Shown: piece after piece, positions 1 to 64,000 of the stretch
Position numbering within the stretch: position 1 is the first letter of the stretch
Layout of the letters: each line of letters starts with the position of its first letter
Source of the DNA: Phyllosticta citribraziliensis
Lineage: Eukaryota
Direction: 5' to 3'
Length of the DNA stretch: 64,000 nucleotides
NCBI RefSeq assembly: GCF_038025025.1
Contig: NW_027117347.1
Span: forward strand, 1,736,001-1,800,000
Position numbers and translations under genes: made by a program
Notes under the pieces: generated by a model
The model's database searches: none
The model's input: the letters and a program-made list of their open reading frames with translations, nothing else
Told to the model about the DNA's origin: nothing

Positions 1-5
1 ACGGT

Positions 6-905
6 TTGATGATATGTGAGAACATCAAAAGCGAAATGAAAGAAGAAGGTGGAATCGAGAGAGTCCATTCTGTGTTCGCTCTCCAGCAATGCCAAGCAAT
101 GATTGCAAGGGTAATCAGAGGCTTGGAGGGTGTGACGACGCTTGGACTGGTTTTCAAGACTGCACCCGTCTTCTTCATCCCTCCCGAATTCTTGCGCGAG
201 CCACACATGTACCAAGACATGATCGTGGGCAGGTTGCTTCCCAGGATCGAAAAGCCGTTGATGGTCCGCGTTTACGACCCTCCCATGCGTTGGGGATTTT
301 CCTGGACGGGAACCCACGCCTCCGCCATGTCCTACGAGACGTTGACGCCATCCACGCAGCTTGTGCGCAATTGCCCAAGTCCCGAAGACGAGACTTGGTT
401 CGCGAACATGGGTTGGTTCTTCCTTCTCGCCGGTCACCAGCTAAAGTCTCTCCATTTACACAACGTCATTGTGCCACTGCAGGTGGTTGAGGAAGTGCTC
501 GAGGACGTGAAGAATTTGGAAGTCTTGTCGATTACTGAGAGCATTCTTCTAGAAGATGCTCCAATTTATCCTCCGGCGTTGATCGACCCAGGCAGCAAGC
601 TCCAGAAGAGCCTTCGCGAGCTGTCCCTTCGTTTCTGCAGCGGAGCCACCCACCCTTTGCCCCGCCTATTCAAAGCTTTCCGAGAGGGCGGCAGGCTGGA
701 ACGCTTCCAATTCGAGCAGATTGAAGGCATCTGGTTTGACTGGGACAAGACCGGCACTTTTGACGACGGCTCGTCGGTGCCGGCAATGATTGAAAAGATT
801 GGTATGAAGAAGACGCTGGAGAGGATGGAGCAGTCCTGTTGTTGGGGCATGACGCCGCGCCATCCCCGCCTGGCAGAATTGTTTCCCCCCAACATCGATG
901 CCTGA
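6..905 (+). CDS. F-box/LRR-like family paralog 1 (probably 5'-truncated by the window edge)
   Basis: Aligns by eye to the ORFs at 2320-3198 and 4193-5413: GFSWTG, LKSLHL, LEVLSITES, LRELSLRFC, FDWDKTGTFDDG, MEQSCC. The F-box seen in the siblings is missing, so the start is likely upstream of base 1. Confidence 0.65.
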   Translation: MMICENIKSEMKEEGGIERVHSVFALQQCQAMIARVIRGLEGVTTLGLVFKTAPVFFIPPEFLREPHMYQDMIVGRLLPRIEKPLMVRVYDPPMRWGFSWTGTHASAMSYETLTPSTQLVRNCPSPEDETWFANMGWFFLLAGHQLKSLHLHNVIVPLQVVEEVLEDVKNLEVLSITESILLEDAPIYPPALIDPGSKLQKSLRELSLRFCSGATHPLPRLFKAFREGGRLERFQFEQIEGIWFDWDKTGTFDDGSSVPAMIEKIGMKKTLERMEQSCCWGMTPRHPRLAELFPPNIDA

Positions 906-1863
906 GCCTTGGCTCATTCTGGAACTCACCAGTTGGTCCCTAGTCTTCTTTCAGTCGAGCCGACGAAGATACTCGGATTTGCACCTCTTTTTGTCTGCAT
1001 TGCTCGTTCAGGAATGCTCCCTGATCACTGCTCACCACGTCTGGGTCAACGGTTCTACCAAATTGCTGGATTCGTGCATGCCTCGCAGCTCCGCTCTGTC
1101 GCTCCTTAGTATATTCATGGCTCGATTCATGCTTGGACAATGGCTTGACTTGCGAGTACGGTGGCTAGGCTTTGTCTGGCGTTAGAATGACAGGATTGCC
1201 TAGGTAGAAATAGGAAAATACTTCTATACAGCGTTGTCATTGAGCTCAACACCACTCCAGTGGCTGCTTTCTCCTTCAATCTGATTGATAGTGTCACACC
1301 GGAGGTGCAGCAGAGAGGACAGTCATAGCTCGTCGGTAGATTTTGAACTCTCCCCTGTGGCGCATCTTCACATGTGTTCGTCGCTTAGGCCTGGATGCGA
1401 TTGGTACGTTTGGTTGGAGTTGCTGGTGAGTTCCGACGTTGGCGTTGATACAGAGACATGTATAGCTTGTGAGTCAGCATGGTCCCAAGAATAGGATGAC
1501 TCTGTCCAGTTGAGAGATGCGGACGTACCGCCAGGCGGTGAGACAGGTAGTTTCCCGCTCAGCCAGTTCGCTGTGGACTGGGAAGTGCCAAACTCTAATT
1601 CCGCGCTGATCCCAGCGGAGTTCGTGATGGGAACAGTGTGAAACTGCTGTGCTCCCCGCTCACCACCTTCGCCTCCATTCGCCTCGAGGGTCCCTCCGAA
1701 TTGAATTCTTCAACCCACAGGAACCTCCATACCTGTTCGAAGAATAAGAAACAGAGGCCAGTCCTTCTGCTGCTCTTCCAAATGCTGTCACCACTTTGAG
1801 GTCCGAGCATTCAACATATCCTTCGAAAACGAGCTCCACGAACGATAGTCGGCTGCAAACCAC

Positions 1864-3198
1864 ATGTCCAATTCTGAACCTCCTGATCCGCGGCCAGCGG
1901 CAAGTGGTCCACCATCTGTCGCTACCATGGGGACCCGATTCATTCACAATCTCGCGACTGATGGAAATGGATTGTCGTCTACCCTTTCGCCAATCGAAAG
2001 TCTGCCGGCAGAGGTGGCCAGCTCGATCGGAAGCCATCTGGAACCTGAAGATCAGAAGTCACTACGTCTAACGTGCAAAACCATGGCCGGATACTTGGAA
2101 TTCAATCTGAAAGAGCAGTTCAAGGCCATCAAATGTCTTCTTGTGCCCGCCGAAATCCAGGCGCTTTCCAGGTTCAAGAAGAAGCGGGTGGCCAGTGGGG
2201 TCAATTCTTTGACTTTAATCAAACCTGTGTCGACTGCATGGTTCATGGCAGATCAGAGTCGATTGGGGCGAGATTTTTCCTAATCCCTTTTCGCAGAATC
2301 AATCTCAGGTTTTCCGAATTTGTCCGCGATAGCACTTATGTGCAGCAAAAACCGGCGCGAACCTCACAACCCAAGTGGAGATGACGTTGAGTTTTGGGCT
2401 GAGGCCATCCGGCAGATCAAGAGGCCTTTGAAAGCTTACATCTATTCTCAAAAGGGTGCCTGCGGTGTAAAGTGGACCGGGAGCTACGAAACCTCCGACA
2501 AACTTCTCTTCAGTACATTTTCTTCTCGCGAGGTTATGATCGGATGCCAGGATCTTTATTGCAAAAAGCGCTGGTTTTCGAGTGCTTTCACAAAAATGCT
2601 GCAAATCCAGCCAAGGATTCTCGGACGCGGGCTGAAGTCTTTGGATCTCTCCAGCACAAGTGTGTCTACGGAAGACATTCGCCGCTTTTGCAGTTCAACT
2701 TCCGCCTTGGAGGCGCTCTCGATTGTGGAGAGTGACATTGCCTGCTCTCACTTCTGGGTGCCCAATGGCTGTCAATCCTCGATGATCCGCTCACTGAGAA
2801 TTGTGTCCTGCAAAATTCGCTACCACCGGAGAAGGTTTGACCACACAGACGTGCAAATATTCTTCTCGGGTCTTAAAGAGTATGGAAAATTAAAGAGCCT
2901 CCAATTCGAAAAAGTTGGTGACATCGTCTTTGACTGGGACTATAATGGTTCCGAGGATGATGGTGGACGTCTGCGGTCAATCGTTGAACGGTTCGGCATT
3001 ACATGTGCCTTAAACAAAATGATACAATGCTGTGGAGTCCGCGATTCAGAACCACTACCACGGTATCCGAGAACATACGCGTATCAGCCCACAAGGGATA
3101 TCATCCGGTGCTGCACTTGCCACTGCGGAAGACTTTGCGGTTTGGAACCCAAAGACGTAGTTTTGGGTGATTGTCCGAATTTTCCAATCGTATTGTAG
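1864..3198 (+). pseudogene. F-box/LRR-like family paralog 2 with in-frame TAA at 2281-2283 (probable nonsense allele or pseudogene)
   Basis: ORFs 1864-2283 and 2320-3198 are in the same frame and separated by one stop. F-box-like IESLPAEVASSIGSHLEPEDQKSLRLTCK at the N-terminus. Homology to the siblings continues straight through the stop. An intron ending at the CAG at 2294-2296 cannot be fully excluded. Confidence 0.6.
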
Positions 3199-4192
3199 TT
3201 GCCCTCGTTCAATCTACGTAATTTTCAGGTATCAAAGTCGGGATGTCATCTGTCTTTTTTTCCCGTCGTCGGTTGAATTGGACCACCTCGGGGCTTTGAG
3301 TGCAGTGCTCTTGGCAAATAAATTGCGCAAAACGATTCAGGAAGAACAAATTGTTAAGGGAACTTACCTGAGCATTGGAGGGGTCTCAAAAATTGAACAG
3401 GGTTTGAGCGAAGACTATTCGTTGCGTACTCTCCTAATAGCGTATTCTGGGGAGGTGAGTAGGTGTCAGCACTCCTTGATCAACTCATGCTTCCAATCAT
3501 TCTCTCTTATGGGATTTGATCATCCAAATGTCCCAACCCTGCGACAAAACTTGACTTGGTGACACGAGAGCGCGGTTCCAATGCGTGTGCGACTTGCCTG
3601 TGCGGGATCCTGGGCGGCATTTGCAGTTCCGCGAAATATCCCGGCCGGTCAACTCTAGGAGCCAATGGATGAGCCTACACAATCCGTCCCCTCATGACAA
3701 CGGGAGAACGGGCCGACGCTGTGTGGCGATCAAATTCGAACTCCTCAGACTGCGTCGCGCAACGCGGTTCGAAAGACGCGTCAAGACGCGACGCAAACAA
3801 GGAGCCCCAGTCGTCCCAGCCGCCCTCTCGAACCTCTCCTCCAGGGAACCTACCTGCAAGCCCAGTTGACGAGCTGACCCTTTCACGATCTGAAGAAGAC
3901 GACTAAGAAAAATTGTTGCAGAGAAGTGCCGGTGCGTCGAGTTTTTTCCCGGCTGCGATCGAAATTTTTCAGTCTCCCCGCCACCCTGTCACGATGCCCT
4001 TGCTTTGCTTCGGACGCGGGACGTTGGGACGAAAGACGGAAGATTTCGCAACTTTACCTCAACCTTCGACTGACGCGTTTCCCAGTTCGGAACGGCAAAG
4101 CCAGCATTTCGTGCCGTCTTGACCCATTAGAAGAAGCGGTCTTGCGATTGATGGTCACCAGCGCCTTTCACCACCCACTCCCAAACACCATC

Positions 4193-5413
4193 ATGCCTCC
4201 CACGAAGAAGTTCTCGAAATTCGAAACTCTCGCGGACAAGCTGGTGAATGCGGTCGCTCAATACCTGGACAATGGCGACACGATGGAGCTGCGCACTACG
4301 AGCAAGACGATGCGGGACCACCTCAACTCCAACGCCAAACTGCAGGCCTGTTTCAGGGATCTCGAATGCCCTTTCACATCGATCGAGCTGCTGGACCTGC
4401 ACAAGTTCATGAAAACGCCGCTGGCCTCGGCGGTCGTGAGCCTCAAGCTTTTCAAAACAGACGACACAGATGATTTGGACCGTTTCGTGGCATTTGACGG
4501 ATTGACGCCTGGTGTGACACAACGAGGGGGCGCGTTGGTCATCGAAAACCCAGCACAGGTGCGGAAGCACCTCAAAGAGCGGCCGCAGCGGATGTTCGCC
4601 GAGCTCGTCAACGACCTGCCAAATCTGAAGACCGTCTGCTTTGTCTGCGGCGAGGATCTGGCGCAGGCTCGAGCAGGCTCTCTGCGCGACCCCGAACCGG
4701 AAGACTTTGAGTTCCTGGCCGACGCGCTGCGCAGGACGACGCGGACGCTGAATATCGACGTGTGCTATGAGAAAGGTGCGGTCGGTCTGGAGTGGTCGGG
4801 ACAGGAGCGAGCGACGCACGAGTTGTGGTTCGAGGGCTACTCTAGCGGATCGCTGCTGCACCCGGTCACCAAGACTTGTATCGAGCGACCGCGGGAGCCT
4901 GAAGATTTTTTCGTGGTCGATACAACGTATACGTTGCCGGTGCTGGGTGGCCACGCCTTGCAAAGCCTCAGTCTCCACCGCACCGTGCTGTCTCTGGCGG
5001 ATCTCCGCGCCCTGACCGACGCGCGCAGCGTGAATGGACCCCTTCAGAACCTCATCATCACGCAAAGCGAGATCTATGCTGGCCGCGAAGGCGAGGAGCA
5101 CCGCTTCTTCACACACAAAAAGAGCCCGCTCAAGACGTCGATACGCAATCTAGGACTTATCCGATGCCTCACTCTGTCTGTGCCGTGGCTGAAGGTCTTC
5201 AAGGCCTTGCGCAAGTACACCCAACTGGAGAGATTACTGTTTGAGAAAATTGTCGTGCCATCTGGAGTGGTGCAATTCGATTGGGACGGCGACGGTGTTT
5301 TGGATGACGGAAGCCGGTTGCCGTCGATCCAGGAGCCGATGGATATGAACGCTACGCTCAACAAAATGATCCAGTGCTGCAAGATTCCCAGTTCCGGGTC
5401 TCTGGAGGCGTAG
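4193..5413 (+). CDS. F-box/LRR-like family paralog 3
   Basis: Intronless ORF. F-box-like FETLADKLVNAVAQYLDNGDTMELRTTSK, LxxLxL repeats (LPNLKTV, LQSLSL, LQNLII, IRNLGL), FDWDGDGVLDDG and LNKMIQCC. Start ATG 4193 (alternative 4151). Confidence 0.7.
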   Translation: MPPTKKFSKFETLADKLVNAVAQYLDNGDTMELRTTSKTMRDHLNSNAKLQACFRDLECPFTSIELLDLHKFMKTPLASAVVSLKLFKTDDTDDLDRFVAFDGLTPGVTQRGGALVIENPAQVRKHLKERPQRMFAELVNDLPNLKTVCFVCGEDLAQARAGSLRDPEPEDFEFLADALRRTTRTLNIDVCYEKGAVGLEWSGQERATHELWFEGYSSGSLLHPVTKTCIERPREPEDFFVVDTTYTLPVLGGHALQSLSLHRTVLSLADLRALTDARSVNGPLQNLIITQSEIYAGREGEEHRFFTHKKSPLKTSIRNLGLIRCLTLSVPWLKVFKALRKYTQLERLLFEKIVVPSGVVQFDWDGDGVLDDGSRLPSIQEPMDMNATLNKMIQCCKIPSSGSLEA

Positions 5414-6348
5414 AATCCCTGATTTGGTCGTCCTGGCTCATTCGTGGACCGGAAAACCGACTCCAACGGCCCATTCAACTTCTTCTTGCTGTCCTTGCGT
5501 CCCCTATCGTTGCACAAGCTTCCAAATCTTTCTTTTGGAGTCCGGAATATGTTTCAACACTGTCTGTACCTATTAGTCTACGTCACAAAAGCTCAAAGAC
5601 GCACCCCATGGAGCCTCCGTTGTGACTTGGTCGAATCGCTCGCTCGTCATCTCCAGGTTGCCGTGTGGACTTGCTTCTTTTTCGCGACAGTCCGCCTGAG
5701 TGCCATCCTGGTGCCAAATACCGAGCAGCTGTCATGGAATAGCGCTGCGTGTTATTGAGTGAGTGGTGCCGAACCTGAAGATATGGATTGGATCGACAAA
5801 CATGGTGATGGGGCACGTGCATACGCTAGACTAACTATGGACTAGCGCCTGGCTGTTTGACGACCGACTCTACTGCCTCCAGGTCCTTGACACTCTCCTT
5901 CATCAACAATTCGTGCTCGCACCTCGCAGCCTGGACTGGACGACTGCAGCCGGTCAATGCCAAGCTTCCTTCCACCGGGAATGCTCTGACCCGCACCCGT
6001 ACTCGAACGGCGCGTCAGTCGACGGATTTTAGAACGCCCCATCAGCCCAACAACACCTGCACGTATACATCATCAAGATGCAATCTGGCACCCAGGCTAG
6101 CGGTAACACCACCAAAAGAATGCACCACGACCCCCGCAGCCCCCAAGGACGTTAACCTCGGGGCGACCATTTTCCCCGCCTGCATGCACGCTATGCAGGG
6201 GAACCGAGCCGCTGGCGCTACTCGTTGATTGGTTTGCGCCTATATCAATCTTTCTGGATTGGGCAAGAGTCCGGTTCCCCAACGGTTGCTGTGCGTGGTG
6301 TGGCAATAGTTAGGGGACGTCATCGGATACCGGCACGGCGAATCGCAA

Positions 6349-6369
6349 TGGTGGTGGTGGTGGTGGTGG
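6349..6369. repeat. (TGG)7 microsatellite
   Basis: Read directly; upstream of the monooxygenase. Confidence 0.9.
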
Positions 6370-6661
6370 TTGCGTAGGCTGTGGACGCGGATCTGTCGAA
6401 TACCCGGCCAGCAGCTGGACGGAGCCCTTGTGCGCCGTGATGTGTTCACGCGGAGCAGTGCTGGCATTGAGGAGATTTTGGTGCCGAATGGGGCTACACA
6501 GCGGCCGACTTGCCTCGGCCGTGCTGTCGGGAGTGGTGCATTGCCAATCGTCTCTGGTTTGAGAGTGGCTGCTCCTTGCTCTATATCTTGGGAACACTGC
6601 TCATTTTCACTTGTTCTCCATTCTTTCTTCTCACTGCCAGTAGTCGGACAAGCAAGCAAGC

Positions 6662-8854
6662 ATGGCGCCAGACATCAACGCCGTCGCGTCCGAGTGGATC
6701 AAGGATGGCCGCTGGGACTACTCGACACCCGGCTCGACGGGCTACTCGGTCCCTGACATCACGTACGACGACCCGGCGGCGCGGCCCCTTAAGGTCATTT
6801 GCATCGGCGCTGGCTTTTCGGGCATCTTGAACGCGTACAAGATCCAGAAGCACTGCCAGAGCGTCGAGTTCAAGATTTACGAGAAGAATGAAGATATTGG
6901 AGGTACGTGGTTGGAGAACAGGTATCCAGGGTGTGCGTGCGATATCCCGAGCCATGCTTACACGTACAAGTGAGTATTTCTACTGTGGCATGGAAGGGGT
7001 TCGACTGATTGGAGTGAAGCTTCGCGCTCAATCCTGACTGGCCCAAGTTCTTCTCCTCGGCGTCCGATATCTGGGCGTATCTGAACAAGGTCTGCGAGGT
7101 CTTTGACCTGCGCAAATACATGACCTTCTCGACGCACGTCAACGGCGCTACCTGGGACGAAGATAGTGGGCAATGGCACCTCCGCATGCGCCGCCGCGTA
7201 GGCGACTCGACTGAGGAATTCACCGACTCCTGCCACCTTTTGCTGTACGCCACGGGCATCCTCAATGCGCCAAAGCACCCCGAAATCCCCGGGCTGGACT
7301 CGTTCCGCGGGCCCGTCGTCCACACGGCCGAGTGGCCGCGCGACTACGACGCGCCGCAATGGAAAGACCAGCGCATCGCCATCATCGGGTCGGGAGCGAG
7401 CTCGATCCAGACGCTGCCGACGATGCAGCCGCACGCCGGGCACGTCGACGTCTACGTGCGGACGGGGGTGTGGTTTGTCGACCTCAGCTCAGCGTTCCAC
7501 GGGCGGACGGACTACGCTGACGACGAGAAGCGCGACTTTCGACGTCAGCCGGACGCGCTGGTTGCGCACGCCAAGCAGATTGAGCACGACGTCAACAACC
7601 TGTGGCCGCTCATGTACGCCGACAGCGAGGCGCAGGGCGCGGCGCAGGCGGCGCTGAAGCAGCGCATGCGCGAGCACATTGGTGACGAGCGCCTGCTCGC
7701 GGGCTTCACGCCCACATTTGACGTTGGATGTCGCCGCGTCACGCCTGGCGATGCGTACATGGCGGCCATCACCAAGCCCAATGTCGACGTGCATTTTGCC
7801 GCCGTCGAGCGCGTCACCCCGACCGACGTGGTCGATAGCAAGGGCGTGGAGAGGGCTGCCGACACCATTGTCGCTGCCACGGGCTTTGATGTCAGCTACC
7901 GCCCGCGCTTCCCCGTCGTTGGACGCGACGGGAGGGAGTTGGGCGAATACTGGAGACGGTGGCCGGAAAGCTACTTGGGGCTCGGCGTGCCGGGTTTGCC
8001 CAACTTTGTCATGTTCGTTGGACCGACGTGGTTGGTCTCCCTTCCCCTCCCCCCTTTTCCCCTACATCACAATACATTGCAACACCTAGGTACTGATGAC
8101 AGCGTGCCGCACACAGGCCCGTCGAGTCCGGCAGCGTGGCTGGCCCGCTAGGCTCCGTAGCCGACTACACGATCCAGGTGATCAAGAAGATGCAGCGCGA
8201 CCACATCAAGGCGTGGGCGCCCAAGCAGGACGTGACGGACGCCTTCAACGCGCACGCGCAGGAGTGGTACAAGCACACGGTGTGGAAGAGCGGCTGCCGC
8301 AGCTGGTACCGCGATAACGTCACGGGCCGCGTCAACGCTGTGTGGCCGGGCAGTTCGTTGCATTATAGTGAGTTTTGCCTCCTCTTCTCTTCTCTTCTCT
8401 TCCTTGCTCTCCTTTCCTTTTCTTCTACTTTCTTCTTTTGGACGCAAATGTGGTCGGGCTAACGGCGTTGCGTACAGTGCAAACAATCGCCTCCCCCCGC
8501 TGGGAAGACTTCGACATCGCTTACCACTTCGCCAACCCCTGGGCGCACCTCGGCATGGGCTGGAACCGCGAGTTCAAGACCAGCCCCATCGGCGACCTGG
8601 CGCCGTACCTGCGGCTTGACGCGCTCGACCCGGCGTGGGTGCGCGCCGTCGGCATCGACGCGGAAGAGGTCAAGAAGGGCGTTCGGGAGTTGAGAGAGCG
8701 GGAGGGCGTGGCTGGGTATGAGGGCAGCGTGTTGGAGGGAGGGGAGAAGAGGGCCGGCGAGAGTGAGAGGCGGCAGGGTGAGGAGGGCGTTGCGAGGGGC
8801 GTTGCGGGGGTTGAGGAGGACGGGGCCAGGGCGGATGTGCAGGTTGGCGCGTAG
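6662..8854 (+). CDS. Type I Baeyer-Villiger / flavin-containing monooxygenase (StcW/MoxY-like)
   Basis: GAGFSG FAD motif, [16 protein letters not shown] fingerprint [25 protein letters not shown] motif, ATGFD. Introns at 6970-7019, about 8031-8116 and about 8369-8478. Confidence 0.9.
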
Positions 8855-9469
8855 GTGCTGCAGTGGTGAGTGCTGAGATGAGGACGCATTGGCATTCGAG
8901 CATTTGTACGTATTCAGCATCAGCATGTCCCTGCGTCCTAATTGAAGATTTCCATTTCCCTTCGCCGCATTCCCCAAGATCCGAATTTGTATGTACATGT
9001 GCGTGTGCGTGTATATATACCCACAGACTCACCCTCTTTCCCATCATCTCCCCACCTTCGGACTCGACTACCTGGCGAAACTGGATCGCCAGCTGACTTT
9101 TCTTTTGCACCTTTTGGCACTACCTGGAAGTGGTTCTGCGTTCGAGCCGCTGGATGCGCGAGCGGTTCTTTTGCGTTAATTTTGCGTTCTGCCCTGCCCT
9201 GAATGCTCCCAGGCAGACCACCGGGTGTTGGTGTGTAGGAATGCTCCAAGCGCGCGTGTTCACGGGGAGTTTGTTTATGGTTGGTTTGGATGTGAGGGCA
9301 TTTCCCGATTGGGACGTCGCTGCCTCGTCTGCCTCTCGTCACACTTCAGTCGGCCGCTCAACCTCAACCTTCCACCCACTTTGTCTTTACACCGCACACA
9401 TTTCTCTCCATTTCCAGAGATGGCGTTCTCGAATTGATCCTCTGCCGTTCTTCTTTCAGTGTCGCTTGC

Positions 9470-11294
9470 ATGTCTACGTCTCCAACGCACCCTCTGAACC
9501 TGCCGCCACCCGTCACCTCACTTTTGCAGAGCTCCCGCCCCAACTCCTCCGGACAGAAAACATGGAACCAACCAACACGGGCCAAATCAGCGACTCCCAG
9601 GTCGAGTGCGGCAGCTCGACCTCCGCCCGTTGCGTTTCTCCCGTGCTAAACAACGCCAAACAGGTCCTTCATTCCCTTCCTCACTGACGTTGCGCCCACG
9701 TTCAAAGCCGTCCGCAACACGCTTTTGCGCCGCAGCCCGACGTTTGCGGCCCTGAAGTACGTCGAAGGAAGGAGTATTGTTCAGCAGGTCGTCGCACGAT
9801 TGCACAGTCGGAAGAGGGACAGACTCAAAGCTGCTGTCGCGCAGAAGCAGAATGCGAGGGCTGATGGACCAAGTTCGGGCCCTGTTTTGAGGCTCAGAGG
9901 AGGAGAGGTATACCATGTGGATCCGAAGGACGAGGAGCGGTCGCAATTGGGGCATCAGGAGGTGGGATCGGCGGCTGAGGGCGAGTGGCCTGGTGAGCTG
10001 ACTCCGGAGGACGTGCAGTGGGTATGTTCGTCAAAGTGCTTTGACCGAATCGATGCTAATATTTCAGGATACACACCACGCATATGATCACCCTGTCCCT
10101 TTCGTTGGCTGTCCTTGCAGCTGGAATGTCAGTGCCGGGTGGTACGGCCTCTATCGAGACATTGGCAGAAACGTCAACAAGCCGCATCCTGGTCATCCGG
10201 AAGAAGGAGAACGCGCTCCATCGCTGCAACAGCCTGCATTCAGCAGGGAAAGATCCGATTACATGCGTTTGTTTGCCCGCTTAGATCACGGCTGGGACGA
10301 TGTTCCAGAACTTCCTGTCCAAGAGGTCTCCAAAAGGCTCTACGATCTCAACATTGGCCCGGCCTTTTACCACGAGACGATTCTGAATTGTCTGTCTGTC
10401 GTGGCTCAGGGCTTCTTGGAATCGTCACCTTTGCTGCGGATTGCGATGCCTGTCATGGCAGAATTCGGGCTGGATTGGGCCTTTTCAATGGTTCCTCTCA
10501 ACACCGCCATCCTTCTACAATCGACCGATGGTCGCGTCAAGATTGTCCCATGTGTCTTTCGGCTGATGGGTTCGTGGGACGCAGGTATTCCGTACACCAG
10601 ATATGTCGGAGATGGTTGGCAGAAGAACAAAGTCTTTCACGGCTGGACATATGGCGAGAACTACCCGCCAGGCCGAAATCAAGATGCGTACGAAGAAATG
10701 GTCAGAAGAGTCCGCCAGAAATTCCTCAGCGTACCTTGTCTCTCGATCCGCGACGCCGTCATGATTGGCGTCCGCAAGCCCGGCAGTCCAGGCTGGAGCC
10801 CCCGTCGCTACGCCGACGTGTGGAAGGTCTGCTGGAACTCGTCCCCCAGCTCCTCGGCATACGAGCCCTTGAAACGACGCCGTGAGATGGAAACGAACCA
10901 CTCCGAGCTCTTCTCTTCCGTCTCGAAGCTGGTCGACCGCTTGTTCGACGTCGCGGCCGACTTTCGCCTCCTCTTCACTAACCTCGCGACACTTCGCCCG
11001 TTCCAAGTCATCCGCGTCGATGACTTCGAACTGTCACTGCCGCGCATCCTCCCGCCGCTTTTGCGTGATACGGTCGATGGTCAGCCCCGCTGCCGCATGT
11101 TTGACGATTGCAACGTCCCGAGGCTTCCTGGCTCCAGCTATTGCATGTACCACAGCAAGCGGTCGCGTCAGCGACGTGGTGAGAATGGCATCAGCTATCA
11201 TGTTGAGTATGTGCAGAGGAATGGCGCTGATGCGGGGCGTGATGTCAAGGCTGAGAGTGACAGTCACGCTGCCGGGGATAACGTGGGTCGTTGA
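9470..11294 (+). CDS. Hypothetical protein with C-terminal Cys3-His motif
   Basis: Intron 10022-10067 (GTATGT..GCTAAT..TTCAG) joins ORF 9725-10087 to ORF 10041-11294 in frame. The first exon (ATG 9470, intron 9601-9663) is tentative. CRMFDDC-x10-CMYH lies near the C-terminus. Confidence 0.5.
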
Positions 11295-11791
11295 GAGAAG
11301 ATGGGGGTTGTCGCTGGTCTGTTTTTCGTTGTTGCTTGATTGTCTGAACTGAGTTTGTGGTTTGCCTGTATGCTTCTTTCTCTGACTTACTACGACACGA
11401 CTTTCGTTGTTTTGCTATTCCAGACTGTTCGAGCAGGGGTGTGTTCATGAGATGGAAAAACTGTGAGCAGGATCATATGCTTCGCCGGAAAACATACTTG
11501 GCAGCAGCTAGGCGCGCATGGCAAACGAGAACGCCGGATTGTACGCGTATTTGTATGTGTATCGTGTATTATGGGTATCTATCTCTAAGCAAACGCTTCC
11601 GCTCTAAAAGCTGGATTGATTAAATGACTGTAGTGTATCTCCCTCGTCTGATTTCTCTTCTAGTCTCATCGTCTCCTCTCCGTGGATGGCAGGTTTGGAG
11701 TCTTGCCGGGCCAGTTTTGTTCCTTACTTACCTGCCCCTGAAAAACGCCGTCCGCCGTCCTCAAACAAACGATTCCTCTATCTATCTCGGC

Positions 11792-13150
11792 CTATCTCAA
11801 CCACCGCACCGGCGGCACCGGCGTCGCCGCCGCCGTCTCCTGCGGCACAGCAGCAGCAGGAGTAAGCGTCCTCTTGAGCAGCGAGTCGGCCGTCTTGAGC
11901 GGGATAGGCGGGTCAATGACGCCCTCGAGACACGCGTCGCAGTTCTTCCACAGGGGGACGAGGTCGCGGACAGCGTCAGGGATGACGAGGCGCGGGGCGT
12001 AGTCATCATAGATAGTGTGGCAGACGTTCGTCGGCGTGGCGGCGGTGGTGGTCCAGCACTTCGACATGCCGCGGTACACGTCGGCGGGGACGGTGTTGAG
12101 GTCGGCGAAGTCGAAGGACGACGTCGCCGATACCCAGCTGCCTTCGGACGCGGCGCCGACGGTGCGGATGCTTGAGAGGCTGGCGGGTGGGATGGGCACG
12201 ACGAGGTGCGACGTCGTGTGCCCGCAGAGCGTGGTTTGCCCGTTGACGAGCGCGCCCGCGATGCCGACCACGTAGTCGAAGCTGAGGTACACGCTGGGCG
12301 AGGTCATGGTGATGCCGCGCGTGACGACGGTGGCGACGGCATCGGCGTCGGGAGCGGCTGTGATGGTGGATTTTGCGGTTGCGTTTGCTGTTGGGGTTGC
12401 GGTGGAGCTGTCCCCTGTGCACAGCGGCGAGCCGGTGGTGACGGGCCAGTAGAAGAGTTCGACGGAGCGCGCGCGCACCTGGCAGCGGTCGCAGTACTGG
12501 AAGTTCTTGCACGGGCCCACGTCCGGGTTGATCAGGTTGTCGTGCGGGCTCTGCATGGTCGTGTAGTAGGCAAAGTCGCTGCCGAGCGCGAAGCACTGGT
12601 CGCCGGCCACCGAGCAGGTGGGCGCCGCCGTGGTGACGGTGTTGGTCGACGCGTTGGTGACGCCGCTCCAGGCCGTAGCCGTCGTCACCGTCTGGTTGAA
12701 GGTGCGGTATTCCGAGACGCCTGACGGCGCGCGAGGGTACCCGTCGCAGAGCGTGTGGAGAGATGTCGGGGCGGCGTTCTTGACCGACGTCAGGGTTACT
12801 GTCGTTTGAGCTGGGATCGACGTGTCCGTGGTGTAGGTTGAGTATCCTTCCTCGTACACGTCCCATGAGGATAGACAGCCTGAAGCGCTCGACAGGGACG
12901 GCGCGACGCTGATGCTTGAAGGAGGGTTCGTGTTGGTTGATGTTGGCGTGTACTCGGAAAGTTCCAAAGTGGAATATAGTCCAGACAAGTAGTCGAATGA
13001 GGTGGCATCCCGATTGACCAAGACGTCGTTGGCGACGTTTGGCTGCATAGCAGTAGCAGCGGGAAATGAGGCGGCATCCGCAAAGAATCCACTGGTAAGA
13101 GGAAGCGACGGTGTTGACAGAGCCATTGCGGGCTGAAGTTTACTGCCCAA
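11792..13150 (-). CDS. Ser/Thr-rich, Cys-containing probable secreted or cell-wall protein of unknown function
   Basis: 452-aa ORF with biased GC-rich codons, Thr/Ser tracts and spaced cysteines (LCDGYP, CQVRARSVELFYWP, SPSVYLSF). The true start is uncertain because a possible splice acceptor lies near 13158. Confidence 0.6.
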   Translation of the reverse strand: MGSKLQPAMALSTPSLPLTSGFFADAASFPAATAMQPNVANDVLVNRDATSFDYLSGLYSTLELSEYTPTSTNTNPPSSISVAPSLSSASGCLSSWDVYEEGYSTYTTDTSIPAQTTVTLTSVKNAAPTSLHTLCDGYPRAPSGVSEYRTFNQTVTTATAWSGVTNASTNTVTTAAPTCSVAGDQCFALGSDFAYYTTMQSPHDNLINPDVGPCKNFQYCDRCQVRARSVELFYWPVTTGSPLCTGDSSTATPTANATAKSTITAAPDADAVATVVTRGITMTSPSVYLSFDYVVGIAGALVNGQTTLCGHTTSHLVVPIPPASLSSIRTVGAASEGSWVSATSSFDFADLNTVPADVYRGMSKCWTTTAATPTNVCHTIYDDYAPRLVIPDAVRDLVPLWKNCDACLEGVIDPPIPLKTADSLLKRTLTPAAAVPQETAAATPVPPVRWLR

Positions 13151-13995
13151 ATCGAACTACGTGGCGGTCAGAGAGTCCAGTGCGAATGATGTACCGACAC
13201 GGCGAATGTAGGTGCAAAGCTTGAACGTTGGACTGAAATTATCAAAGAAGGACTGAACATTAATATCTGGACGTCAGACCCAGCTATAGGGGCCAGAACT
13301 ATTCACACAAGGCGTCCCCTGGACAAGGCTTTGCAGACTCCGCCCATGACTGCGGTCAATAGGTCTGCGGTGGGCGTGATCTGCTTGGGGGCCAAAAGTA
13401 AATCCCTTCCCATTTCAGCTAGCTCTTGACAGCGGACCTGAACCGTGAGTCCTCTTCGCATCGGGAAATCCGGGCATGTTCTTTGTGAGCTGCCATTCAA
13501 GGTCGGCACCGAGTCCGAAGAAGCCAGTGCTGCATCTGCGGCTAGACCGAGAATGGAAGATTTGCCAGATCTTTTGTTGCTCCACACGCCGTTGAGTGGT
13601 CCATGGAGACTGGAGAGTATGTGCAGGTCAATCCGCCTCGTTGATCCTAGACTGCTGAATAATTCATGTCGCAAGGCTCAGACACGCGGAAGCCCTGCGC
13701 CCAGTGGTACAGGGCAGTGATTGTGTCGTCAATATAGGTCTGCAACCTGGGCCTGAATGCTGCCAGTCTGACGTGAGCTTGTAAGAATTCACAATGAATG
13801 ATGTCGAGACATCGACAGCTGGAAGTCTCCTCTCTCCGAAATAGTGTGAGCAATACAGGGGATCCATAGCGGAGAAAAGTCATTTCCATTGCATCCATTG
13901 CCAAGACCAAGCCGCCGAAGATGGACAAGTTCGAGGCTCGAGCTGTTTTTTGGCCCCATGTGGATCGTTGATCTCCCGATAGCCACACGGACCAA

Positions 13996-15301
13996 TCACA
14001 GAGAACCTTTGCTGCCCATGTGCGGAAAGACGTGGGCCAAACCTCCCTCGTGAAGATGTTTTTGAGGGACCTTGGGAGTTTCGTCGCGCGTGATTTGGTC
14101 AGGTACTTGCTTTTTGCTCTCGGAGCTCGTGTCCAGCACGTTTCCCATCTCCGGAGAATGCTCCAGCACTTTTTCCGGCTCTGGCTCTAGCGCAGCTGGG
14201 GCTGGGCTGGACGAGGGCTGGTCGTCAGAACGCCGTGGCTCGTCGCGCAAGAGGTTTGATGAGATTCGGAGGGTCTCGTCCACATCTTTGGTCAGTTTTT
14301 CAATCTCCTCCTCGACAAGCTCGTCCTTTGATTTGGCCTCTTCTGGCTGTCTGCCGAGGTCCGCAGCAGCCTTGGGAACGGTCATGCGCCACAGCTCTTC
14401 CAACTCTTCTAACCAGCCACATGCCTTTGCCAGTTTCCTCACGCCGTCGTCGCAATCACCAAGCACGAGGACATCGTCACTCCTGGAGCCAAGACTTCCC
14501 ACTTGCTCCTTGTTGACCAACACGCGCGGCACATTTACCGATACGAATCCCGGCAAGCTGGCAAACGGCTGCACGGTCAAGCTGGTGCCCATGACGATGG
14601 CCAGATCCGCTCTGGCAGCCTTGCCTCGATTCTCGAAAAATTCCGACGGAAGCTTTTCGCCAAAAAAGACAATGTCTGGCTTGACCAAGCCGTTGCAGTC
14701 GCCATTCAAACACCGAGGCACCTCCTTGTCCTGAATCGCCTTCCGCATCTTGTCGTCGGGGTAGGGCGACTGGCAGTCGATGCAGCGCTGCTTTGCAAAA
14801 GATCCATGCGCTTCGACAATCTTGTCGTCGGGCACACCAGCCTCGCGCTCAAGACAGTCAATGTTTTGTGTGAACAGCTTCAGCAAGATGCCCTTGTTGT
14901 GTAGGAGCTTGATAAAGGAGTGGGCAATTGTGGGGCGGTATTTTCCAGGGTACAGCTCTTGCGCCAGCGTATAAAAAGGCAACGGGTTCTTGCGAAAGTA
15001 CTCTATATCGAAGACGGCTTCAGCGTAAGGTAGGTCGAGGCGCGCGAGATTGGCGTAGAGACCCGTATCGGGACTGCGGAAGTCCGGTATGCCTGCAGAG
15101 GTGGAAATGCCTGCGCCGACCTGAGAATACAACGTCAGCCACGGAAAGCCATCATCAGGCTTCAGCGACGTTGCATACCATCACCACGACTTCTTTTGCG
15201 CGTCCATTGCGGAGATATTTGCCGACGCCTTCGACTGTGCGACTCTCCAGCGTCACCGATGGCTTGCTTTCATCGACGATGGTGCTCTCTTCTTGGCCCA
15301 T
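13996..15301 (-). CDS. HST2: NAD-dependent protein deacetylase, sirtuin class I (Hst2/SIRT2)
   Basis: MGQEES start, GAGISTSAGIPDFRS, TQNIDCLE, AHGSF, Zn cysteines, KPDIVFFGE, GTSLTVQPFASL. Intron 15178-15121. Confidence 0.93.
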
Positions 15302-15784
15302 CTTGCACCAATTTTTGCCTTTTCCAGCCTTTCCTCTGTCGGGATTTTTTCCTTTGGCTGGCTGCGATGGCTTGCCGCCCTGGCGGTGAGGTTTGTGCTT
15401 TCGACCTATCGTGGGAAGGTAGTTGAAGAAACGGCGTATGCGATGCACTTTGACTGAAAGTTTCGAATGTTTGCGACGGGGATAGTTGACGGTTGGCGAT
15501 GGTGTCGTGGTGATGAAAGACGCTGGCAACCTAACGGGACTGCCCGAACCGCCGCCAATCTGTATGACTAATCCTCCGCGGGCAACTGCGACCCGTTTCC
15601 TCTCCTTCTCAACCCTCACGTCTTTCTCGCCAACCTCCTCATATTTACTCGAAATTGTGTCTATTGTTTCATCGAGTCGAGGATCCACAGCAATTACGGA
15701 GCCCAGACGGCTCCGTTGCAGATGCTGGCCTCCAACCCGCGTTCTACTACCAAATTTCTCAACTTGCGGAGCAACACTCCACCT

Positions 15785-17469
15785 TCATCTTGACCGCGCA
15801 CTTGTCGGTCTCTCTTCCGCCGTTTGCCCCTCATCAGCTGGCAATTCGTACAACGGAATGCTTCCCACAAGCTCTGCGTCTTCCCCTGCAGAACTGGCCA
15901 TTTCGTTTGGCTTTCCAGTGCCCGCGAGCTCCTGCTGCTCCTTACCACTAAGCTCCGCCCATGGCTTGCCTTCGCCGTCCAACTCTGGCTTCCTATCGAG
16001 TGCGTTGACGGAAACTTGTCTCTTTTTGAAAGGCCACAACCTACGCAACTTGGCATATACCAAGTACCCGACAGCTGCGAGAACGGCAACAGCTGCTATG
16101 ACGATTCCGACGATTTTGCCCGTGTCGAGTATCGGATGCGCCGGTCTGTCCTCTGAATCGATAAACATTGGTTTGAAATCTTTATCGAAGATGGCACGTC
16201 CAATTCTGAAAAAGTTCTGGTCATAATCCGCGAAGAGATACGTCTCCTGCAAAAAGACGCGCCCCAGGATCACTGACTCGGACGGCCTCATCGCGAAGTA
16301 AAGCCCTGATGCGTTAGTACTCATGTTCGACCCAAGGCCTGCCGTCAATACAAAAGCCGAAAAGGGGAGCGTAAGGTCCTCGCATGGCTCGTATCCGCAC
16401 ATGCTGAACGAGATTTTGTAGTCTGGCGACTCCACATCGAGGTCGTCGGGCACGGAATAGAGCTCACGTTCTGAATCCCAGGTCAAATTGAATTCGTTTG
16501 CAATCACCCAGCACCAGTATTCCGGGAGCCACAGGTACGGCAGCGCCGGTTCTATTGTGGCCTTCACAGCAGACTCTGCTGATCCTCCGGCCCCAAAATT
16601 CGAATAATTGTTTGACCGGACTGTGATGCCTTCGAGGACCACTTGAAAAAGTGAGGATGAGTTTGTGCTTATTTCGTTTTTAACGTATACAGTGAAGTTG
16701 GCTCGAGACAAGTCGTATCCTCCGAACGTAAGGCTAGCGGAGAAATTGCCTCGATCTAGGTAAGTTTTTCTCCTCTCGCTAAATTTTGAGGCAAGACTTA
16801 CGACGGAAAGACCCTGCCGTGTAGCCCCACCTGGCCGCCATCTTGGAGCCATGAATGTCGTCGGATATGGAACTGAGGCTGTCAGTGATACTCGAGTATT
16901 GTCGACTAAACGTCGATGCAGCCGTGTTGTTGGGCGCGAGCCCCATGAGCCCCAACTCAAACGTCGATCCGTCCATCAGAGCCACGGCTTGACCATTGAC
17001 TGTGCCAGTCTTGGAGGTAGGAAGAGCTGCAGATTGGAATCCAAAGCTTCCAGAGACGGTCCCGAATCCGACATCGTTTCCCAATTCGAGCGAGTATTCT
17101 CCGGCATTGGCCCAATCGCTGCTTGCGTTGATTTGCAGCAGACCTCCATGTCTCTCCGCGCAGTCCTTCGTCAATGTATTGACGCACGCCGAAGAATCGA
17201 CTGCGAAGATGGCGGCAACGGAAAAGGAGGGAAGCAAACGGACAGTTTTCCACCCCAATGCAGTGTTGAGCTTGAGCTCAAAAGTCGACCAAGGCCCGTC
17301 GCTCCCGTCCCTGTAATCATCAACATCGTGCGGCCCACCAGCAAATGACTGTTTCGGCTTACCAGTGTCCACTCGGGTCAATCGACAGGACATTTGGATT
17401 TTCCCACGATGCTGCAACTCCGCAAATGAGGAATGCAGCCCATGTCTGCTTCCATGCGAGAAGAATCAT
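15785..17469 (-). CDS. Membrane-anchored aspartic-protease-like (pepsin fold) protein A, catalytic motifs degenerate
   Basis: Signal-like N-terminus MILLAWKQTWAAFLICGVAAS, WDGSDGPWSTF, WGYTAGS, LTFGGYD, ILGRVFLQETY, TM helix IVGIVIAAVAVLAAVGYLVY. Introns at about 17362-17312 and about 16801-16757. Confidence 0.8.
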
Positions 17470-17916
17470 CTCCAAGCCTTATTGGAAGTTTTACCTCCCG
17501 CGCAGCATGGTTCCGCGACGCAAGGCTTTTTGTCACGCCGCAGGGCTGGGTCCCTTTTCTCTGAACGCACCACAGGAGCTGACCAACAACCGCGTACGAC
17601 CTACTTCCAAAGACGGCCTTAGCTGTGTCATGAATGGAACGCTTGGCTCCAGAGAAATAGCCCCCAAAGATTGAAAAGTGTCGTACAACACCACTGCAAA
17701 GAAGAATTGTGGGAAACTGGGCCTATGAGATGCAGTCGCGCCTCTCACAATACAACACAGGCTGGGACTTGCGCAACAACAGTCCTTGCGAGCTGCAACT
17801 ATCCAACGCTCACTGGTGGAGGTCGAAAGGACAAACGCCATCCCTTTCTTTCGCTACACATGAAACAGTGAGGCCATCTAGGTAATGGTCGCACAACTCC
17901 ATCAAGCAACACGCAG

Positions 17917-19761
17917 CTACTTCTTCGGCTTCGCGGCCTCCTCGACACCCTCGACGTCCTGTCCTGGGAGCTCATAGAGCGGAATACTCCCCATGAGCTC
18001 CGCATCACCGCCAGACTGGCAAGGCGCCAGCTCGTTCGGCTTGTCAGCGCAAGGCATCTCCTTGCGGTCCTCTGTGCAGCTCATCTCCGCCCGCGGCACA
18101 CCTGCGCCGTCAAGCTCTGGCTTGAAGCTTGCTGGCTCTTCTCCTTCGACAGCACTGGCAGCAGTGGTCGACGCTGCCCTAAACGGCCAGCGCTTCTTCG
18201 CCTTCGCAAACGCCAGATAGCCGACTGTCGACACGGCCGTGAGCACGGCGCTGACGATGCCGGCGATTGCGGCGCCGCTGAGCCCAGAGCTTTCCTCCGC
18301 TGGCGCTTGCACTGTGATGACTCGCGACTCGGCCGTCGGGTCGAACATGGTCTGGGAAATGTTGAAGTAGTGCCGGTCAAAATCCGCAAATATGTGCGTC
18401 TCCTGCAAAAACGCGCGGCCCAGCGTGCTCGACGAATCTTTGGACGGCTTGATCGGGAAGTAGCGGCGGGGCTCGTAGCTCGTCGACATGTTGTCGCTGG
18501 CGATGGTACCGTTGGGGTTCTTGATGAGCGGGTAGCTCGCCGACAGCGCAAACGCCGCGTACGGGAACGCAATTTCGTGGCAGTTCGTCTCTTCCGGGTC
18601 GCAGATGGTGAAGGTGATGTTCGGCCGCAGCGCCATCAGCGCCTCATGCGCCGCATCGCCAATAAAATACAGCTCGGACGCAGGGTCCCAGGACAAGTTG
18701 AACGCCCGCTCGAAGCCGCCGCAGATGGCGTCGCTGAGGAACAGCGCGGAAAAGGCGGGTTCGATGGCGGCTTCGAATTTTGCGCTCGAGATGTTTTGCA
18801 CCCCGGCGTCGACGCCTGAGATGCGTATGCGCTGGATCTGCACCGTGAGCGCCGTGAAGGCCTTGTCCGAGTTTTGAACGACGGGGATTTTGACGGATGT
18901 GTCGCTGTCGAAGCGCGACACGTCGTAGCCGCCGAAGATGAGGCTCGCGGTGAAGTTGCCTGGAGCAGCGTCAAGTGACTGCCATGCACGCACGAGAACC
19001 AGCACCACCACAAAAGGAAAACTCACGATGAAACGCGCCCGCGGTATAACTCCACGAATTCCCCGCAATGCGGCCCGTGGAATTCATGCTCTGAAAAAAA
19101 CTCGGCATGGGCTCGCTATAGCTATACACATTAAACGGACTGGGCGAGATGCCGAAGCTGCCGACCCAAAAGTCATACTTGGCCATGGCGGCGACCGTCT
19201 GGCTGCTGATGATGGGCTCGGTGTCGTCCCAGGTCAGGCCGACGGTCTCCTGGCCAAAGATGCCCTGCAGGTCCAGCTGCGGCGAGCCCTGCGACCACGT
19301 GAAGTCGCCCATGGGCGCCCAGTCGGCGCTGGAGGCGTACGAGAACATGGCGCCGCGCGCGGCCGCGCAGTCGGCTTGGGTTAGATTGGAGGTGCTGTTG
19401 GTGCTGTTGGTGGAGGGGCAGCCTGACGGCTCGACTACGAAGATGTTGCTGAAGAAGAAGGACGGGAAGACTCGCACGTGTTGCGTGTTGTTGGTCGGTC
19501 CGAGACGCAGGCCGAAGGACGACCACGGCCCGTCGTTGCCGTCCCTTTTTGTGGTGGTGCGTTGTTAGTTTGATGGCTTTCTGCTGCGGTGTTTGGGGGA
19601 GGTGTGGTTGAGTGGATGAATGAATGGACGGGCTGCACACACCAGTATCCGCTCGGCTCGAAGGTGATGGGCGCGGGTATGGGATTCTGAGCCACTGCCC
19701 ACCCAACCAGACACAGCAGACATATCCCCCACGACGACCTCGTTTGCGGATGGACCTTCAT
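17917..19761 (-). CDS. Membrane-anchored aspartic-protease-like (pepsin fold) protein B, catalytic motifs degenerate
   Basis: Signal peptide, WDGNDGPWSSF, WSYTAGAF, LIFGGYD, TLGRAFLQETH, TM helix AIAGIVSAVLTAVSTVGYLAF. Two introns at positions equivalent to paralog A. Confidence 0.82.
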
Positions 19762-20385
19762 CCTTTCCTTTTCTCTGCTTTTTCCGCGGAACTAAAAGAA
19801 AGGGGGTGAGATTGAGGGCGTAGGAGGGAGGAGCGGAGAGCGCGGGACGGGGCTGTTGAAGGGCGGGGAAGAGCGTCTTCATCGCACAGGGCTGTCATCT
19901 TACGATGCTGCCTGCAGTTGCATGTCCTATCAGCGCTGCGTTGTGTGGTTGTCACTCGGAAGTATCTTGTTCACGATCTTGGCTTGCTGCGACATGCCGT
20001 CCCTACGCGTCGTGTGAGATGGGTGATAGGAGAGGGGACTGGCTGCAGCATAGAGAAATGAAGCATCGAGTAAGAAGAGGACGACTAAGAGAGGCTCAGC
20101 AACTACGCGTTGGATGTTTGCGGCAGGGTCAATATGGCTTGGTGTCGAAAACCCAGCTGTAGGCGCGGACGCTGAGGTCCGGCTCGGTAGGGGAGCCGAA
20201 GGCGCAAGGTACAGTACAAGTATAAGTAAGAGAGGACCAAGACTTCTTCAGCGTCGTGCCACCAACAAGTCCAACTACAGTATAAGCAGTCAGCTTGTGC
20301 AACGAGACATGTGATAGGTGATTCTGCACTCACCTTATCCCATCCCTTGTCCTACTATTGGCTATGCCACCGCATAAAGATTCAT

Positions 20386-21498
20386 TCAGTGTATATACTC
20401 CATCCCGCAGTCGCCCATCTGCTCAAACATGTCTTCGCGCCGACTCCTCTTCAGGACGTCCTCGATCTTTTGCAACTCGCCGTCGTCGAGGCTCCATCCA
20501 TATACCTTCAGATTCTCCTCCGTACGATCGCTGACGCCAAGACGCGTACCAACAATGACAGCGCCCACGTACGCGTGGTCCAAAACCCAACGCGTCGCCA
20601 CATTGGAGACGGACACGTCGCGCTTGTCTGCAATGGCGTTGAGGGCTGCGAGCAACTCTTGGAAAAGATCCCATCCTCCCCACGCCACAATCTCCTCGTA
20701 GTACTGTACTCCATCAGCAAGGCTCTCCTGAAAGAGTGCAAAGAGGAACATCACACACCTTGCGATGGCTAGGCGTCATGCCGTCGCTATAGAGCGCCGG
20801 CGCCGGCTGCCCGACCCATTTGTCGGCCAGGAAGCCGCCGCAGAGCGTCCCGTACGTTAGCAGTTTGACACCGTGCTTTGCGCACAGCGGGCCCATCTTG
20901 ACTGTCGGGCGTGAGTCGATGAGCGAGAATTGCACTTGGTTCGTAGCGAGGGCGATACCAGCAGCAAGTGCCTGCTCCATCTTTGCCGTGTCGAAGTTCA
21001 CAGCACCCAGAGACGCGGCGCGCGTGTCGTTGTGCAGGTACTGTAGCGCTTTGATGTGCTCTCCGTTTCCGTACTGTGCATGTAAAGTCAGTCGTTGACG
21101 GGCGGAAAGAAATGAGAGCAGATTACATGTTGGACGTAGAACTGGCACAGATCGATGCTTTGCGCCTTGATATTCTTGACACGCTGAGCCAGCGCCGCAT
21201 CCATCACGTCGTCCGTCGGATCAACCTTTTCAAAGAGGCAGATTTTGGTGGCGCAGTAAATCTTGTCGGGCTGCTCGTGCCGCGTCCGAAAGCGCCCAAA
21301 CAGCAGCTCAGCGTCGCCGTAGTGGTCAGCCATGTCGAACGCGGTGAAGCCGGCGTCGACGAGCGCTTGGAAGTGCCTTTTGATCTTGGACAGCGGCGCT
21401 GTGCCCCACTGCGGACTGGAGCATTGCCAGAGACCGACGAAGAGGCGCGGGACGCTGCGGGAGCCGATTTGGAAGGTTTCAATGTCGGTGGTGGGCAT
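20386..21498 (-). CDS. Aldo-keto reductase family protein
   Basis: PRLFVGLWQ, FDMADHYGDAE, ATK, NQVQFSLID, LLTYGTLCGGFL, VATRWVL, VIVGTR. Introns 21126-21074 and 20758-20704. Confidence 0.9.
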
Positions 21499-21769
21499 GG
21501 TGGTGTGTTTGAAGGGCAGACTCCGATGCTGGAGTTGAGAATGTCATGATTGTCAGTTGGTGGTGGTGGTGATAGGGAGAGCGGAGGTGCTGCCGTCCTG
21601 TGTGGGGCTCTGCTACCCGCAGTTCCTTGGATGGAGACCAGTCATGCAAGCTCCCCACTTCTGGCGCGATGTATGTTTTGCAGTAGTGCGGCTATACATA
21701 TGTCAACCTCCATCTCATGTGGAGGAATGGTTGTAGCGACGCCAACAAGAATCCCAACAGCCAGCCATC

Positions 21770-22378
21770 ATGACCACCGACGCGCCGCCAGCCGCGGCCA
21801 AAACATCTCACGTTAATATGATGGTCGACACGGTGGTCGCAAACCTCCCGGCTGAGGGCCTGCGTTCCATCATCCGCAGCCAACTCGCAACCACCCCGGC
21901 ATTCACGTCGTTCTTCATCGACAGCGCGCAGCGCTACCTCTGCGACACCAACAAGGCCGTCGGCAAAGTCTTTGAGTACAAGCACGACAGCGCCGGAACA
22001 CCGCGTCCTGTCGCGACAGCCGAGTACGGGAACGTCTTGCGCCGAATTCGTGCCATGGTTGGGAGTGGCCTCGTTTCCAATGCGCTTCCGCGCATCAACG
22101 AGATTCTAGAAAAGACGTTGGCGCTGGAGGGCTGGGATCATGGGTCGGAGTGGGAAGAAGAGCTGATTGACAGCTTGTCAGAGCTGGAGGGCGACGTTGT
22201 GCAGAGTGTTACAGCGATCCAGAAGGTTTTGGTCGCGCGCGGGTTGACCGAGGCTGAGAGGGAGCTGGTTTTGGGTTTGGCCGAGGCTTTGAAGAAGTGC
22301 AAGACGCTGGCAGACGAAAAGGAAGCCGAGGATCTGTTTGAGAGGGGCCTTGAGAGTGTTGAGAGTCTTTTGAGCTGA
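21770..22378 (+). CDS. Hypothetical alpha-helical protein, divergent from the AKR
   Basis: Intronless 202-aa ORF with good Kozak context (ATCATGA) and typical codon bias. No motif recognised. Confidence 0.7.
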   Translation: MTTDAPPAAAKTSHVNMMVDTVVANLPAEGLRSIIRSQLATTPAFTSFFIDSAQRYLCDTNKAVGKVFEYKHDSAGTPRPVATAEYGNVLRRIRAMVGSGLVSNALPRINEILEKTLALEGWDHGSEWEEELIDSLSELEGDVVQSVTAIQKVLVARGLTEAERELVLGLAEALKKCKTLADEKEAEDLFERGLESVESLLS

Positions 22379-23177
22379 GCGATCAGTGCTGGAGCGCGGA
22401 ACGAGGTTCTTTAGAGAGCAGCACATGTTTCTGGACCCTGCAGTCTTGCAGCTTGTTGGTCAACGAGCTCTCGAGAGTTCCTGAGCTGTTTAGTAAATGC
22501 CGACAGCCGCAACACCGAGATCCGGTCACTACGTTTGAAGTTGGCTTTTGGGCGGAATCATCAAGGATGATCCATACCACGCTGCACGTCACAGCAGCCT
22601 TGTCTCAAAGTTTCGTCCCTCGTCTCGCGTCAACCGTCTTCAACCTCTGTCCCACGACGCCTTGACCCTCGTTCGTGCTCCATCTGTTGTTCCATCGTTT
22701 GAGCCGGCCGAGTTACGGACGAGTTGCGAATCTGGGGTAGCCTGCGATAAGAGGCGCGTATCTGGAGAGCTGGCGTTTCTTGCCAGACTGGAGGCCGCAC
22801 CGTCGCCCTTCCATTCGATTTCGACTCGTCATGATTGGCGAGAGTCCAGAGTCAGCGCGGGCCTCGTGGCATCGTGTGCAGCTCGACGATTCGGATGTGC
22901 GATCGAGGATCTGCGAGGCCGACGCTTTGGCATGCGTGCAGCATCGTCTTGGTGAGCCTGCGGCGCTCTATCGACCTGTCGCATGGCTGCCATGGCATTC
23001 GATTTGGCACACGGTTGACACTGATTTGACGAGCGGATAATGACAAGCGGAGGGTCCAGAGGTTGAGGTGGAAGATGAGGTCTGCTGAGGTGGTGGACGA
23101 GAGGCGTTCCACAAGTCCGGGTCGATTATTCATCGTCTATCTGCAACCACACACAACCCACGTCGCGTCGCGTCTCT

Positions 23178-25007
23178 CTACCTTCCATCCCACTTATCAA
23201 GTCCGAGACCGCCAACCTCCCACGCCGCCGCCGCCTTGAGGATGCTCTCCTCGTCGAATCTCCTGCCAATAATCTGCATGGCCACCGGCATCTTCGCATC
23301 CCCGTCCTCGGCCTTGCCCCAGCCTGCCGGCATGCTCAGCGCCGGGTGACCCGTCACGTTGAACTGGCACGTATTCAGCGTCGATCCGATTGCCGGCTTC
23401 ATCTTGTCCTCGACCGACCCGTCCAGCGACGGGTGCTGGCTGTGCATGCGCGTAATCACGGGCGTAATCAACACGTCCACCTCTTCCAACGCCCGGTCGT
23501 ACGCCGCACGCAGCTCGTGCACGTGCATCATGGCCTTGCTCGCCAGCGACGCCCCGTCTGGCCGCTCTTGCAAGAGCGTTGCATTGAAGACCATGTTGGC
23601 CGAAGCTGGATTGTGCCGGTCCAACATGTCAAAGGTCGACTGCGAAAAGGCCGGAGGCGTCACGTCCGGGCAGGGATAAGACAGCAGCGGAGGTGGCATG
23701 TTGCGCATTCCCAGAGTCGCGATGCCGGCGCGTGTCGCAATAGTCCAAATGGACGGGCCCAAAAGGTGTTCCGGGATCGAGATGTGGCTAACCGACGCGC
23801 CAGTCGACTCGAATTGCGCAATGGCTGCTTGGACGACGCTGAAGATTTCTGGGCTCAGGCTTGGAACTGCGAGCGATTCGGTGATAACTCCAATGCGGAG
23901 ACCTCGGCCAGCCGTCTCTGCGGTCCATTCTCCAGCAGACTCTTTGGTAGCCCTGAACGACGCCAGTTGTGCTGAATAGTCTGGCACCTTGTGCCTGAGC
24001 GGTGTCTCGGGCGTACAGCGCGGATCAATCCCGTCGTATCCTGCAACAACGCCCAACAGCGTTGCAAGGTCCTCCAGACTACTCGCCATCGGGCCCGTGT
24101 GGTCAATCATTGGGAAAAGCGAGAGGATTCCAGAGTACGGCACCAGCCCATGGGTGGGTTTCAGGCCGTAGATGCCAGTGTACGCTGATGGCAAACGAAT
24201 GCTGCCACCTTGGTCGCCCCCTATCGCCATGTCCACGCCTTCTCCGAGCTCTTCATCGATGGATGGCAGTCCATGCCGTTTGCGCCACTCCTTGACTTGG
24301 TTGATGGCCACTAGAGCAGCGCAGCCACTGGAGCTGCCACCCGTGGTGTAGCCATAGGCCCAGGGGTTCTGAATTGGGCCTGTGTAGGACGTGAAGGAGA
24401 GGGGCGACATGGAGAGATGCTCACAGTTGGCGCTACCGCTGACTGTTCCCGCAGATTCAAGGACGCGCTTGACGACTATGGCATCAATCTTTGGGACAGG
24501 GTACTCCGACTTGCCCGTCAAGATTTCGGGAGTTGTTCCGCCAGTCAGCGGCACACCACCGATGGATACATTGTCTTTGAATGCGACAGTGCGGTTGGCC
24601 AGCCGCTTGTCTTTGGGCGAAGGAGACTTGATCTCAGACTGAAATCTACGTCAGTCTTTTGATTTCGACACTTGTCAAAGAAGCTACCTACCCGATGACT
24701 CCAGCCATTGAGAGGGTTGGGCTTTTGCTTGTACCACTGTCTGGGCAGCGTCTCCGCTTCAGGCTTGAGTCTTGGATCTTCATATTCTGGGAGATCCGCA
24801 ACTTGCTGCGCCGTGGCGTCCAGTCCATTCAAGAGGTGCCGGTAGTAGTCTTCCTCTTCGGCAGGAATCTTGACATTATGCTTCGCCGCAACTGCGCGCA
24901 GCCTCTCAATGTCCACTGCATTGCTTCGTCAGCCGGCTCATCACAGAATCCATTCAGCATTCTGACATACCAGTGGCAGGAGCGTTGCTAAGAAACACGA
25001 CCGACAT
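23178..25007 (-). CDS. Amidase (amidase-signature family)
   Basis: Lys-cisSer-Ser triad motifs AFKDN, GGSSSG and GGDQGGSIRLP; GLKPTHGLVP; TGHPALSMP. First exon MSVVFLSNAPAT, intron 24970-24916, second intron at about 24691-24639. Confidence 0.92.
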
Positions 25008-25227
25008 TTTCCCAATCACTTCGGAAGTTTCAGATAGTCCTTGGAAAGTCGCAATCCGCAAGCTGTGTATTTGTTCTCGCCTTTGGGCGTGCTATCTCGA
25101 CCCAATCTCGGCTTCCAATCCCACGGCCCACGACCGTTCGAGGCGCGCGTCTTCAGATATGCGCGAGGAGTGGGGGCTGACCAGAGGATCAACAATATGG
25201 GGAATCCGTGCGGTACCGGTAGTCCAG

Positions 25228-25873
25228 CTTATCTGCAGACTCGACTGGCCGACCTATCGATACGGGGTTCGATGGGTTTGTAATTCGGGCCCCCTGAAAC
25301 CAATCTTTTGCGGGTAGGCACTCGAGCAACGATTTGCCAAAGAAACTGTCGACTTTGGTAAATGAAGAACTAGACGAACAGCGGCCCTCGAGAGTGAAGT
25401 CTACATTTCCCTTCAAGGTTTTGCTCTGGTTATTTCCGGCTAAATTCCGTATTCGAAAGTCGTTACCGCTAGGACCCTGACGGGATGTGGAGAGCCTCAA
25501 GCTGGGGCTGGTGGCCTTAGGCTTGCGTTGCACTTAGTCAGCAAACACCCAGAGTCCTCCTATTCACGCCTCCAAACGCTCTGCATGTCAAAGGCCACAA
25601 GCGGAAAATGTTAAACGACTCAGACTGGCCCGAAACTAGGCCGGCGGCCTGCTGTGGTGTCGTTGCTCGGCACCGAGTACCGATGTGTCGGCATCCACCA
25701 AGTGACCACCAACTGGCCATTGAGGACGAGGTCGCACCCACGTCTATCAGCTTATCGCTCCACACCCCCGTTTGGTCACAGCCGGGCCAAGATAGGCGTG
25801 GATTCCATTGGATGCTTTTCCACAATGTGCAATGGGAGACACCGAATTGCCATGGCCCAAGACCGTATCTATC
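25228..25873. promoter_or_regulatory. GATA elements in the amidase/hydantoinase divergent promoter
   Basis: CTTATC at 25228 and 25751, CTATC at 25254, 25744 and 25869, AGATAG at 25790. These match AreA/NIT2-type GATAR sites. Confidence 0.45.
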
Positions 25874-26008
25874 GGCTCGCTGCGTCCGTCGACGAGGCGC
25901 CGCTGACTGCGAGGCTGCGCGAGGCTTGCTATTTAAGACACAAGTCCGGCGTTTGGTCTGTTGTGCTACTCGTGATACCCTTTTCGAATTTCCACAGCCT
26001 TCTCCATC

Positions 26009-29000
26009 ATGTCGTCGAGTTCAAGAGGTTACCGTCTTGGTGTAGACGTCGGCGTAAGTGCGCATTTGGAGTAGTAAAACTTTCGAAATTCTCACGCGCT
26101 TTTGCAGGGAACGTTTACAGATGTCTGCGTCATTACGCCCGAGGGAAAGACGGTCCGCGCAAAAGTCCCGACCAACATCGTCGACCAGAGCGTGGCAGTG
26201 AAAGAGGGTGTCGACCAAGTACGAAGTCTATTAAAAGAGCAGTATGGCTGGGACGGCAAGTTTGAATACATCCACCACGGTACAACCACCGCCACAAACG
26301 CAATCTTGGAAGGCAAAGGCGCAAAGACGGGCCTCATTGTCACTTCTGGCCACAAAGACATTCTCAGCTTCCGAAGATCTCAAATCCCTGGCGGCCTTGG
26401 AGCGTGGATCAACTGGCAGCAGCCCGCTCCGGTGGTACCGTTGGAGAGAACGGTCGAGGCACCTGAGAGAATTTCGATCCAAGGCGAGGTCGTGAGACCA
26501 CTCGACGAAGTAGCGTTCCGCAAGAGCTTGCAAGATTTGAAGAGGCAGAAGCCAGAGGCCATTTCCGTCAGTTTGCTCAACTCGTTTGCAAACAACGCCC
26601 ACGAGGAGGAGATTAGGAAAGTTCTCGAGGATGAGTTTGGACCTGAAGTCGAAGTCGTCACTTCAACAGAGATCCTGCCCGAGATTCAAGAGGTGAGTTT
26701 TGTGATCCGCCAAAGATGGACATACAACTGACGAAGCTAGTACGAACGTACTGTCACCACCACCGCAAATGCTGTCGTCAAACCCGTGGTGAAGAACTAC
26801 CTCAACAACCTGAAGAATCTACTGAGCCCGGACACGGACACATTACGAATCCTCAAGTCGGATGGCGACCTGACCTCCGTTGACCTCGCCGGCCAGCAAC
26901 CCGTCAACATCTTGATGAGTGGTCCCGCGGGAGGTGTCATCGGTGTTGGACATGTGATAGCTAAAAACACTCCCTTCAAGAACCTCATCACCCTCGACAT
27001 GGGTGGAACGTCAACAGATTGCGCCTTGATTCCCGGCACCAACGCCGTTCTGCGCCGCGAGACTGTCGTCGGCCATCTGACTGTCAAGGCGCCGTCCGTG
27101 GACGTGCGAACCGTCGGTGCTGGCGGTGGATCTATTGCCAACTACAACAAGCTGACCTCGACACTTCGCGTTGGCCCTGAATCCTCCGGAGCACGGCCTG
27201 GCCCTGCGGCGTACGGAAAAGGCGGTACCCTCGCCACGGTGACTGACGCAAATTTGGTCCTGGGATATCTCCCGTCCAAGCTTTTGGGAGGAGCCTTCCA
27301 GCTCGATGTCCAGGCTGCTGCCACGGCTGTCGAGTCGATAGCATCGCAGATGGGTCTGGGTGTATCCCAGGCGGCCGAGGGCATCATCAACTTGGTCAAC
27401 GAGACCATGTACGGTGCGCTGCGTCTGGTGTCTGTCGAGCAGGGCTACGATCCGCGCGAGTTTGCTCTGGTTGCTTTTGGAGGCGCAGGTCCTCTGCACG
27501 CAAATGCCGTCGGCAAGCTGCTTGGGGCCTTCCCCGTCATTGTCCCTCCCGCCCCTGGTATTCTGTGCGCTCAGGGCGATGCCACAACAAAGATGTCGCA
27601 TGAGCAATCTTGCACGTACATCAAGGTGTTGGCCAACACTTCGGCAGAAGAGCTCAGGGCTGCGTTTGATGAACTCAAGGTGGGATGCACAGACACGATG
27701 AAGAAGTCGCTCGCCACCGAGGACCCGGCCCTGGACATTTCGTACCAGGTAGACATGAGATACAAGGGCCAGGCCCTGACGCTCACGGTCGACATGGTCG
27801 AGGCGGACATCATGAACGACACAGACACTCTCTTCGCTCTCCTCCGCCAAAAGTTTGCTGCCGTCCACGTGCAGCAGTTCAGCTTCTCCCTCCCCGACAC
27901 GATCGACCTCGAGATGATGCGCCTGCGCGTCAAAGCCACAGACGGCTCTCCTGAAGTCACGATTCAATCCATCGAAGCCGCGACCTCCTCCACGCCCCCC
28001 GACTCAGCCATCATCTCGCGCAGCCCCATCGTCGTCAACGGCGAAAAGGTCGAGGCAACCTTCTGGGACAGATCCGCCATCACCAAGAAGGGCTACCGCA
28101 TGTCTGGACCGTGTGTTATCACCGAGATGGACAGCAACACGCTGATCCTGCCCGGGTACACGGGTGAAATCGACGGCATGGGCAACATCCTCATTCGTCC
28201 CGACGACACTGTGCAGACGTGGGCGGAGGAGCTGGTCGACACGCCGGAATCGGCGCGTGAAGCCGTCGAGCGGAACCCCCTGATCCCTACCCTCATTGCC
28301 AGTTCGCTCGGCAGCATCAGACGCGAAATGGACACGCTGATGCTGCGGTGCGCAATGAGCCCGGCTATTCGTGACCAGCAGGACGAGTTCAACGTCATTA
28401 CGAATACAAAGGGCCAGATGCTTGTGGGGCAGTTTGGCAGCTTCATTGCCCAATTTTTGAAGAATTGGAAAGGTACGATTGAGGAAGGCGACGTCTTTGT
28501 CACCAACGACACGTATGAAACGGAGGGTGCCGTGTCGCATCTCAACGATGTGATTGTCATGCTGCCTATCTGGTATCATGGCAAGATTGTGGGATGGGCG
28601 GCCAACTTTGGCCATTTGACGTAGGTCTTCCATTCTTCTCTTCTGGTTTAAATGCTGACAAGTCTCAATAGGGACGTCCAAGGCAAGGTTCCCGGCTCCA
28701 TGAGCATCAACGCCTCCACCATTTTCGAGGACGGTCTTCAAATCCCGCCAGTCAAGCTGTACTCCAAGGGCCAGTTCAACGACAGCTTGCTTACCGTCTT
28801 CTGCCGCAACAGCCGCATCCCCGAGTGGTTCCAGAGCGACTTGACTGCGCTTGTAGCAGCATGCAGAACCGCGTCGACACGCGTCTGCGAGCTGTGTGAC
28901 CGCTTCGGCCTCGAAGTGTACCAGGCCGCCACCGACGACCTGCTCGCGCGCTGCCGCTCGGCAATCAGCCAGATCATCGAGACCAAGATCGGCGACGAGC

Positions 29001-30265
29001 GGTCCAGCTTCACCGACTTCATCGACGACAACGGCCACGAGGTGGGACCGTGGGCGATATCGTGCTCGATGCAAAAGGTGGGCAACCGGCTGGTGTTTGA
29101 CTGGGACGGCACCTCGCCGCAGTCGCCCACGTCCATCAATTACTACCTGTCGACGCCCATGTTCAAGATGTTCATCGGCTACTTCTTGCTCGCCATCTAC
29201 GACCCGCACTGCGTCGTCAACGACGGCTTCCACGACCTGGTCGACCTGCAGATTCCCTCGGGCACGATTCTGCGTCCCATGCGTCCCGGCTCTCTCTCTT
29301 GCCGCACCCACCTTCTCGGCCGCATCATGGACGTCATCCAGGCGCTTTTCGGCCAGCGCAACCCCGCATACCGCGCCGCCGCCGGCTTCTCCGACTCGCC
29401 GCATCTCTTCTACTCGGGCTGGAAGCCCAACGGCGAGTGGTTCCTGCTGTACCAGATCGGGTTCGGCGGCGTGCCGGCGCGGCCGCTGGGCGACGGGCCC
29501 GACTGCCACTGCCTGTTCCCGGCCATCAAGAGCATCCCGACCGAGAACATCGAGCTGTACTTCCCCATCATCGTCGAGGCCAACGAGGCCGTGGCCGACA
29601 GCGGCGGCGCCGGCTTCTACCGCGGCGGCAACGCCCAGCGCACCCTCTACCGCTTCCTGTGCGCCGGCGAGGTCAGCATCCACGACGACCGCTGGCTCAC
29701 CAAGCCGTGGGGCGTCAACGGCGGCGCGCCCGGCTCGCGCTCCCGCAAGGCCGTCTTCCGCAACAGCAGCTACGGCACGCCCGCCGCGCCGCAGCACTAC
29801 GAGATCCTGCCCAGCAAGATGGACCACCTGGCCGTGCAGCCGGGCGACGTGCTGGAGTGGATAACGTGGGGCGGCGGCGGGCTGGGCGACCCGCTCACGC
29901 GGCCGGCCGAAACCGTCGCCCTCGAGGTGCACCGCCGGCTCGTCACCTTGGACGGCGCCAAGCGCAAGTACGGCGTCGTGGTCAACGCGGGCGACTTCTC
30001 GGTCGACGAAGCCGCCACCGAGGCGCTGCGCGCCACCATGCGCGCGGCCCGGCCCGCCGGCTGGAGCGACGTCTGCTACGACCGCGGCGGGTCGCTCGAG
30101 GAGATTCTGGCCACGGCCGAGGAGGAGACGGGGCTGAAGGCGCCGCGGCCGCAGTGGGAGCGCGATCCGTATGGCCCGCACATGAACGAGGTGTATGTGA
30201 AGGAGTGGTTCAAGACGATGCGGGAGCGGGGCGGCTGGACGTTGGATGACGTGGGGAAGATGTAG
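26009..30265 (+). CDS. Fused ATP-dependent hydantoinase/oxoprolinase A+B (putative lactamase)
   Basis: RLGVDVGGTFTD, HGTTTATNA, SGPAGG, DMGGTSTD, GAGGGSIA, TDANLVLG, FGGAGPLHA, SHLND, GHLTDV, DSGGAGFYRGG, GGGGLGDP. Introns 26054-26107, about 26693-26740 and about 28621-28670. Confidence 0.93.
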
Positions 30266-30340
30266 AAAGGGAAAGAAAGCTTTATAATTCGATTCGCCTT
30301 GCATATTACTCTTATTCGCGCCTCTAAAGCCACCTATGTA

Positions 30341-31738
30341 TCAGTTTAGATGGATCAGCTTACCATCGGCATCTAGATATCCCTTGGCGACCACATCGAC
30401 TGCTCGTCTCAATCTCCTGACAGACTCCCGAACTTCTTCCTCCGTGATGATGAAGGGCGGCGACACCACCACCGAGTCCATCTTCCAGGTCCCGGGGAAC
30501 CCCATGTTCTTGAGCACAAGCACGCCCTGCTTCTCCACCGCCTCGTCCACGACCCGATGCGAGAAGTCGTCGCCCATCGGGAACGGTGTCCGCGTCGCCG
30601 GGTCGCGCATGAACTCGACAGCCCACAGCAGCCCGCGCCCGCGGATGTCGCCCGTGAGTGGATGTTGGCCGAGCTCTTCGCGCAACAGCCGCCCCAGCAG
30701 CTCGCCCTGCTTTCTCACGTTCGACAGGAGGTCGCGCTCTTTGATGATCCGCTGCACTGCGAGCGCGGCCGCACACGACGTCGGGTGTGCCTGGAACGTG
30801 TGGCCGCCCGCCAGCGCGCCTTGCGGCGTTGCAATGGCGTCGAAAATGCGCTGGTGGACGAGGACGCCAGAGACCGGGATGAAGCCACCGCCGAGCGATT
30901 TTCCAATCATCTGCAGGTCCGGCCCGCGAATGCCTTCTTGCTGCCAGGCGTGCAGAGTGCCCGTCCGCCCCATTCCGCATAGCACTTCGTCGAGGACCAG
31001 CAGCGCCCCGTACTTGTCGCATATTTCCCGTACGGCCTTGAAGTAGCCCTTGACGGCAGGAACGGAGGCGAGCGTCGAGCCCGCAACCGTCTCGGCGACA
31101 AAAGCAGCGACGGTGTGCGGGCCCAGCCGCTGGAACTCGGCCTCAATCTGTTCGACCAAGCGCGCGAGATACGCTTCATCCGACTCGCCGTCCCGCTTGC
31201 CGCGATAGGCACAGCAGGCGTCGACGAACGAAACATTCTCCGACATCCAGTGCCGGTACAAGTCGCGGCGGCCCGCGTGTCCGGTGATGCACAGCGCGCC
31301 GAGCGTGTTGCCGTGGTAGCTCTGCCTCCGCGCGACGAAGTTGACGCGCCGCGTCTCTCCCTTCGCCGCCCAAAACTGCGTCACCAGCTTCAGCACCGCC
31401 TCGGTTGCTTCGCTGCCCGAGCCCAGGAAGATGGCCTTGCTCAGCCCGCCCGGCCGGCCTTCCAGGATGTGCGCCGCCAGTTCTTCCGTCGTGTCTTCGC
31501 AGAACCCGCCGCCGGAGAATAGGTAGCCGATTTTGGTGAGTTGTTTGCTGACAGCTTCGGCTACCTCGGGCACGTTGTGCCCGATGCAAGCTACGCCTGG
31601 CCCTCCCGTGGCGTCGATGATGGTTCGGCCGTCGTCGAGGGTCAATGTCGTTCCCGAAGCGGAGACTATGCGCAGAGGCTTTTGAGAGAAGGAGCGGTGG
31701 AAGATGCTGGAGCGTTGGAAAAACTCGTTGAGCGCCAT
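30341..31738 (-). CDS. PLP-dependent class III (omega-amino acid type) aminotransferase
   Basis: Intronless. SGSEATE, SYHGNT, AAFVAETVAG, LVLDEVLCGMGRTG, PLP lysine in QMIGKSLGGG, GHTFQAHP. Confidence 0.93.
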   Translation of the reverse strand: MALNEFFQRSSIFHRSFSQKPLRIVSASGTTLTLDDGRTIIDATGGPGVACIGHNVPEVAEAVSKQLTKIGYLFSGGGFCEDTTEELAAHILEGRPGGLSKAIFLGSGSEATEAVLKLVTQFWAAKGETRRVNFVARRQSYHGNTLGALCITGHAGRRDLYRHWMSENVSFVDACCAYRGKRDGESDEAYLARLVEQIEAEFQRLGPHTVAAFVAETVAGSTLASVPAVKGYFKAVREICDKYGALLVLDEVLCGMGRTGTLHAWQQEGIRGPDLQMIGKSLGGGFIPVSGVLVHQRIFDAIATPQGALAGGHTFQAHPTSCAAALAVQRIIKERDLLSNVRKQGELLGRLLREELGQHPLTGDIRGRGLLWAVEFMRDPATRTPFPMGDDFSHRVVDEAVEKQGVLVLKNMGFPGTWKMDSVVVSPPFIITEEEVRESVRRLRRAVDVVAKGYLDADGKLIHLN

Positions 31739-31987
31739 TGCAGAAGAAAAGGAGGTGAACGGACGCTATTCAGTCGAAGTTCAAGGAAGTCGGCGTGGAC
31801 ATGTGGCCGGGGTTGACGTATTTGAAGGAAGAACAATGCTCTTGATGCCGACCAGGTCTTTCTAAATAGAGCGACATCGGGAATTGACACGCCACGCCGT
31901 ACGGCTCCATCAAGAACGTGGTGTAGTCATGGACCCTTTCCAAACACTGAGCTTGTGCCACCCGACGATGTTGTGCCTTGCACCGCC

Positions 31988-32160
31988 AGCCAATCAAGAA
32001 AAGCGCGCCAGAACCGCCCAGCTAAGCTTTTCCCTAGCGTCCACTCCGCCAGATCTGGGCCAAGCTTTGAGTGTTTGGTACTAGGGAACCTAGTCATCGA
32101 CGACATGGTTTATCGTTCGAGATATGACCCCAGCCGCGTTGTCGACGCGTTAGCCAATCA
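31988..32160 (+). promoter_or_regulatory. Two AGCCAATCA (CCAAT-box) elements
   Basis: Identical 9-mers at 31988-31996 and 32152-32160 in the aminotransferase/permease divergent promoter. Confidence 0.45.
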
Positions 32161-32297
32161 CAAAATGCCCGCTTGAGCCGCCCGGCTAAGCGCGCTGCGC
32201 AAGACACCTCAACACGATGGGCGCGCGGTGGTTGTGGAAGTCAGTCAGTACCTGAAAACAAGGAGTTGGACCTCGGAGACCTGGCCGCCAAACGGAA

Positions 32298-32315
32298 GAT
32301 AAGGATAAGGATAAG
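32298..32315 (+). promoter_or_regulatory. Triple tandem GATAAG (nitrogen-regulated GATA factor sites)
   Basis: GATAAGGATAAGGATAAG about 170 nt upstream of the permease ATG. Confidence 0.6.
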
Positions 32316-32487
32316 AGTTGATCCACACGGTGTGGAGTAGTTCAACACTGCGATTACCTACCTACTCGACCGCCTTTATGAGGCGCCGGTTCCGCAACAA
32401 CCTTCGACGTGCAATGAACAACGTCCCTGCGTCTTGGCCCGCACGACAAACCAGGCCATTTTGAAAGACTGCTTTACGACCGTCGAC

Positions 32488-34368
32488 ATGCCGGATTCGC
32501 AGCGAACGCCGCATAGCGGCTCTCCTGATCAGAAAGGAGCCACGGGCAAGGCCGGTCCGAGAGTGGATTTCGAAGAAGGCGATGTTGGCGATGTGCAGAG
32601 CGGCCATGTGGACGCGTCCGACCACACGCACCGACGACTGAAGCCGCGGCATATCCAGCTGATTGGCATCGCGGGCACGATCGGCACTGCGTAAGACCCC
32701 TCGAATTCAAATCGATTTGACAGAAAAAATGCAGTTCGCTCTGACGCCCCTTGTGAACGCAGGCTATTCGTCAATATTGGAAAAGGCTTGCTGAGCGGTG
32801 GACCCGCGAGTTTGTTCATGGCGTACTGCTTGTGGTGAGTAAGAGAACTAAGGACTTGTCGGTGAACTCGCGCTGAGCTGACGGATGCAGGTGTCCCGTC
32901 ATTCTAGCCATTTCCCTCTGCATGTCGGAAATGGCGACGTATCTCCCCGTCTCGTCGCCCTTCATCCGCTTTGCAGGCCGGTTCGTCGACGAGGCATTCG
33001 GCGTCGCGGCGGGCTACAACTTCTTCCTCTTCCAAGCATCGCTGTGTGAGCAAAGACCCTCGACTATGCCATCCCATCTCATCCTGACCGACTGGCTGCG
33101 GCTAACACATCGCCACAGTACCATTCGAGATCACCGTCTGCAACGTGGTGATACGGTACTGGACCGAGGCCATCCCAGTGTGGGCCGTGTGCCTCGTGTT
33201 CCTCTCGCTGTACGCCATCCTCAACTTCGTCGCCGTCAAGTTCTTCGGCGAGGCCGAGTTCTGGCTGTCAATCGGCAAGGTCGTCCTGATCGTCGGCCTC
33301 ATCTCCTACACGTTTGTCGCCATGGTCGGCGGCAACCCGCGACGTGACGCGTTTGGCTTTCGCTACTGGGACGACCCTGGTGCTTTTAGAGAGCTCTACC
33401 GCGAGGGCGACCTCGGCCGCTTTCTGGGCTTTTTGTACTGCCTCATCCAAGCCGCTTTCGTCATTGCTGGTCCCGAGTATGTCTCGATGACGGCGGGCGA
33501 GGCCGAGAATCCGAGAAAGGTCCTCCCGAAGGCGTACAAGTCCATCGTCTGGAGGCTGACGACTTTCTTCGTTCTTGGCTCCCTGGCTGCTGGAATTGTC
33601 GTGCCGTCGAATGACCCGAAGCTGAAGGAGGCGTACTCGAGCAGCAAGGGAGGCGCCGCCGGATCGCCGTACGTGCGGTCGATGGACATCCTCGGCATCC
33701 CGGTCTTGCCTCACATTGTCAACGCGTTGATCTTGACATCGGCCTTCAGCGCCGGCAACAGCACGACGTACTGCGCAACACGCACCCTGTACGGCATGGC
33801 TCTCGAGGGCAAGGCGCCTCGCCTCCTGGCAAAATGCAACAACGCCGGCGTGCCGTACTACTCGGTTGCGATCGTCCTGTGCTTTGGCGGCCTCTCCTTC
33901 CTGCAGGTTTCCAACTCGACCGCCGTCGTGCTCAACTGGTTCGTGTCCCTGGTCACAGCCTCCCAGCTGATCAACTTCTGCGTCATCGCCTTCACCTTCA
34001 CACGCTTCATGAACGCATGCGGCGCCCAAGGAATCTCCAGAGACTCGCTGCCGTACAAAGCACCGTTCCAGCCATACACGACCTGGTTCGCGTTCTCAGC
34101 CTGTTTCGTCATGACTTTCATTGCCGGATACAGCATCTTCATCGACGACAACTTCACCGTCCCAGATTTTCTCTTTCAGTACATGATGGTCGGCGTGTTC
34201 CCGGTGGTGTTTGTTTTCTGGAAGGTGTTGAAGAAGACAAAGTGGCTGAAGCCTATTGAGGTCGACCTCACGACCGGCGTGTGGGAGATTGACGTTTACA
34301 CAGAGAACTTTGTGCCCACGCCATCAAAGACGGTGTTTACGCGGGCGCTGGATAAAATATTCAGTTGA
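32488..34368 (+). CDS. Amino-acid permease (APC superfamily, yeast amino-acid transporter type)
   Basis: HRRLKPRHIQLIGIAGTIGT, GPASL, FGEAEFWLSIGKV, GFRYW, TAGEAENPRKVLP, LPYKAPFQPY; multiple TM helices; three short 5' introns. Confidence 0.93.
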
Positions 34369-34483
34369 GTGTGTGAATAGAGAGTCAGTAACTGTACTTG
34401 AATGATGACACGCGAATTCGCCGCTGCTATTACAAGCAAGGGCTCGCTTTCGATCGCTGTCGGTGAGAGGGAGAGATGCGATG

Positions 34484-35981
34484 TCAAACAATGGAAAGCT
34501 TCCACTGCCTCATGTCCAAAACATCACGCCAATCGACTGTCTCATTCGACAAACGAAGCTGCCAAAGCTCCTCAAGCACTCTCAGCGCGCAGTCGTAGTT
34601 GTAAAGGTATCGGGATGCCACGATAGACTTCATCTTCGTTCGTATCGCCTGCATGTCGTCGGGGTGGGCAATCTCTCCACCACAGATGAAAAGGGGGAAG
34701 AGCAACGAGCTCTCGACGAGGCTTTGGTGCGGAATCTTGTGTAGTCTGGCAATGATGCCATGGGCCAGCGAGGGAGCGTTGGTTTGGAATGCGGCGCCGC
34801 CTGCCAAGTTGCGACGGACGACTCGATGGAGGTGGATGAGGGCGGCGTTGCGATACATCTCGGCAAGGTCGACGAGACCCTCGGACTGGTCGACGTTGTC
34901 GCATTCCCAATCCAGCAACTCCTCTTCTAGCTTCAAGGCCCTCGCTCGAGAGGCGCCCTCGAAGAAGTCGTCTCGAAGTCGTCGTGCCTCAATCATATCG
35001 GCATTGAGCACACTCGTCTCTGAGATCAAAAACAAGAGCCGAGATGCGACGCCAAACAAGCTGTCCGGCGGCTCCTTCTCGCCGAAGAACCAGTAATGCC
35101 CCGCCACGAGGAGCGGCCGCGTATCCGCGGCGACGGCGGCCATGATGTCGTGGTAAGCGAAACTGCGCAGAAGCCACTGGCCCTCGAACGAGGCAAACGG
35201 ACTGGTATCCCACGACGTCGCATCACCGCCCTTGTCGCAGACGGACCGCATCACTTGATTGGCGCCCGTGAGGTGGATGAACCATTGCCTCGTGTCGCCA
35301 GATATGCTCTCCAGCGCACACTGCACCAGACAACACGCCATCTCGATTTCCGGCTCGCGTTTGGCCGACGAGATCAACGTCGTGAGCGACCGCAACGCCC
35401 TTCCCCGGCATTGCAGAGCCAACCTCTCGTACGAGGCCTCGAGCTGGGCCAGGTGGGTCGACGACCAAGCTATGATGGTATCGAGGAGGGCGGGCGAATC
35501 CATGGCAAGCGGCAAGAAGACTGATATAAAGCAGTTGTTTTCGAGGTTTGTGGTGATCAATGCGGCGAGGGTTTGCGTGTAGTATCGCAGCACCACTCTT
35601 CGTTGCGCCGCAAAATCTTCAGGCAGTTGGATGCGTCCATGTTGGAGCCAAAAGGCTGAGACATCCGGAGTCAAGGTAGTCAAAGAAGCAGACGGGCCAG
35701 CCGGGTTTTGATGCTCGGCGGAGTGAGTTGTCCGAGAGAGAGATTGTCGTGGGCGACCGCGCTTTCGCGGCTGTGTGGGATCCTCTCGGCGGCAAATGAA
35801 ATTCAGACGACTGCATGCGCCGCATATGGGATAGGCTTGATCGCATTTCTTCTTGCTGTTCGTTCATGTTGGCCAAGTGGTCGATGCGAGGAGTATACAC
35901 TGAGACCCACCGGTCACGACACGTTAGACAGCCGTTGCGGAGGCGCTTTCGCAACAGGCTTGCTTCAACTTCGCTAGTCAT
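34484..35981 (-). CDS. Zn(II)2Cys6 transcription factor with fungal-specific C-terminal domain
   Basis: Spliced N-terminus [29 protein letters not shown] (intron at about 35910-35856) reads in frame into ORF 34484-35683 (FAYHDIMA, LLFPLFICG, VDWRDVL). Confidence 0.9.
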
Positions 35982-36915
35982 GGGGCCGGCCTGTTGCTAC
36001 AGAAAGCTGGAAATGGCGGGAGCGCCGACTGGCGATTGAGAAACGAGACTGGTCAGCCAAATCATCAGACATTGGGAAGTAAGGTTGGGTGCGCGCAAGC
36101 CTTATCATGGCATCTTCAACATGACCTGATGTTCGATTACGCCTGCCGTGGTCGGTCCCTCAACGGGTAGGGAAAAACCAAAGTCCGGCTCACCGCCTTC
36201 CTTTTTCAGCACCAAAAGCCCTTCCGCTGGCTGTCGAAATCAAGTGTGACCATTCTGATTGCATGTTGTATGTAGACGAGACCCTCCAATCTAGTCCGTC
36301 ACCCACAGGCGCAAAGATGCAACTCTAGCGAATAAACAACAAGAAAAGATCCGAGAACGCTTTTTTCTCCTCGGCTCCCAAAAATGGCGTGGATTACAAA
36401 GCGAGCAGGACATGTAAAAAAGGGGAGGACGGTGATGAAAGATTAGAGAAGTGGTGGTGGGAAAACAAGCCGTCCAGCAGCCCCCAAAGAAAGAGCCCAC
36501 GAGCCACTCGTCGCCTTCTGGTCTAGGTGTTTGATAATGGTCGTGAATAGCAGCAAAACAAAAACAAAAAGGCTACAAGGGTGTCATCAGCCGCTGGTGG
36601 TGGTGGTCGTACAAATCACATGAGAGAGGAAGAAAAGGCCCAAGGGTGGAAGAGGGCGGACAGCGAAGGTCGGAAGTGACGTTGGACGAGGAAAGAAGAA
36701 AGGTTAAACGGCAGGCGACATGGACTGCCAGTCAGTCTTGAACCCACCAAACAAAGTGTTTGTGAAGCCGCTTGCGCCATGGAGAAAAGAAGAAAACTGG
36801 AAAGAGAAAGAAGGCCAAGGGGGACTGGTACGACAAGGGCTCTGCGCCGGACCCAATAGGTACATCGAACTGATCGAGCAGGAAGAGATGACGTCGGTGA
36901 GACCAGGATGGATCT

Positions 36916-39900
36916 TCACGCAGCGACAGCTCTGACGCCCTGCAGGAGCAGTCCAAACATGAAACCGCGGGCCACCTCGCTGACCTGCAAACAGTCAAAC
37001 ACCTTGCCAAGTGCTTCGCCGGTGGCTGCCTGGCCCATGACGCTGGTCAGCGCCTGCGGCATGCCCCTCTCGATGAGGAGCTTCCTGGCCTTGAGGCGCA
37101 GCTTTTCCTTTTCCTCGTCGCTCATCTCCGGCGGCCAGGCTTTGAGCTCTTCCTCTGTGGGCAAGGTGTTGGCGCGCAGTTTCTTGATGTGGCTGGCAAT
37201 TCCGGAATCGCCCGAGTTGGCCTCGAGGACTGTGTCTTGCAGGAGGACGCGAATCGACTCGAGCTGGGGATTCCCCGGGCGCAGGAGAAAGGTTTTGGCG
37301 GCATTGAGGAGGGTCTTGCGTATTTGCCAGGCAGAGCTCAGCGTGTAGAGTTCGTTGATAATGGCGAAAAAGAGTTCGACTGCCATCTGAGTCTCGCCTT
37401 CGTTCAAGGGCGTCTTTGACTTGGTCTCATCACCCTTCTTGGGCATCGTCTTGGAAGTATGACTTCGCGGTGCCATCTTGGGTGGGCTTTGAAGGTCGCT
37501 GGTCAGCGACGTAGCCACTGTAGATGCACGAGACAGTCGCCTCGAGTCGTCCCGCTGGTGCCAGGTGTTGCTTTTCCGCGCTTCGGGGCTCGAGGGATTG
37601 GAGGGGGGCCCATAGTCGTCAGGGATGTCTGAGGGGAGAGGTGGGAGGTTCAAGATTTGATCCCCGCCCATTAAAGGCGAGATATCGATGCTGTCTCTCC
37701 CAGAAGGCGCTCTGCTTGGTGCTCGGCTGTGTTCTCGACTCGACTTGCCGTACGTTGAAGATCTCGAGGACGAGCCGGGGCGAGTCTTTTGCTCGATTTC
37801 ATCGGGGTTCCAGCTAGGCCGCCGCTCCATCTGTTGGATAGGCGCAGGTTGCTGGTCCACGACGAGCGTATTCCGCACGCTTTCTTGGCTTCTTCTCCCG
37901 AGTGGACTGCGCACACTCTCGGAGCTCTTCCTACCAGCCTGATTCACCGATATCATGCTTTCTGACCGCAGATGGCCGGGGTTGGGGAGTTCGGAGACGG
38001 TACTCTCAGCCCTCTTGTGCCTCGCAGCAGCAGTCTGGGCTGTCTCGTCCGATTTACTCAGCGTCGCACTGCTCGTTGTCCTCTTCTTCGGTCCAAGACC
38101 TCCAAGGACCCCGGTGACCCCACCGAACAGAGCCTTGCCGCCCCCAGCCACCTGATTTGGTGCCTTGGTCAAGGTGTCAAACATGCCCTTGCCCACGTTT
38201 TCAAACGCCGACGATGGCCAGCCAAATCCCTTTCCGGCAGCAGCCTGCAACCCCGTGTCCTTTTCGAAGAATCTCTTGATGCCCTCCGAGTCGGCCAGTG
38301 GTTGCCAGCAGAGCGCATCATTTAGATATCTCTCAAGCTCGCCACGCAAAGAGGGTTTTGTGTGGCCTTTCCAGGCTGGCAAGGTGGAGTGTGCCTCGTT
38401 GAAACCTACCCCAGCGACTACAGAGATGCGCCGCAGAACTTCATGAAGCGTCTCAAAATCCGTGTACTTGCGCGAAATCATCCACCCGGGGTGCTGTGTC
38501 GATGCTGGCTCAATCTGGATAAAGTAGTCCCCGGCAGGCTTCGACCGGATCGAAGACTTGTCACCAGGCACCGAGTCATCAAACATGGCAACCTTGGCGT
38601 TGTAGAGCGTTAGAGGCGGTGGCTTGGCCAAATTTTGCGGTGTTCCGCCGAGCGCAGTTGGAACATTGGGGTTCCCAATGACCTGGTCGAAGCTGGTAAA
38701 GGGCTGGTTTTTGGAGTCTCGCGATGCTGGCCTGCTGGGTTCGGCTGAAGGTTGGGGGTTGGCTGTCTCGGCCTTGACTGTGTCGTTATTGGTAGCTCTG
38801 CTCGTCATCACAGAGTCGCGAAGTGAGGGGTCCCGTTCCTCGTTGTCGCGATCACTTTGGGATGATGACGGTGTAGCGGCTCCCTGAGTTGTGCCGTCCG
38901 AAGTGTCGTCGTGGCTCTGTCTGGAATTTTCCCTGCCTTGGCTGCCTGCGTCCTTTTCTGGTTCATCACTTCCATGACGCTTGCGTTCGTCCTCCTCGAT
39001 TATCAACTGCGTCAAGCGCTTGGCTTCCTTCATCGCTTCGTCCATTGCCTCTTGCGCCTTGCTGACATTGCGTCGATGGCTTCTGGCTCTGTCTGGCGAG
39101 TGGTCGTTCGCCATGTCTTCCGCGTCCTCGCCTTGGTCCTTGACGTCTTCCAGTCTTTTCCCAGTCGAGCCCTCGACGCCAGCATCAATCTCCTTCATCA
39201 ACTCCGGCTCGCCCTCTTCCAGGAGATATACGATCCAACCATTGATCCACTCTGGCTTGGAACAATTAGTCACGGTCATTTCGAGAATGACCTTGGCAAG
39301 AATCTCCCTCAGAAATGTCCGCGCGGGCCGACAGTTGTACGTTTTGGGCTCGAGGTAGTTTTGCAGTATATCCTCAGCGACGGCATCCAGCTTGTTGGCC
39401 TGGTGTTTTCGATCCAACACATGGGCTAGCTTGCTGTCCGGCTTCGATTTTAGATATGTTTGTATTGCCTCGGGTGCAGCAGTCGTGGGAGAGGCGGCGA
39501 TGGCATCAGACAATTCATTCAAGAAGACGATGATGATGGCGGAGGAGTTTGTGAGATATTCGAGAAAGAAGTCGGCGGGGCGTTTGCGGGAGAGATGGTT
39601 GGACACGGACAGAACAAAAGCAGTGAGGGTTTGGCGACAGGCGTTGGGAAAGGCCAGCTCGATCGGTACAATGGGCGAGTACCACCACCTGGGGCTCGTG
39701 ATTAGCAGCATGCCACGGGTGTCGCGGAAGCGGAACTAACTTGACATAGTCACGGATCACGGCATCCGTCAATTCGTCCAGGGCTTCGGCAGTCTCGGGC
39801 TGAAAGGTCGAGTAGTCCAGCTGCTTGCCGGAGAAGAGCTGGACATCCAGATCGTCGTCTCTGCGGGCGGACTCGCTCTGCTTCTGCGCCTGCAAGTCCA

Positions 39901-40288
39901 GCACGCGCTTGATGATGTCGAGCGACGTCTCCTTGCGGCGCTTCTCCTCGCCGGCGCGCGCCGACTCGTCGCCAAAGAGTTCCTGGATGTTGTTCTCCCA
40001 TTGCGCGTGGAGGACTATGCCGCCCACGACGCCCATCAAGACCAAACCGACGCGGCCCAGCACGAGGTAGGTGACGCCTCCGAGGCCGACCAGGCAGGCA
40101 CCGAGGGTCTCGTTTGAAGCGGTGGAGAGGAAGCGCAGGGCATGGTCGGTCAGGGACTGGATGTCGACGAGAGGGCCCGGCGGAAGGCGTGGAGAGTCTG
40201 GGGAGGGCGCATCTTTGGCGGTCGGGGCAGGGAGTTGGCCGTGGTCGAGGTGGTTGGACGAGGTAGAGTCCTGGCTGGAGGAATCCAT
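36916..40288 (-). CDS. PXA / PX / sorting-nexin C-terminal domain protein
   Basis: N-terminal hydrophobic hairpin, PXA-like VIRDYVK-WWYSPI, PX-like ISRKYTDFETLHEVL, C-terminal ALTSVMG..GKVFDCLQ. Intron at about 39740-39689. Confidence 0.85.
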
Positions 40289-40640
40289 TGGGGCTGTCAA
40301 ATCGGAGGGGGCATTTGGGGGAGCGAGGAGAGAAAGAGAGGTGCAGAGAGGATGACGGTGGTGCCTGAGATGGTGTGGCAGAGGGAGCTGAGGCAAGCCA
40401 AGGAAGGGGGAGTCGTGAGACTGACGACGTAGGGTGGTGGAGGTGGTAAGTAGAGGACAGGGCAGGGCACGGGCTCGGGACATGGAGGTGAGCCCAGACG
40501 GGACCTGGAGTGACGGCCTGACGGGTGGCGCCTTCCAGAAAAAGTTGGCCGTCGATCTTATTGACGCCCTCCACTGCTTCAGACAAAATGCGCCGCTGCA
40601 AATCAAAATCACCACCTCCGCTTCCGCCTCGCCCTCCGCC

Positions 40641-41513
40641 ATGAACACCTGCGCCGCCTGTCACGATCCGCTGGTCGTCGAGATCGACCCCCAAGACGAC
40701 GACCTGGAAGTGCCCGCCGCCGCATCCTCCTCCTCCTCCGCCGCAGCTCCCCAGACCGTCCCAGATGATGTCAGTTTGCGCCGTTCGGTTCCTCGCGCTC
40801 CAGCTCACAAAGCCTCTCTACAGATCCACCTCGTAGCCTGCGGCTGCCACTACCACTGGCAATGCCTCCTCGACGCCTACTCCGTCACCGAGTGCCCCAG
40901 CTGTGGCGCGTCCATCGTGTCGCAAGCCCCGGACGGCGGCCAGCAAGTGCTGAGCAACATTGACAACGAGGGCGGCGCGCAGCAGAATGTCGACATCTTG
41001 CCCCTGCTGAGCGAGGAGGGTTACCTCAAGGCCTACCCCGAGGAACGCAAATGCCGCGCCTTTTTGGAATTCTGCCGCCAAGGGGACGTTGAGGCCGTCG
41101 TTGAGATGCTGCAGGGCGGCCACGACGACGACAGCGACAGCGACAGCGACGACGAGGACGAGCGTGCAGGCGCAATGGACACGGACGCGCCCCCGCGCGA
41201 CCCCGTGGACCTGCTCCGCTACCAGGACGCGCTGGGCGACAACAGCTCGGCGCTGCACGCGGCCGTGGCCAGCGGCAGTCAAGAGGTCGCATGGGTGCTG
41301 CTGCTGCTCTCCTCCAATCTGGACCTGGGCCACTTCCCCCCACAGGTGCTGGACGAGGCGAAAGCGTTGGGGCTGGCGCGCGACGACCAGACGGCGGCCA
41401 AGGTCGACATCAGGAGCCTGAGGGACGCCGAGGGCAGGACAGCAGAGGACCTGGCCGCCATGGTCGGCGGCGTCTGGCAGCCCTGGTTAGGCAACCGCTG
41501 GCTGGCCGTCTGA
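40641..41513 (+). CDS. RING-H2 finger plus ankyrin-like repeat protein
   Basis: CAAC...CGCHYHWQC...CPSC, followed by SALHAAVASG and DAEGRTAEDLA. In-frame 54-nt intron 40770-40823. Confidence 0.78.
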   Translation: MNTCAACHDPLVVEIDPQDDDLEVPAAASSSSSAAAPQTVPDDVSLRRSVPRAPAHKASLQIHLVACGCHYHWQCLLDAYSVTECPSCGASIVSQAPDGGQQVLSNIDNEGGAQQNVDILPLLSEEGYLKAYPEERKCRAFLEFCRQGDVEAVVEMLQGGHDDDSDSDSDDEDERAGAMDTDAPPRDPVDLLRYQDALGDNSSALHAAVASGSQEVAWVLLLLSSNLDLGHFPPQVLDEAKALGLARDDQTAAKVDIRSLRDAEGRTAEDLAAMVGGVWQPWLGNRWLAV

Positions 41514-41639
41514 ACGATGTTCATTTGGAGGACGCCGGCCCAGACCGCTCGGCCACGACGATCGCGCCGTCGAGCAATCAAATCGTCGTGGTCGCTGCAT
41601 TTCCGTTTCAGGCCCCGACGGGAGGTGGCAGTGGCAGAC

Positions 41640-41678
41640 CCACCACCACATCATCATCACCACCATCATCATCACCAC
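41640..41678. repeat. Compound (CAC)/(CAT) microsatellite
   Basis: Read directly; intergenic. Confidence 0.8.
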
Positions 41679-41911
41679 GACTCAAATAAAAATAGCACAA
41701 GGGACCCAAAAAGTCAAATCTCTTCTACATATTCTATCAAATGGTGCCAGGCATTTGCCCCTCCTCAAATCTCAGGCGCAGCTGGCAAAAAGACAGGGCG
41801 CGTCCGAGTTCCAAAGCTGAAAATAGGAGGGGCTGCAATTGCTCTCCGCCGTCCGAGTGAAGTCCAAGCATTCAAAGTCGATGCCACCATGCTAGACTCA
41901 AAGAAGAAGGC

Positions 41912-41927
41912 GTGTGTGTGTGTGTGT
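41912..41927. repeat. (GT)8 microsatellite
   Basis: Read directly; intergenic. Confidence 0.85.
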
Positions 41928-42026
41928 TTCCCGTATGTAGGAAGACCACGGTCCTGATCTTGCTCGTGCTCCTCCTCCTCCATCACCATCACCACATCAT
42001 CCCCAGGTCCCCCAACCAACACACCC

Positions 42027-42554
42027 TCACCTCACAAACTTGGTATGACTCCCCCTCGCCACAACCGGCCACTCCCCCCTACCTTTCCCCTGCACAACCT
42101 TCCGCAACACGACCCTCGTAAACGCCAACGAGCCCCCCACCTTGTCCGCCACGCCCTCCACCTCCAGCACATCGCCCTCGCGCGCGCCGCTCACAAAGCT
42201 CAAATGCATGTCCACGCTGACGCCGTTCTTCTCGCGCCGCCCGGCCGCCGTGATGGCCAGCCCGCCCACCAGGTCGACCAGCGTCGCCGACACGCTGCCG
42301 TGCAGGCTGCTCTTCGAGTTGACGTGTGTGCTGCTGAGCGGCAGCGTTGCGTGCATGTGGCCGGAGCTGGAGGCGGACGTGATGGTGAGCCCGCTGAAGA
42401 GGAAGCCGTAGATGGGTGATTTGGGGACGATGCTGAGCCAGTAGGCGCGCACGTGGGCGAGGGTTGCTTCGGCGTCGGCGGCGTCGGCGTCGGCGTCGAC
42501 GTCTGCTGCCGCGGTGGTGGTAGTGGTGGGCGCCGGAGCGGCTGGCGATGCCAT
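42027..42554 (-). CDS. Hotdog-fold acyl-CoA thioesterase (PaaI/ACOT13-like)
   Basis: HVNSKSSLHGSVSATLVD, GVSVDMHLSFVS, KVGGSLAF, GSHTKF. Confidence 0.87.
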   Translation of the reverse strand: MASPAAPAPTTTTTAAADVDADADAADAEATLAHVRAYWLSIVPKSPIYGFLFSGLTITSASSSGHMHATLPLSSTHVNSKSSLHGSVSATLVDLVGGLAITAAGRREKNGVSVDMHLSFVSGAREGDVLEVEGVADKVGGSLAFTRVVLRKVVQGKGRGEWPVVARGSHTKFVR

Positions 42555-43222
42555 TGTGGGTAGTGCGTGTGGGAGCGGGAGTGGGAGTGCGTAAGAGCGG
42601 GCAGTGAATGGGAAGGAGATAGACAAGGGAGGTGTGGATGTGGGTGGGTGGGTGGACGAGTGAGTGAGTGAGTGGTGGACGACTGGTTGGGGAAAAGCAC
42701 TGGAGTTGTTGGTGCAGCAGCCGGGGGTTCCTTTTCAACCACGACTGCGCGCCCTCCGCCAAACCGACGCCGGTTATCTTATCGATCGAAAAATTGTTGC
42801 CGCTCCGTTGCTACCATGCATTGCGCTTCAATTGGCATATGTACCTATTGACATTGTGGATTGGCGCCCTGTTTGAGGGTCTGGTTTGGTGGTTGTGTTC
42901 TCTGCCTGGTGCGAGGTTTTGGTCTCCTGGGAGTGTTGCGGTACCTGTAGGAAGAGATGCTGGTGAGATGCTCATCACAGCGTCTACTCTTGGGCTGTCT
43001 GTCTCTGCCTTGCTTCTGCCCTTCCCTTTCATTGCTGCATTCAGTTCGTTGGTAAGGGCCAAGTAAATTCCTCCCTCTGCTCCGTTCAATTCCAAGTCAT
43101 GTACAGTACAGCGTCAAGGGCCGTGATGCATTATACAGACGCGCAAGCCTTTTGCCCGATTCATTTACCATGACAGGCGTCTCCCAACAAGTCGCTCATC
43201 CATCCAAACTAGGTATATACCT

Positions 43223-44369
43223 TCAAGGCCCCATGATGGCGCGCACGTCCCAGACCAGCAGTCTCTCGTCCCACCCGCAGCTCGCGCACCACCCCTCGGC
43301 GCCAAACAAGCACCAGTCGACGCCGGTCACAAACTCGGTGTGTCTGCCCATCCGCCCCATCTCGCGGCCAGCGCCGCCGCCGGCCCCCGCCGCCATTGGA
43401 CCTTGCGGGGGCGGGGGGATGTTTTCCTGTCCCACGCCCAGGGCGCTGCCGTCCGTCCACACCCGGCACGTCATGTCGTAGCTGGCGCTGAGCAGCACGT
43501 CCGACAGGTGCGGGCTCCAGCTGAGGCGGCGCACGGCGTAGTCGTGGCCGGGCAGCACGGCGACGGGGCCGGCGCCCGGCTGGCGAATGTCAAAGGAGCG
43601 GATGGTGCGGTCGACGCCGGCCGTGGCGATGATGCCGTCGCGGTACTTGTTCCAGTCGTGGGTCAAGGCCTCGCTGGGCGGGGCGCCCATGGGCAGCGGG
43701 GCGCCGATGCGCGACTTGGCCGGGGCGTGGATGGGGATGCTGAGGGTGAGGTGGTTGCTGGCGCTGGCCGGGGTGCGCAGGTCGAAGATGCGCAGGTGGC
43801 TGTCGCTGCTGACGGCGCTCAAGACGTGCGGGCTGTGCGGGCTGTACTCGGCGCTGTAGGTGCAGCTGTGCGTGGGCAGCGTGGCGATGGACGCGGGCGC
43901 CGCCGGATTCCAGATCTTGACGGTGCCGTCCCACGACGACGACAGGAACGTGTCCTTGGTGACGAGGTTCCAGTGCACCGAGAAGACCTCGCGCGCGTGC
44001 TCCTTCCACGACTGGATCGGGAACTCGGACAGGCTGATGTCGAACAGCTTGACGCTGCCGTCGCCGCTGCCCGCGAGTATCTGGTTCTCGTGCGCCTCGG
44101 ACCACGTGCAGTCGTACAGCGAGTCCTGCGTGTCGAACCTGCAGAAGTAAATCTCAGCGGCGTGTCTCCAGGCGTCTGGCTGCTCTTGCGTGGTGGTGTG
44201 CTGACCATTTCTCTGCTACGATGCCGTTGGGCGTGAGTCCCAGAATGTAGAGCCTGCCGTTGCCAACCAGTCCAAAGTTGGCGGACGCCGCCACCGCTAT
44301 GCGCGAGTCGAAAAAGGGAGAGTATTTGACGCTGTAGCCGTTGTAGCCCTGCGTGCGAAACTCAAGCAT
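43223..44369 (-). CDS. PEX7: Peroxisomal targeting signal 2 receptor (WD40)
   Basis: MLEFRTQGYNGYSVKYSPFFDSRIAVAASANFGLVGNGRL, LTHDWNKY, HTEFVTGVDW. One intron at about 44205-44139. Confidence 0.95.
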
Positions 44370-44696
44370 CGTGTCGGCCGTGGTCAGAGGTTCGTTCTCA
44401 TGGACAGCGCGTCGGGGGGTTGGCTCCAGTGGACCGAATGTTCATGACGCTACGCTGGCGGCCGGAACGAGAGGAGAGAAGAGCTCATTCAGAGCCGTCG
44501 CAAGGTGCGGTGGGAGGGAGGAAACGTGGGATGCGGTGGTGATGGTGGAGTACATGTGGTTGGAGCTTTGCGCAATCGACACGGACCGGGACGTCGTGAC
44601 GACATGCCGAGGCAACCACTTTCTTCCCATCAGATGTCTGAGGTGGCTTTCTCTTCTTCAACTTCTTCCTCTCCACCATGAATCTGCTACCCCTGG

Positions 44697-46131
44697 ATGA
44701 TGGATGCCTTTGTTTCCAGGAAGAGACGCAAGATATCCCCTGACAAGGACCTGCCGAACGACTCTCCCAGACTCTCTGCCCCCGAAGAAGAGTCGACCGA
44801 CTTCAAACTCGCCATCCTAGCATCTCTTCACCCCGGGCTGGACCAAGGACTACTTCTTGAAGCCCTACTATCAGCAGATGGCTGCGTCGAAAGAGCTTCG
44901 GAAAACCTTGGACAAGATGGAGGCTCCCAGAACCTCTCGGCAGACCCTCTGCGCAAAAGACCGGCCGTCGTGGGATACCAATCCTCGCTTTCCTCTTTCG
45001 GCCTGAACCACACGCGCGACGCATCTCCAACAACAAGAGGGCCCAAAAGGCTCACCAAAAAAGGCAAAACGCTGCACCTGTACTCCCCCGAGGACATCGA
45101 GACCCACACGCCGTGCTCCATCATCCACAACTTCCTGCCCGCCGCAGAGGCCGACGCGCTGCTGCGCGAGATCCTCAGCGAGGCGCCTTCGTACGGCCGC
45201 GACCAGTTCAAACTGTTCGACCGCGTCGTCGAGAGCCCGCACACGTTCTGCTTCTACGTCGACGCCTTCGACGACGTCGAGCGCCAGCGCAACGACTACG
45301 TCTACAACGGCGCCAACATCGCCGACGTCCGCCGCACCCTGCCCTGCATGCGCGCCGTCGCCGCAAAGGTCCAGCGCGCCGTCAACGACGAGATCGCCCG
45401 CCGCATCGTCCGCTTCCAGGACGGCAAGCGCCTCAGGTACCAGAGCCCGGCCGAGTGGCTCCCCAACGCCTCGTTTGTCAACTGCTACGACGGCGGCGCC
45501 GAGAGCGTCGGCTTCCACTCTGACCAGCTGACGTACCTGGGCCCGCGCGCCGTCATCGGCAGTCTGAGCCTGGGCGTGGCGCGCGAGTTCCGCGTGCGCC
45601 GGGTCGTCCCTCGAGACGACGACGACGATGCCGCGGCCAGCGGCGGCGGCGGTGGTGGTAGCGGCGCCTCCAAATCAGACGCCGACGCAGAGGGCCAGAT
45701 CGCCACCCACCTGCCGCACAACTCGCTGCTTGTCATGCACGCCAACATGCAAGAGGAGTGGAAGCACAGCATCGCGCCCGCGCAGGCCATCGACCCGCAC
45801 CCCGTCGCCGGCAACAAGCGCATCAACATCACCTACCGCCACTACAGGGACAGCCTGCACCCCAAGTACACGCCGCGCTGCAGGTGCAACGTCCCCACCG
45901 TGCTGCGGTGCGTGCAGAAGAAGAGGGAGAACAGGGGCAAGTACATGTGGATGTGCCACGCGAGCTTCACGCCGGGCCAACAGGGGTAGGTTTGCTCTTC
46001 GCTTAGCGTTTGGGTGCAGTGTTCTGACTACAAACAGATGCTCCTTCTTCCAGTGGGCCGAATTCGACGAGAACGGCGAGCCGCCGTGGGCGAAGAAGAT
46101 GCAACTGAAGATGCCGTCATCAGAGAAGTAG
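44697..46131 (+). CDS. AlkB-family 2OG-Fe(II) dioxygenase with N-terminal CUE-like and C-terminal GRF zinc-finger domains
   Basis: NCY..SVGFHSD, SLSLG, WKHSI, RINITYR; GRF finger CRC...NRGKYMWMC...CSFFQW. Intron at about 45987-46037. Confidence 0.87.
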
Positions 46132-46290
46132 AAATAAGTTTTCATACTCCGTATCTGCGTATTCCGCGTGTCCCGCATTGACAAAAGCAATAACCAATGC
46201 CCGTCGCCCTTCTCCAACAACCTCCCAAACCACCCAAGCCCAAACCAATCCAACCGTGGACCCCATCCATCGCCAACGCACCTACCCAAT

Positions 46291-48302
46291 CTACGCCCTA
46301 TCCGTCCGCTCAAACACCTCATCCGCCCTCGCCGCCGCAAACTGGCCCCACGCCATCCTCAAGTGGCTCTCCCAAACGCCTTGCCAGCTCTCCGCAACGG
46401 CCTGCATGCAATTGCGCACGTCATCCCAGCGGCAATCCGGGCGCAGCTTGCCGCTGACGAGGTCGCCGAACATGGCCTGCTGCAGCGTCACGCCCTCTCT
46501 CTGCGCCCACGTCCCCTTGGACAGCGGCGTCGTTTGTGCGCGCTGGCAGTCGGTCAGATATTCCTGCCACACCTTCTCGCGGCGCGCGTAGTTGGCCGAA
46601 ATCTCGACGAGGAGCTGCTGGTTGCTGTGCTCGTGGTAGAAGTGGTGGTGCAGCTTGTCGGGCGTGTGCAGCAGGTCCTGCGCCGCCGTGGGGAGGAAGC
46701 GCTTGCTGCGGCGGTCGAGGCAGAGCGGTGGGTCGCGCCGTGTCAGACCCACGGATGCGAGGACCTGGTCGGTGAAGCGCGTCGTGTCGAAGGTCAACGA
46801 GGAGGGCCCGTCTTCTGTGAGCGATGGGTCGCCGAGGTCTTGCGCGGCGGCCATGATGGCGTCCATGGTTGCGTCCCCGTCTTCCTGCGCTGTTGGTTCG
46901 TCTCTTGAAGGTGGTTTCGTGGCGTCTGGCGATGAGCCCTCGGTCTGAGTCTTCGAGTCCTTCCTGTCCTTGACTTCCTCCCCGCCAACAGACACACCAG
47001 CCTCGTCTTCTGGCATCTGGCGCTGCTTGGTAGGCGAATCGCGGCCCATCTTCCGATCTGCATCCCCCGCCAGAATCTCTGCGATCAGGCTATTGTCGTC
47101 ACCTTCGGGATCGTCGTCTCCGGAGTCGTCCAAGTCTCCCAAGGCCTCCTGCATCTTGAGGTATCTCGCGTCACTCATTCTCTCTCGTTGTTCTTCCTCC
47201 TGCCGCTCTTCTTCCAGTCTGTCCTCTTCTTCTTGATCTTTCGTCCGTTTGGCAAACTCTCGTCGGGCCAGTATGATTGCGATCTTGATATTATCGGGCG
47301 TGCAATGCCTGGGCATGAGTTTCGGTCTCATGCGTCTCTTGACACGAGTCTTCTTTTCAACACCCTCTTTTTTCTCTTCCTCTCCCTCCTTGTTCGCTTC
47401 GCCTGTCTCCTCCTCCTCCTCCTTCCCGTCGCCCATCTTCCCACCCACCCTCTTCCTCTTCTTCCTCCTCTTCCTCCCCTTCTCAACCACCTCCAACCCC
47501 CCCGTCCACTCCCAAATCCTCGCCCTCGCCTCCCATACCCAGCGCAGCGCGGCCGGAAAGTCCTTCTTCGAGCAGTCCGCCAGCAGCGAGACCAGCCGCC
47601 GCGTCTGCACCGCCTCCTCCGCGCCCTTGACGTCGTCTTCGGAGAGCCCGCCATCCGCGCCGTAGTTCAGGATGCGCCGCACGGCGCGCAGCGAGAAGCC
47701 CAGCGCGTGCAGCGCCGCGCGCGGCGAAAGCGGCCACGCGTCGCGGATTATCAGGGTCGATTCGAGGTACGCGTGCAGCGCGGCGTGGGGGACGGGCACG
47801 TCGCTCCAGTCGGGCTATGGGCGGATGGGCGTTAGCTGTGGTACGTGCAAGAAGAGTGGAGGAGGGGATGGAAGGGCGCGTGTGAGATGACATCGCGCCT
47901 AGCATGCAAGATGAGAGGTGTCGTCGGGAGAACACGTACAAATTTCCGCCTCACCGCCGCAATCGACTCCGCGAAGACGCGCTCCGTCGCGTCGTCCCAC
48001 CCCCTCGCCGGGTCCGCCAATACTTCCTTCTCTGGCTCCTTCTCTTGCTTCAAGACGACCGGCGGCGGCATCGCCTCGTTTTCAGGCACAGCAGTCAAGC
48101 CGGGTGCGGCGGCCGCTTTGACGACGCGTGGGCGCTTTGACTTGTCGCGTGGCTTCGGGACGACTGGCGGCGGTGGCATCGTCGCATTTTTCGGCTTAGG
48201 ACGGGCAGGCAAGGTGAGTGCGGCGGCCGCTACGACGACGCGTGGGCGCTTTGACTTGTCGCCTGGCTCCATGACTGGCTTTGAGAGGACTGTTGGCGGC
48301 AT
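46291..48302 (-). CDS. Hypothetical charged, low-complexity protein
   Basis: Intron 47939-47815 (GTACGT..GCTAAC..ATAG) joins ORF 47832-48302 to ORF 46291-47799 in frame. Basic NLS-like KRRKKRKR and acidic tracts. Confidence 0.6.
48106..48262. repeat. Internal direct repeat of about 43 nt (copies at 48106-48148 and 48220-48262)
   Basis: GCGGCGGCCGCT..GACGACGCGTGGGCGCTTTGACTTGTCGC occurs twice and encodes DKSKRPRVVxAAA on the minus strand. Confidence 0.85.
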
Positions 48303-50259
48303 TGTCGCGTGTGGTGGATAGGAAGGGTGTAGTCGCTGAGGTTGTGCGGATGGTGTGAGGTGTGAGGTTCAGGTGTGATGGAGGCGGTTGTTTGGGTGGA
48401 GGATTGTTGCTGTGGGAGGCAAAGTCTGGAGGCGTTTGTGTTGAGCGGCGAGAGGTGGGTGATGGGACAAGGTGAGTGAGTGGACTGCGGTGCTGACTTT
48501 TTGAATTGAGAGAGCTGTTGCAGCGGCGGCGGAGCCTTATCCACTGGACGATCTGACTTGCCTCGTCAATCACTTGCAAGTAGTGGTTTCCCAATTGCTG
48601 AAGAAGGAGCAACTGGCAGCCGGCAGATGGCGAGAAGCAAAGGCAAATTTGATGATCTTTCTTCGTGGCCTGCCAGCATTGAATGCACAGGGAATCATAT
48701 AGATGATAATGCACTTAAACGCAATCGCTTCATGAACAGAGGTCCCTTATCATCGTCTTGTGCACTTTTTGTTCCTGTTGGTAGAGTGACTTGCTCACTA
48801 CTCACTGCTCGCTGCTCATCTGCCCATTTTCCTATTCGTCTCGGACCACAACGCATTCCATACACATATTTCACCCTGCGTCTAACGCCACCTTTCCTAT
48901 CATTCACCATCCACAGCGACCTTTTGTCCTAATTATCAAATGATGCCCTAAGTCAAGTCCATCTTGAAGACGCCACAAAGCCTGCATCATGCTCACTACC
49001 CGACATCCCCCTCATTCTGACATCCCTCCCGCACTCCTTCGCGGTCAGTGCAGCACGGGCGGCCGATTGCGTTGCCAATGAGCTTCAATGACCCGAAAAA
49101 GCGATGAAGGCAAACACCTGCGAAGACGCCGTCAACAAAATCTTTTCCGTGCGATTAAAGTGTTGAACTGTCACCCGTCACTTCCGGCAGCAGCCGGACT
49201 GCCAACCTGGATTCAGGCGTAGCGCGCTCGTGCTATACTTGAGAGACAGGCTGAAGACTGGTTTGGCCGTTCACGCCGTTTCTGCCGTCGTTTCTGCTAC
49301 CACCGCTACCATTGCCGTCACTGTCGAAGCAGGATCCGAATCAGAGTGCTGCACTGTCAGTCGGATGCGAGATCTGTCGCTCCAACTATCTCCCATCAAT
49401 TCCGCCGGGGCGGAAATACAAGGAAGAAAAGCACGGAAGAAGGAACGAAAGCCTTGTACTCGACCGGCTTGGAAGCAAATCGTGATGGACGATCAAGCAG
49501 ACATTTCAAAGCTACGCACCCGTCTCCCGCGGTGCATTCACCGGGAGCCACACAAGTAAATCTGCCTCCTCGACCGGCCGCCATGTACCAAATGCCGCTG
49601 TACACAGCGACGTATGCGGGTTCGTCGGTTCCAGACGAGACGGTTGTTCGTGCATCGGACCGCAGTGTGGTGTCTTTGACTGTGTGAGCTAGCACGGTGA
49701 TACTGGCTTTTGGCTAGCTGTTGGGCGACTTGGGGCCGGGAATCGTTCAGTCGGGGAACGCCGTGATGTGGGCGTGGGATCGGCGGGAAGAGTTGTGCCT
49801 GTGGGATGAGGTGGCTTGTAAGATCGGTTGTTTGCACTTTTTCCTATCGGCAGTGGCGGGAGGGGATTGGGCGGTGGCGTGTAGGTTTGCTAGCTCGATG
49901 GACTCGTGAAGAGAAGGGAAAAGACAGAGCCCAGAAGAGGGGAGAAAGGTGAAAGGGGGCTGCAATATCAAGATATGGGTCCGTAACATTTCACTCGGAG
50001 AAGAGGAAAGTGACTCCGGCTCATTTCTGCCATGTCAACTGCTGTCATAATGACAAAGTCTTCGGAAGCGGTGGGTCTGTATTTGACTTTGTTGGGTTGG
50101 GGAATTGCAGTTGCGTCGCTTCATTCGATGTAGATTTGTACCTGGATCCTTCCTGTGCAGATGACTAGATATCATCAACTGATGGTCCAATAAAAGCATT
50201 CACAAATCATTTGTATTTGGTGCGCCCTCTTTCTAGCTAAAGGGTAACCTTATCTGTTG

Positions 50260-52929
50260 TCAGAGTCTGAATATCTGGTCGTCGACCACCAATTTCGTTA
50301 CGTGTTCGACGTCCTTGTCTTTGAATTCTCGCAGCAACTCACTGACCGCGTGGTCCGTCATCAACGTCGATGCAGCGCCGGCCTGCGCAATCATGATGGC
50401 GTCATCGATCCTCTTGCCGTCGGCCAGGGCGGAAATTAGAACTCCGGTAAACGTGTCGCCGGCGCCATTCACGCTTGTGACCTTGTCCACGACCATGGCC
50501 GGCTTGAACAGTCTCAAATACACGCCTCCGACCTGTTCTCTCTCCTCGAGGCTGTCGTTCTTTGTGGCAGTCTTGCCTGACCGTCCGATGATGTAGCGTG
50601 CCGCGCCTGGGTCACTCAGATGCTCATCGTCCGCACGCAGCACTTGTACGAGGAGGACTCCCTGAGACCCAAGTGTGACTGTCAACGTCGGGATAAGTGG
50701 CAGGAGCTGCAACGCCTTCTGCGGGACGCCCTCTTCAACCAGCTTCTCGCTCGTGTTTGCTGTCAGCATACTGCTGCCACGACCTTGTGGCAGGTTCAAC
50801 GAATTCATAATGGTCCAGTGCTCGTTTCGTTCGAGCAATCCCATTGACTTGGCCATGGTCCACATGCGCGAGAGCTCATATGCGTTGGGTGTTGCGAGAT
50901 CAACAAGGTGCCGCGGGAAATAGGGCGTGTTCTTCGACATGGAGGATTTGGAGTATGAGACGATGGCTTTGGTGCATTTGCTTGCCGAGGTCGGCTCGTA
51001 AGCAGTGAGAACGGGACCCTGGACGCCAGTCAAGGGATCGAAGTTTTTGGCACTCATCAACCAATGACCTAATGTCTCGGGGGTCCAATTCGCATCGGTG
51101 ACAAACCAGGTGGGCGGCCGAGATCTGAGACGGGCTGCAAGTTCAGAGACGTGTGATTGGCGAAAGCTCTCGATGACCGACATGTCGGCCATACCAACAA
51201 ATAGATCCTTTTGAACGTCATTGACAGCAACGTATTGCCCTGAACGGCCGCGGAGAGTTGGATTATCTTTTGTCACTGTGGTGATTCCACTAATGTCAAG
51301 GCCCTCCCGTCGCATCTCATCAAGTGCCATGCGGCCCATAATATCGTCCGCGACGGCGCTGATGAGTCGCACACGTTTGCCAATATAGTTGGCTGCGAGG
51401 GCTATGTTGTGCGCGACGCCTCCGATACTTTGATCAATAAAAGCTGTGTTGGACGATCTCAAATAAGGCTTTTGGCTCTTCTCTAAGTCGTGTGATCGGT
51501 AGTTGCAAATCGTATCGATGGCGACACCGCCTGCAACTACAATGTCGACTCGGGCCGTCGACGCGTCATCAGGAACCGCTTCTGGGAAGGATTCTGAACT
51601 TCTGTAACCCTTGAACCAATCAACTGGGCTCAGCTTTTCTGGCGTGTTTTCTTGGTCTTCGTGTTCGTGGGTTGGGAATCCCCGAGGATGCCGCTGTTGG
51701 GCAAGCACCGCATCTTTCAACATCTCCCGAATTGGAGTTAGAGGATTGACGTGTCTGATGCCTTTTTCATCGCTTTCAAGTAAGAGTAGCTCTTTGGCCA
51801 CCGAGGTCCCCATAGAAACGTTGGAAGAGATGAGAGCGCGATTAGCTGTCACACTTTTCCCTTCCGTGAGCTCCTTGATTTTGGACAGAATAAAAGGCGT
51901 GTTCTTGGCTCCAGAAATACCGAGGTTGTTTGCCTCCGAGACTGCACTGCTGATGATGGCGCTAATCTCGCTTAAAGGAATTTCGTTTTGCGTGGGAATC
52001 GGGTTCGCCAGCAACAGCCCGGAAGACAACCCCATCGAATGTTGGGCATCTATGGCGCGGTCAGCGTGATTGACAAATTGGAGACATGTACTTACGTATC
52101 ATGGCTGCTGCGTGTTTAGCGTCTTGAACAACCTGTGGAGAGTCGCTGTCGCTGTCTCTCGACCAAAACCCTGGGAATTTGACTCCCCCATTCCTCCCAT
52201 CGGCAAAAGTACCAACGGCGACGCCTTGAGTTTCGAGATACTCGAGCGTACGCCCGATGTCGAGAAAGCTCTTGCAGCCGCTGCTAATAACGGCGACTGG
52301 CGTTCTTCCGAGCTCGGTCAAATCCGCCGAGATGTCGAGCGTGTTTTCACCATCACGGTGAACGCCACCAAGACCTCCGGTAGAAAACACTTTGATTCCA
52401 GCCAAATGGGCAAGAACCATGGTTCCAGCGATAGTGGTGCCGCCCATGAAATTGCCTTGGCCGGACCCCAGGATCCGAGTTCCACATGCATTGGCCAAGT
52501 CGCGGCGGGAGATTTTGAGTTTGTCCTTGCTTCCGGCCGACTGACAGAGTCTGATCAATTCATCTGGAGGGATTCCAACGCGGGCTATGCCGTCGATGAT
52601 TGCCACAGTGGCAGGGACGCCGCCTTCGGTACGGACAATGCTTTCCAGGTGCGACGACAATGCAATGTTGTCTGGGTAAGGAAAGCCTGGGGACATGAGC
52701 CAGGGTCCAAGATGGTCGACATTCAAAGCTCACCATGAGTGTAGATTGCGGATTCCAACGCAACGACGGGCTTTTTGGTGCTGCCGTGGAGGGCTTCTTG
52801 GACCTCTTCCGAGATCTGAAGAAATGAGCCGAGGGCCGTTTTTGGACGCCCTGAGAGTACGCTCACACCTCTCCGGCAGGCAGGTATCCTGCTGCGGAGA
52901 GACGAGCGAGCTGAGGCCATGGCGAGCAT
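50260..52929 (-). CDS. Bifunctional pseudouridine-5'-phosphate glycosidase (PsuG/IdgA) plus PfkB-family kinase
   Basis: PVVALESAIYTHG-FPYP, GTTIAGTM, TGGLGGVHR, DISADLTELGRTP, NTPFIL; PfkB motifs GGVAHNIA and SVNGAGDTFTG. Two 5' introns. Confidence 0.92.
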
Positions 52930-53278
52930 TGTGATCACTCGACGGGCGTGGGTGAGCAGTGATGTTATACACGCACAAGGGTCCTGTTAGACGTAAACAC
53001 TGTCAAGTTAACATTCTGAGAGACAGCAGGACCCGCGGACGGGTGGGACAAAAAGTGATGTACGGAAGAGAAAGCGTGGTGTGGTGTTGAAGCGGGCGGT
53101 GGCATAAAGTGAAAGATAGCAGGGATGTGAGCTTGGGCCAGGTCGGGCAAGCGAACACGTCTCCGGGACGCATCATCACCACCACACCACCCACACCACA
53201 CGGCACTCGGACGACGTTGAAGAACCTCCCTCCCCCTCCTACTGTATCAATGCTGGACGTAGCGCCAGTCTGTCCATC

Positions 53279-54926
53279 ATGAGGTCGCTTCCATTCCTTT
53301 TCGGCTGCTTGGCCGCCGTCCTCTCGCCCGTCTCGGCCGCCTCCAACAGCTCCGACCCGCTGCTCTCCAAGCAGATCCTCCCCGCCTTTAAGCCTCCCCA
53401 GGTCTTTCGCAACACGAATCTGGTCCGCAATGTCAATCTTGAAAAGGGCTACCCGCGCGAGACCATCAACGTCGTTGTCGAAAACATTGCCGACAAGCCG
53501 CAAGACGAGTACTACGTCCCGTTCAAGCCGAGCGTCATTGCAAGAGTAGGAGGCTTTGAAGTACGGGACAAGAAGGACCCCGAGAAGCCTGCGTTCCAGG
53601 CCGAGATTGTGGAATTCGATCCCGTCTCGCAGAGGTAAGCTCGTCAATAGCACCTTGGTTGCGTCGCTAACAAGCCCAGCTCGGTCGAGTTCTACCGCGT
53701 CAAGCTGCCCCAGCCCCTCAAGCCCTCGGAGCAACAAACCCTCAGCATTTCTTACAGCGTCCTGTCTGTTCTTGAACCCCTTCCTGCCCAGATTGAGCAG
53801 CGCGACAAGCAGTACGTGCTGTACTCCTTTAGCGCCTACGCGCCCTCGGCCTACACGACCCAGAAGCAAAAGACGAAGCTCAAGTTCCTCAACGCTGACG
53901 TCCCCGACTACACGACTCTGCCCTCGCCCAACGCAGACAACCCAGAGGATCCTACGCGCCAGGGCTCAAGCTTCACCTACGGCCCCTACAATGATATCCC
54001 CGCCGGCGTCGAGGAGCCAGTTAGCGTCCGCTTCGAATTCACAAAGCCGCTGACGCACGCAAAGCGCCTTGAGCGCGACGTCGAAATCAGCCACTGGGGC
54101 GGCAACCTCGCGACCGAGGAGCGCTACTGGCTGACCAACCGCGGCGCGCAGCTCAAGAACCACTTCAGCCGCGTCCAGTGGCAGATGACCGTGTACGCGA
54201 GCCCGCCGACCAGCGCGCTCACGCAGCTCCGGATGCCGCTCGAGGCCGGATCGGTCGACGCCTACTTTACCGACGATATTGGAAACGTCTCCACCAGCCG
54301 CTTTACCGCCACGCAGCGCGGCAGCCAGCTGGACGTCCGCCCCAGGTACCCCGTCTTTGGCGGCTGGAACTACAGCTTCCGCGTCGGCTGGAACGGCGAC
54401 CTGGGCCGCTACTTGAAGAAGCTGGCAACGGGAGACGGCTACATCCTCCGGGTGCCCTTCCTCGAGGGCCCCAAGTCGAGCGAGGGAATTGAGTACGAAC
54501 GCGTCGAGCTGCGCGTGATTCTCCCCGAAGGCGCCAAGTAAGTCTCACGTCGACCACCGACCAAGGCAGCCAACTAACACCACTAGGAACGTCCACTTCG
54601 AAACCACAGTCCCCATCATCTCAAACGAAACCTCGCTCCACCGCACCTTCATGGACACCGTCGGCCGCACCTCTCTCAAGCTGACCGCCCTCAACCTAAA
54701 CGACGAGTGGCGCGGCCGCGACCTCATCGTACGCCCCCATCCCTCTCCCCTCCCTCCCTCAACCAATCGCTAACCCATCCAGGTCACCTACGACTACCCG
54801 TACCTCGAGGGCTTCCGCAAGCCGCTGACCATCACGGCCGCCTTCGTCGCCCTCTTCGCCGTGTGGTGGGCGCTCGGCACCGTCGACACGAGCATCGGCG
54901 CGCCGCGGCCAAAGGTGAAGGCATAG
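53279..54926 (+). CDS. OST1: Oligosaccharyltransferase alpha subunit (ribophorin I)
   Basis: Signal peptide, RDVEISHWGGNLATEE, YFTDDIGNVSTS, PRYPVFGGWNYSF, VILPEGA, TFMDTVGR, C-terminal TM helix. Three introns. Confidence 0.93.
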
Positions 54927-55154
54927 ACGTTGCGCAAATCTAAGCAAGCATGCATGTTTTGGGTTCGGCTGGGGCCGGGTTGGTAAGGTGCAAAAGCGCT
55001 TTTTGCTGCGATCTTTTTGATAGAAATTTATTTCAATGTCCATGTTTTGTGAGATGTATTTCAACATGAAGGGTGTGTGAGAGCTTTGGCGTGGTAGTGG
55101 TGTACCATCATTAAACAAATACCACAAGGCAGTACACCATCAAGTCATCCAAGT

Positions 55155-55175
55155 CATCATCATCATCATCATCAT
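55155..55175. repeat. (CAT)7 microsatellite
   Basis: Read directly; intergenic. Confidence 0.85.
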
Positions 55176-55596
55176 CTATTCATCCATGTACCCATGCTAT
55201 GCTCCCTATGCTCCCCGGCGCTCCGTGTATGTATATGTGTATACATCGCACACCTTTCCTTTCTTCCAGACCCCCAGCCCTACCACTGACCCCCTTATGT
55301 CCTTCTTTCCTTCTCCCCTTGCTTCGTACAGTAGTTCCGCCTCCTCCTTCATCTGTCCGCTGCTAAAAATATACATCGTGCCCCTGGCAAGCCTGCAGGA
55401 TAAAGAAATAGGTATGGAAATGCTGACTCGCAGGCTCGCTCGCTCGCTGTGCTGTACCAATGAAACAACAACACAGTAGGAACGTACCAATCCAATCCAA
55501 CACTAAACGCACTGACTGCGCACCTCACGCCAATGCATGCTCTTACTTTGTCTTTCTCTTACTCTTCCTCTCGCCTACTCATGCTTCTTTTCACAA

Positions 55597-58019
55597 TCAG
55601 AACTTGCCCTTCTTCTCCGCATCCCCGCCGCCAAACACCTCACTCTCGTCCGTATCCACCTTCCTCACCGCGCCGAACGCCCGCGGCGGCGACGCTTCTC
55701 TACTACCACCACCTCTCTCACCCCGCTCACCACTCCCCAGCGCCCCCGCCGGCACGCCCGGCGCCGGGACGCGAATATCCCTCGGCGCAGCCGCGAACCC
55801 AGCGCCCGCAATCGAGTAGCCGGGCGGCTGCTCGCCAAAGCCCAAGCCCGAGGCGAAGCTGTCGTCGGCCTCGTCGAGCGGGTCGAGGTCGAGGTCCGCG
55901 TCGGGCGGGTAGAGCTGCGTCGTGTGGGTTTGGGTTTGGCCCAAGAACGTCTGGCTGTCGCCCTTGACGAGGCCGAGGCGTTCCTCCTCCGTCGCGGATG
56001 ATGCGGTGGCCGTGGCTGCTGCGCCGCCGCCGTTCGCGCTGTGCCCGCGCTTGTGGTGGTGTAAGAAGGACAGACCGGAGCGGGCGGACATGGGGCGCTC
56101 GGGCGGCGACGTCGGGCGCCGCTCGCCCGCAGCGGCGGACTGGCGGGAGAAGGGGTTTTGGAATGAGAATTGGCGCTTGCCGGCGCCGGCGGGGAGGTTG
56201 GAGGAAGAAGGGTTGACGGCGTGGGGTGGCGGCCGCGGAGGCTCGAGGTTGGGCGATTTGGAGCCGGGCGATTTGGTCGTGATGTTGGAGGCCCAGTGCA
56301 GGTGGCCGCTGCTGGGGCCGAGGCTGTGGTATGCCGTGTCTGATGCATCCGAGTTGTCGCGCAGGCCTGGGGGCAGGCCGTAGACGTGCGGGCTTTCGCC
56401 GCTGCCGTCGTGGCCTGCCGCAAAGTCGTGCATCGACGTCTTGTCGGGGAGAGGGGGGACGGGCGGGACGTCCGAGTCTTCCGACTTGACGCCCACGCTG
56501 ATGCTTTCGAGAGGCACGGGGTGTGAGGATGAATGCTGGGGTTGCGATTGCGGGCGTTTCCGCCTCATGCTCATGCGCGAAAAGAAACCAGGGTGGACTT
56601 CGCTTTCAGAGTCTGTTCCGTCGTCGCTTTCTGGTGCTGGGAAGTGGGACATGCCCAGCGGTGGGTGGACGGTTTTTCTTCGTTCGATGGAGTGTCCGCT
56701 GCTCGAGACGACGGTTCTTCGCCGCCGCAGACCGTCCCATTCAATATTTTCGAATTCGCCAATCGGCTGCATGTACTCGTGTTGCAGCGTCTTTGCTTCG
56801 ACAGCCTCCCGCTTCTGACGGGCCTGCGAAAAGGTGCGGATGATGGAAGCGCTGCCGCGGAGCGTGTCTGCCCTGGGCTCGTACTCGGGCTCTTCCTGCT
56901 CAGCGACGGTGCGCACCTGGTCCAGGTCTCCCGTAAAGACTGCCGTGTCAGGCACGTCCTTGGCCGACTTGGACAGCTGCAGCAGAATGACACCGGCGCA
57001 GATTTGGAGGAACCCCATGATGACGGTTGAAATGGTGGCAGCGGTGCCTTTGAAGCCCTGGAAAAGAATGGCTGACGTAACAATGGTGGAGGAAGTGAAG
57101 AAGACGTAGTAGGTCGGCGTGACGAGGGCGGCATTAAAAAGGTTGAGGGCTTTCTGTGTCTCGTCAGTCGTGTTTTCAACGTACAAACAACATTTTACTC
57201 ACGTTCAAGTAGATAATCTCGGTCAGCAGAGTAGCCACGACAAAGACGAAGAGGACGTAGAGGAACCACTGGTTGAACTGGGGCGTCCCGCCAATCTGGG
57301 CGACGATGGCGGCTCCGAGCCCCTGGGTCGCGACCACCGACAGGCCTCCAATCATGCTGCAAATGCTGATGTAGACCACCATAGTCTTTTTCGCCCACCG
57401 AGGCGCAACCCATATCGCCACCACGGCGCAACCGACAATGACGACTCCCGCGTATGACAGGAAGCCCGGCGCAATCACCAGCTTCTTCATGTCCTGGATC
57501 GTGGCCACGGCCGACTGCTCCGGCGCATTGATGACAATGACGACGGAGCCCACGATGCAGTTGAAGCATCCCACCTTGCCTACAAAGCTCAGGCGCTCTT
57601 TGAGGAATATCGCAGATAGAATCGCCGTCACCACGACCGAGAGGGCGCCCATGGGCGTGACCAGAATGGCATCGACAAAGGCATACGCGACAAAGTTGCA
57701 CACTTCGCCTATTATCATGAGGGTCATGCCTGGTAAGGGTCAGCTTCTGAAGGGTTTGCCCTGGAATTCTGAACGCACCAGTCCACCACATCCAATTGCG
57801 CAGGTAGCCGTAGCCCTCGCCGGCAACCTCGTTGTATTTTTCGTTTGCTCGCAGCAGGCCCTTTTTCTTCAAAACAAACGATATGCCGATAAACAGGCCA
57901 GACGAGAGGGCGAGGATGATTCCAATGACCTTGTAAACAGCGGGCCGGCCTTCGCCACTACCGGATGACATGCCGCTGCGAGCATAGAGGCTGTGGCCTG
58001 CCTCGTAGGAGAGGTCCAT
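55597..58019 (-). CDS. NIPA-family (DUF803) magnesium transporter
   Basis: FIGISFVLKKKGL, YLRNWMWWTGM, GEVCNFVAYAF, LVTPMGALSV, YLN-KALNLFNAALVTPTYYV. Two introns and a long disordered C-terminal tail. Confidence 0.93.
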
Positions 58020-58715
58020 GGTGCGGAGGATGCGGGACGGCGTGAGGCGCAGCGAAGCCTCGCGAACAAAATGGAGAAGACGGTCGCGGAGTCGCAATTA
58101 TGCCAACATGGAGCGCGTAGGAGAAAATCGAAGGGCAGCAGAAAAATGGGCGTCTTATCTAGACATTCGAGGGGATGGCGCCTGGTGTTTCATGCGGCGG
58201 GACGTGTTTGCGGGGGCTGGAGCGGGCCGCAGAGTCGCAGTTTCGAGAGGATGTCGGCAGGATAGTGTGGGTAGGGAAAAAAGAGTAGTGCGACGAGACG
58301 GTGGATCTGAAATGCTCAGGAGTCGGGGTGCGTAGGCGCGTGTTTAGTGTATGGGCATGAGACCTGAGAGGCGAGGCTGGGCGGGCGCTTGCGTGGAGGG
58401 TCGACGGGATACGAGGTGGGCGGGGCTTGGAGCTTGGAATTCTGTGCTAAGCTGAGGTCTGGATTGGAGACTGGGACAGGCGAATGAGGAGCGGCGGCGC
58501 AGGAAAAGGGAGCTGAAGCAGACAGCCTTAGGGATGGCGATGTCGAGTGGTGGTTGGTCGAGATGCTGTCAACAGTAACATCGGTCAGGTCGAGGGTCCC
58601 GATCCTGTCCCTTGCGCCGGGGCCTCCACCACCTCCGCCTCGCCCTAGCAACAGAACTACCTACGGACACAACCACCACACTCCCTCCACGTCGCCTTGC
58701 CTCGCCTCGCCTCCA

Positions 58716-61313
58716 ATGGCCCACCACCCTCTCCCCGCCCTCGACGCCCACGACCACGATCACGACCTCAACCACTACCACCACCATGACATCTACCAGG
58801 CCACCTCCGTCGCCGAAATCCACGCCACCCTGCAGCACCTCAACCGCCAAGACGCCGCCGTCACCGCCCGTCTAAACGACCTCATTGCCTCGCAAGAAGA
58901 CCTGTCCCGCGAATTGGGTCGCCTCGACCTGCTGCGCGCCCACCTCGGCTCGCAGGTCGTCAACACGCGCTCCATCAGCAATGGCATGCTGTCCGACGCC
59001 GCCTCGACCGCGAACCGCATATCCAGCGCCGTGAAAAAGCTGGACAATGAGCAGGCCAACGTCCGGGCCACCCTCGAGGTCGTCGAGCAGGTTGCCGAGC
59101 TCAAGGCCTGCGTGCTGGGCGTCCACGGCTCCATGGGCGCTCCGCAGGACTGGGAGACGGCTGCGAGCTATCTCAACCGCGCCTCCAAGATCCCCCCCAA
59201 CGTCGTCAATGGCAGCTTCGCCGAGGAGATTGTGCCCACGGCCGAGGTTCCGGACCCGCCGCGCGTCACGCTGGACAATGCGGCAGAGTCGCTGTGTGGG
59301 CTCTTTCTGCGCGAGTTCGAAAAGGCTGCTAGGGATGGCGACGGCACCGGCGTGACTCGCTTCTTCAAGCTGTTTCCCTTGATTGGCAGGTCAGACGTCG
59401 GGTTGGATGCTTACGGACGATACGTGTGCCATGGTGTGTCTTCAAGAGCTCGGGCAAATCTCAACACTGCATCTGGCTCCCGAGACGGCTTTTTCTACGC
59501 CAATGCCTTGACTAAGCTTTTTGAGCACATTGCTCAAATCGTCGACGGCCACGAGCCCCTGGTCGAGCGGCATTACGGCGTCGGAATGATGGGCAAGGTG
59601 ATTGAGCGACTGCAGATGGAAGCAGATGTGCAAGGCGGCATCATCCTGGACACGTGGCGGGACGAGCGCAACATTGATAGAAAGTTGACCGACATCAAGT
59701 CGTACGCCTTTTCGTTCCTGGTGCAGAGCTTCTTGCCGGCACCTGTTGGGGGCACGCCGCGGTCAGCATCGCCGGCGCAGCGCGAGAGAATGTCGACCGA
59801 AGACGAGGGCGTGGACATGAAGGAGGTGGACGGGCTCCTGAGCGAGACGGCCGTCATGTTGGGCCGCTGGTCTCTGTACACTAGATTCCTCGCGACAAAG
59901 ACCGCCGTAAGTCTTTGTGACTGCACATTTGCAAGTGTCCGACTAAGCCCGCCGCAGCCCCCTGAATCAGAAGACCCCCTGACCATGCCCGAGTTTCTGG
60001 CGTCGAGCAACTTGGCGAAAAAGGTTCATGGAACCCTTCTCGAGCCATTCAACGTCATGACGACCTTTTTCTTCCGCCGCTCAGTCGAAAAGGCGTTTCA
60101 GCTCGACGAGTTCCCCAGCGACCTGACACTCAACCCAAACAAGCCCATAGGATCCAGTCCGCCGTTTGTCACGTCAGCCGTCGACGACGTCATGTACATT
60201 GTCAACCAAGTGCTGCAACGAGCCCTGTCTACATCTCAAAAGGGAGTGGTTTCTAGTGTGGTGCCAACCATTGGAAGAGTGCTAGGGTCCGACTTTGTCG
60301 GCATGATACAGCGCAAGCTGCGCGACGATGTGTACCCCAAGGCGGCCATTCAGGGGGGCATGCCGCCCGAGGACAAGATCATTGCGTTCCTCGTGCTGCT
60401 CAACAACCTGGACGTGGCCAGCGATTACATCAAGCGCATCGTATCGTCGCACATTACGACAACAACATCTTCAGCCGCCGGCTCGCCCTCGTCGCACGCG
60501 CCCCACACACCTCTCCACGATCTTTTTCCCTTTTCCCAAGACGCCGCGCACCTCTCGACCCAGCTGGGCACCACGGCCGCCTCCATCACGTCCAAAATAC
60601 ATGAGCTGCTCAGCGACGGCATCAGCGTCGCCTTCCACCAAATCACCAAGCCGCGCCTGCGCCCGCTGCTTGCCGACGCCTTTCGCGACATCGACTACGG
60701 CCTGCACGCCGCCGACATGGCCGCACTGTCGCAACGCGCCGACGACGCCGCCGCCGCCGACCCGACCACGCTGCCGGCGTCCTCCTCATCAACCGCCGCA
60801 TCATCCTTCGCCCACTCTTTCGCCGCGTCCTCGTCCACCCCGCCGCCCGCCGAGCCCGACCTCGCCAACCTCGCCGACGACGCCGTCCGCGCCCGCTTCT
60901 CGCGCAGCTGGTCCGCCCTGATGCGGCCCCTCCGCCGCATCCTCACCCCGCACAACTTCGACCTGCTCCTCTCCTCGTCGCTCGCGTACCTCTCCCGCGC
61001 CCTCGAGAAGCGCATCTGGGGCCTCTACGGCCGCGTCAGCGCGCTGGGCGCCGCGCGCCTGGAGCGCGACGTCGAAGCCGTCGTCGCGGCCGCGGTCGGG
61101 GTCGCGAACTACGCCGGCGCCGGGTACGGGCTGCGCGACGCTTTTGCGCGGTGTAAGCAGCTGGTGCTCGTCGTCGGGATGGAGGAGGAGGAGTGGGGCG
61201 AGTGCGAGGAGGAGGCTGAGAAAGGCGTGGCCGAGGCCGGCGGTGTGCCGTGGGTGTTGGAGAGGGGCGAGAGGCAGCGTGCGAGGGCTATTGTGCGCGA
61301 GAGGGATAGGTAG
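58716..61313 (+). CDS. COG4: Conserved oligomeric Golgi complex subunit 4
   Basis: ELGRLDLLRA, ELKACVLGV, QDWETAA, TRFFKLFPLIG, VEKAFQLDE, SAVDDVMYI, LGAARLERDV. In-frame 51-nt intron 59907-59957. Confidence 0.9.
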   Translation: MAHHPLPALDAHDHDHDLNHYHHHDIYQATSVAEIHATLQHLNRQDAAVTARLNDLIASQEDLSRELGRLDLLRAHLGSQVVNTRSISNGMLSDAASTANRISSAVKKLDNEQANVRATLEVVEQVAELKACVLGVHGSMGAPQDWETAASYLNRASKIPPNVVNGSFAEEIVPTAEVPDPPRVTLDNAAESLCGLFLREFEKAARDGDGTGVTRFFKLFPLIGRSDVGLDAYGRYVCHGVSSRARANLNTASGSRDGFFYANALTKLFEHIAQIVDGHEPLVERHYGVGMMGKVIERLQMEADVQGGIILDTWRDERNIDRKLTDIKSYAFSFLVQSFLPAPVGGTPRSASPAQRERMSTEDEGVDMKEVDGLLSETAVMLGRWSLYTRFLATKTAVSLCDCTFASVRLSPPQPPESEDPLTMPEFLASSNLAKKVHGTLLEPFNVMTTFFFRRSVEKAFQLDEFPSDLTLNPNKPIGSSPPFVTSAVDDVMYIVNQVLQRALSTSQKGVVSSVVPTIGRVLGSDFVGMIQRKLRDDVYPKAAIQGGMPPEDKIIAFLVLLNNLDVASDYIKRIVSSHITTTTSSAAGSPSSHAPHTPLHDLFPFSQDAAHLSTQLGTTAASITSKIHELLSDGISVAFHQITKPRLRPLLADAFRDIDYGLHAADMAALSQRADDAAAADPTTLPASSSSTAASSFAHSFAASSSTPPPAEPDLANLADDAVRARFSRSWSALMRPLRRILTPHNFDLLLSSSLAYLSRALEKRIWGLYGRVSALGAARLERDVEAVVAAAVGVANYAGAGYGLRDAFARCKQLVLVVGMEEEEWGECEEEAEKGVAEAGGVPWVLERGERQRARAIVRERDR

Positions 61314-61525
61314 GTGGGAGGTAGGTGAGGAGGTGTGTTATTAGGGGCGTTGTTAGATGTATCCAAGCCATCCGTGTTACTATGTGGCGTTACCTTTTTG
61401 CTGCCCCCGTTTTTTTGCTGTCCGTCCACTCCAGGCCAATTCAAATCAAACCGCCCTCATAAAGGTATCAACACATCGATCCCAACCCCAAAGCCTAACC
61501 CAAATTACACGAGCCAGCCAGCCCA

Positions 61526-63691
61526 TCAAAACGTCTCCGACTCCGTCGACGCTCTCGGCCCCTCCATCTCACCCTCACCCACACCCTCCCTCCCCTTTGC
61601 CTCTTTTTGCGCCACTTCCTTTTCTTTCCCCTTCCCTTCATCATCCGTATCCTTCCCATTCTTCACCTCCCTTTCTTTATCCTTCCCATCCTTCCCCTCT
61701 TGCTTTTCCTTTCCCCTTTCCTTTCCCTCTTCCTCTCCGACCTCCCCCACACCCCCCAACTCCGTCAAGTCATCCGCCCGCGACGGCGGCGGCGTCGTCG
61801 GCGTCGTGAGCGCCGGCAGCGGGGGCAGCGGCTTCGCCGTGTCGGCGTCGGCCAGGGATGTGCGTGCGGGTGTTTCTGCTGCCGTGGAGGGGTTGACGAC
61901 GGCGGCTGGGTCAGTCGTGGGATTTTGGTGGGCGGCTTTGTTTTGTGGTTGCGAAGGTTGCGATGGCTGTGATGGCTGTGGCGATTCGACCTTTGCGTCG
62001 GCAGGGTCTGGAAGTTTTGATGCGAGTGGTGGTAACGCACTGACGCCCTCCTCCTCTTTGCCATCAGCCTTGCGCTCCCGCACTCTCTCGCCGTCCTCAC
62101 CATCCTCCTCACCATCCTCACCATCCTCCTCCCTCAACTGCCCCAGCGCCGGCTTACTCCCCCGCGCCCCCGCCGACGGCGACGGCCGGTCCAGCGGACT
62201 CGGAGCGACCGAGCGTGCCGCCAGCACCAAATCCGCGCTGGTTGACGACGACGAATCCGCGTCGACGAGCAGCGCCGCGTCGTCGTCATCGAGAAGCGCG
62301 TCGTCTTCGTCGAGGACGTCAAAGTCGCCGGACGCTTCGTCGTCGGCGTCGGCTTCGACGTCGGTGGTGGAGGCGGCGGAGAGGAGTGTCGGGGAGGGGT
62401 TGGGGTTGGAGAGGGGGATGGAGAGAGCGGGGAGCGGGGGGGAGAGGGTGGTGAGGGCGCCGGCGCCGGGCGCTGCTGTTGTTAGTGGTGGTAAGGCGGA
62501 GTCGTTGGTGTTGTCGTCGATGTCTGCAGCGCGAGCGGCGGCCGTTTTGTCAACGTTGCCGCAGAGCAGACGCATCACGCCGCGCACGCAGCGGCGATCT
62601 GCCGCGTTGGTGAGCAGCGCGTCCGCACCGTCGCCATCAACTCCATTCCCATTCTTATCCAGCTCCTCCGGCCGCTCGTCGCCCCACCCCACGCACCCGA
62701 CGCTGATGCCCGGCCCCACGGCGTCCGTCTCGCACAGCTCGGTCAGCCCGTCGACGAGCGCGCGCAAACCGGCCGCGGCGGCGCGCTCGGCCAGCTGTTG
62801 CGGCGGCAGCTTGTTCTTGCTGCTGCGTGCGCCGCGAGCAGGGCCGTCGGACGCGTCGTACACGGATGGAGAGTAGGTGTCGTCGGCTGGAGTGCCGGTG
62901 TCGACGTCTTCGTCGTCGAGATATGCGTCCGGCGCCAGCACAACCAGGTGCTTTCGCTCGTTGGGCGGCAGCGTCGCCATCAGCGTCAGCGTGTGCATGG
63001 AATCGTCCAGTGCTCCGGCAGGCGACGGCGGCGATGGCGGCGGCAGCGTCGTTGGCAATGCTGTTAGGTCGTCTTCTTCGGCCCCTGTCCCTGACGGAGC
63101 GACGGGCGACGGCAATGTCGGCAGCCTCAGCGCTCCCATTGGACCCGTCGGCACTGTGGGGCTGGTGCTCATCTCGCCATTTTCACGGCACCGCACCGGG
63201 TGTGCGTGTAGTGCAGTGCTGGGGTCGAGTGGCAGAGCCGGGGGAGGCGGAGGCGGAGGGACATGAGAGGGTGGCGCGCTGGTGCTGGTCCCGGCCGTTT
63301 TGAACGATGTTGGTGAGGCGTTTGCGACGTGGCTTCGTGTCGACGAAGTGGCGGATTTTGGTGAGGTGCTGGACCCGTTCCGGTGCAGCGATTGCAGCTG
63401 TTGATGGCCATGGCCATTGACTCTCTGCTGCTGCAGTGGAATCAGGGGCGGGGATTGCCGGAAGTGGTGTAGAGCGTGGTGGACAGCGTGATAGGTGGCC
63501 GTGAAAGCGCGGTCGAGCGGAGAGGTGGGAGGAGCGGGTATGGGATTCGGAAAGACGGAGTCGGAGGTAGTCGTGCGGAGCCAGGAGAGAAGCGAGAGAT
63601 GAGGGCTCTGCGGCGTGGTGGGAGGCGGAACGGCTGAGCAGACGACGACAGAGACAGTTGCCGTTGGGCTGAAGACGGCGGCGTAGTGCAT
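61526..63691 (-). CDS. Hypothetical Pro/acidic low-complexity protein
   Basis: Long open frame (to 63985) with a plausible ATG at 63691 (GCCATG), convergent with COG4. No family recognised. Confidence 0.55.
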   Translation of the reverse strand: MHYAAVFSPTATVSVVVCSAVPPPTTPQSPHLSLLSWLRTTTSDSVFPNPIPAPPTSPLDRAFTATYHAVHHALHHFRQSPPLIPLQQQRVNGHGHQQLQSLHRNGSSTSPKSATSSTRSHVANASPTSFKTAGTSTSAPPSHVPPPPPPPALPLDPSTALHAHPVRCRENGEMSTSPTVPTGPMGALRLPTLPSPVAPSGTGAEEDDLTALPTTLPPPSPPSPAGALDDSMHTLTLMATLPPNERKHLVVLAPDAYLDDEDVDTGTPADDTYSPSVYDASDGPARGARSSKNKLPPQQLAERAAAAGLRALVDGLTELCETDAVGPGISVGCVGWGDERPEELDKNGNGVDGDGADALLTNAADRRCVRGVMRLLCGNVDKTAAARAADIDDNTNDSALPPLTTAAPGAGALTTLSPPLPALSIPLSNPNPSPTLLSAASTTDVEADADDEASGDFDVLDEDDALLDDDDAALLVDADSSSSTSADLVLAARSVAPSPLDRPSPSAGARGSKPALGQLREEDGEDGEEDGEDGERVRERKADGKEEEGVSALPPLASKLPDPADAKVESPQPSQPSQPSQPQNKAAHQNPTTDPAAVVNPSTAAETPARTSLADADTAKPLPPLPALTTPTTPPPSRADDLTELGGVGEVGEEEGKERGKEKQEGKDGKDKEREVKNGKDTDDEGKGKEKEVAQKEAKGREGVGEGEMEGPRASTESETF

Positions 63692-64000
63692 GGCTTCGGC
63701 CTGTGAGCGGAAGACGGGGAGGTTGGTGTAGATGTATTGGACACTGCTTGCTCTTAGTTCCACCTCTTGGTCTTCCTCTTGCCGCACTTGAGAGGGAACA
63801 GGACACGGATCATCCAGGAAGAAAAGATTCAAGACAACGAAAAGGACGGACTGGGAAATATCGAAAAGATTCTTGCGACATGATAGGAAATTGATGTGGT
63901 CAGGCTCCATCAAGAAAAGAAAACAAAATCGACTGTGTAACAGCCCAATTGGCCCAAAGAAAGCTTTTGCAGACGTCCCAGACAATCCAAGAAAAGCTCA

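What the first reader, a model, noticed from the sequence alone, without database searches (positions are those of the whole stretch)
20386..35981. Seven-gene candidate lactam / cyclic-amide utilisation cluster with its own regulator
Seen: AKR, unknown protein, amidase, fused hydantoinase/oxoprolinase, class III aminotransferase, amino-acid permease and Zn2Cys6 factor lie contiguously as three divergent pairs plus the regulator, flanked by unrelated genes. Known: ATP-dependent hydantoinase-family lactamases plus an omega-aminotransferase degrade capro-/valerolactam in Pseudomonas (CapAB, OplBA). In Aspergillus nidulans the largely dispersed AmdR regulon covers the same functions (amidase amdS, permease gabA, transaminase gatA, lactam genes lamA/B, which use a different lactamase family). 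Inference: import, ring opening, amide hydrolysis, transamination to an aldehyde and AKR handling of that aldehyde, all in one locus. I know of no characterised fungal cluster with this composition.
Basis: partly seen in the sequence, partly recalled or inferred. Interest (0 to 1): 0.9.

Follow-up and report, generated by a model that had tools for sequence, protein, structure and literature searches.

The report
Two gene modules joined, not one cluster
The seven genes are real and adjacent, but they look like an old ring-opening enzyme plus amidase pair that later gained a mobile three-gene amino-acid uptake unit, shared with an unrelated plant fungus, rather than one seven-gene pathway.

Summary
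All seven genes exist at the stated coordinates, with the stated families and orientations. The window comes from a Phyllosticta species.

Comparison with other fungi splits the locus into three parts.

- **Hydantoinase plus amidase.** The fused HyuA/HyuB ATP-dependent hydantoinase follows fungal phylogeny. Its divergent pairing with an amidase recurs in 3 of about 10 other fungal contexts. None of the other five genes appears in any of those contexts.
- **Transaminase, permease, regulator (30264-36250).** This is a separate unit. Its closest relatives are in the Colletotrichum gloeosporioides complex, a different fungal class: 90% identity for the omega-transaminase and 83% for the Uga3-like Zn2Cys6 regulator. 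Other Botryosphaeriales reach only 55-56% and 39%. The transaminase-X-regulator order is kept in Colletotrichum and Trichoderma. A duplicated 40-nt promoter element occurs only between transaminase and permease.
- **AKR plus unknown protein.** I found no link to either module.

My verdict is a juxtaposition created by horizontal transfer. A lactam to omega-amino-acid link between the two modules is possible but unsupported.

The parts
20386..21498 (-). Aldo-keto reductase gene, 334 aa after splicing. Probably a bystander.
   Evidence: Pfam PF00248 on two exons. Introns 20704-20758 and 21074-21126 are skipped in RNA contigs of runs X2 and X3. The spliced ORF is intact. No homologue lies near any related locus. 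Nearest solved structures are weak matches.
21770..22378 (+). Conserved fungal hypothetical protein, 202 aa, helical. Probably a bystander.
   Evidence: No Pfam or NCBIfam family. The Atlas nearest cluster is 'hypothetical protein', 319 members, Eukaryota. It is covered by RNA contigs. The single-sequence fold was unusable, pLDDT 42.
23178..24928 (-). Amidase-signature amidase. The first short exon with the ATG was not resolved. It forms a divergent pair with the hydantoinase.
   Evidence: PF01425 at 7e-66. Closest solved structure is an amidase, 3a1k, 213 bits. NF005565 scores 357 against a cut-off of 545 on the partial protein. GGSSSG and GGSIR motifs are visible in the translation. The same divergent pairing occurs in L015, L024 and L026.
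26009..30265 (+). Fused HyuA/HyuB ATP-dependent hydantoinase/oxoprolinase/lactamase-family enzyme, about 1360 aa. Inherited vertically.
   Evidence: PF05378, PF01968, PF19278 and PF02538. Start codon and first intron read directly from the sequence. Identities are 94-96% to Phyllosticta, 87% to Neofusicoccum and 83% to Saccharata. The tree follows taxonomy. Caprolactamase equivalog cut-offs are not reached.
30264..36250 (.). The 6-kb transaminase-permease-regulator block. Its boundaries are set by where contigs of a relatives' run diverge from the window.
   Evidence: In run X5, contigs fit up to 30263 or from 36251 and then run on unlike the window. One 6320-nt contig carries the whole block with both junctions.
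30341..31738 (-). Class III omega-aminotransferase, 465 aa, single exon.
   Evidence: PF00202. Best solved relatives are omega-transaminases, and plant pyruvate-dependent GABA transaminase POP2 is among the hits. 90% identical to the Colletotrichum gloeosporioides complex, 55-56% to other Botryosphaeriales. Sister to Colletotrichum with SH-aLRT 100. End-to-end tblastn match.
31988..32191 (+). Two copies, 164 nt apart, of a 40-nt element (CCAAT box plus CCGCCCRGCTAAGC) in the transaminase-permease bidirectional promoter. Candidate site for the regulator.
   Evidence: Repeat family D1. The composite pattern occurs 2 times in the window against 0 in 100 shuffles. The 14-mer has no match, even with 2 mismatches, in the other two divergent promoters.
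32488..34368 (+). YAT-family amino-acid permease. Start and two short introns are approximate.
   Evidence: PF00324. TIGR00913 is the best NCBIfam match. Exon blocks come from tblastn with relatives. The best representative, at 77% identity, is a chimeric gene model that also carries the transaminase N-terminus.
34484..35981 (-). Zn2Cys6 / Fungal_trans_2 regulator, 480 aa. Close Colletotrichum relatives are labelled UGA3 by their sources.
   Evidence: PF11951 plus PF00172. Complete Cys6 motif after splicing. Intron 35856-35910 is skipped in an RNA contig. 83% identity to Colletotrichum, 57% for the next hit, 39% to Botryosphaeria dothidea.

Best explanation
The locus is a composite of independently inherited units that became neighbours in one Phyllosticta lineage.

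**Unit B (23178-30265).** This is an old, vertically inherited divergent pair.
- It consists of a fused HyuA/HyuB ATP-dependent cyclic-amide hydrolase and an amidase-signature amidase.
- I infer that the first enzyme opens a cyclic amide, imide or ureide at the cost of ATP.
- The amidase would then hydrolyse the amide or carbamoyl group that remains, releasing ammonia.

**Unit A (30264-36250).** This is a mobile, self-regulated three-gene module.
- A Uga3-like Zn2Cys6 activator is inferred to bind the duplicated CCAAT/CCGCCCRGCTAAGC element in the bidirectional promoter.
- It would switch on a YAT-family permease and a pyruvate-type class III omega-transaminase.
- An omega-amino acid or amine would then be imported and its amino group passed to a keto acid. 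Unlinked dehydrogenases would handle the aldehyde.
- Unit A was exchanged by horizontal transfer with the Colletotrichum gloeosporioides complex. It sits directly behind the hydantoinase stop codon.

**The AKR and the 202-aa protein** are bystanders.

**Shown:** gene identities, transcription and splicing, the vertical history of the hydantoinase, the xenologous history and conserved order of unit A, and the recurrence of the amidase-hydantoinase pair.

**Inferred:** substrates, binding of the regulator to the repeat, and direction of transfer.
For: **The hydantoinase is vertical.**
- Hit identities fall with taxonomic distance: Phyllosticta 94-96%, Neofusicoccum 87%, Saccharata 83%, Diplodia 82%, Pleosporales about 70%.
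- No Colletotrichum, Trichoderma or Fusarium appears among the 120 listed hits, whose lowest identity is 62%.
- In the 40-row tree it is sister to P. capitalensis, inside a Botryosphaeriales group.

**The amidase pairing recurs.**
- The divergent amidase is present beside the hydantoinase relative in L015, L024 and L026, and in no other of the 40 loci.
- These loci fall in three separate clades of the hydantoinase tree.

**Unit A is foreign.**
- The transaminase is 90% identical to Colletotrichum but 55-56% to Neofusicoccum, Macrophomina and Diplodia.
- The regulator is 83% identical to Colletotrichum, 57% to the next hit and 39% to Botryosphaeria.
- In the transaminase tree, window plus Colletotrichum are sisters (SH-aLRT 100, path length 0.13). 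The four other Botryosphaeriales form a separate clade with support 100.

**The order of unit A is conserved.**
- Transaminase and regulator accessions differ by 2 in C. fructicola, C. siamense, C. asianum, C. aenigma, Trichoderma arundinaceum and T. barbatum.
- Capronia epimyces has adjacent locus tags A1O3_05245 and A1O3_05246.
- A Fusarium decemcellulare gene model fuses transaminase and regulator. A metagenome model fuses the transaminase N-terminus with the permease.

**Boundaries.**
- In run X5, contigs diverge from the window at 30263 and 36251.
- One contig carries the whole block with both junctions.

**Promoter element.** It is found only between transaminase and permease.

**Close bacterial relatives also sit beside a second hydrolase.** The closest bacterial relatives retrieved (Arthrobacter, Leifsonia; 45-49% identity) are also fused. 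In Leifsonia (L043), the one of these loci in which I saw it, an isochorismatase-family hydrolase follows the gene.
Against: **No fungal genomes could be searched.** I could not see what lies beside the triad in Colletotrichum. That the middle gene there is the permease orthologue is inferred, not shown.

**The position is suggestive.** Inserting an omega-transaminase module exactly beside an ATP-dependent lactamase-type enzyme mirrors the bacterial caprolactam cluster (PMC6061476 abstract). That could reflect selection for a joint pathway.

**The promoter evidence is weak.** It rests on one repeat and on the absence of shared words of 12 or more bases, not on binding data.

**The pairing is a minority pattern.** The amidase pairing is seen in only 3 of about 10 distinct contexts.

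**Absence of the block from P. capitalensis rests on hit lists only.** The transaminase list shows the best 120 of 7995 hits. The regulator list shows all 65.

**The depth drop in X5 is not a copy number.** The tool states this itself.
Confidence: 0.6

Rival explanations
1. **A five-gene functional supercluster.** The transferred transaminase-permease-regulator module was retained next to the amidase-hydantoinase pair because together they form a route. The steps would be lactam or cyclic amide, then omega-amino acid or amide, then aldehyde plus ammonia. This would be convergent with bacterial caprolactam and valerolactam clusters.
For: - The hydantoinase stop and the transaminase stop are only about 75 bp apart.
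- The same arrangement is annotated in P. citrichinensis: KAK8153194, -195 and -197.
- The arrangement is carried on an RNA contig of a related organism that runs from the hydantoinase 3' end (30022) across transaminase, permease and regulator to 35855.
- Both enzyme types match the bacterial precedent. NCBIfam's best match for the HyuA part is the caprolactamase alpha subunit.
- The transaminase matches pyruvate-type omega-transaminases.
- PMC6061476 (abstract) describes such a pair in one cluster.
Against: - The linkage is not seen in any of 40 loci with hydantoinase relatives, nor in Neofusicoccum.
- The triad exists on its own in several genera.
- The candidate regulatory element is absent from the amidase-hydantoinase promoter.
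- A plain lactam needs no amidase.
- No aldehyde dehydrogenase is present.
Confidence: 0.2
2. **The first reader's model.** This is one seven-gene lactam or cyclic-amide utilisation cluster under the Zn2Cys6 factor. The AKR would handle the aldehyde and the unknown protein would have a pathway role.
For: The seven genes are contiguous, lie in three divergent pairs, and have unrelated flanks. RNA contigs cover, at least in part, the AKR, the unknown protein, the amidase, the transaminase, the permease and the regulator.
Against: - The AKR and the unknown protein have no homologue in any of the 55 related loci, even at E 1e-3.
- The AKRs near the hydantoinase in L011 and L013 are a different kind.
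- The unknown protein belongs to a broadly distributed fungal family of hypothetical proteins.
- The parts have different evolutionary histories.
- No shared promoter words beyond chance.
Confidence: 0.08
3. **Pure neighbourhood.** The hydantoinase is simply the housekeeping 5-oxoprolinase of the gamma-glutamyl cycle. Neither pair nor triad has any pathway meaning beyond ordinary gene order.
For: Some sources name relatives '5-oxoprolinase'. The family is present across Pezizomycotina with a taxonomy-like tree.
Against: - The divergent amidase pairing recurs in three separate clades.
- The transaminase-X-regulator order recurs in at least three genera at 37-90% identity.
- Penicillium canescens carries two members of the family, so it is not a single-copy housekeeping gene everywhere.
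- Orthology to yeast OXP1 could not be tested.
Confidence: 0.1

Closest known systems
Pseudomonas jessenii caprolactam cluster (caprolactamase CapAB plus pyruvate-dependent omega-aminotransferase)
   Same: It combines an ATP-dependent HyuA/HyuB-family ring-opening enzyme with a class III omega-transaminase nearby. The closest solved relatives of the window's HyuB part and HyuA part include CapB and CapA, 6yra. PMC6061476, abstract read.
   Different: - The fungal enzyme is one fused chain.
- It scores 317.7 and 154.6 bits against equivalog cut-offs of 1000.
- Here the two genes have different evolutionary origins.
- The linkage is not conserved.
- An amidase is paired with the ring-opener.
- No aldehyde dehydrogenase is present.
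Aspergillus nidulans AmdR regulon (amdS, gatA, gabA, lamA, lamB) and yeast UGA regulon (Uga3 activator)
   Same: The logic is the same: a Zn2Cys6 activator controlling uptake and transamination of omega-amino acids, together with amide and lactam genes (PMC8016842, passages read). Sources label the Colletotrichum orthologues of the regulator UGA3.
   Different: - The AmdR genes are described as five structural genes, not as a cluster.
- Here the regulator, permease and transaminase are adjacent and move as a block.
- The transaminase is of the bacterial/plant pyruvate type by its solved relatives, not shown to be a GatA/Uga1 orthologue.
- Orthology of the regulator to AmdR or Uga3 was not tested.
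- That LamA/LamB belong to another enzyme family is recalled, not checked here.
Two-step cyclic-amide breakdown: ring opening followed by an amide hydrolase. Examples are the N-methylhydantoinase plus N-carbamoylsarcosine amidase route, and orphan bacterial HyuAB-amidase operons noted earlier in this scan.
   Same: - An ATP-dependent HyuA/HyuB enzyme sits next to a second hydrolase.
- The closest bacterial relatives of the fungal enzyme (Arthrobacter, Leifsonia) lie beside a family III CoA-transferase, an HMGL-like lyase and a GntR regulator; in Leifsonia an isochorismatase-family hydrolase follows the gene.
- The top solved match of the HyuA part is a fused 'N-methylhydantoinase', 7hk5.
   Different: - The fungal partner is an amidase-signature enzyme, not an isochorismatase-type one.
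- There are no CoA-transferase or lyase genes in the window.
- The substrate is unknown in both cases.
- The creatinine-pathway chemistry is recalled, not tested.
Horizontally transferred fungal metabolic gene clusters (general class)
   Same: A small, co-oriented block with its own regulator is shared at far higher identity than the species tree allows. Its distribution is patchy.
   Different: It is a nutrient-utilisation triad rather than a secondary-metabolite cluster. The direction of transfer is unresolved. The sister group of the Phyllosticta-Colletotrichum pair is Pseudocercospora, a Dothideomycete.

Membership tests
HyuA/HyuB ATP-dependent hydantoinase/oxoprolinase superfamily | Hydant_A_N, Hydantoinase_A, Hydant_A_C and Hydantoinase_B domains | tested here: met
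   All four Pfam domains are above their cut-offs across 26078-30265.
Caprolactamase CapA/CapB (NCBIfam equivalogs NF050156, NF050157) | Score at or above the curated cut-off of 1000 bits | tested here: not met
   97.1 and 317.7 bits on the two HyuA pieces, and 154.6 bits on the HyuB piece. The pieces are not the whole protein, but their sum is far below the cut-off.
Eukaryotic 5-oxoprolinase (OXP1/OPLAH orthologue) | Orthology to a characterised 5-oxoprolinase by reciprocal best hit or tree | not tested
   No reference OXP1/OPLAH sequence was obtainable through the tools. Some relatives are so named by automatic annotation.
Amidase signature family | PF01425 domain with a Gly/Ser-rich signature | tested here: met
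   223.5 bits. GGSSSG and GGSIR stretches are visible in the translation. Reading them as the catalytic Ser-cisSer-Lys region is recalled knowledge.
Class III pyruvate-type omega-aminotransferase | PF00202 domain and closest characterised relatives being omega-amino acid or amine:pyruvate transaminases | tested here: met
   251.9 bits. Top solved hits are omega-transaminases, and POP2 GABA transaminase scores 180.9 bits. NF005685 scores 480 against a cut-off of 485, just below.
Uga3/AmdR-type pathway-specific Zn2Cys6 activator | Zn2Cys6 cluster plus a fungal transcription-factor domain; orthology to Uga3 or AmdR; binding to target promoters | tested here: inconclusive
   Complete Cys6 motif and PF11951. 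The 'UGA3' label comes from sources' annotation of Colletotrichum relatives. Orthology and DNA binding were not tested.
Fungal catabolic gene cluster: all seven genes | Linkage conserved in other fungi | tested here: not met
   0 of 40 loci with hydantoinase relatives carry AKR, unknown protein, transaminase, permease or regulator. Neofusicoccum has the hydantoinase and transaminase on different contigs.
Fungal catabolic gene cluster: transaminase-permease-regulator triad | Linkage conserved in other fungi | tested here: met
   Accessions are two apart in 4 Colletotrichum and 2 Trichoderma species. Adjacent tags in Capronia. Fused gene models. The identity of the middle gene outside Phyllosticta is inferred.
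Fungal catabolic gene cluster: amidase-hydantoinase pair | Linkage conserved in other fungi | tested here: met
   The same divergent arrangement occurs in L015, L024 and L026, out of about 10 distinct contexts with enough upstream flank. These fall in three clades of the tree.
Any of the above clusters | Co-regulation by one inducer or regulator | not testable with these tools
   Only contigs of RNA runs were available, and these cannot rank expression. Promoter comparison found no shared element.
Horizontal gene transfer | Strongly supported conflict with the species tree, plus patchy distribution and shared gene order | tested here: met
   SH-aLRT 100 for window plus Colletotrichum, with other Botryosphaeriales in a separate clade. 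Supporting results. Direction is unresolved.

The most novel reading that the evidence does not exclude
A horizontally acquired, self-regulated omega-amino-acid module landed directly behind an ATP-dependent cyclic-amide hydrolase plus amidase pair. It was kept there because together they give a plant-associated fungus a complete lactam or cyclic-amide utilisation route. This would be a fungal supercluster assembled by transfer and convergent with bacterial caprolactam and valerolactam clusters.
Probability: 0.17. Interest if true: 0.65.

Novelty: new member of a known kind. Interest (0 to 1): 0.4.

Why it matters
The result shows how an apparently coherent seven-gene cluster can be an accident of assembly.

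One part is an old enzyme pair. Its substrate is unknown in fungi, and in its closest bacterial relatives too.

The other part is a compact regulator-permease-transaminase unit that has moved between two fungal classes. Both lineages include pathogens and endophytes of the same kinds of host plants.

The triad is a small, tractable example of a nutrient-uptake module travelling together with its own regulator.

The amidase-hydantoinase pair gives a defined target for finding the natural substrate of a large, uncharacterised fungal branch of the ATP-dependent lactamase family.

Tried and rejected
**Genome and scan notes**
- Whole-genome search: no genome is held for this window.
- Earlier scan notes: nothing for this place or for the transaminase.

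**RNA and read evidence**
- No RNA holder is listed on record.
- Laid runs were contigs only, so I draw nothing from the thin or missing cover of the hydantoinase and regulator in run X2.
- I draw no copy number from the lower summed depth over 30106-36275 in run X5.

**Promoter comparisons**
- CGG/CCG pair scans of the four promoters gave no shared spacing.
- Shared-word scans gave no word of 12 or more bases. The single 11-mer shared by the AKR-unknown protein and amidase-hydantoinase promoters is near chance.

**Composition**
- GC3 does not set the block apart from its neighbours.

**Unknown protein**
- The single-sequence AlphaFold model had pLDDT 42 and was not searched further.
- The Atlas gave only 'hypothetical protein' and a weak Cut8 lead that Pfam does not support.

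**Permease**
- The 50%-identity representatives did not include a named Colletotrichum orthologue from the block.
- The one Colletotrichum hit (AGP2, 48%) is at another locus.

**Neofusicoccum extension**
- The N. parvum hydantoinase gene model has a 540-aa extension that a precomputed list calls PF04082.
- My own scan did not reproduce this at E 1e-5, and the extension has no match in the window.

**Block ends**
- I searched for repeats flanking the block ends and saw no target-site duplication or terminal repeats.

**Literature**
- The AmdR binding-site paper (PMC364115) is not held. A recalled resemblance of the 40-nt element to AmdR/CCAAT sites is therefore left unverified.
- Searches for a described fungal cluster of this composition found none.
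- A search for Phyllosticta-Colletotrichum transfer found none (passages of PMC9073689 read).
- Supplements were not examined.

Full report
**1. Observation**

I translated stop-to-stop ORFs between 20.3 and 36 kb and scanned them against Pfam (22 pieces). The scan found:
- aldo-keto reductase on the minus strand (20386-21220);
- an ORF without a family (21737-22378, +);
- amidase (23178-24650, -);
- Hydant_A_N, Hydantoinase_A, Hydant_A_C and Hydantoinase_B in consecutive plus-strand pieces (26078-30265);
- class III aminotransferase (30341-31765, -);
- AA_permease (32877-34368, +);
- Fungal_trans_2 with a partial Zn_clus (34484-35863, -).

The gene models hold up under further checks:
- The hydantoinase starts at ATG 26009. 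A 15-codon first exon is followed by a GTAAGT...CAG intron that restores the GTFTD motif.
- With exon 1 added, the regulator has a complete Cys6 motif and is 480 aa.
- Contigs of two public runs skip introns with GT..AG ends on the gene strand. These are 20704-20758 and 21074-21126 in the AKR, and 35856-35910 in the regulator. Those runs therefore contain RNA, and the gene models are spliced as inferred.
- The spliced AKR is an intact 334-aa protein.

The flanks are unrelated: SIR2, an aspartic protease and a secreted-protein-like gene on the left (for the last), and a PXA/PX sorting nexin on the right.

**2. Source organism**

The best hits of the hydantoinase are Phyllosticta citrichinensis (96%) and P. 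capitalensis (94%). Neofusicoccum (87%), Saccharata (83%), Diplodia (82%) and Lasiodiplodia (80%) follow. The window is from a Phyllosticta species (Botryosphaeriales, Dothideomycetes). No whole genome is held for it.

**3. Enzyme types**

- **Hydantoinase, HyuA part.** It is closest to a fused 'N-methylhydantoinase' (7hk5, 262 bits) and to caprolactamase CapA (6yra, 237 bits).
- **Hydantoinase, HyuB part.** It is closest to CapB (164 bits).
- **NCBIfam.** The best models are the caprolactamase subunits, but they score far below the equivalog cut-offs.
- **Amidase.** It is closest to amidase 3a1k (213 bits) and to NCBIfam subfamily NF005565.
- **Transaminase.** It matches omega-amino acid or amine:pyruvate transaminases. 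The hits include the plant pyruvate-dependent GABA transaminase POP2. NF005685 scores 480 against a cut-off of 485.
- **Permease.** It belongs to the yeast-type amino-acid transporter family (TIGR00913).
- **AKR.** It has only weak solved relatives.

**4. Is the linkage conserved?**

I aligned the HyuB piece with 23 of the 120 listed relatives. I used that alignment to fetch 40 metagenomic loci, each with up to 10 kb on either side. I then ran tblastn with 17 window protein pieces against them.

That search found:
- the hydantoinase in all 40 loci;
- the amidase, in the same divergent position, only in L015, L024 and L026;
- none of the AKR, unknown protein, transaminase, permease, regulator or flank genes anywhere.

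The full spliced AKR and the unknown protein find nothing in any of the 55 loci, even at E 1e-3.

Pfam scans of 96 flank ORFs from 10 of the long loci show varied neighbours:
- amidase in L015 and L024;
- a DJ-1/PfpI protein and an unrelated AKR in L011 and L013;
- an ornithine-cyclodeaminase-like gene in L005 and L007, with a P5C reductase in L007;
- an Aa_trans transporter in L002.

Merging loci that are plainly the same organism gives about 10 distinct contexts with enough upstream flank. Three of these have the amidase.

In the hydantoinase tree, I used 40 rows: the window, 24 loci and 15 named proteins. I left out near-duplicate loci and loci below about 35% identity. The result is as follows:
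- The family follows fungal taxonomy.
- The window is sister to P. capitalensis, within a group that includes Neofusicoccum and Saccharata.
- The three amidase-linked loci and the window fall in three separate clades.
- The pairing is therefore old and patchily kept.

**5. The other half has a different history**

- **Transaminase.** The best hit is the Colletotrichum gloeosporioides complex, at 90% identity over 97% of the query. Pleurostoma reaches 75% and Pseudocercospora 73-74%. Neofusicoccum, Macrophomina and Diplodia reach only 55-56% (best 120 of 7995 shown).
- **Regulator.** The best hit is also Colletotrichum, at 83%. Pleurostoma follows at 57%, and Botryosphaeria dothidea reaches 39% (all 65 hits shown).
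- **Transaminase tree.** It has 40 rows: the window plus 39 of the 120 hits. I chose these to span taxa and left out 81 mostly redundant or unnamed rows. Window and Colletotrichum are sisters (SH-aLRT 100, path length 0.13). They sit in a patchy clade with Pseudocercospora, Pleurostoma, Capronia, Coleophoma and Cirrosporium. The four other Botryosphaeriales form their own clade (support 100).
- **Hydantoinase by contrast.** No Colletotrichum appears among its 120 best hits, the weakest of which is 62% identical. It was therefore not transferred with the block.

The direction of transfer is not resolved.

**6. The triad is a unit**

Accession numbers of transaminase and regulator differ by exactly two in six species:

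| Species | Transaminase | Regulator |
|---|---|---|
| C. fructicola | KAF4485030 | KAF4485032 |
| C. siamense | KAF4809919 | KAF4809917 |
| C. asianum | KAF0319739 | KAF0319737 |
| C. aenigma | KAF5521069 | KAF5521071 |
| Trichoderma arundinaceum | RFU78365 | RFU78363 |
| T. barbatum | KAL7941487 | KAL7941485 |

One C. siamense assembly shows a gap of eight.

Other evidence of linkage:
- P. citrichinensis has hydantoinase, transaminase and regulator at KAK8153194, -195 and -197.
- Capronia epimyces has adjacent tags, A1O3_05245 and A1O3_05246.
- Gene-model fusions show adjacency of transaminase and regulator in Fusarium decemcellulare. They also show adjacency of transaminase and an MFS transporter in Pseudocercospora musae.
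- A further fused model shows the transaminase N-terminus with the closest permease relative (77%) in a metagenome fungus.

Two results go the other way:
- In Pleurostoma the two accessions are about 100 apart on one contig.
- In Neofusicoccum the hydantoinase and the nearest transaminase are on different contigs.

That the middle gene in Colletotrichum and Trichoderma is the permease is inferred. The named Colletotrichum permease I could reach (48%) lies elsewhere.

**7. Boundaries of the block**

In run X5, which holds diverged relatives:
- One 6320-nt contig spans 30209-36481, so it carries the block with both junctions.
- Other contigs fit the window only up to 30263, the first base of the hydantoinase stop codon. 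Others fit only from 36251. In both cases they then run on for a median of 255 unlike letters.

An RNA contig of a related organism (X3) runs from 30022 to 35855 across transaminase, permease and regulator.

P. capitalensis is represented for the hydantoinase by a cluster of 12 sequences. It does not appear in the transaminase or regulator lists. This fits absence of the block there but does not prove it.

**8. Regulation**

The transaminase-permease intergenic region holds two copies, 164 nt apart, of a 40-nt element. The element combines a CCAAT box with CCGCCCRGCTAAGC.
- The composite pattern occurs twice in the window and never in 100 shuffles.
- The 14-mer has no match within two mismatches in the AKR-unknown protein promoter or the amidase-hydantoinase promoter.
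- No other shared promoter words exceed chance.

This is weak evidence that the regulator serves only its own triad.

**9. Bacterial relatives**

The closest bacterial relatives of the hydantoinase are fused enzymes of Arthrobacter and Leifsonia, at 45-49% identity.
- They sit next to a family III CoA-transferase, an HMGL-like lyase and a GntR regulator. In Leifsonia (L043) an isochorismatase-family hydrolase follows the gene.
- They have no amidase-signature enzyme, transaminase or permease.
- This composition resembles the orphan 'cyclic-amide' operons noted earlier in this scan. I treat those notes as leads only.

The recurring theme is a ring-opener plus a second hydrolase. That fits a substrate that still carries an amide or carbamoyl group after ring opening, such as a cyclic imide or ureide, better than a plain lactam. 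This is an inference.

**10. Reading**

The best-supported account is a composite:
- a vertically inherited amidase-hydantoinase pair of unknown substrate;
- a mobile, self-regulated omega-amino-compound module placed beside it by horizontal transfer;
- two bystander genes.

It therefore remains possible for the five-gene core. Nothing found here supports it beyond adjacency in this lineage.

On the published background:
- The AmdR regulon comparison is apt as logic (PMC8016842, passages read), but orthology was not tested.
- I found no published fungal cluster of this composition.
- I found no report of this Phyllosticta-Colletotrichum transfer.
- These searches cover open-access text only, and supplements were not read.

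**11. Verdict**

The novelty is modest: a new member of the known class of small fungal catabolic clusters, with a clear case of inter-class transfer. The natural substrate of a large fungal HyuA/HyuB branch remains an open question.

Noticed in passing
window 26078-30262: Third-codon-position GC rises steadily along the hydantoinase gene. It goes from 0.60 at the 5' end to 0.94-1.00 in the last 1.3 kb, just before the block junction. Identity to relatives shows no matching break.
   Followed up: partly
proteins P0006 and P0003: The hydantoinase of Phaeoacremonium minimum, a Sordariomycete, is 79% identical to the window's. It nests with Neofusicoccum inside the Botryosphaeriales group of the tree. 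This is a possible second, separate transfer.
   Followed up: partly
window 22480-22531: A minus-strand intron (CT..AC on the plus strand) is skipped in an RNA contig in the gap between the stop of the 202-aa gene and the stop of the amidase. It could be a 3'-UTR intron of the amidase or a non-coding transcript antisense to the neighbour's 3' end.
   Followed up: no
window 31828-32439: An RNA contig covers about 600 nt of the transaminase-permease intergenic region, including both copies of the 40-nt element. This could be a long permease 5' UTR or a separate transcript.
   Followed up: no
window about 19269-19950 (-): A gene that starts with a signal-peptide-like sequence lies just downstream of the AKR. 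It is joined to the AKR in one RNA contig. An intron at 20275-20333 lies between the two coding regions. Its ORFs have no Pfam family.
   Followed up: partly
window 34348-34397: A minus-strand intron is skipped in a relative's RNA contig between the permease stop and the regulator stop. It is probably in the regulator's 3' UTR.
   Followed up: no
L005 12173-13699; L007 12311-13741 and 990-1865: In Penicillium-like contigs, the hydantoinase relative is followed by an ornithine-cyclodeaminase/mu-crystallin-like gene. In L007 a P5C reductase lies nearby. This hints at a cyclic amino-acid context in Eurotiales.
   Followed up: no
window 50260-52729 (-): An indigoidine-synthase-A-like domain is followed by a PfkB kinase domain in one reading direction. 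It is unrelated to the finding.
   Followed up: no
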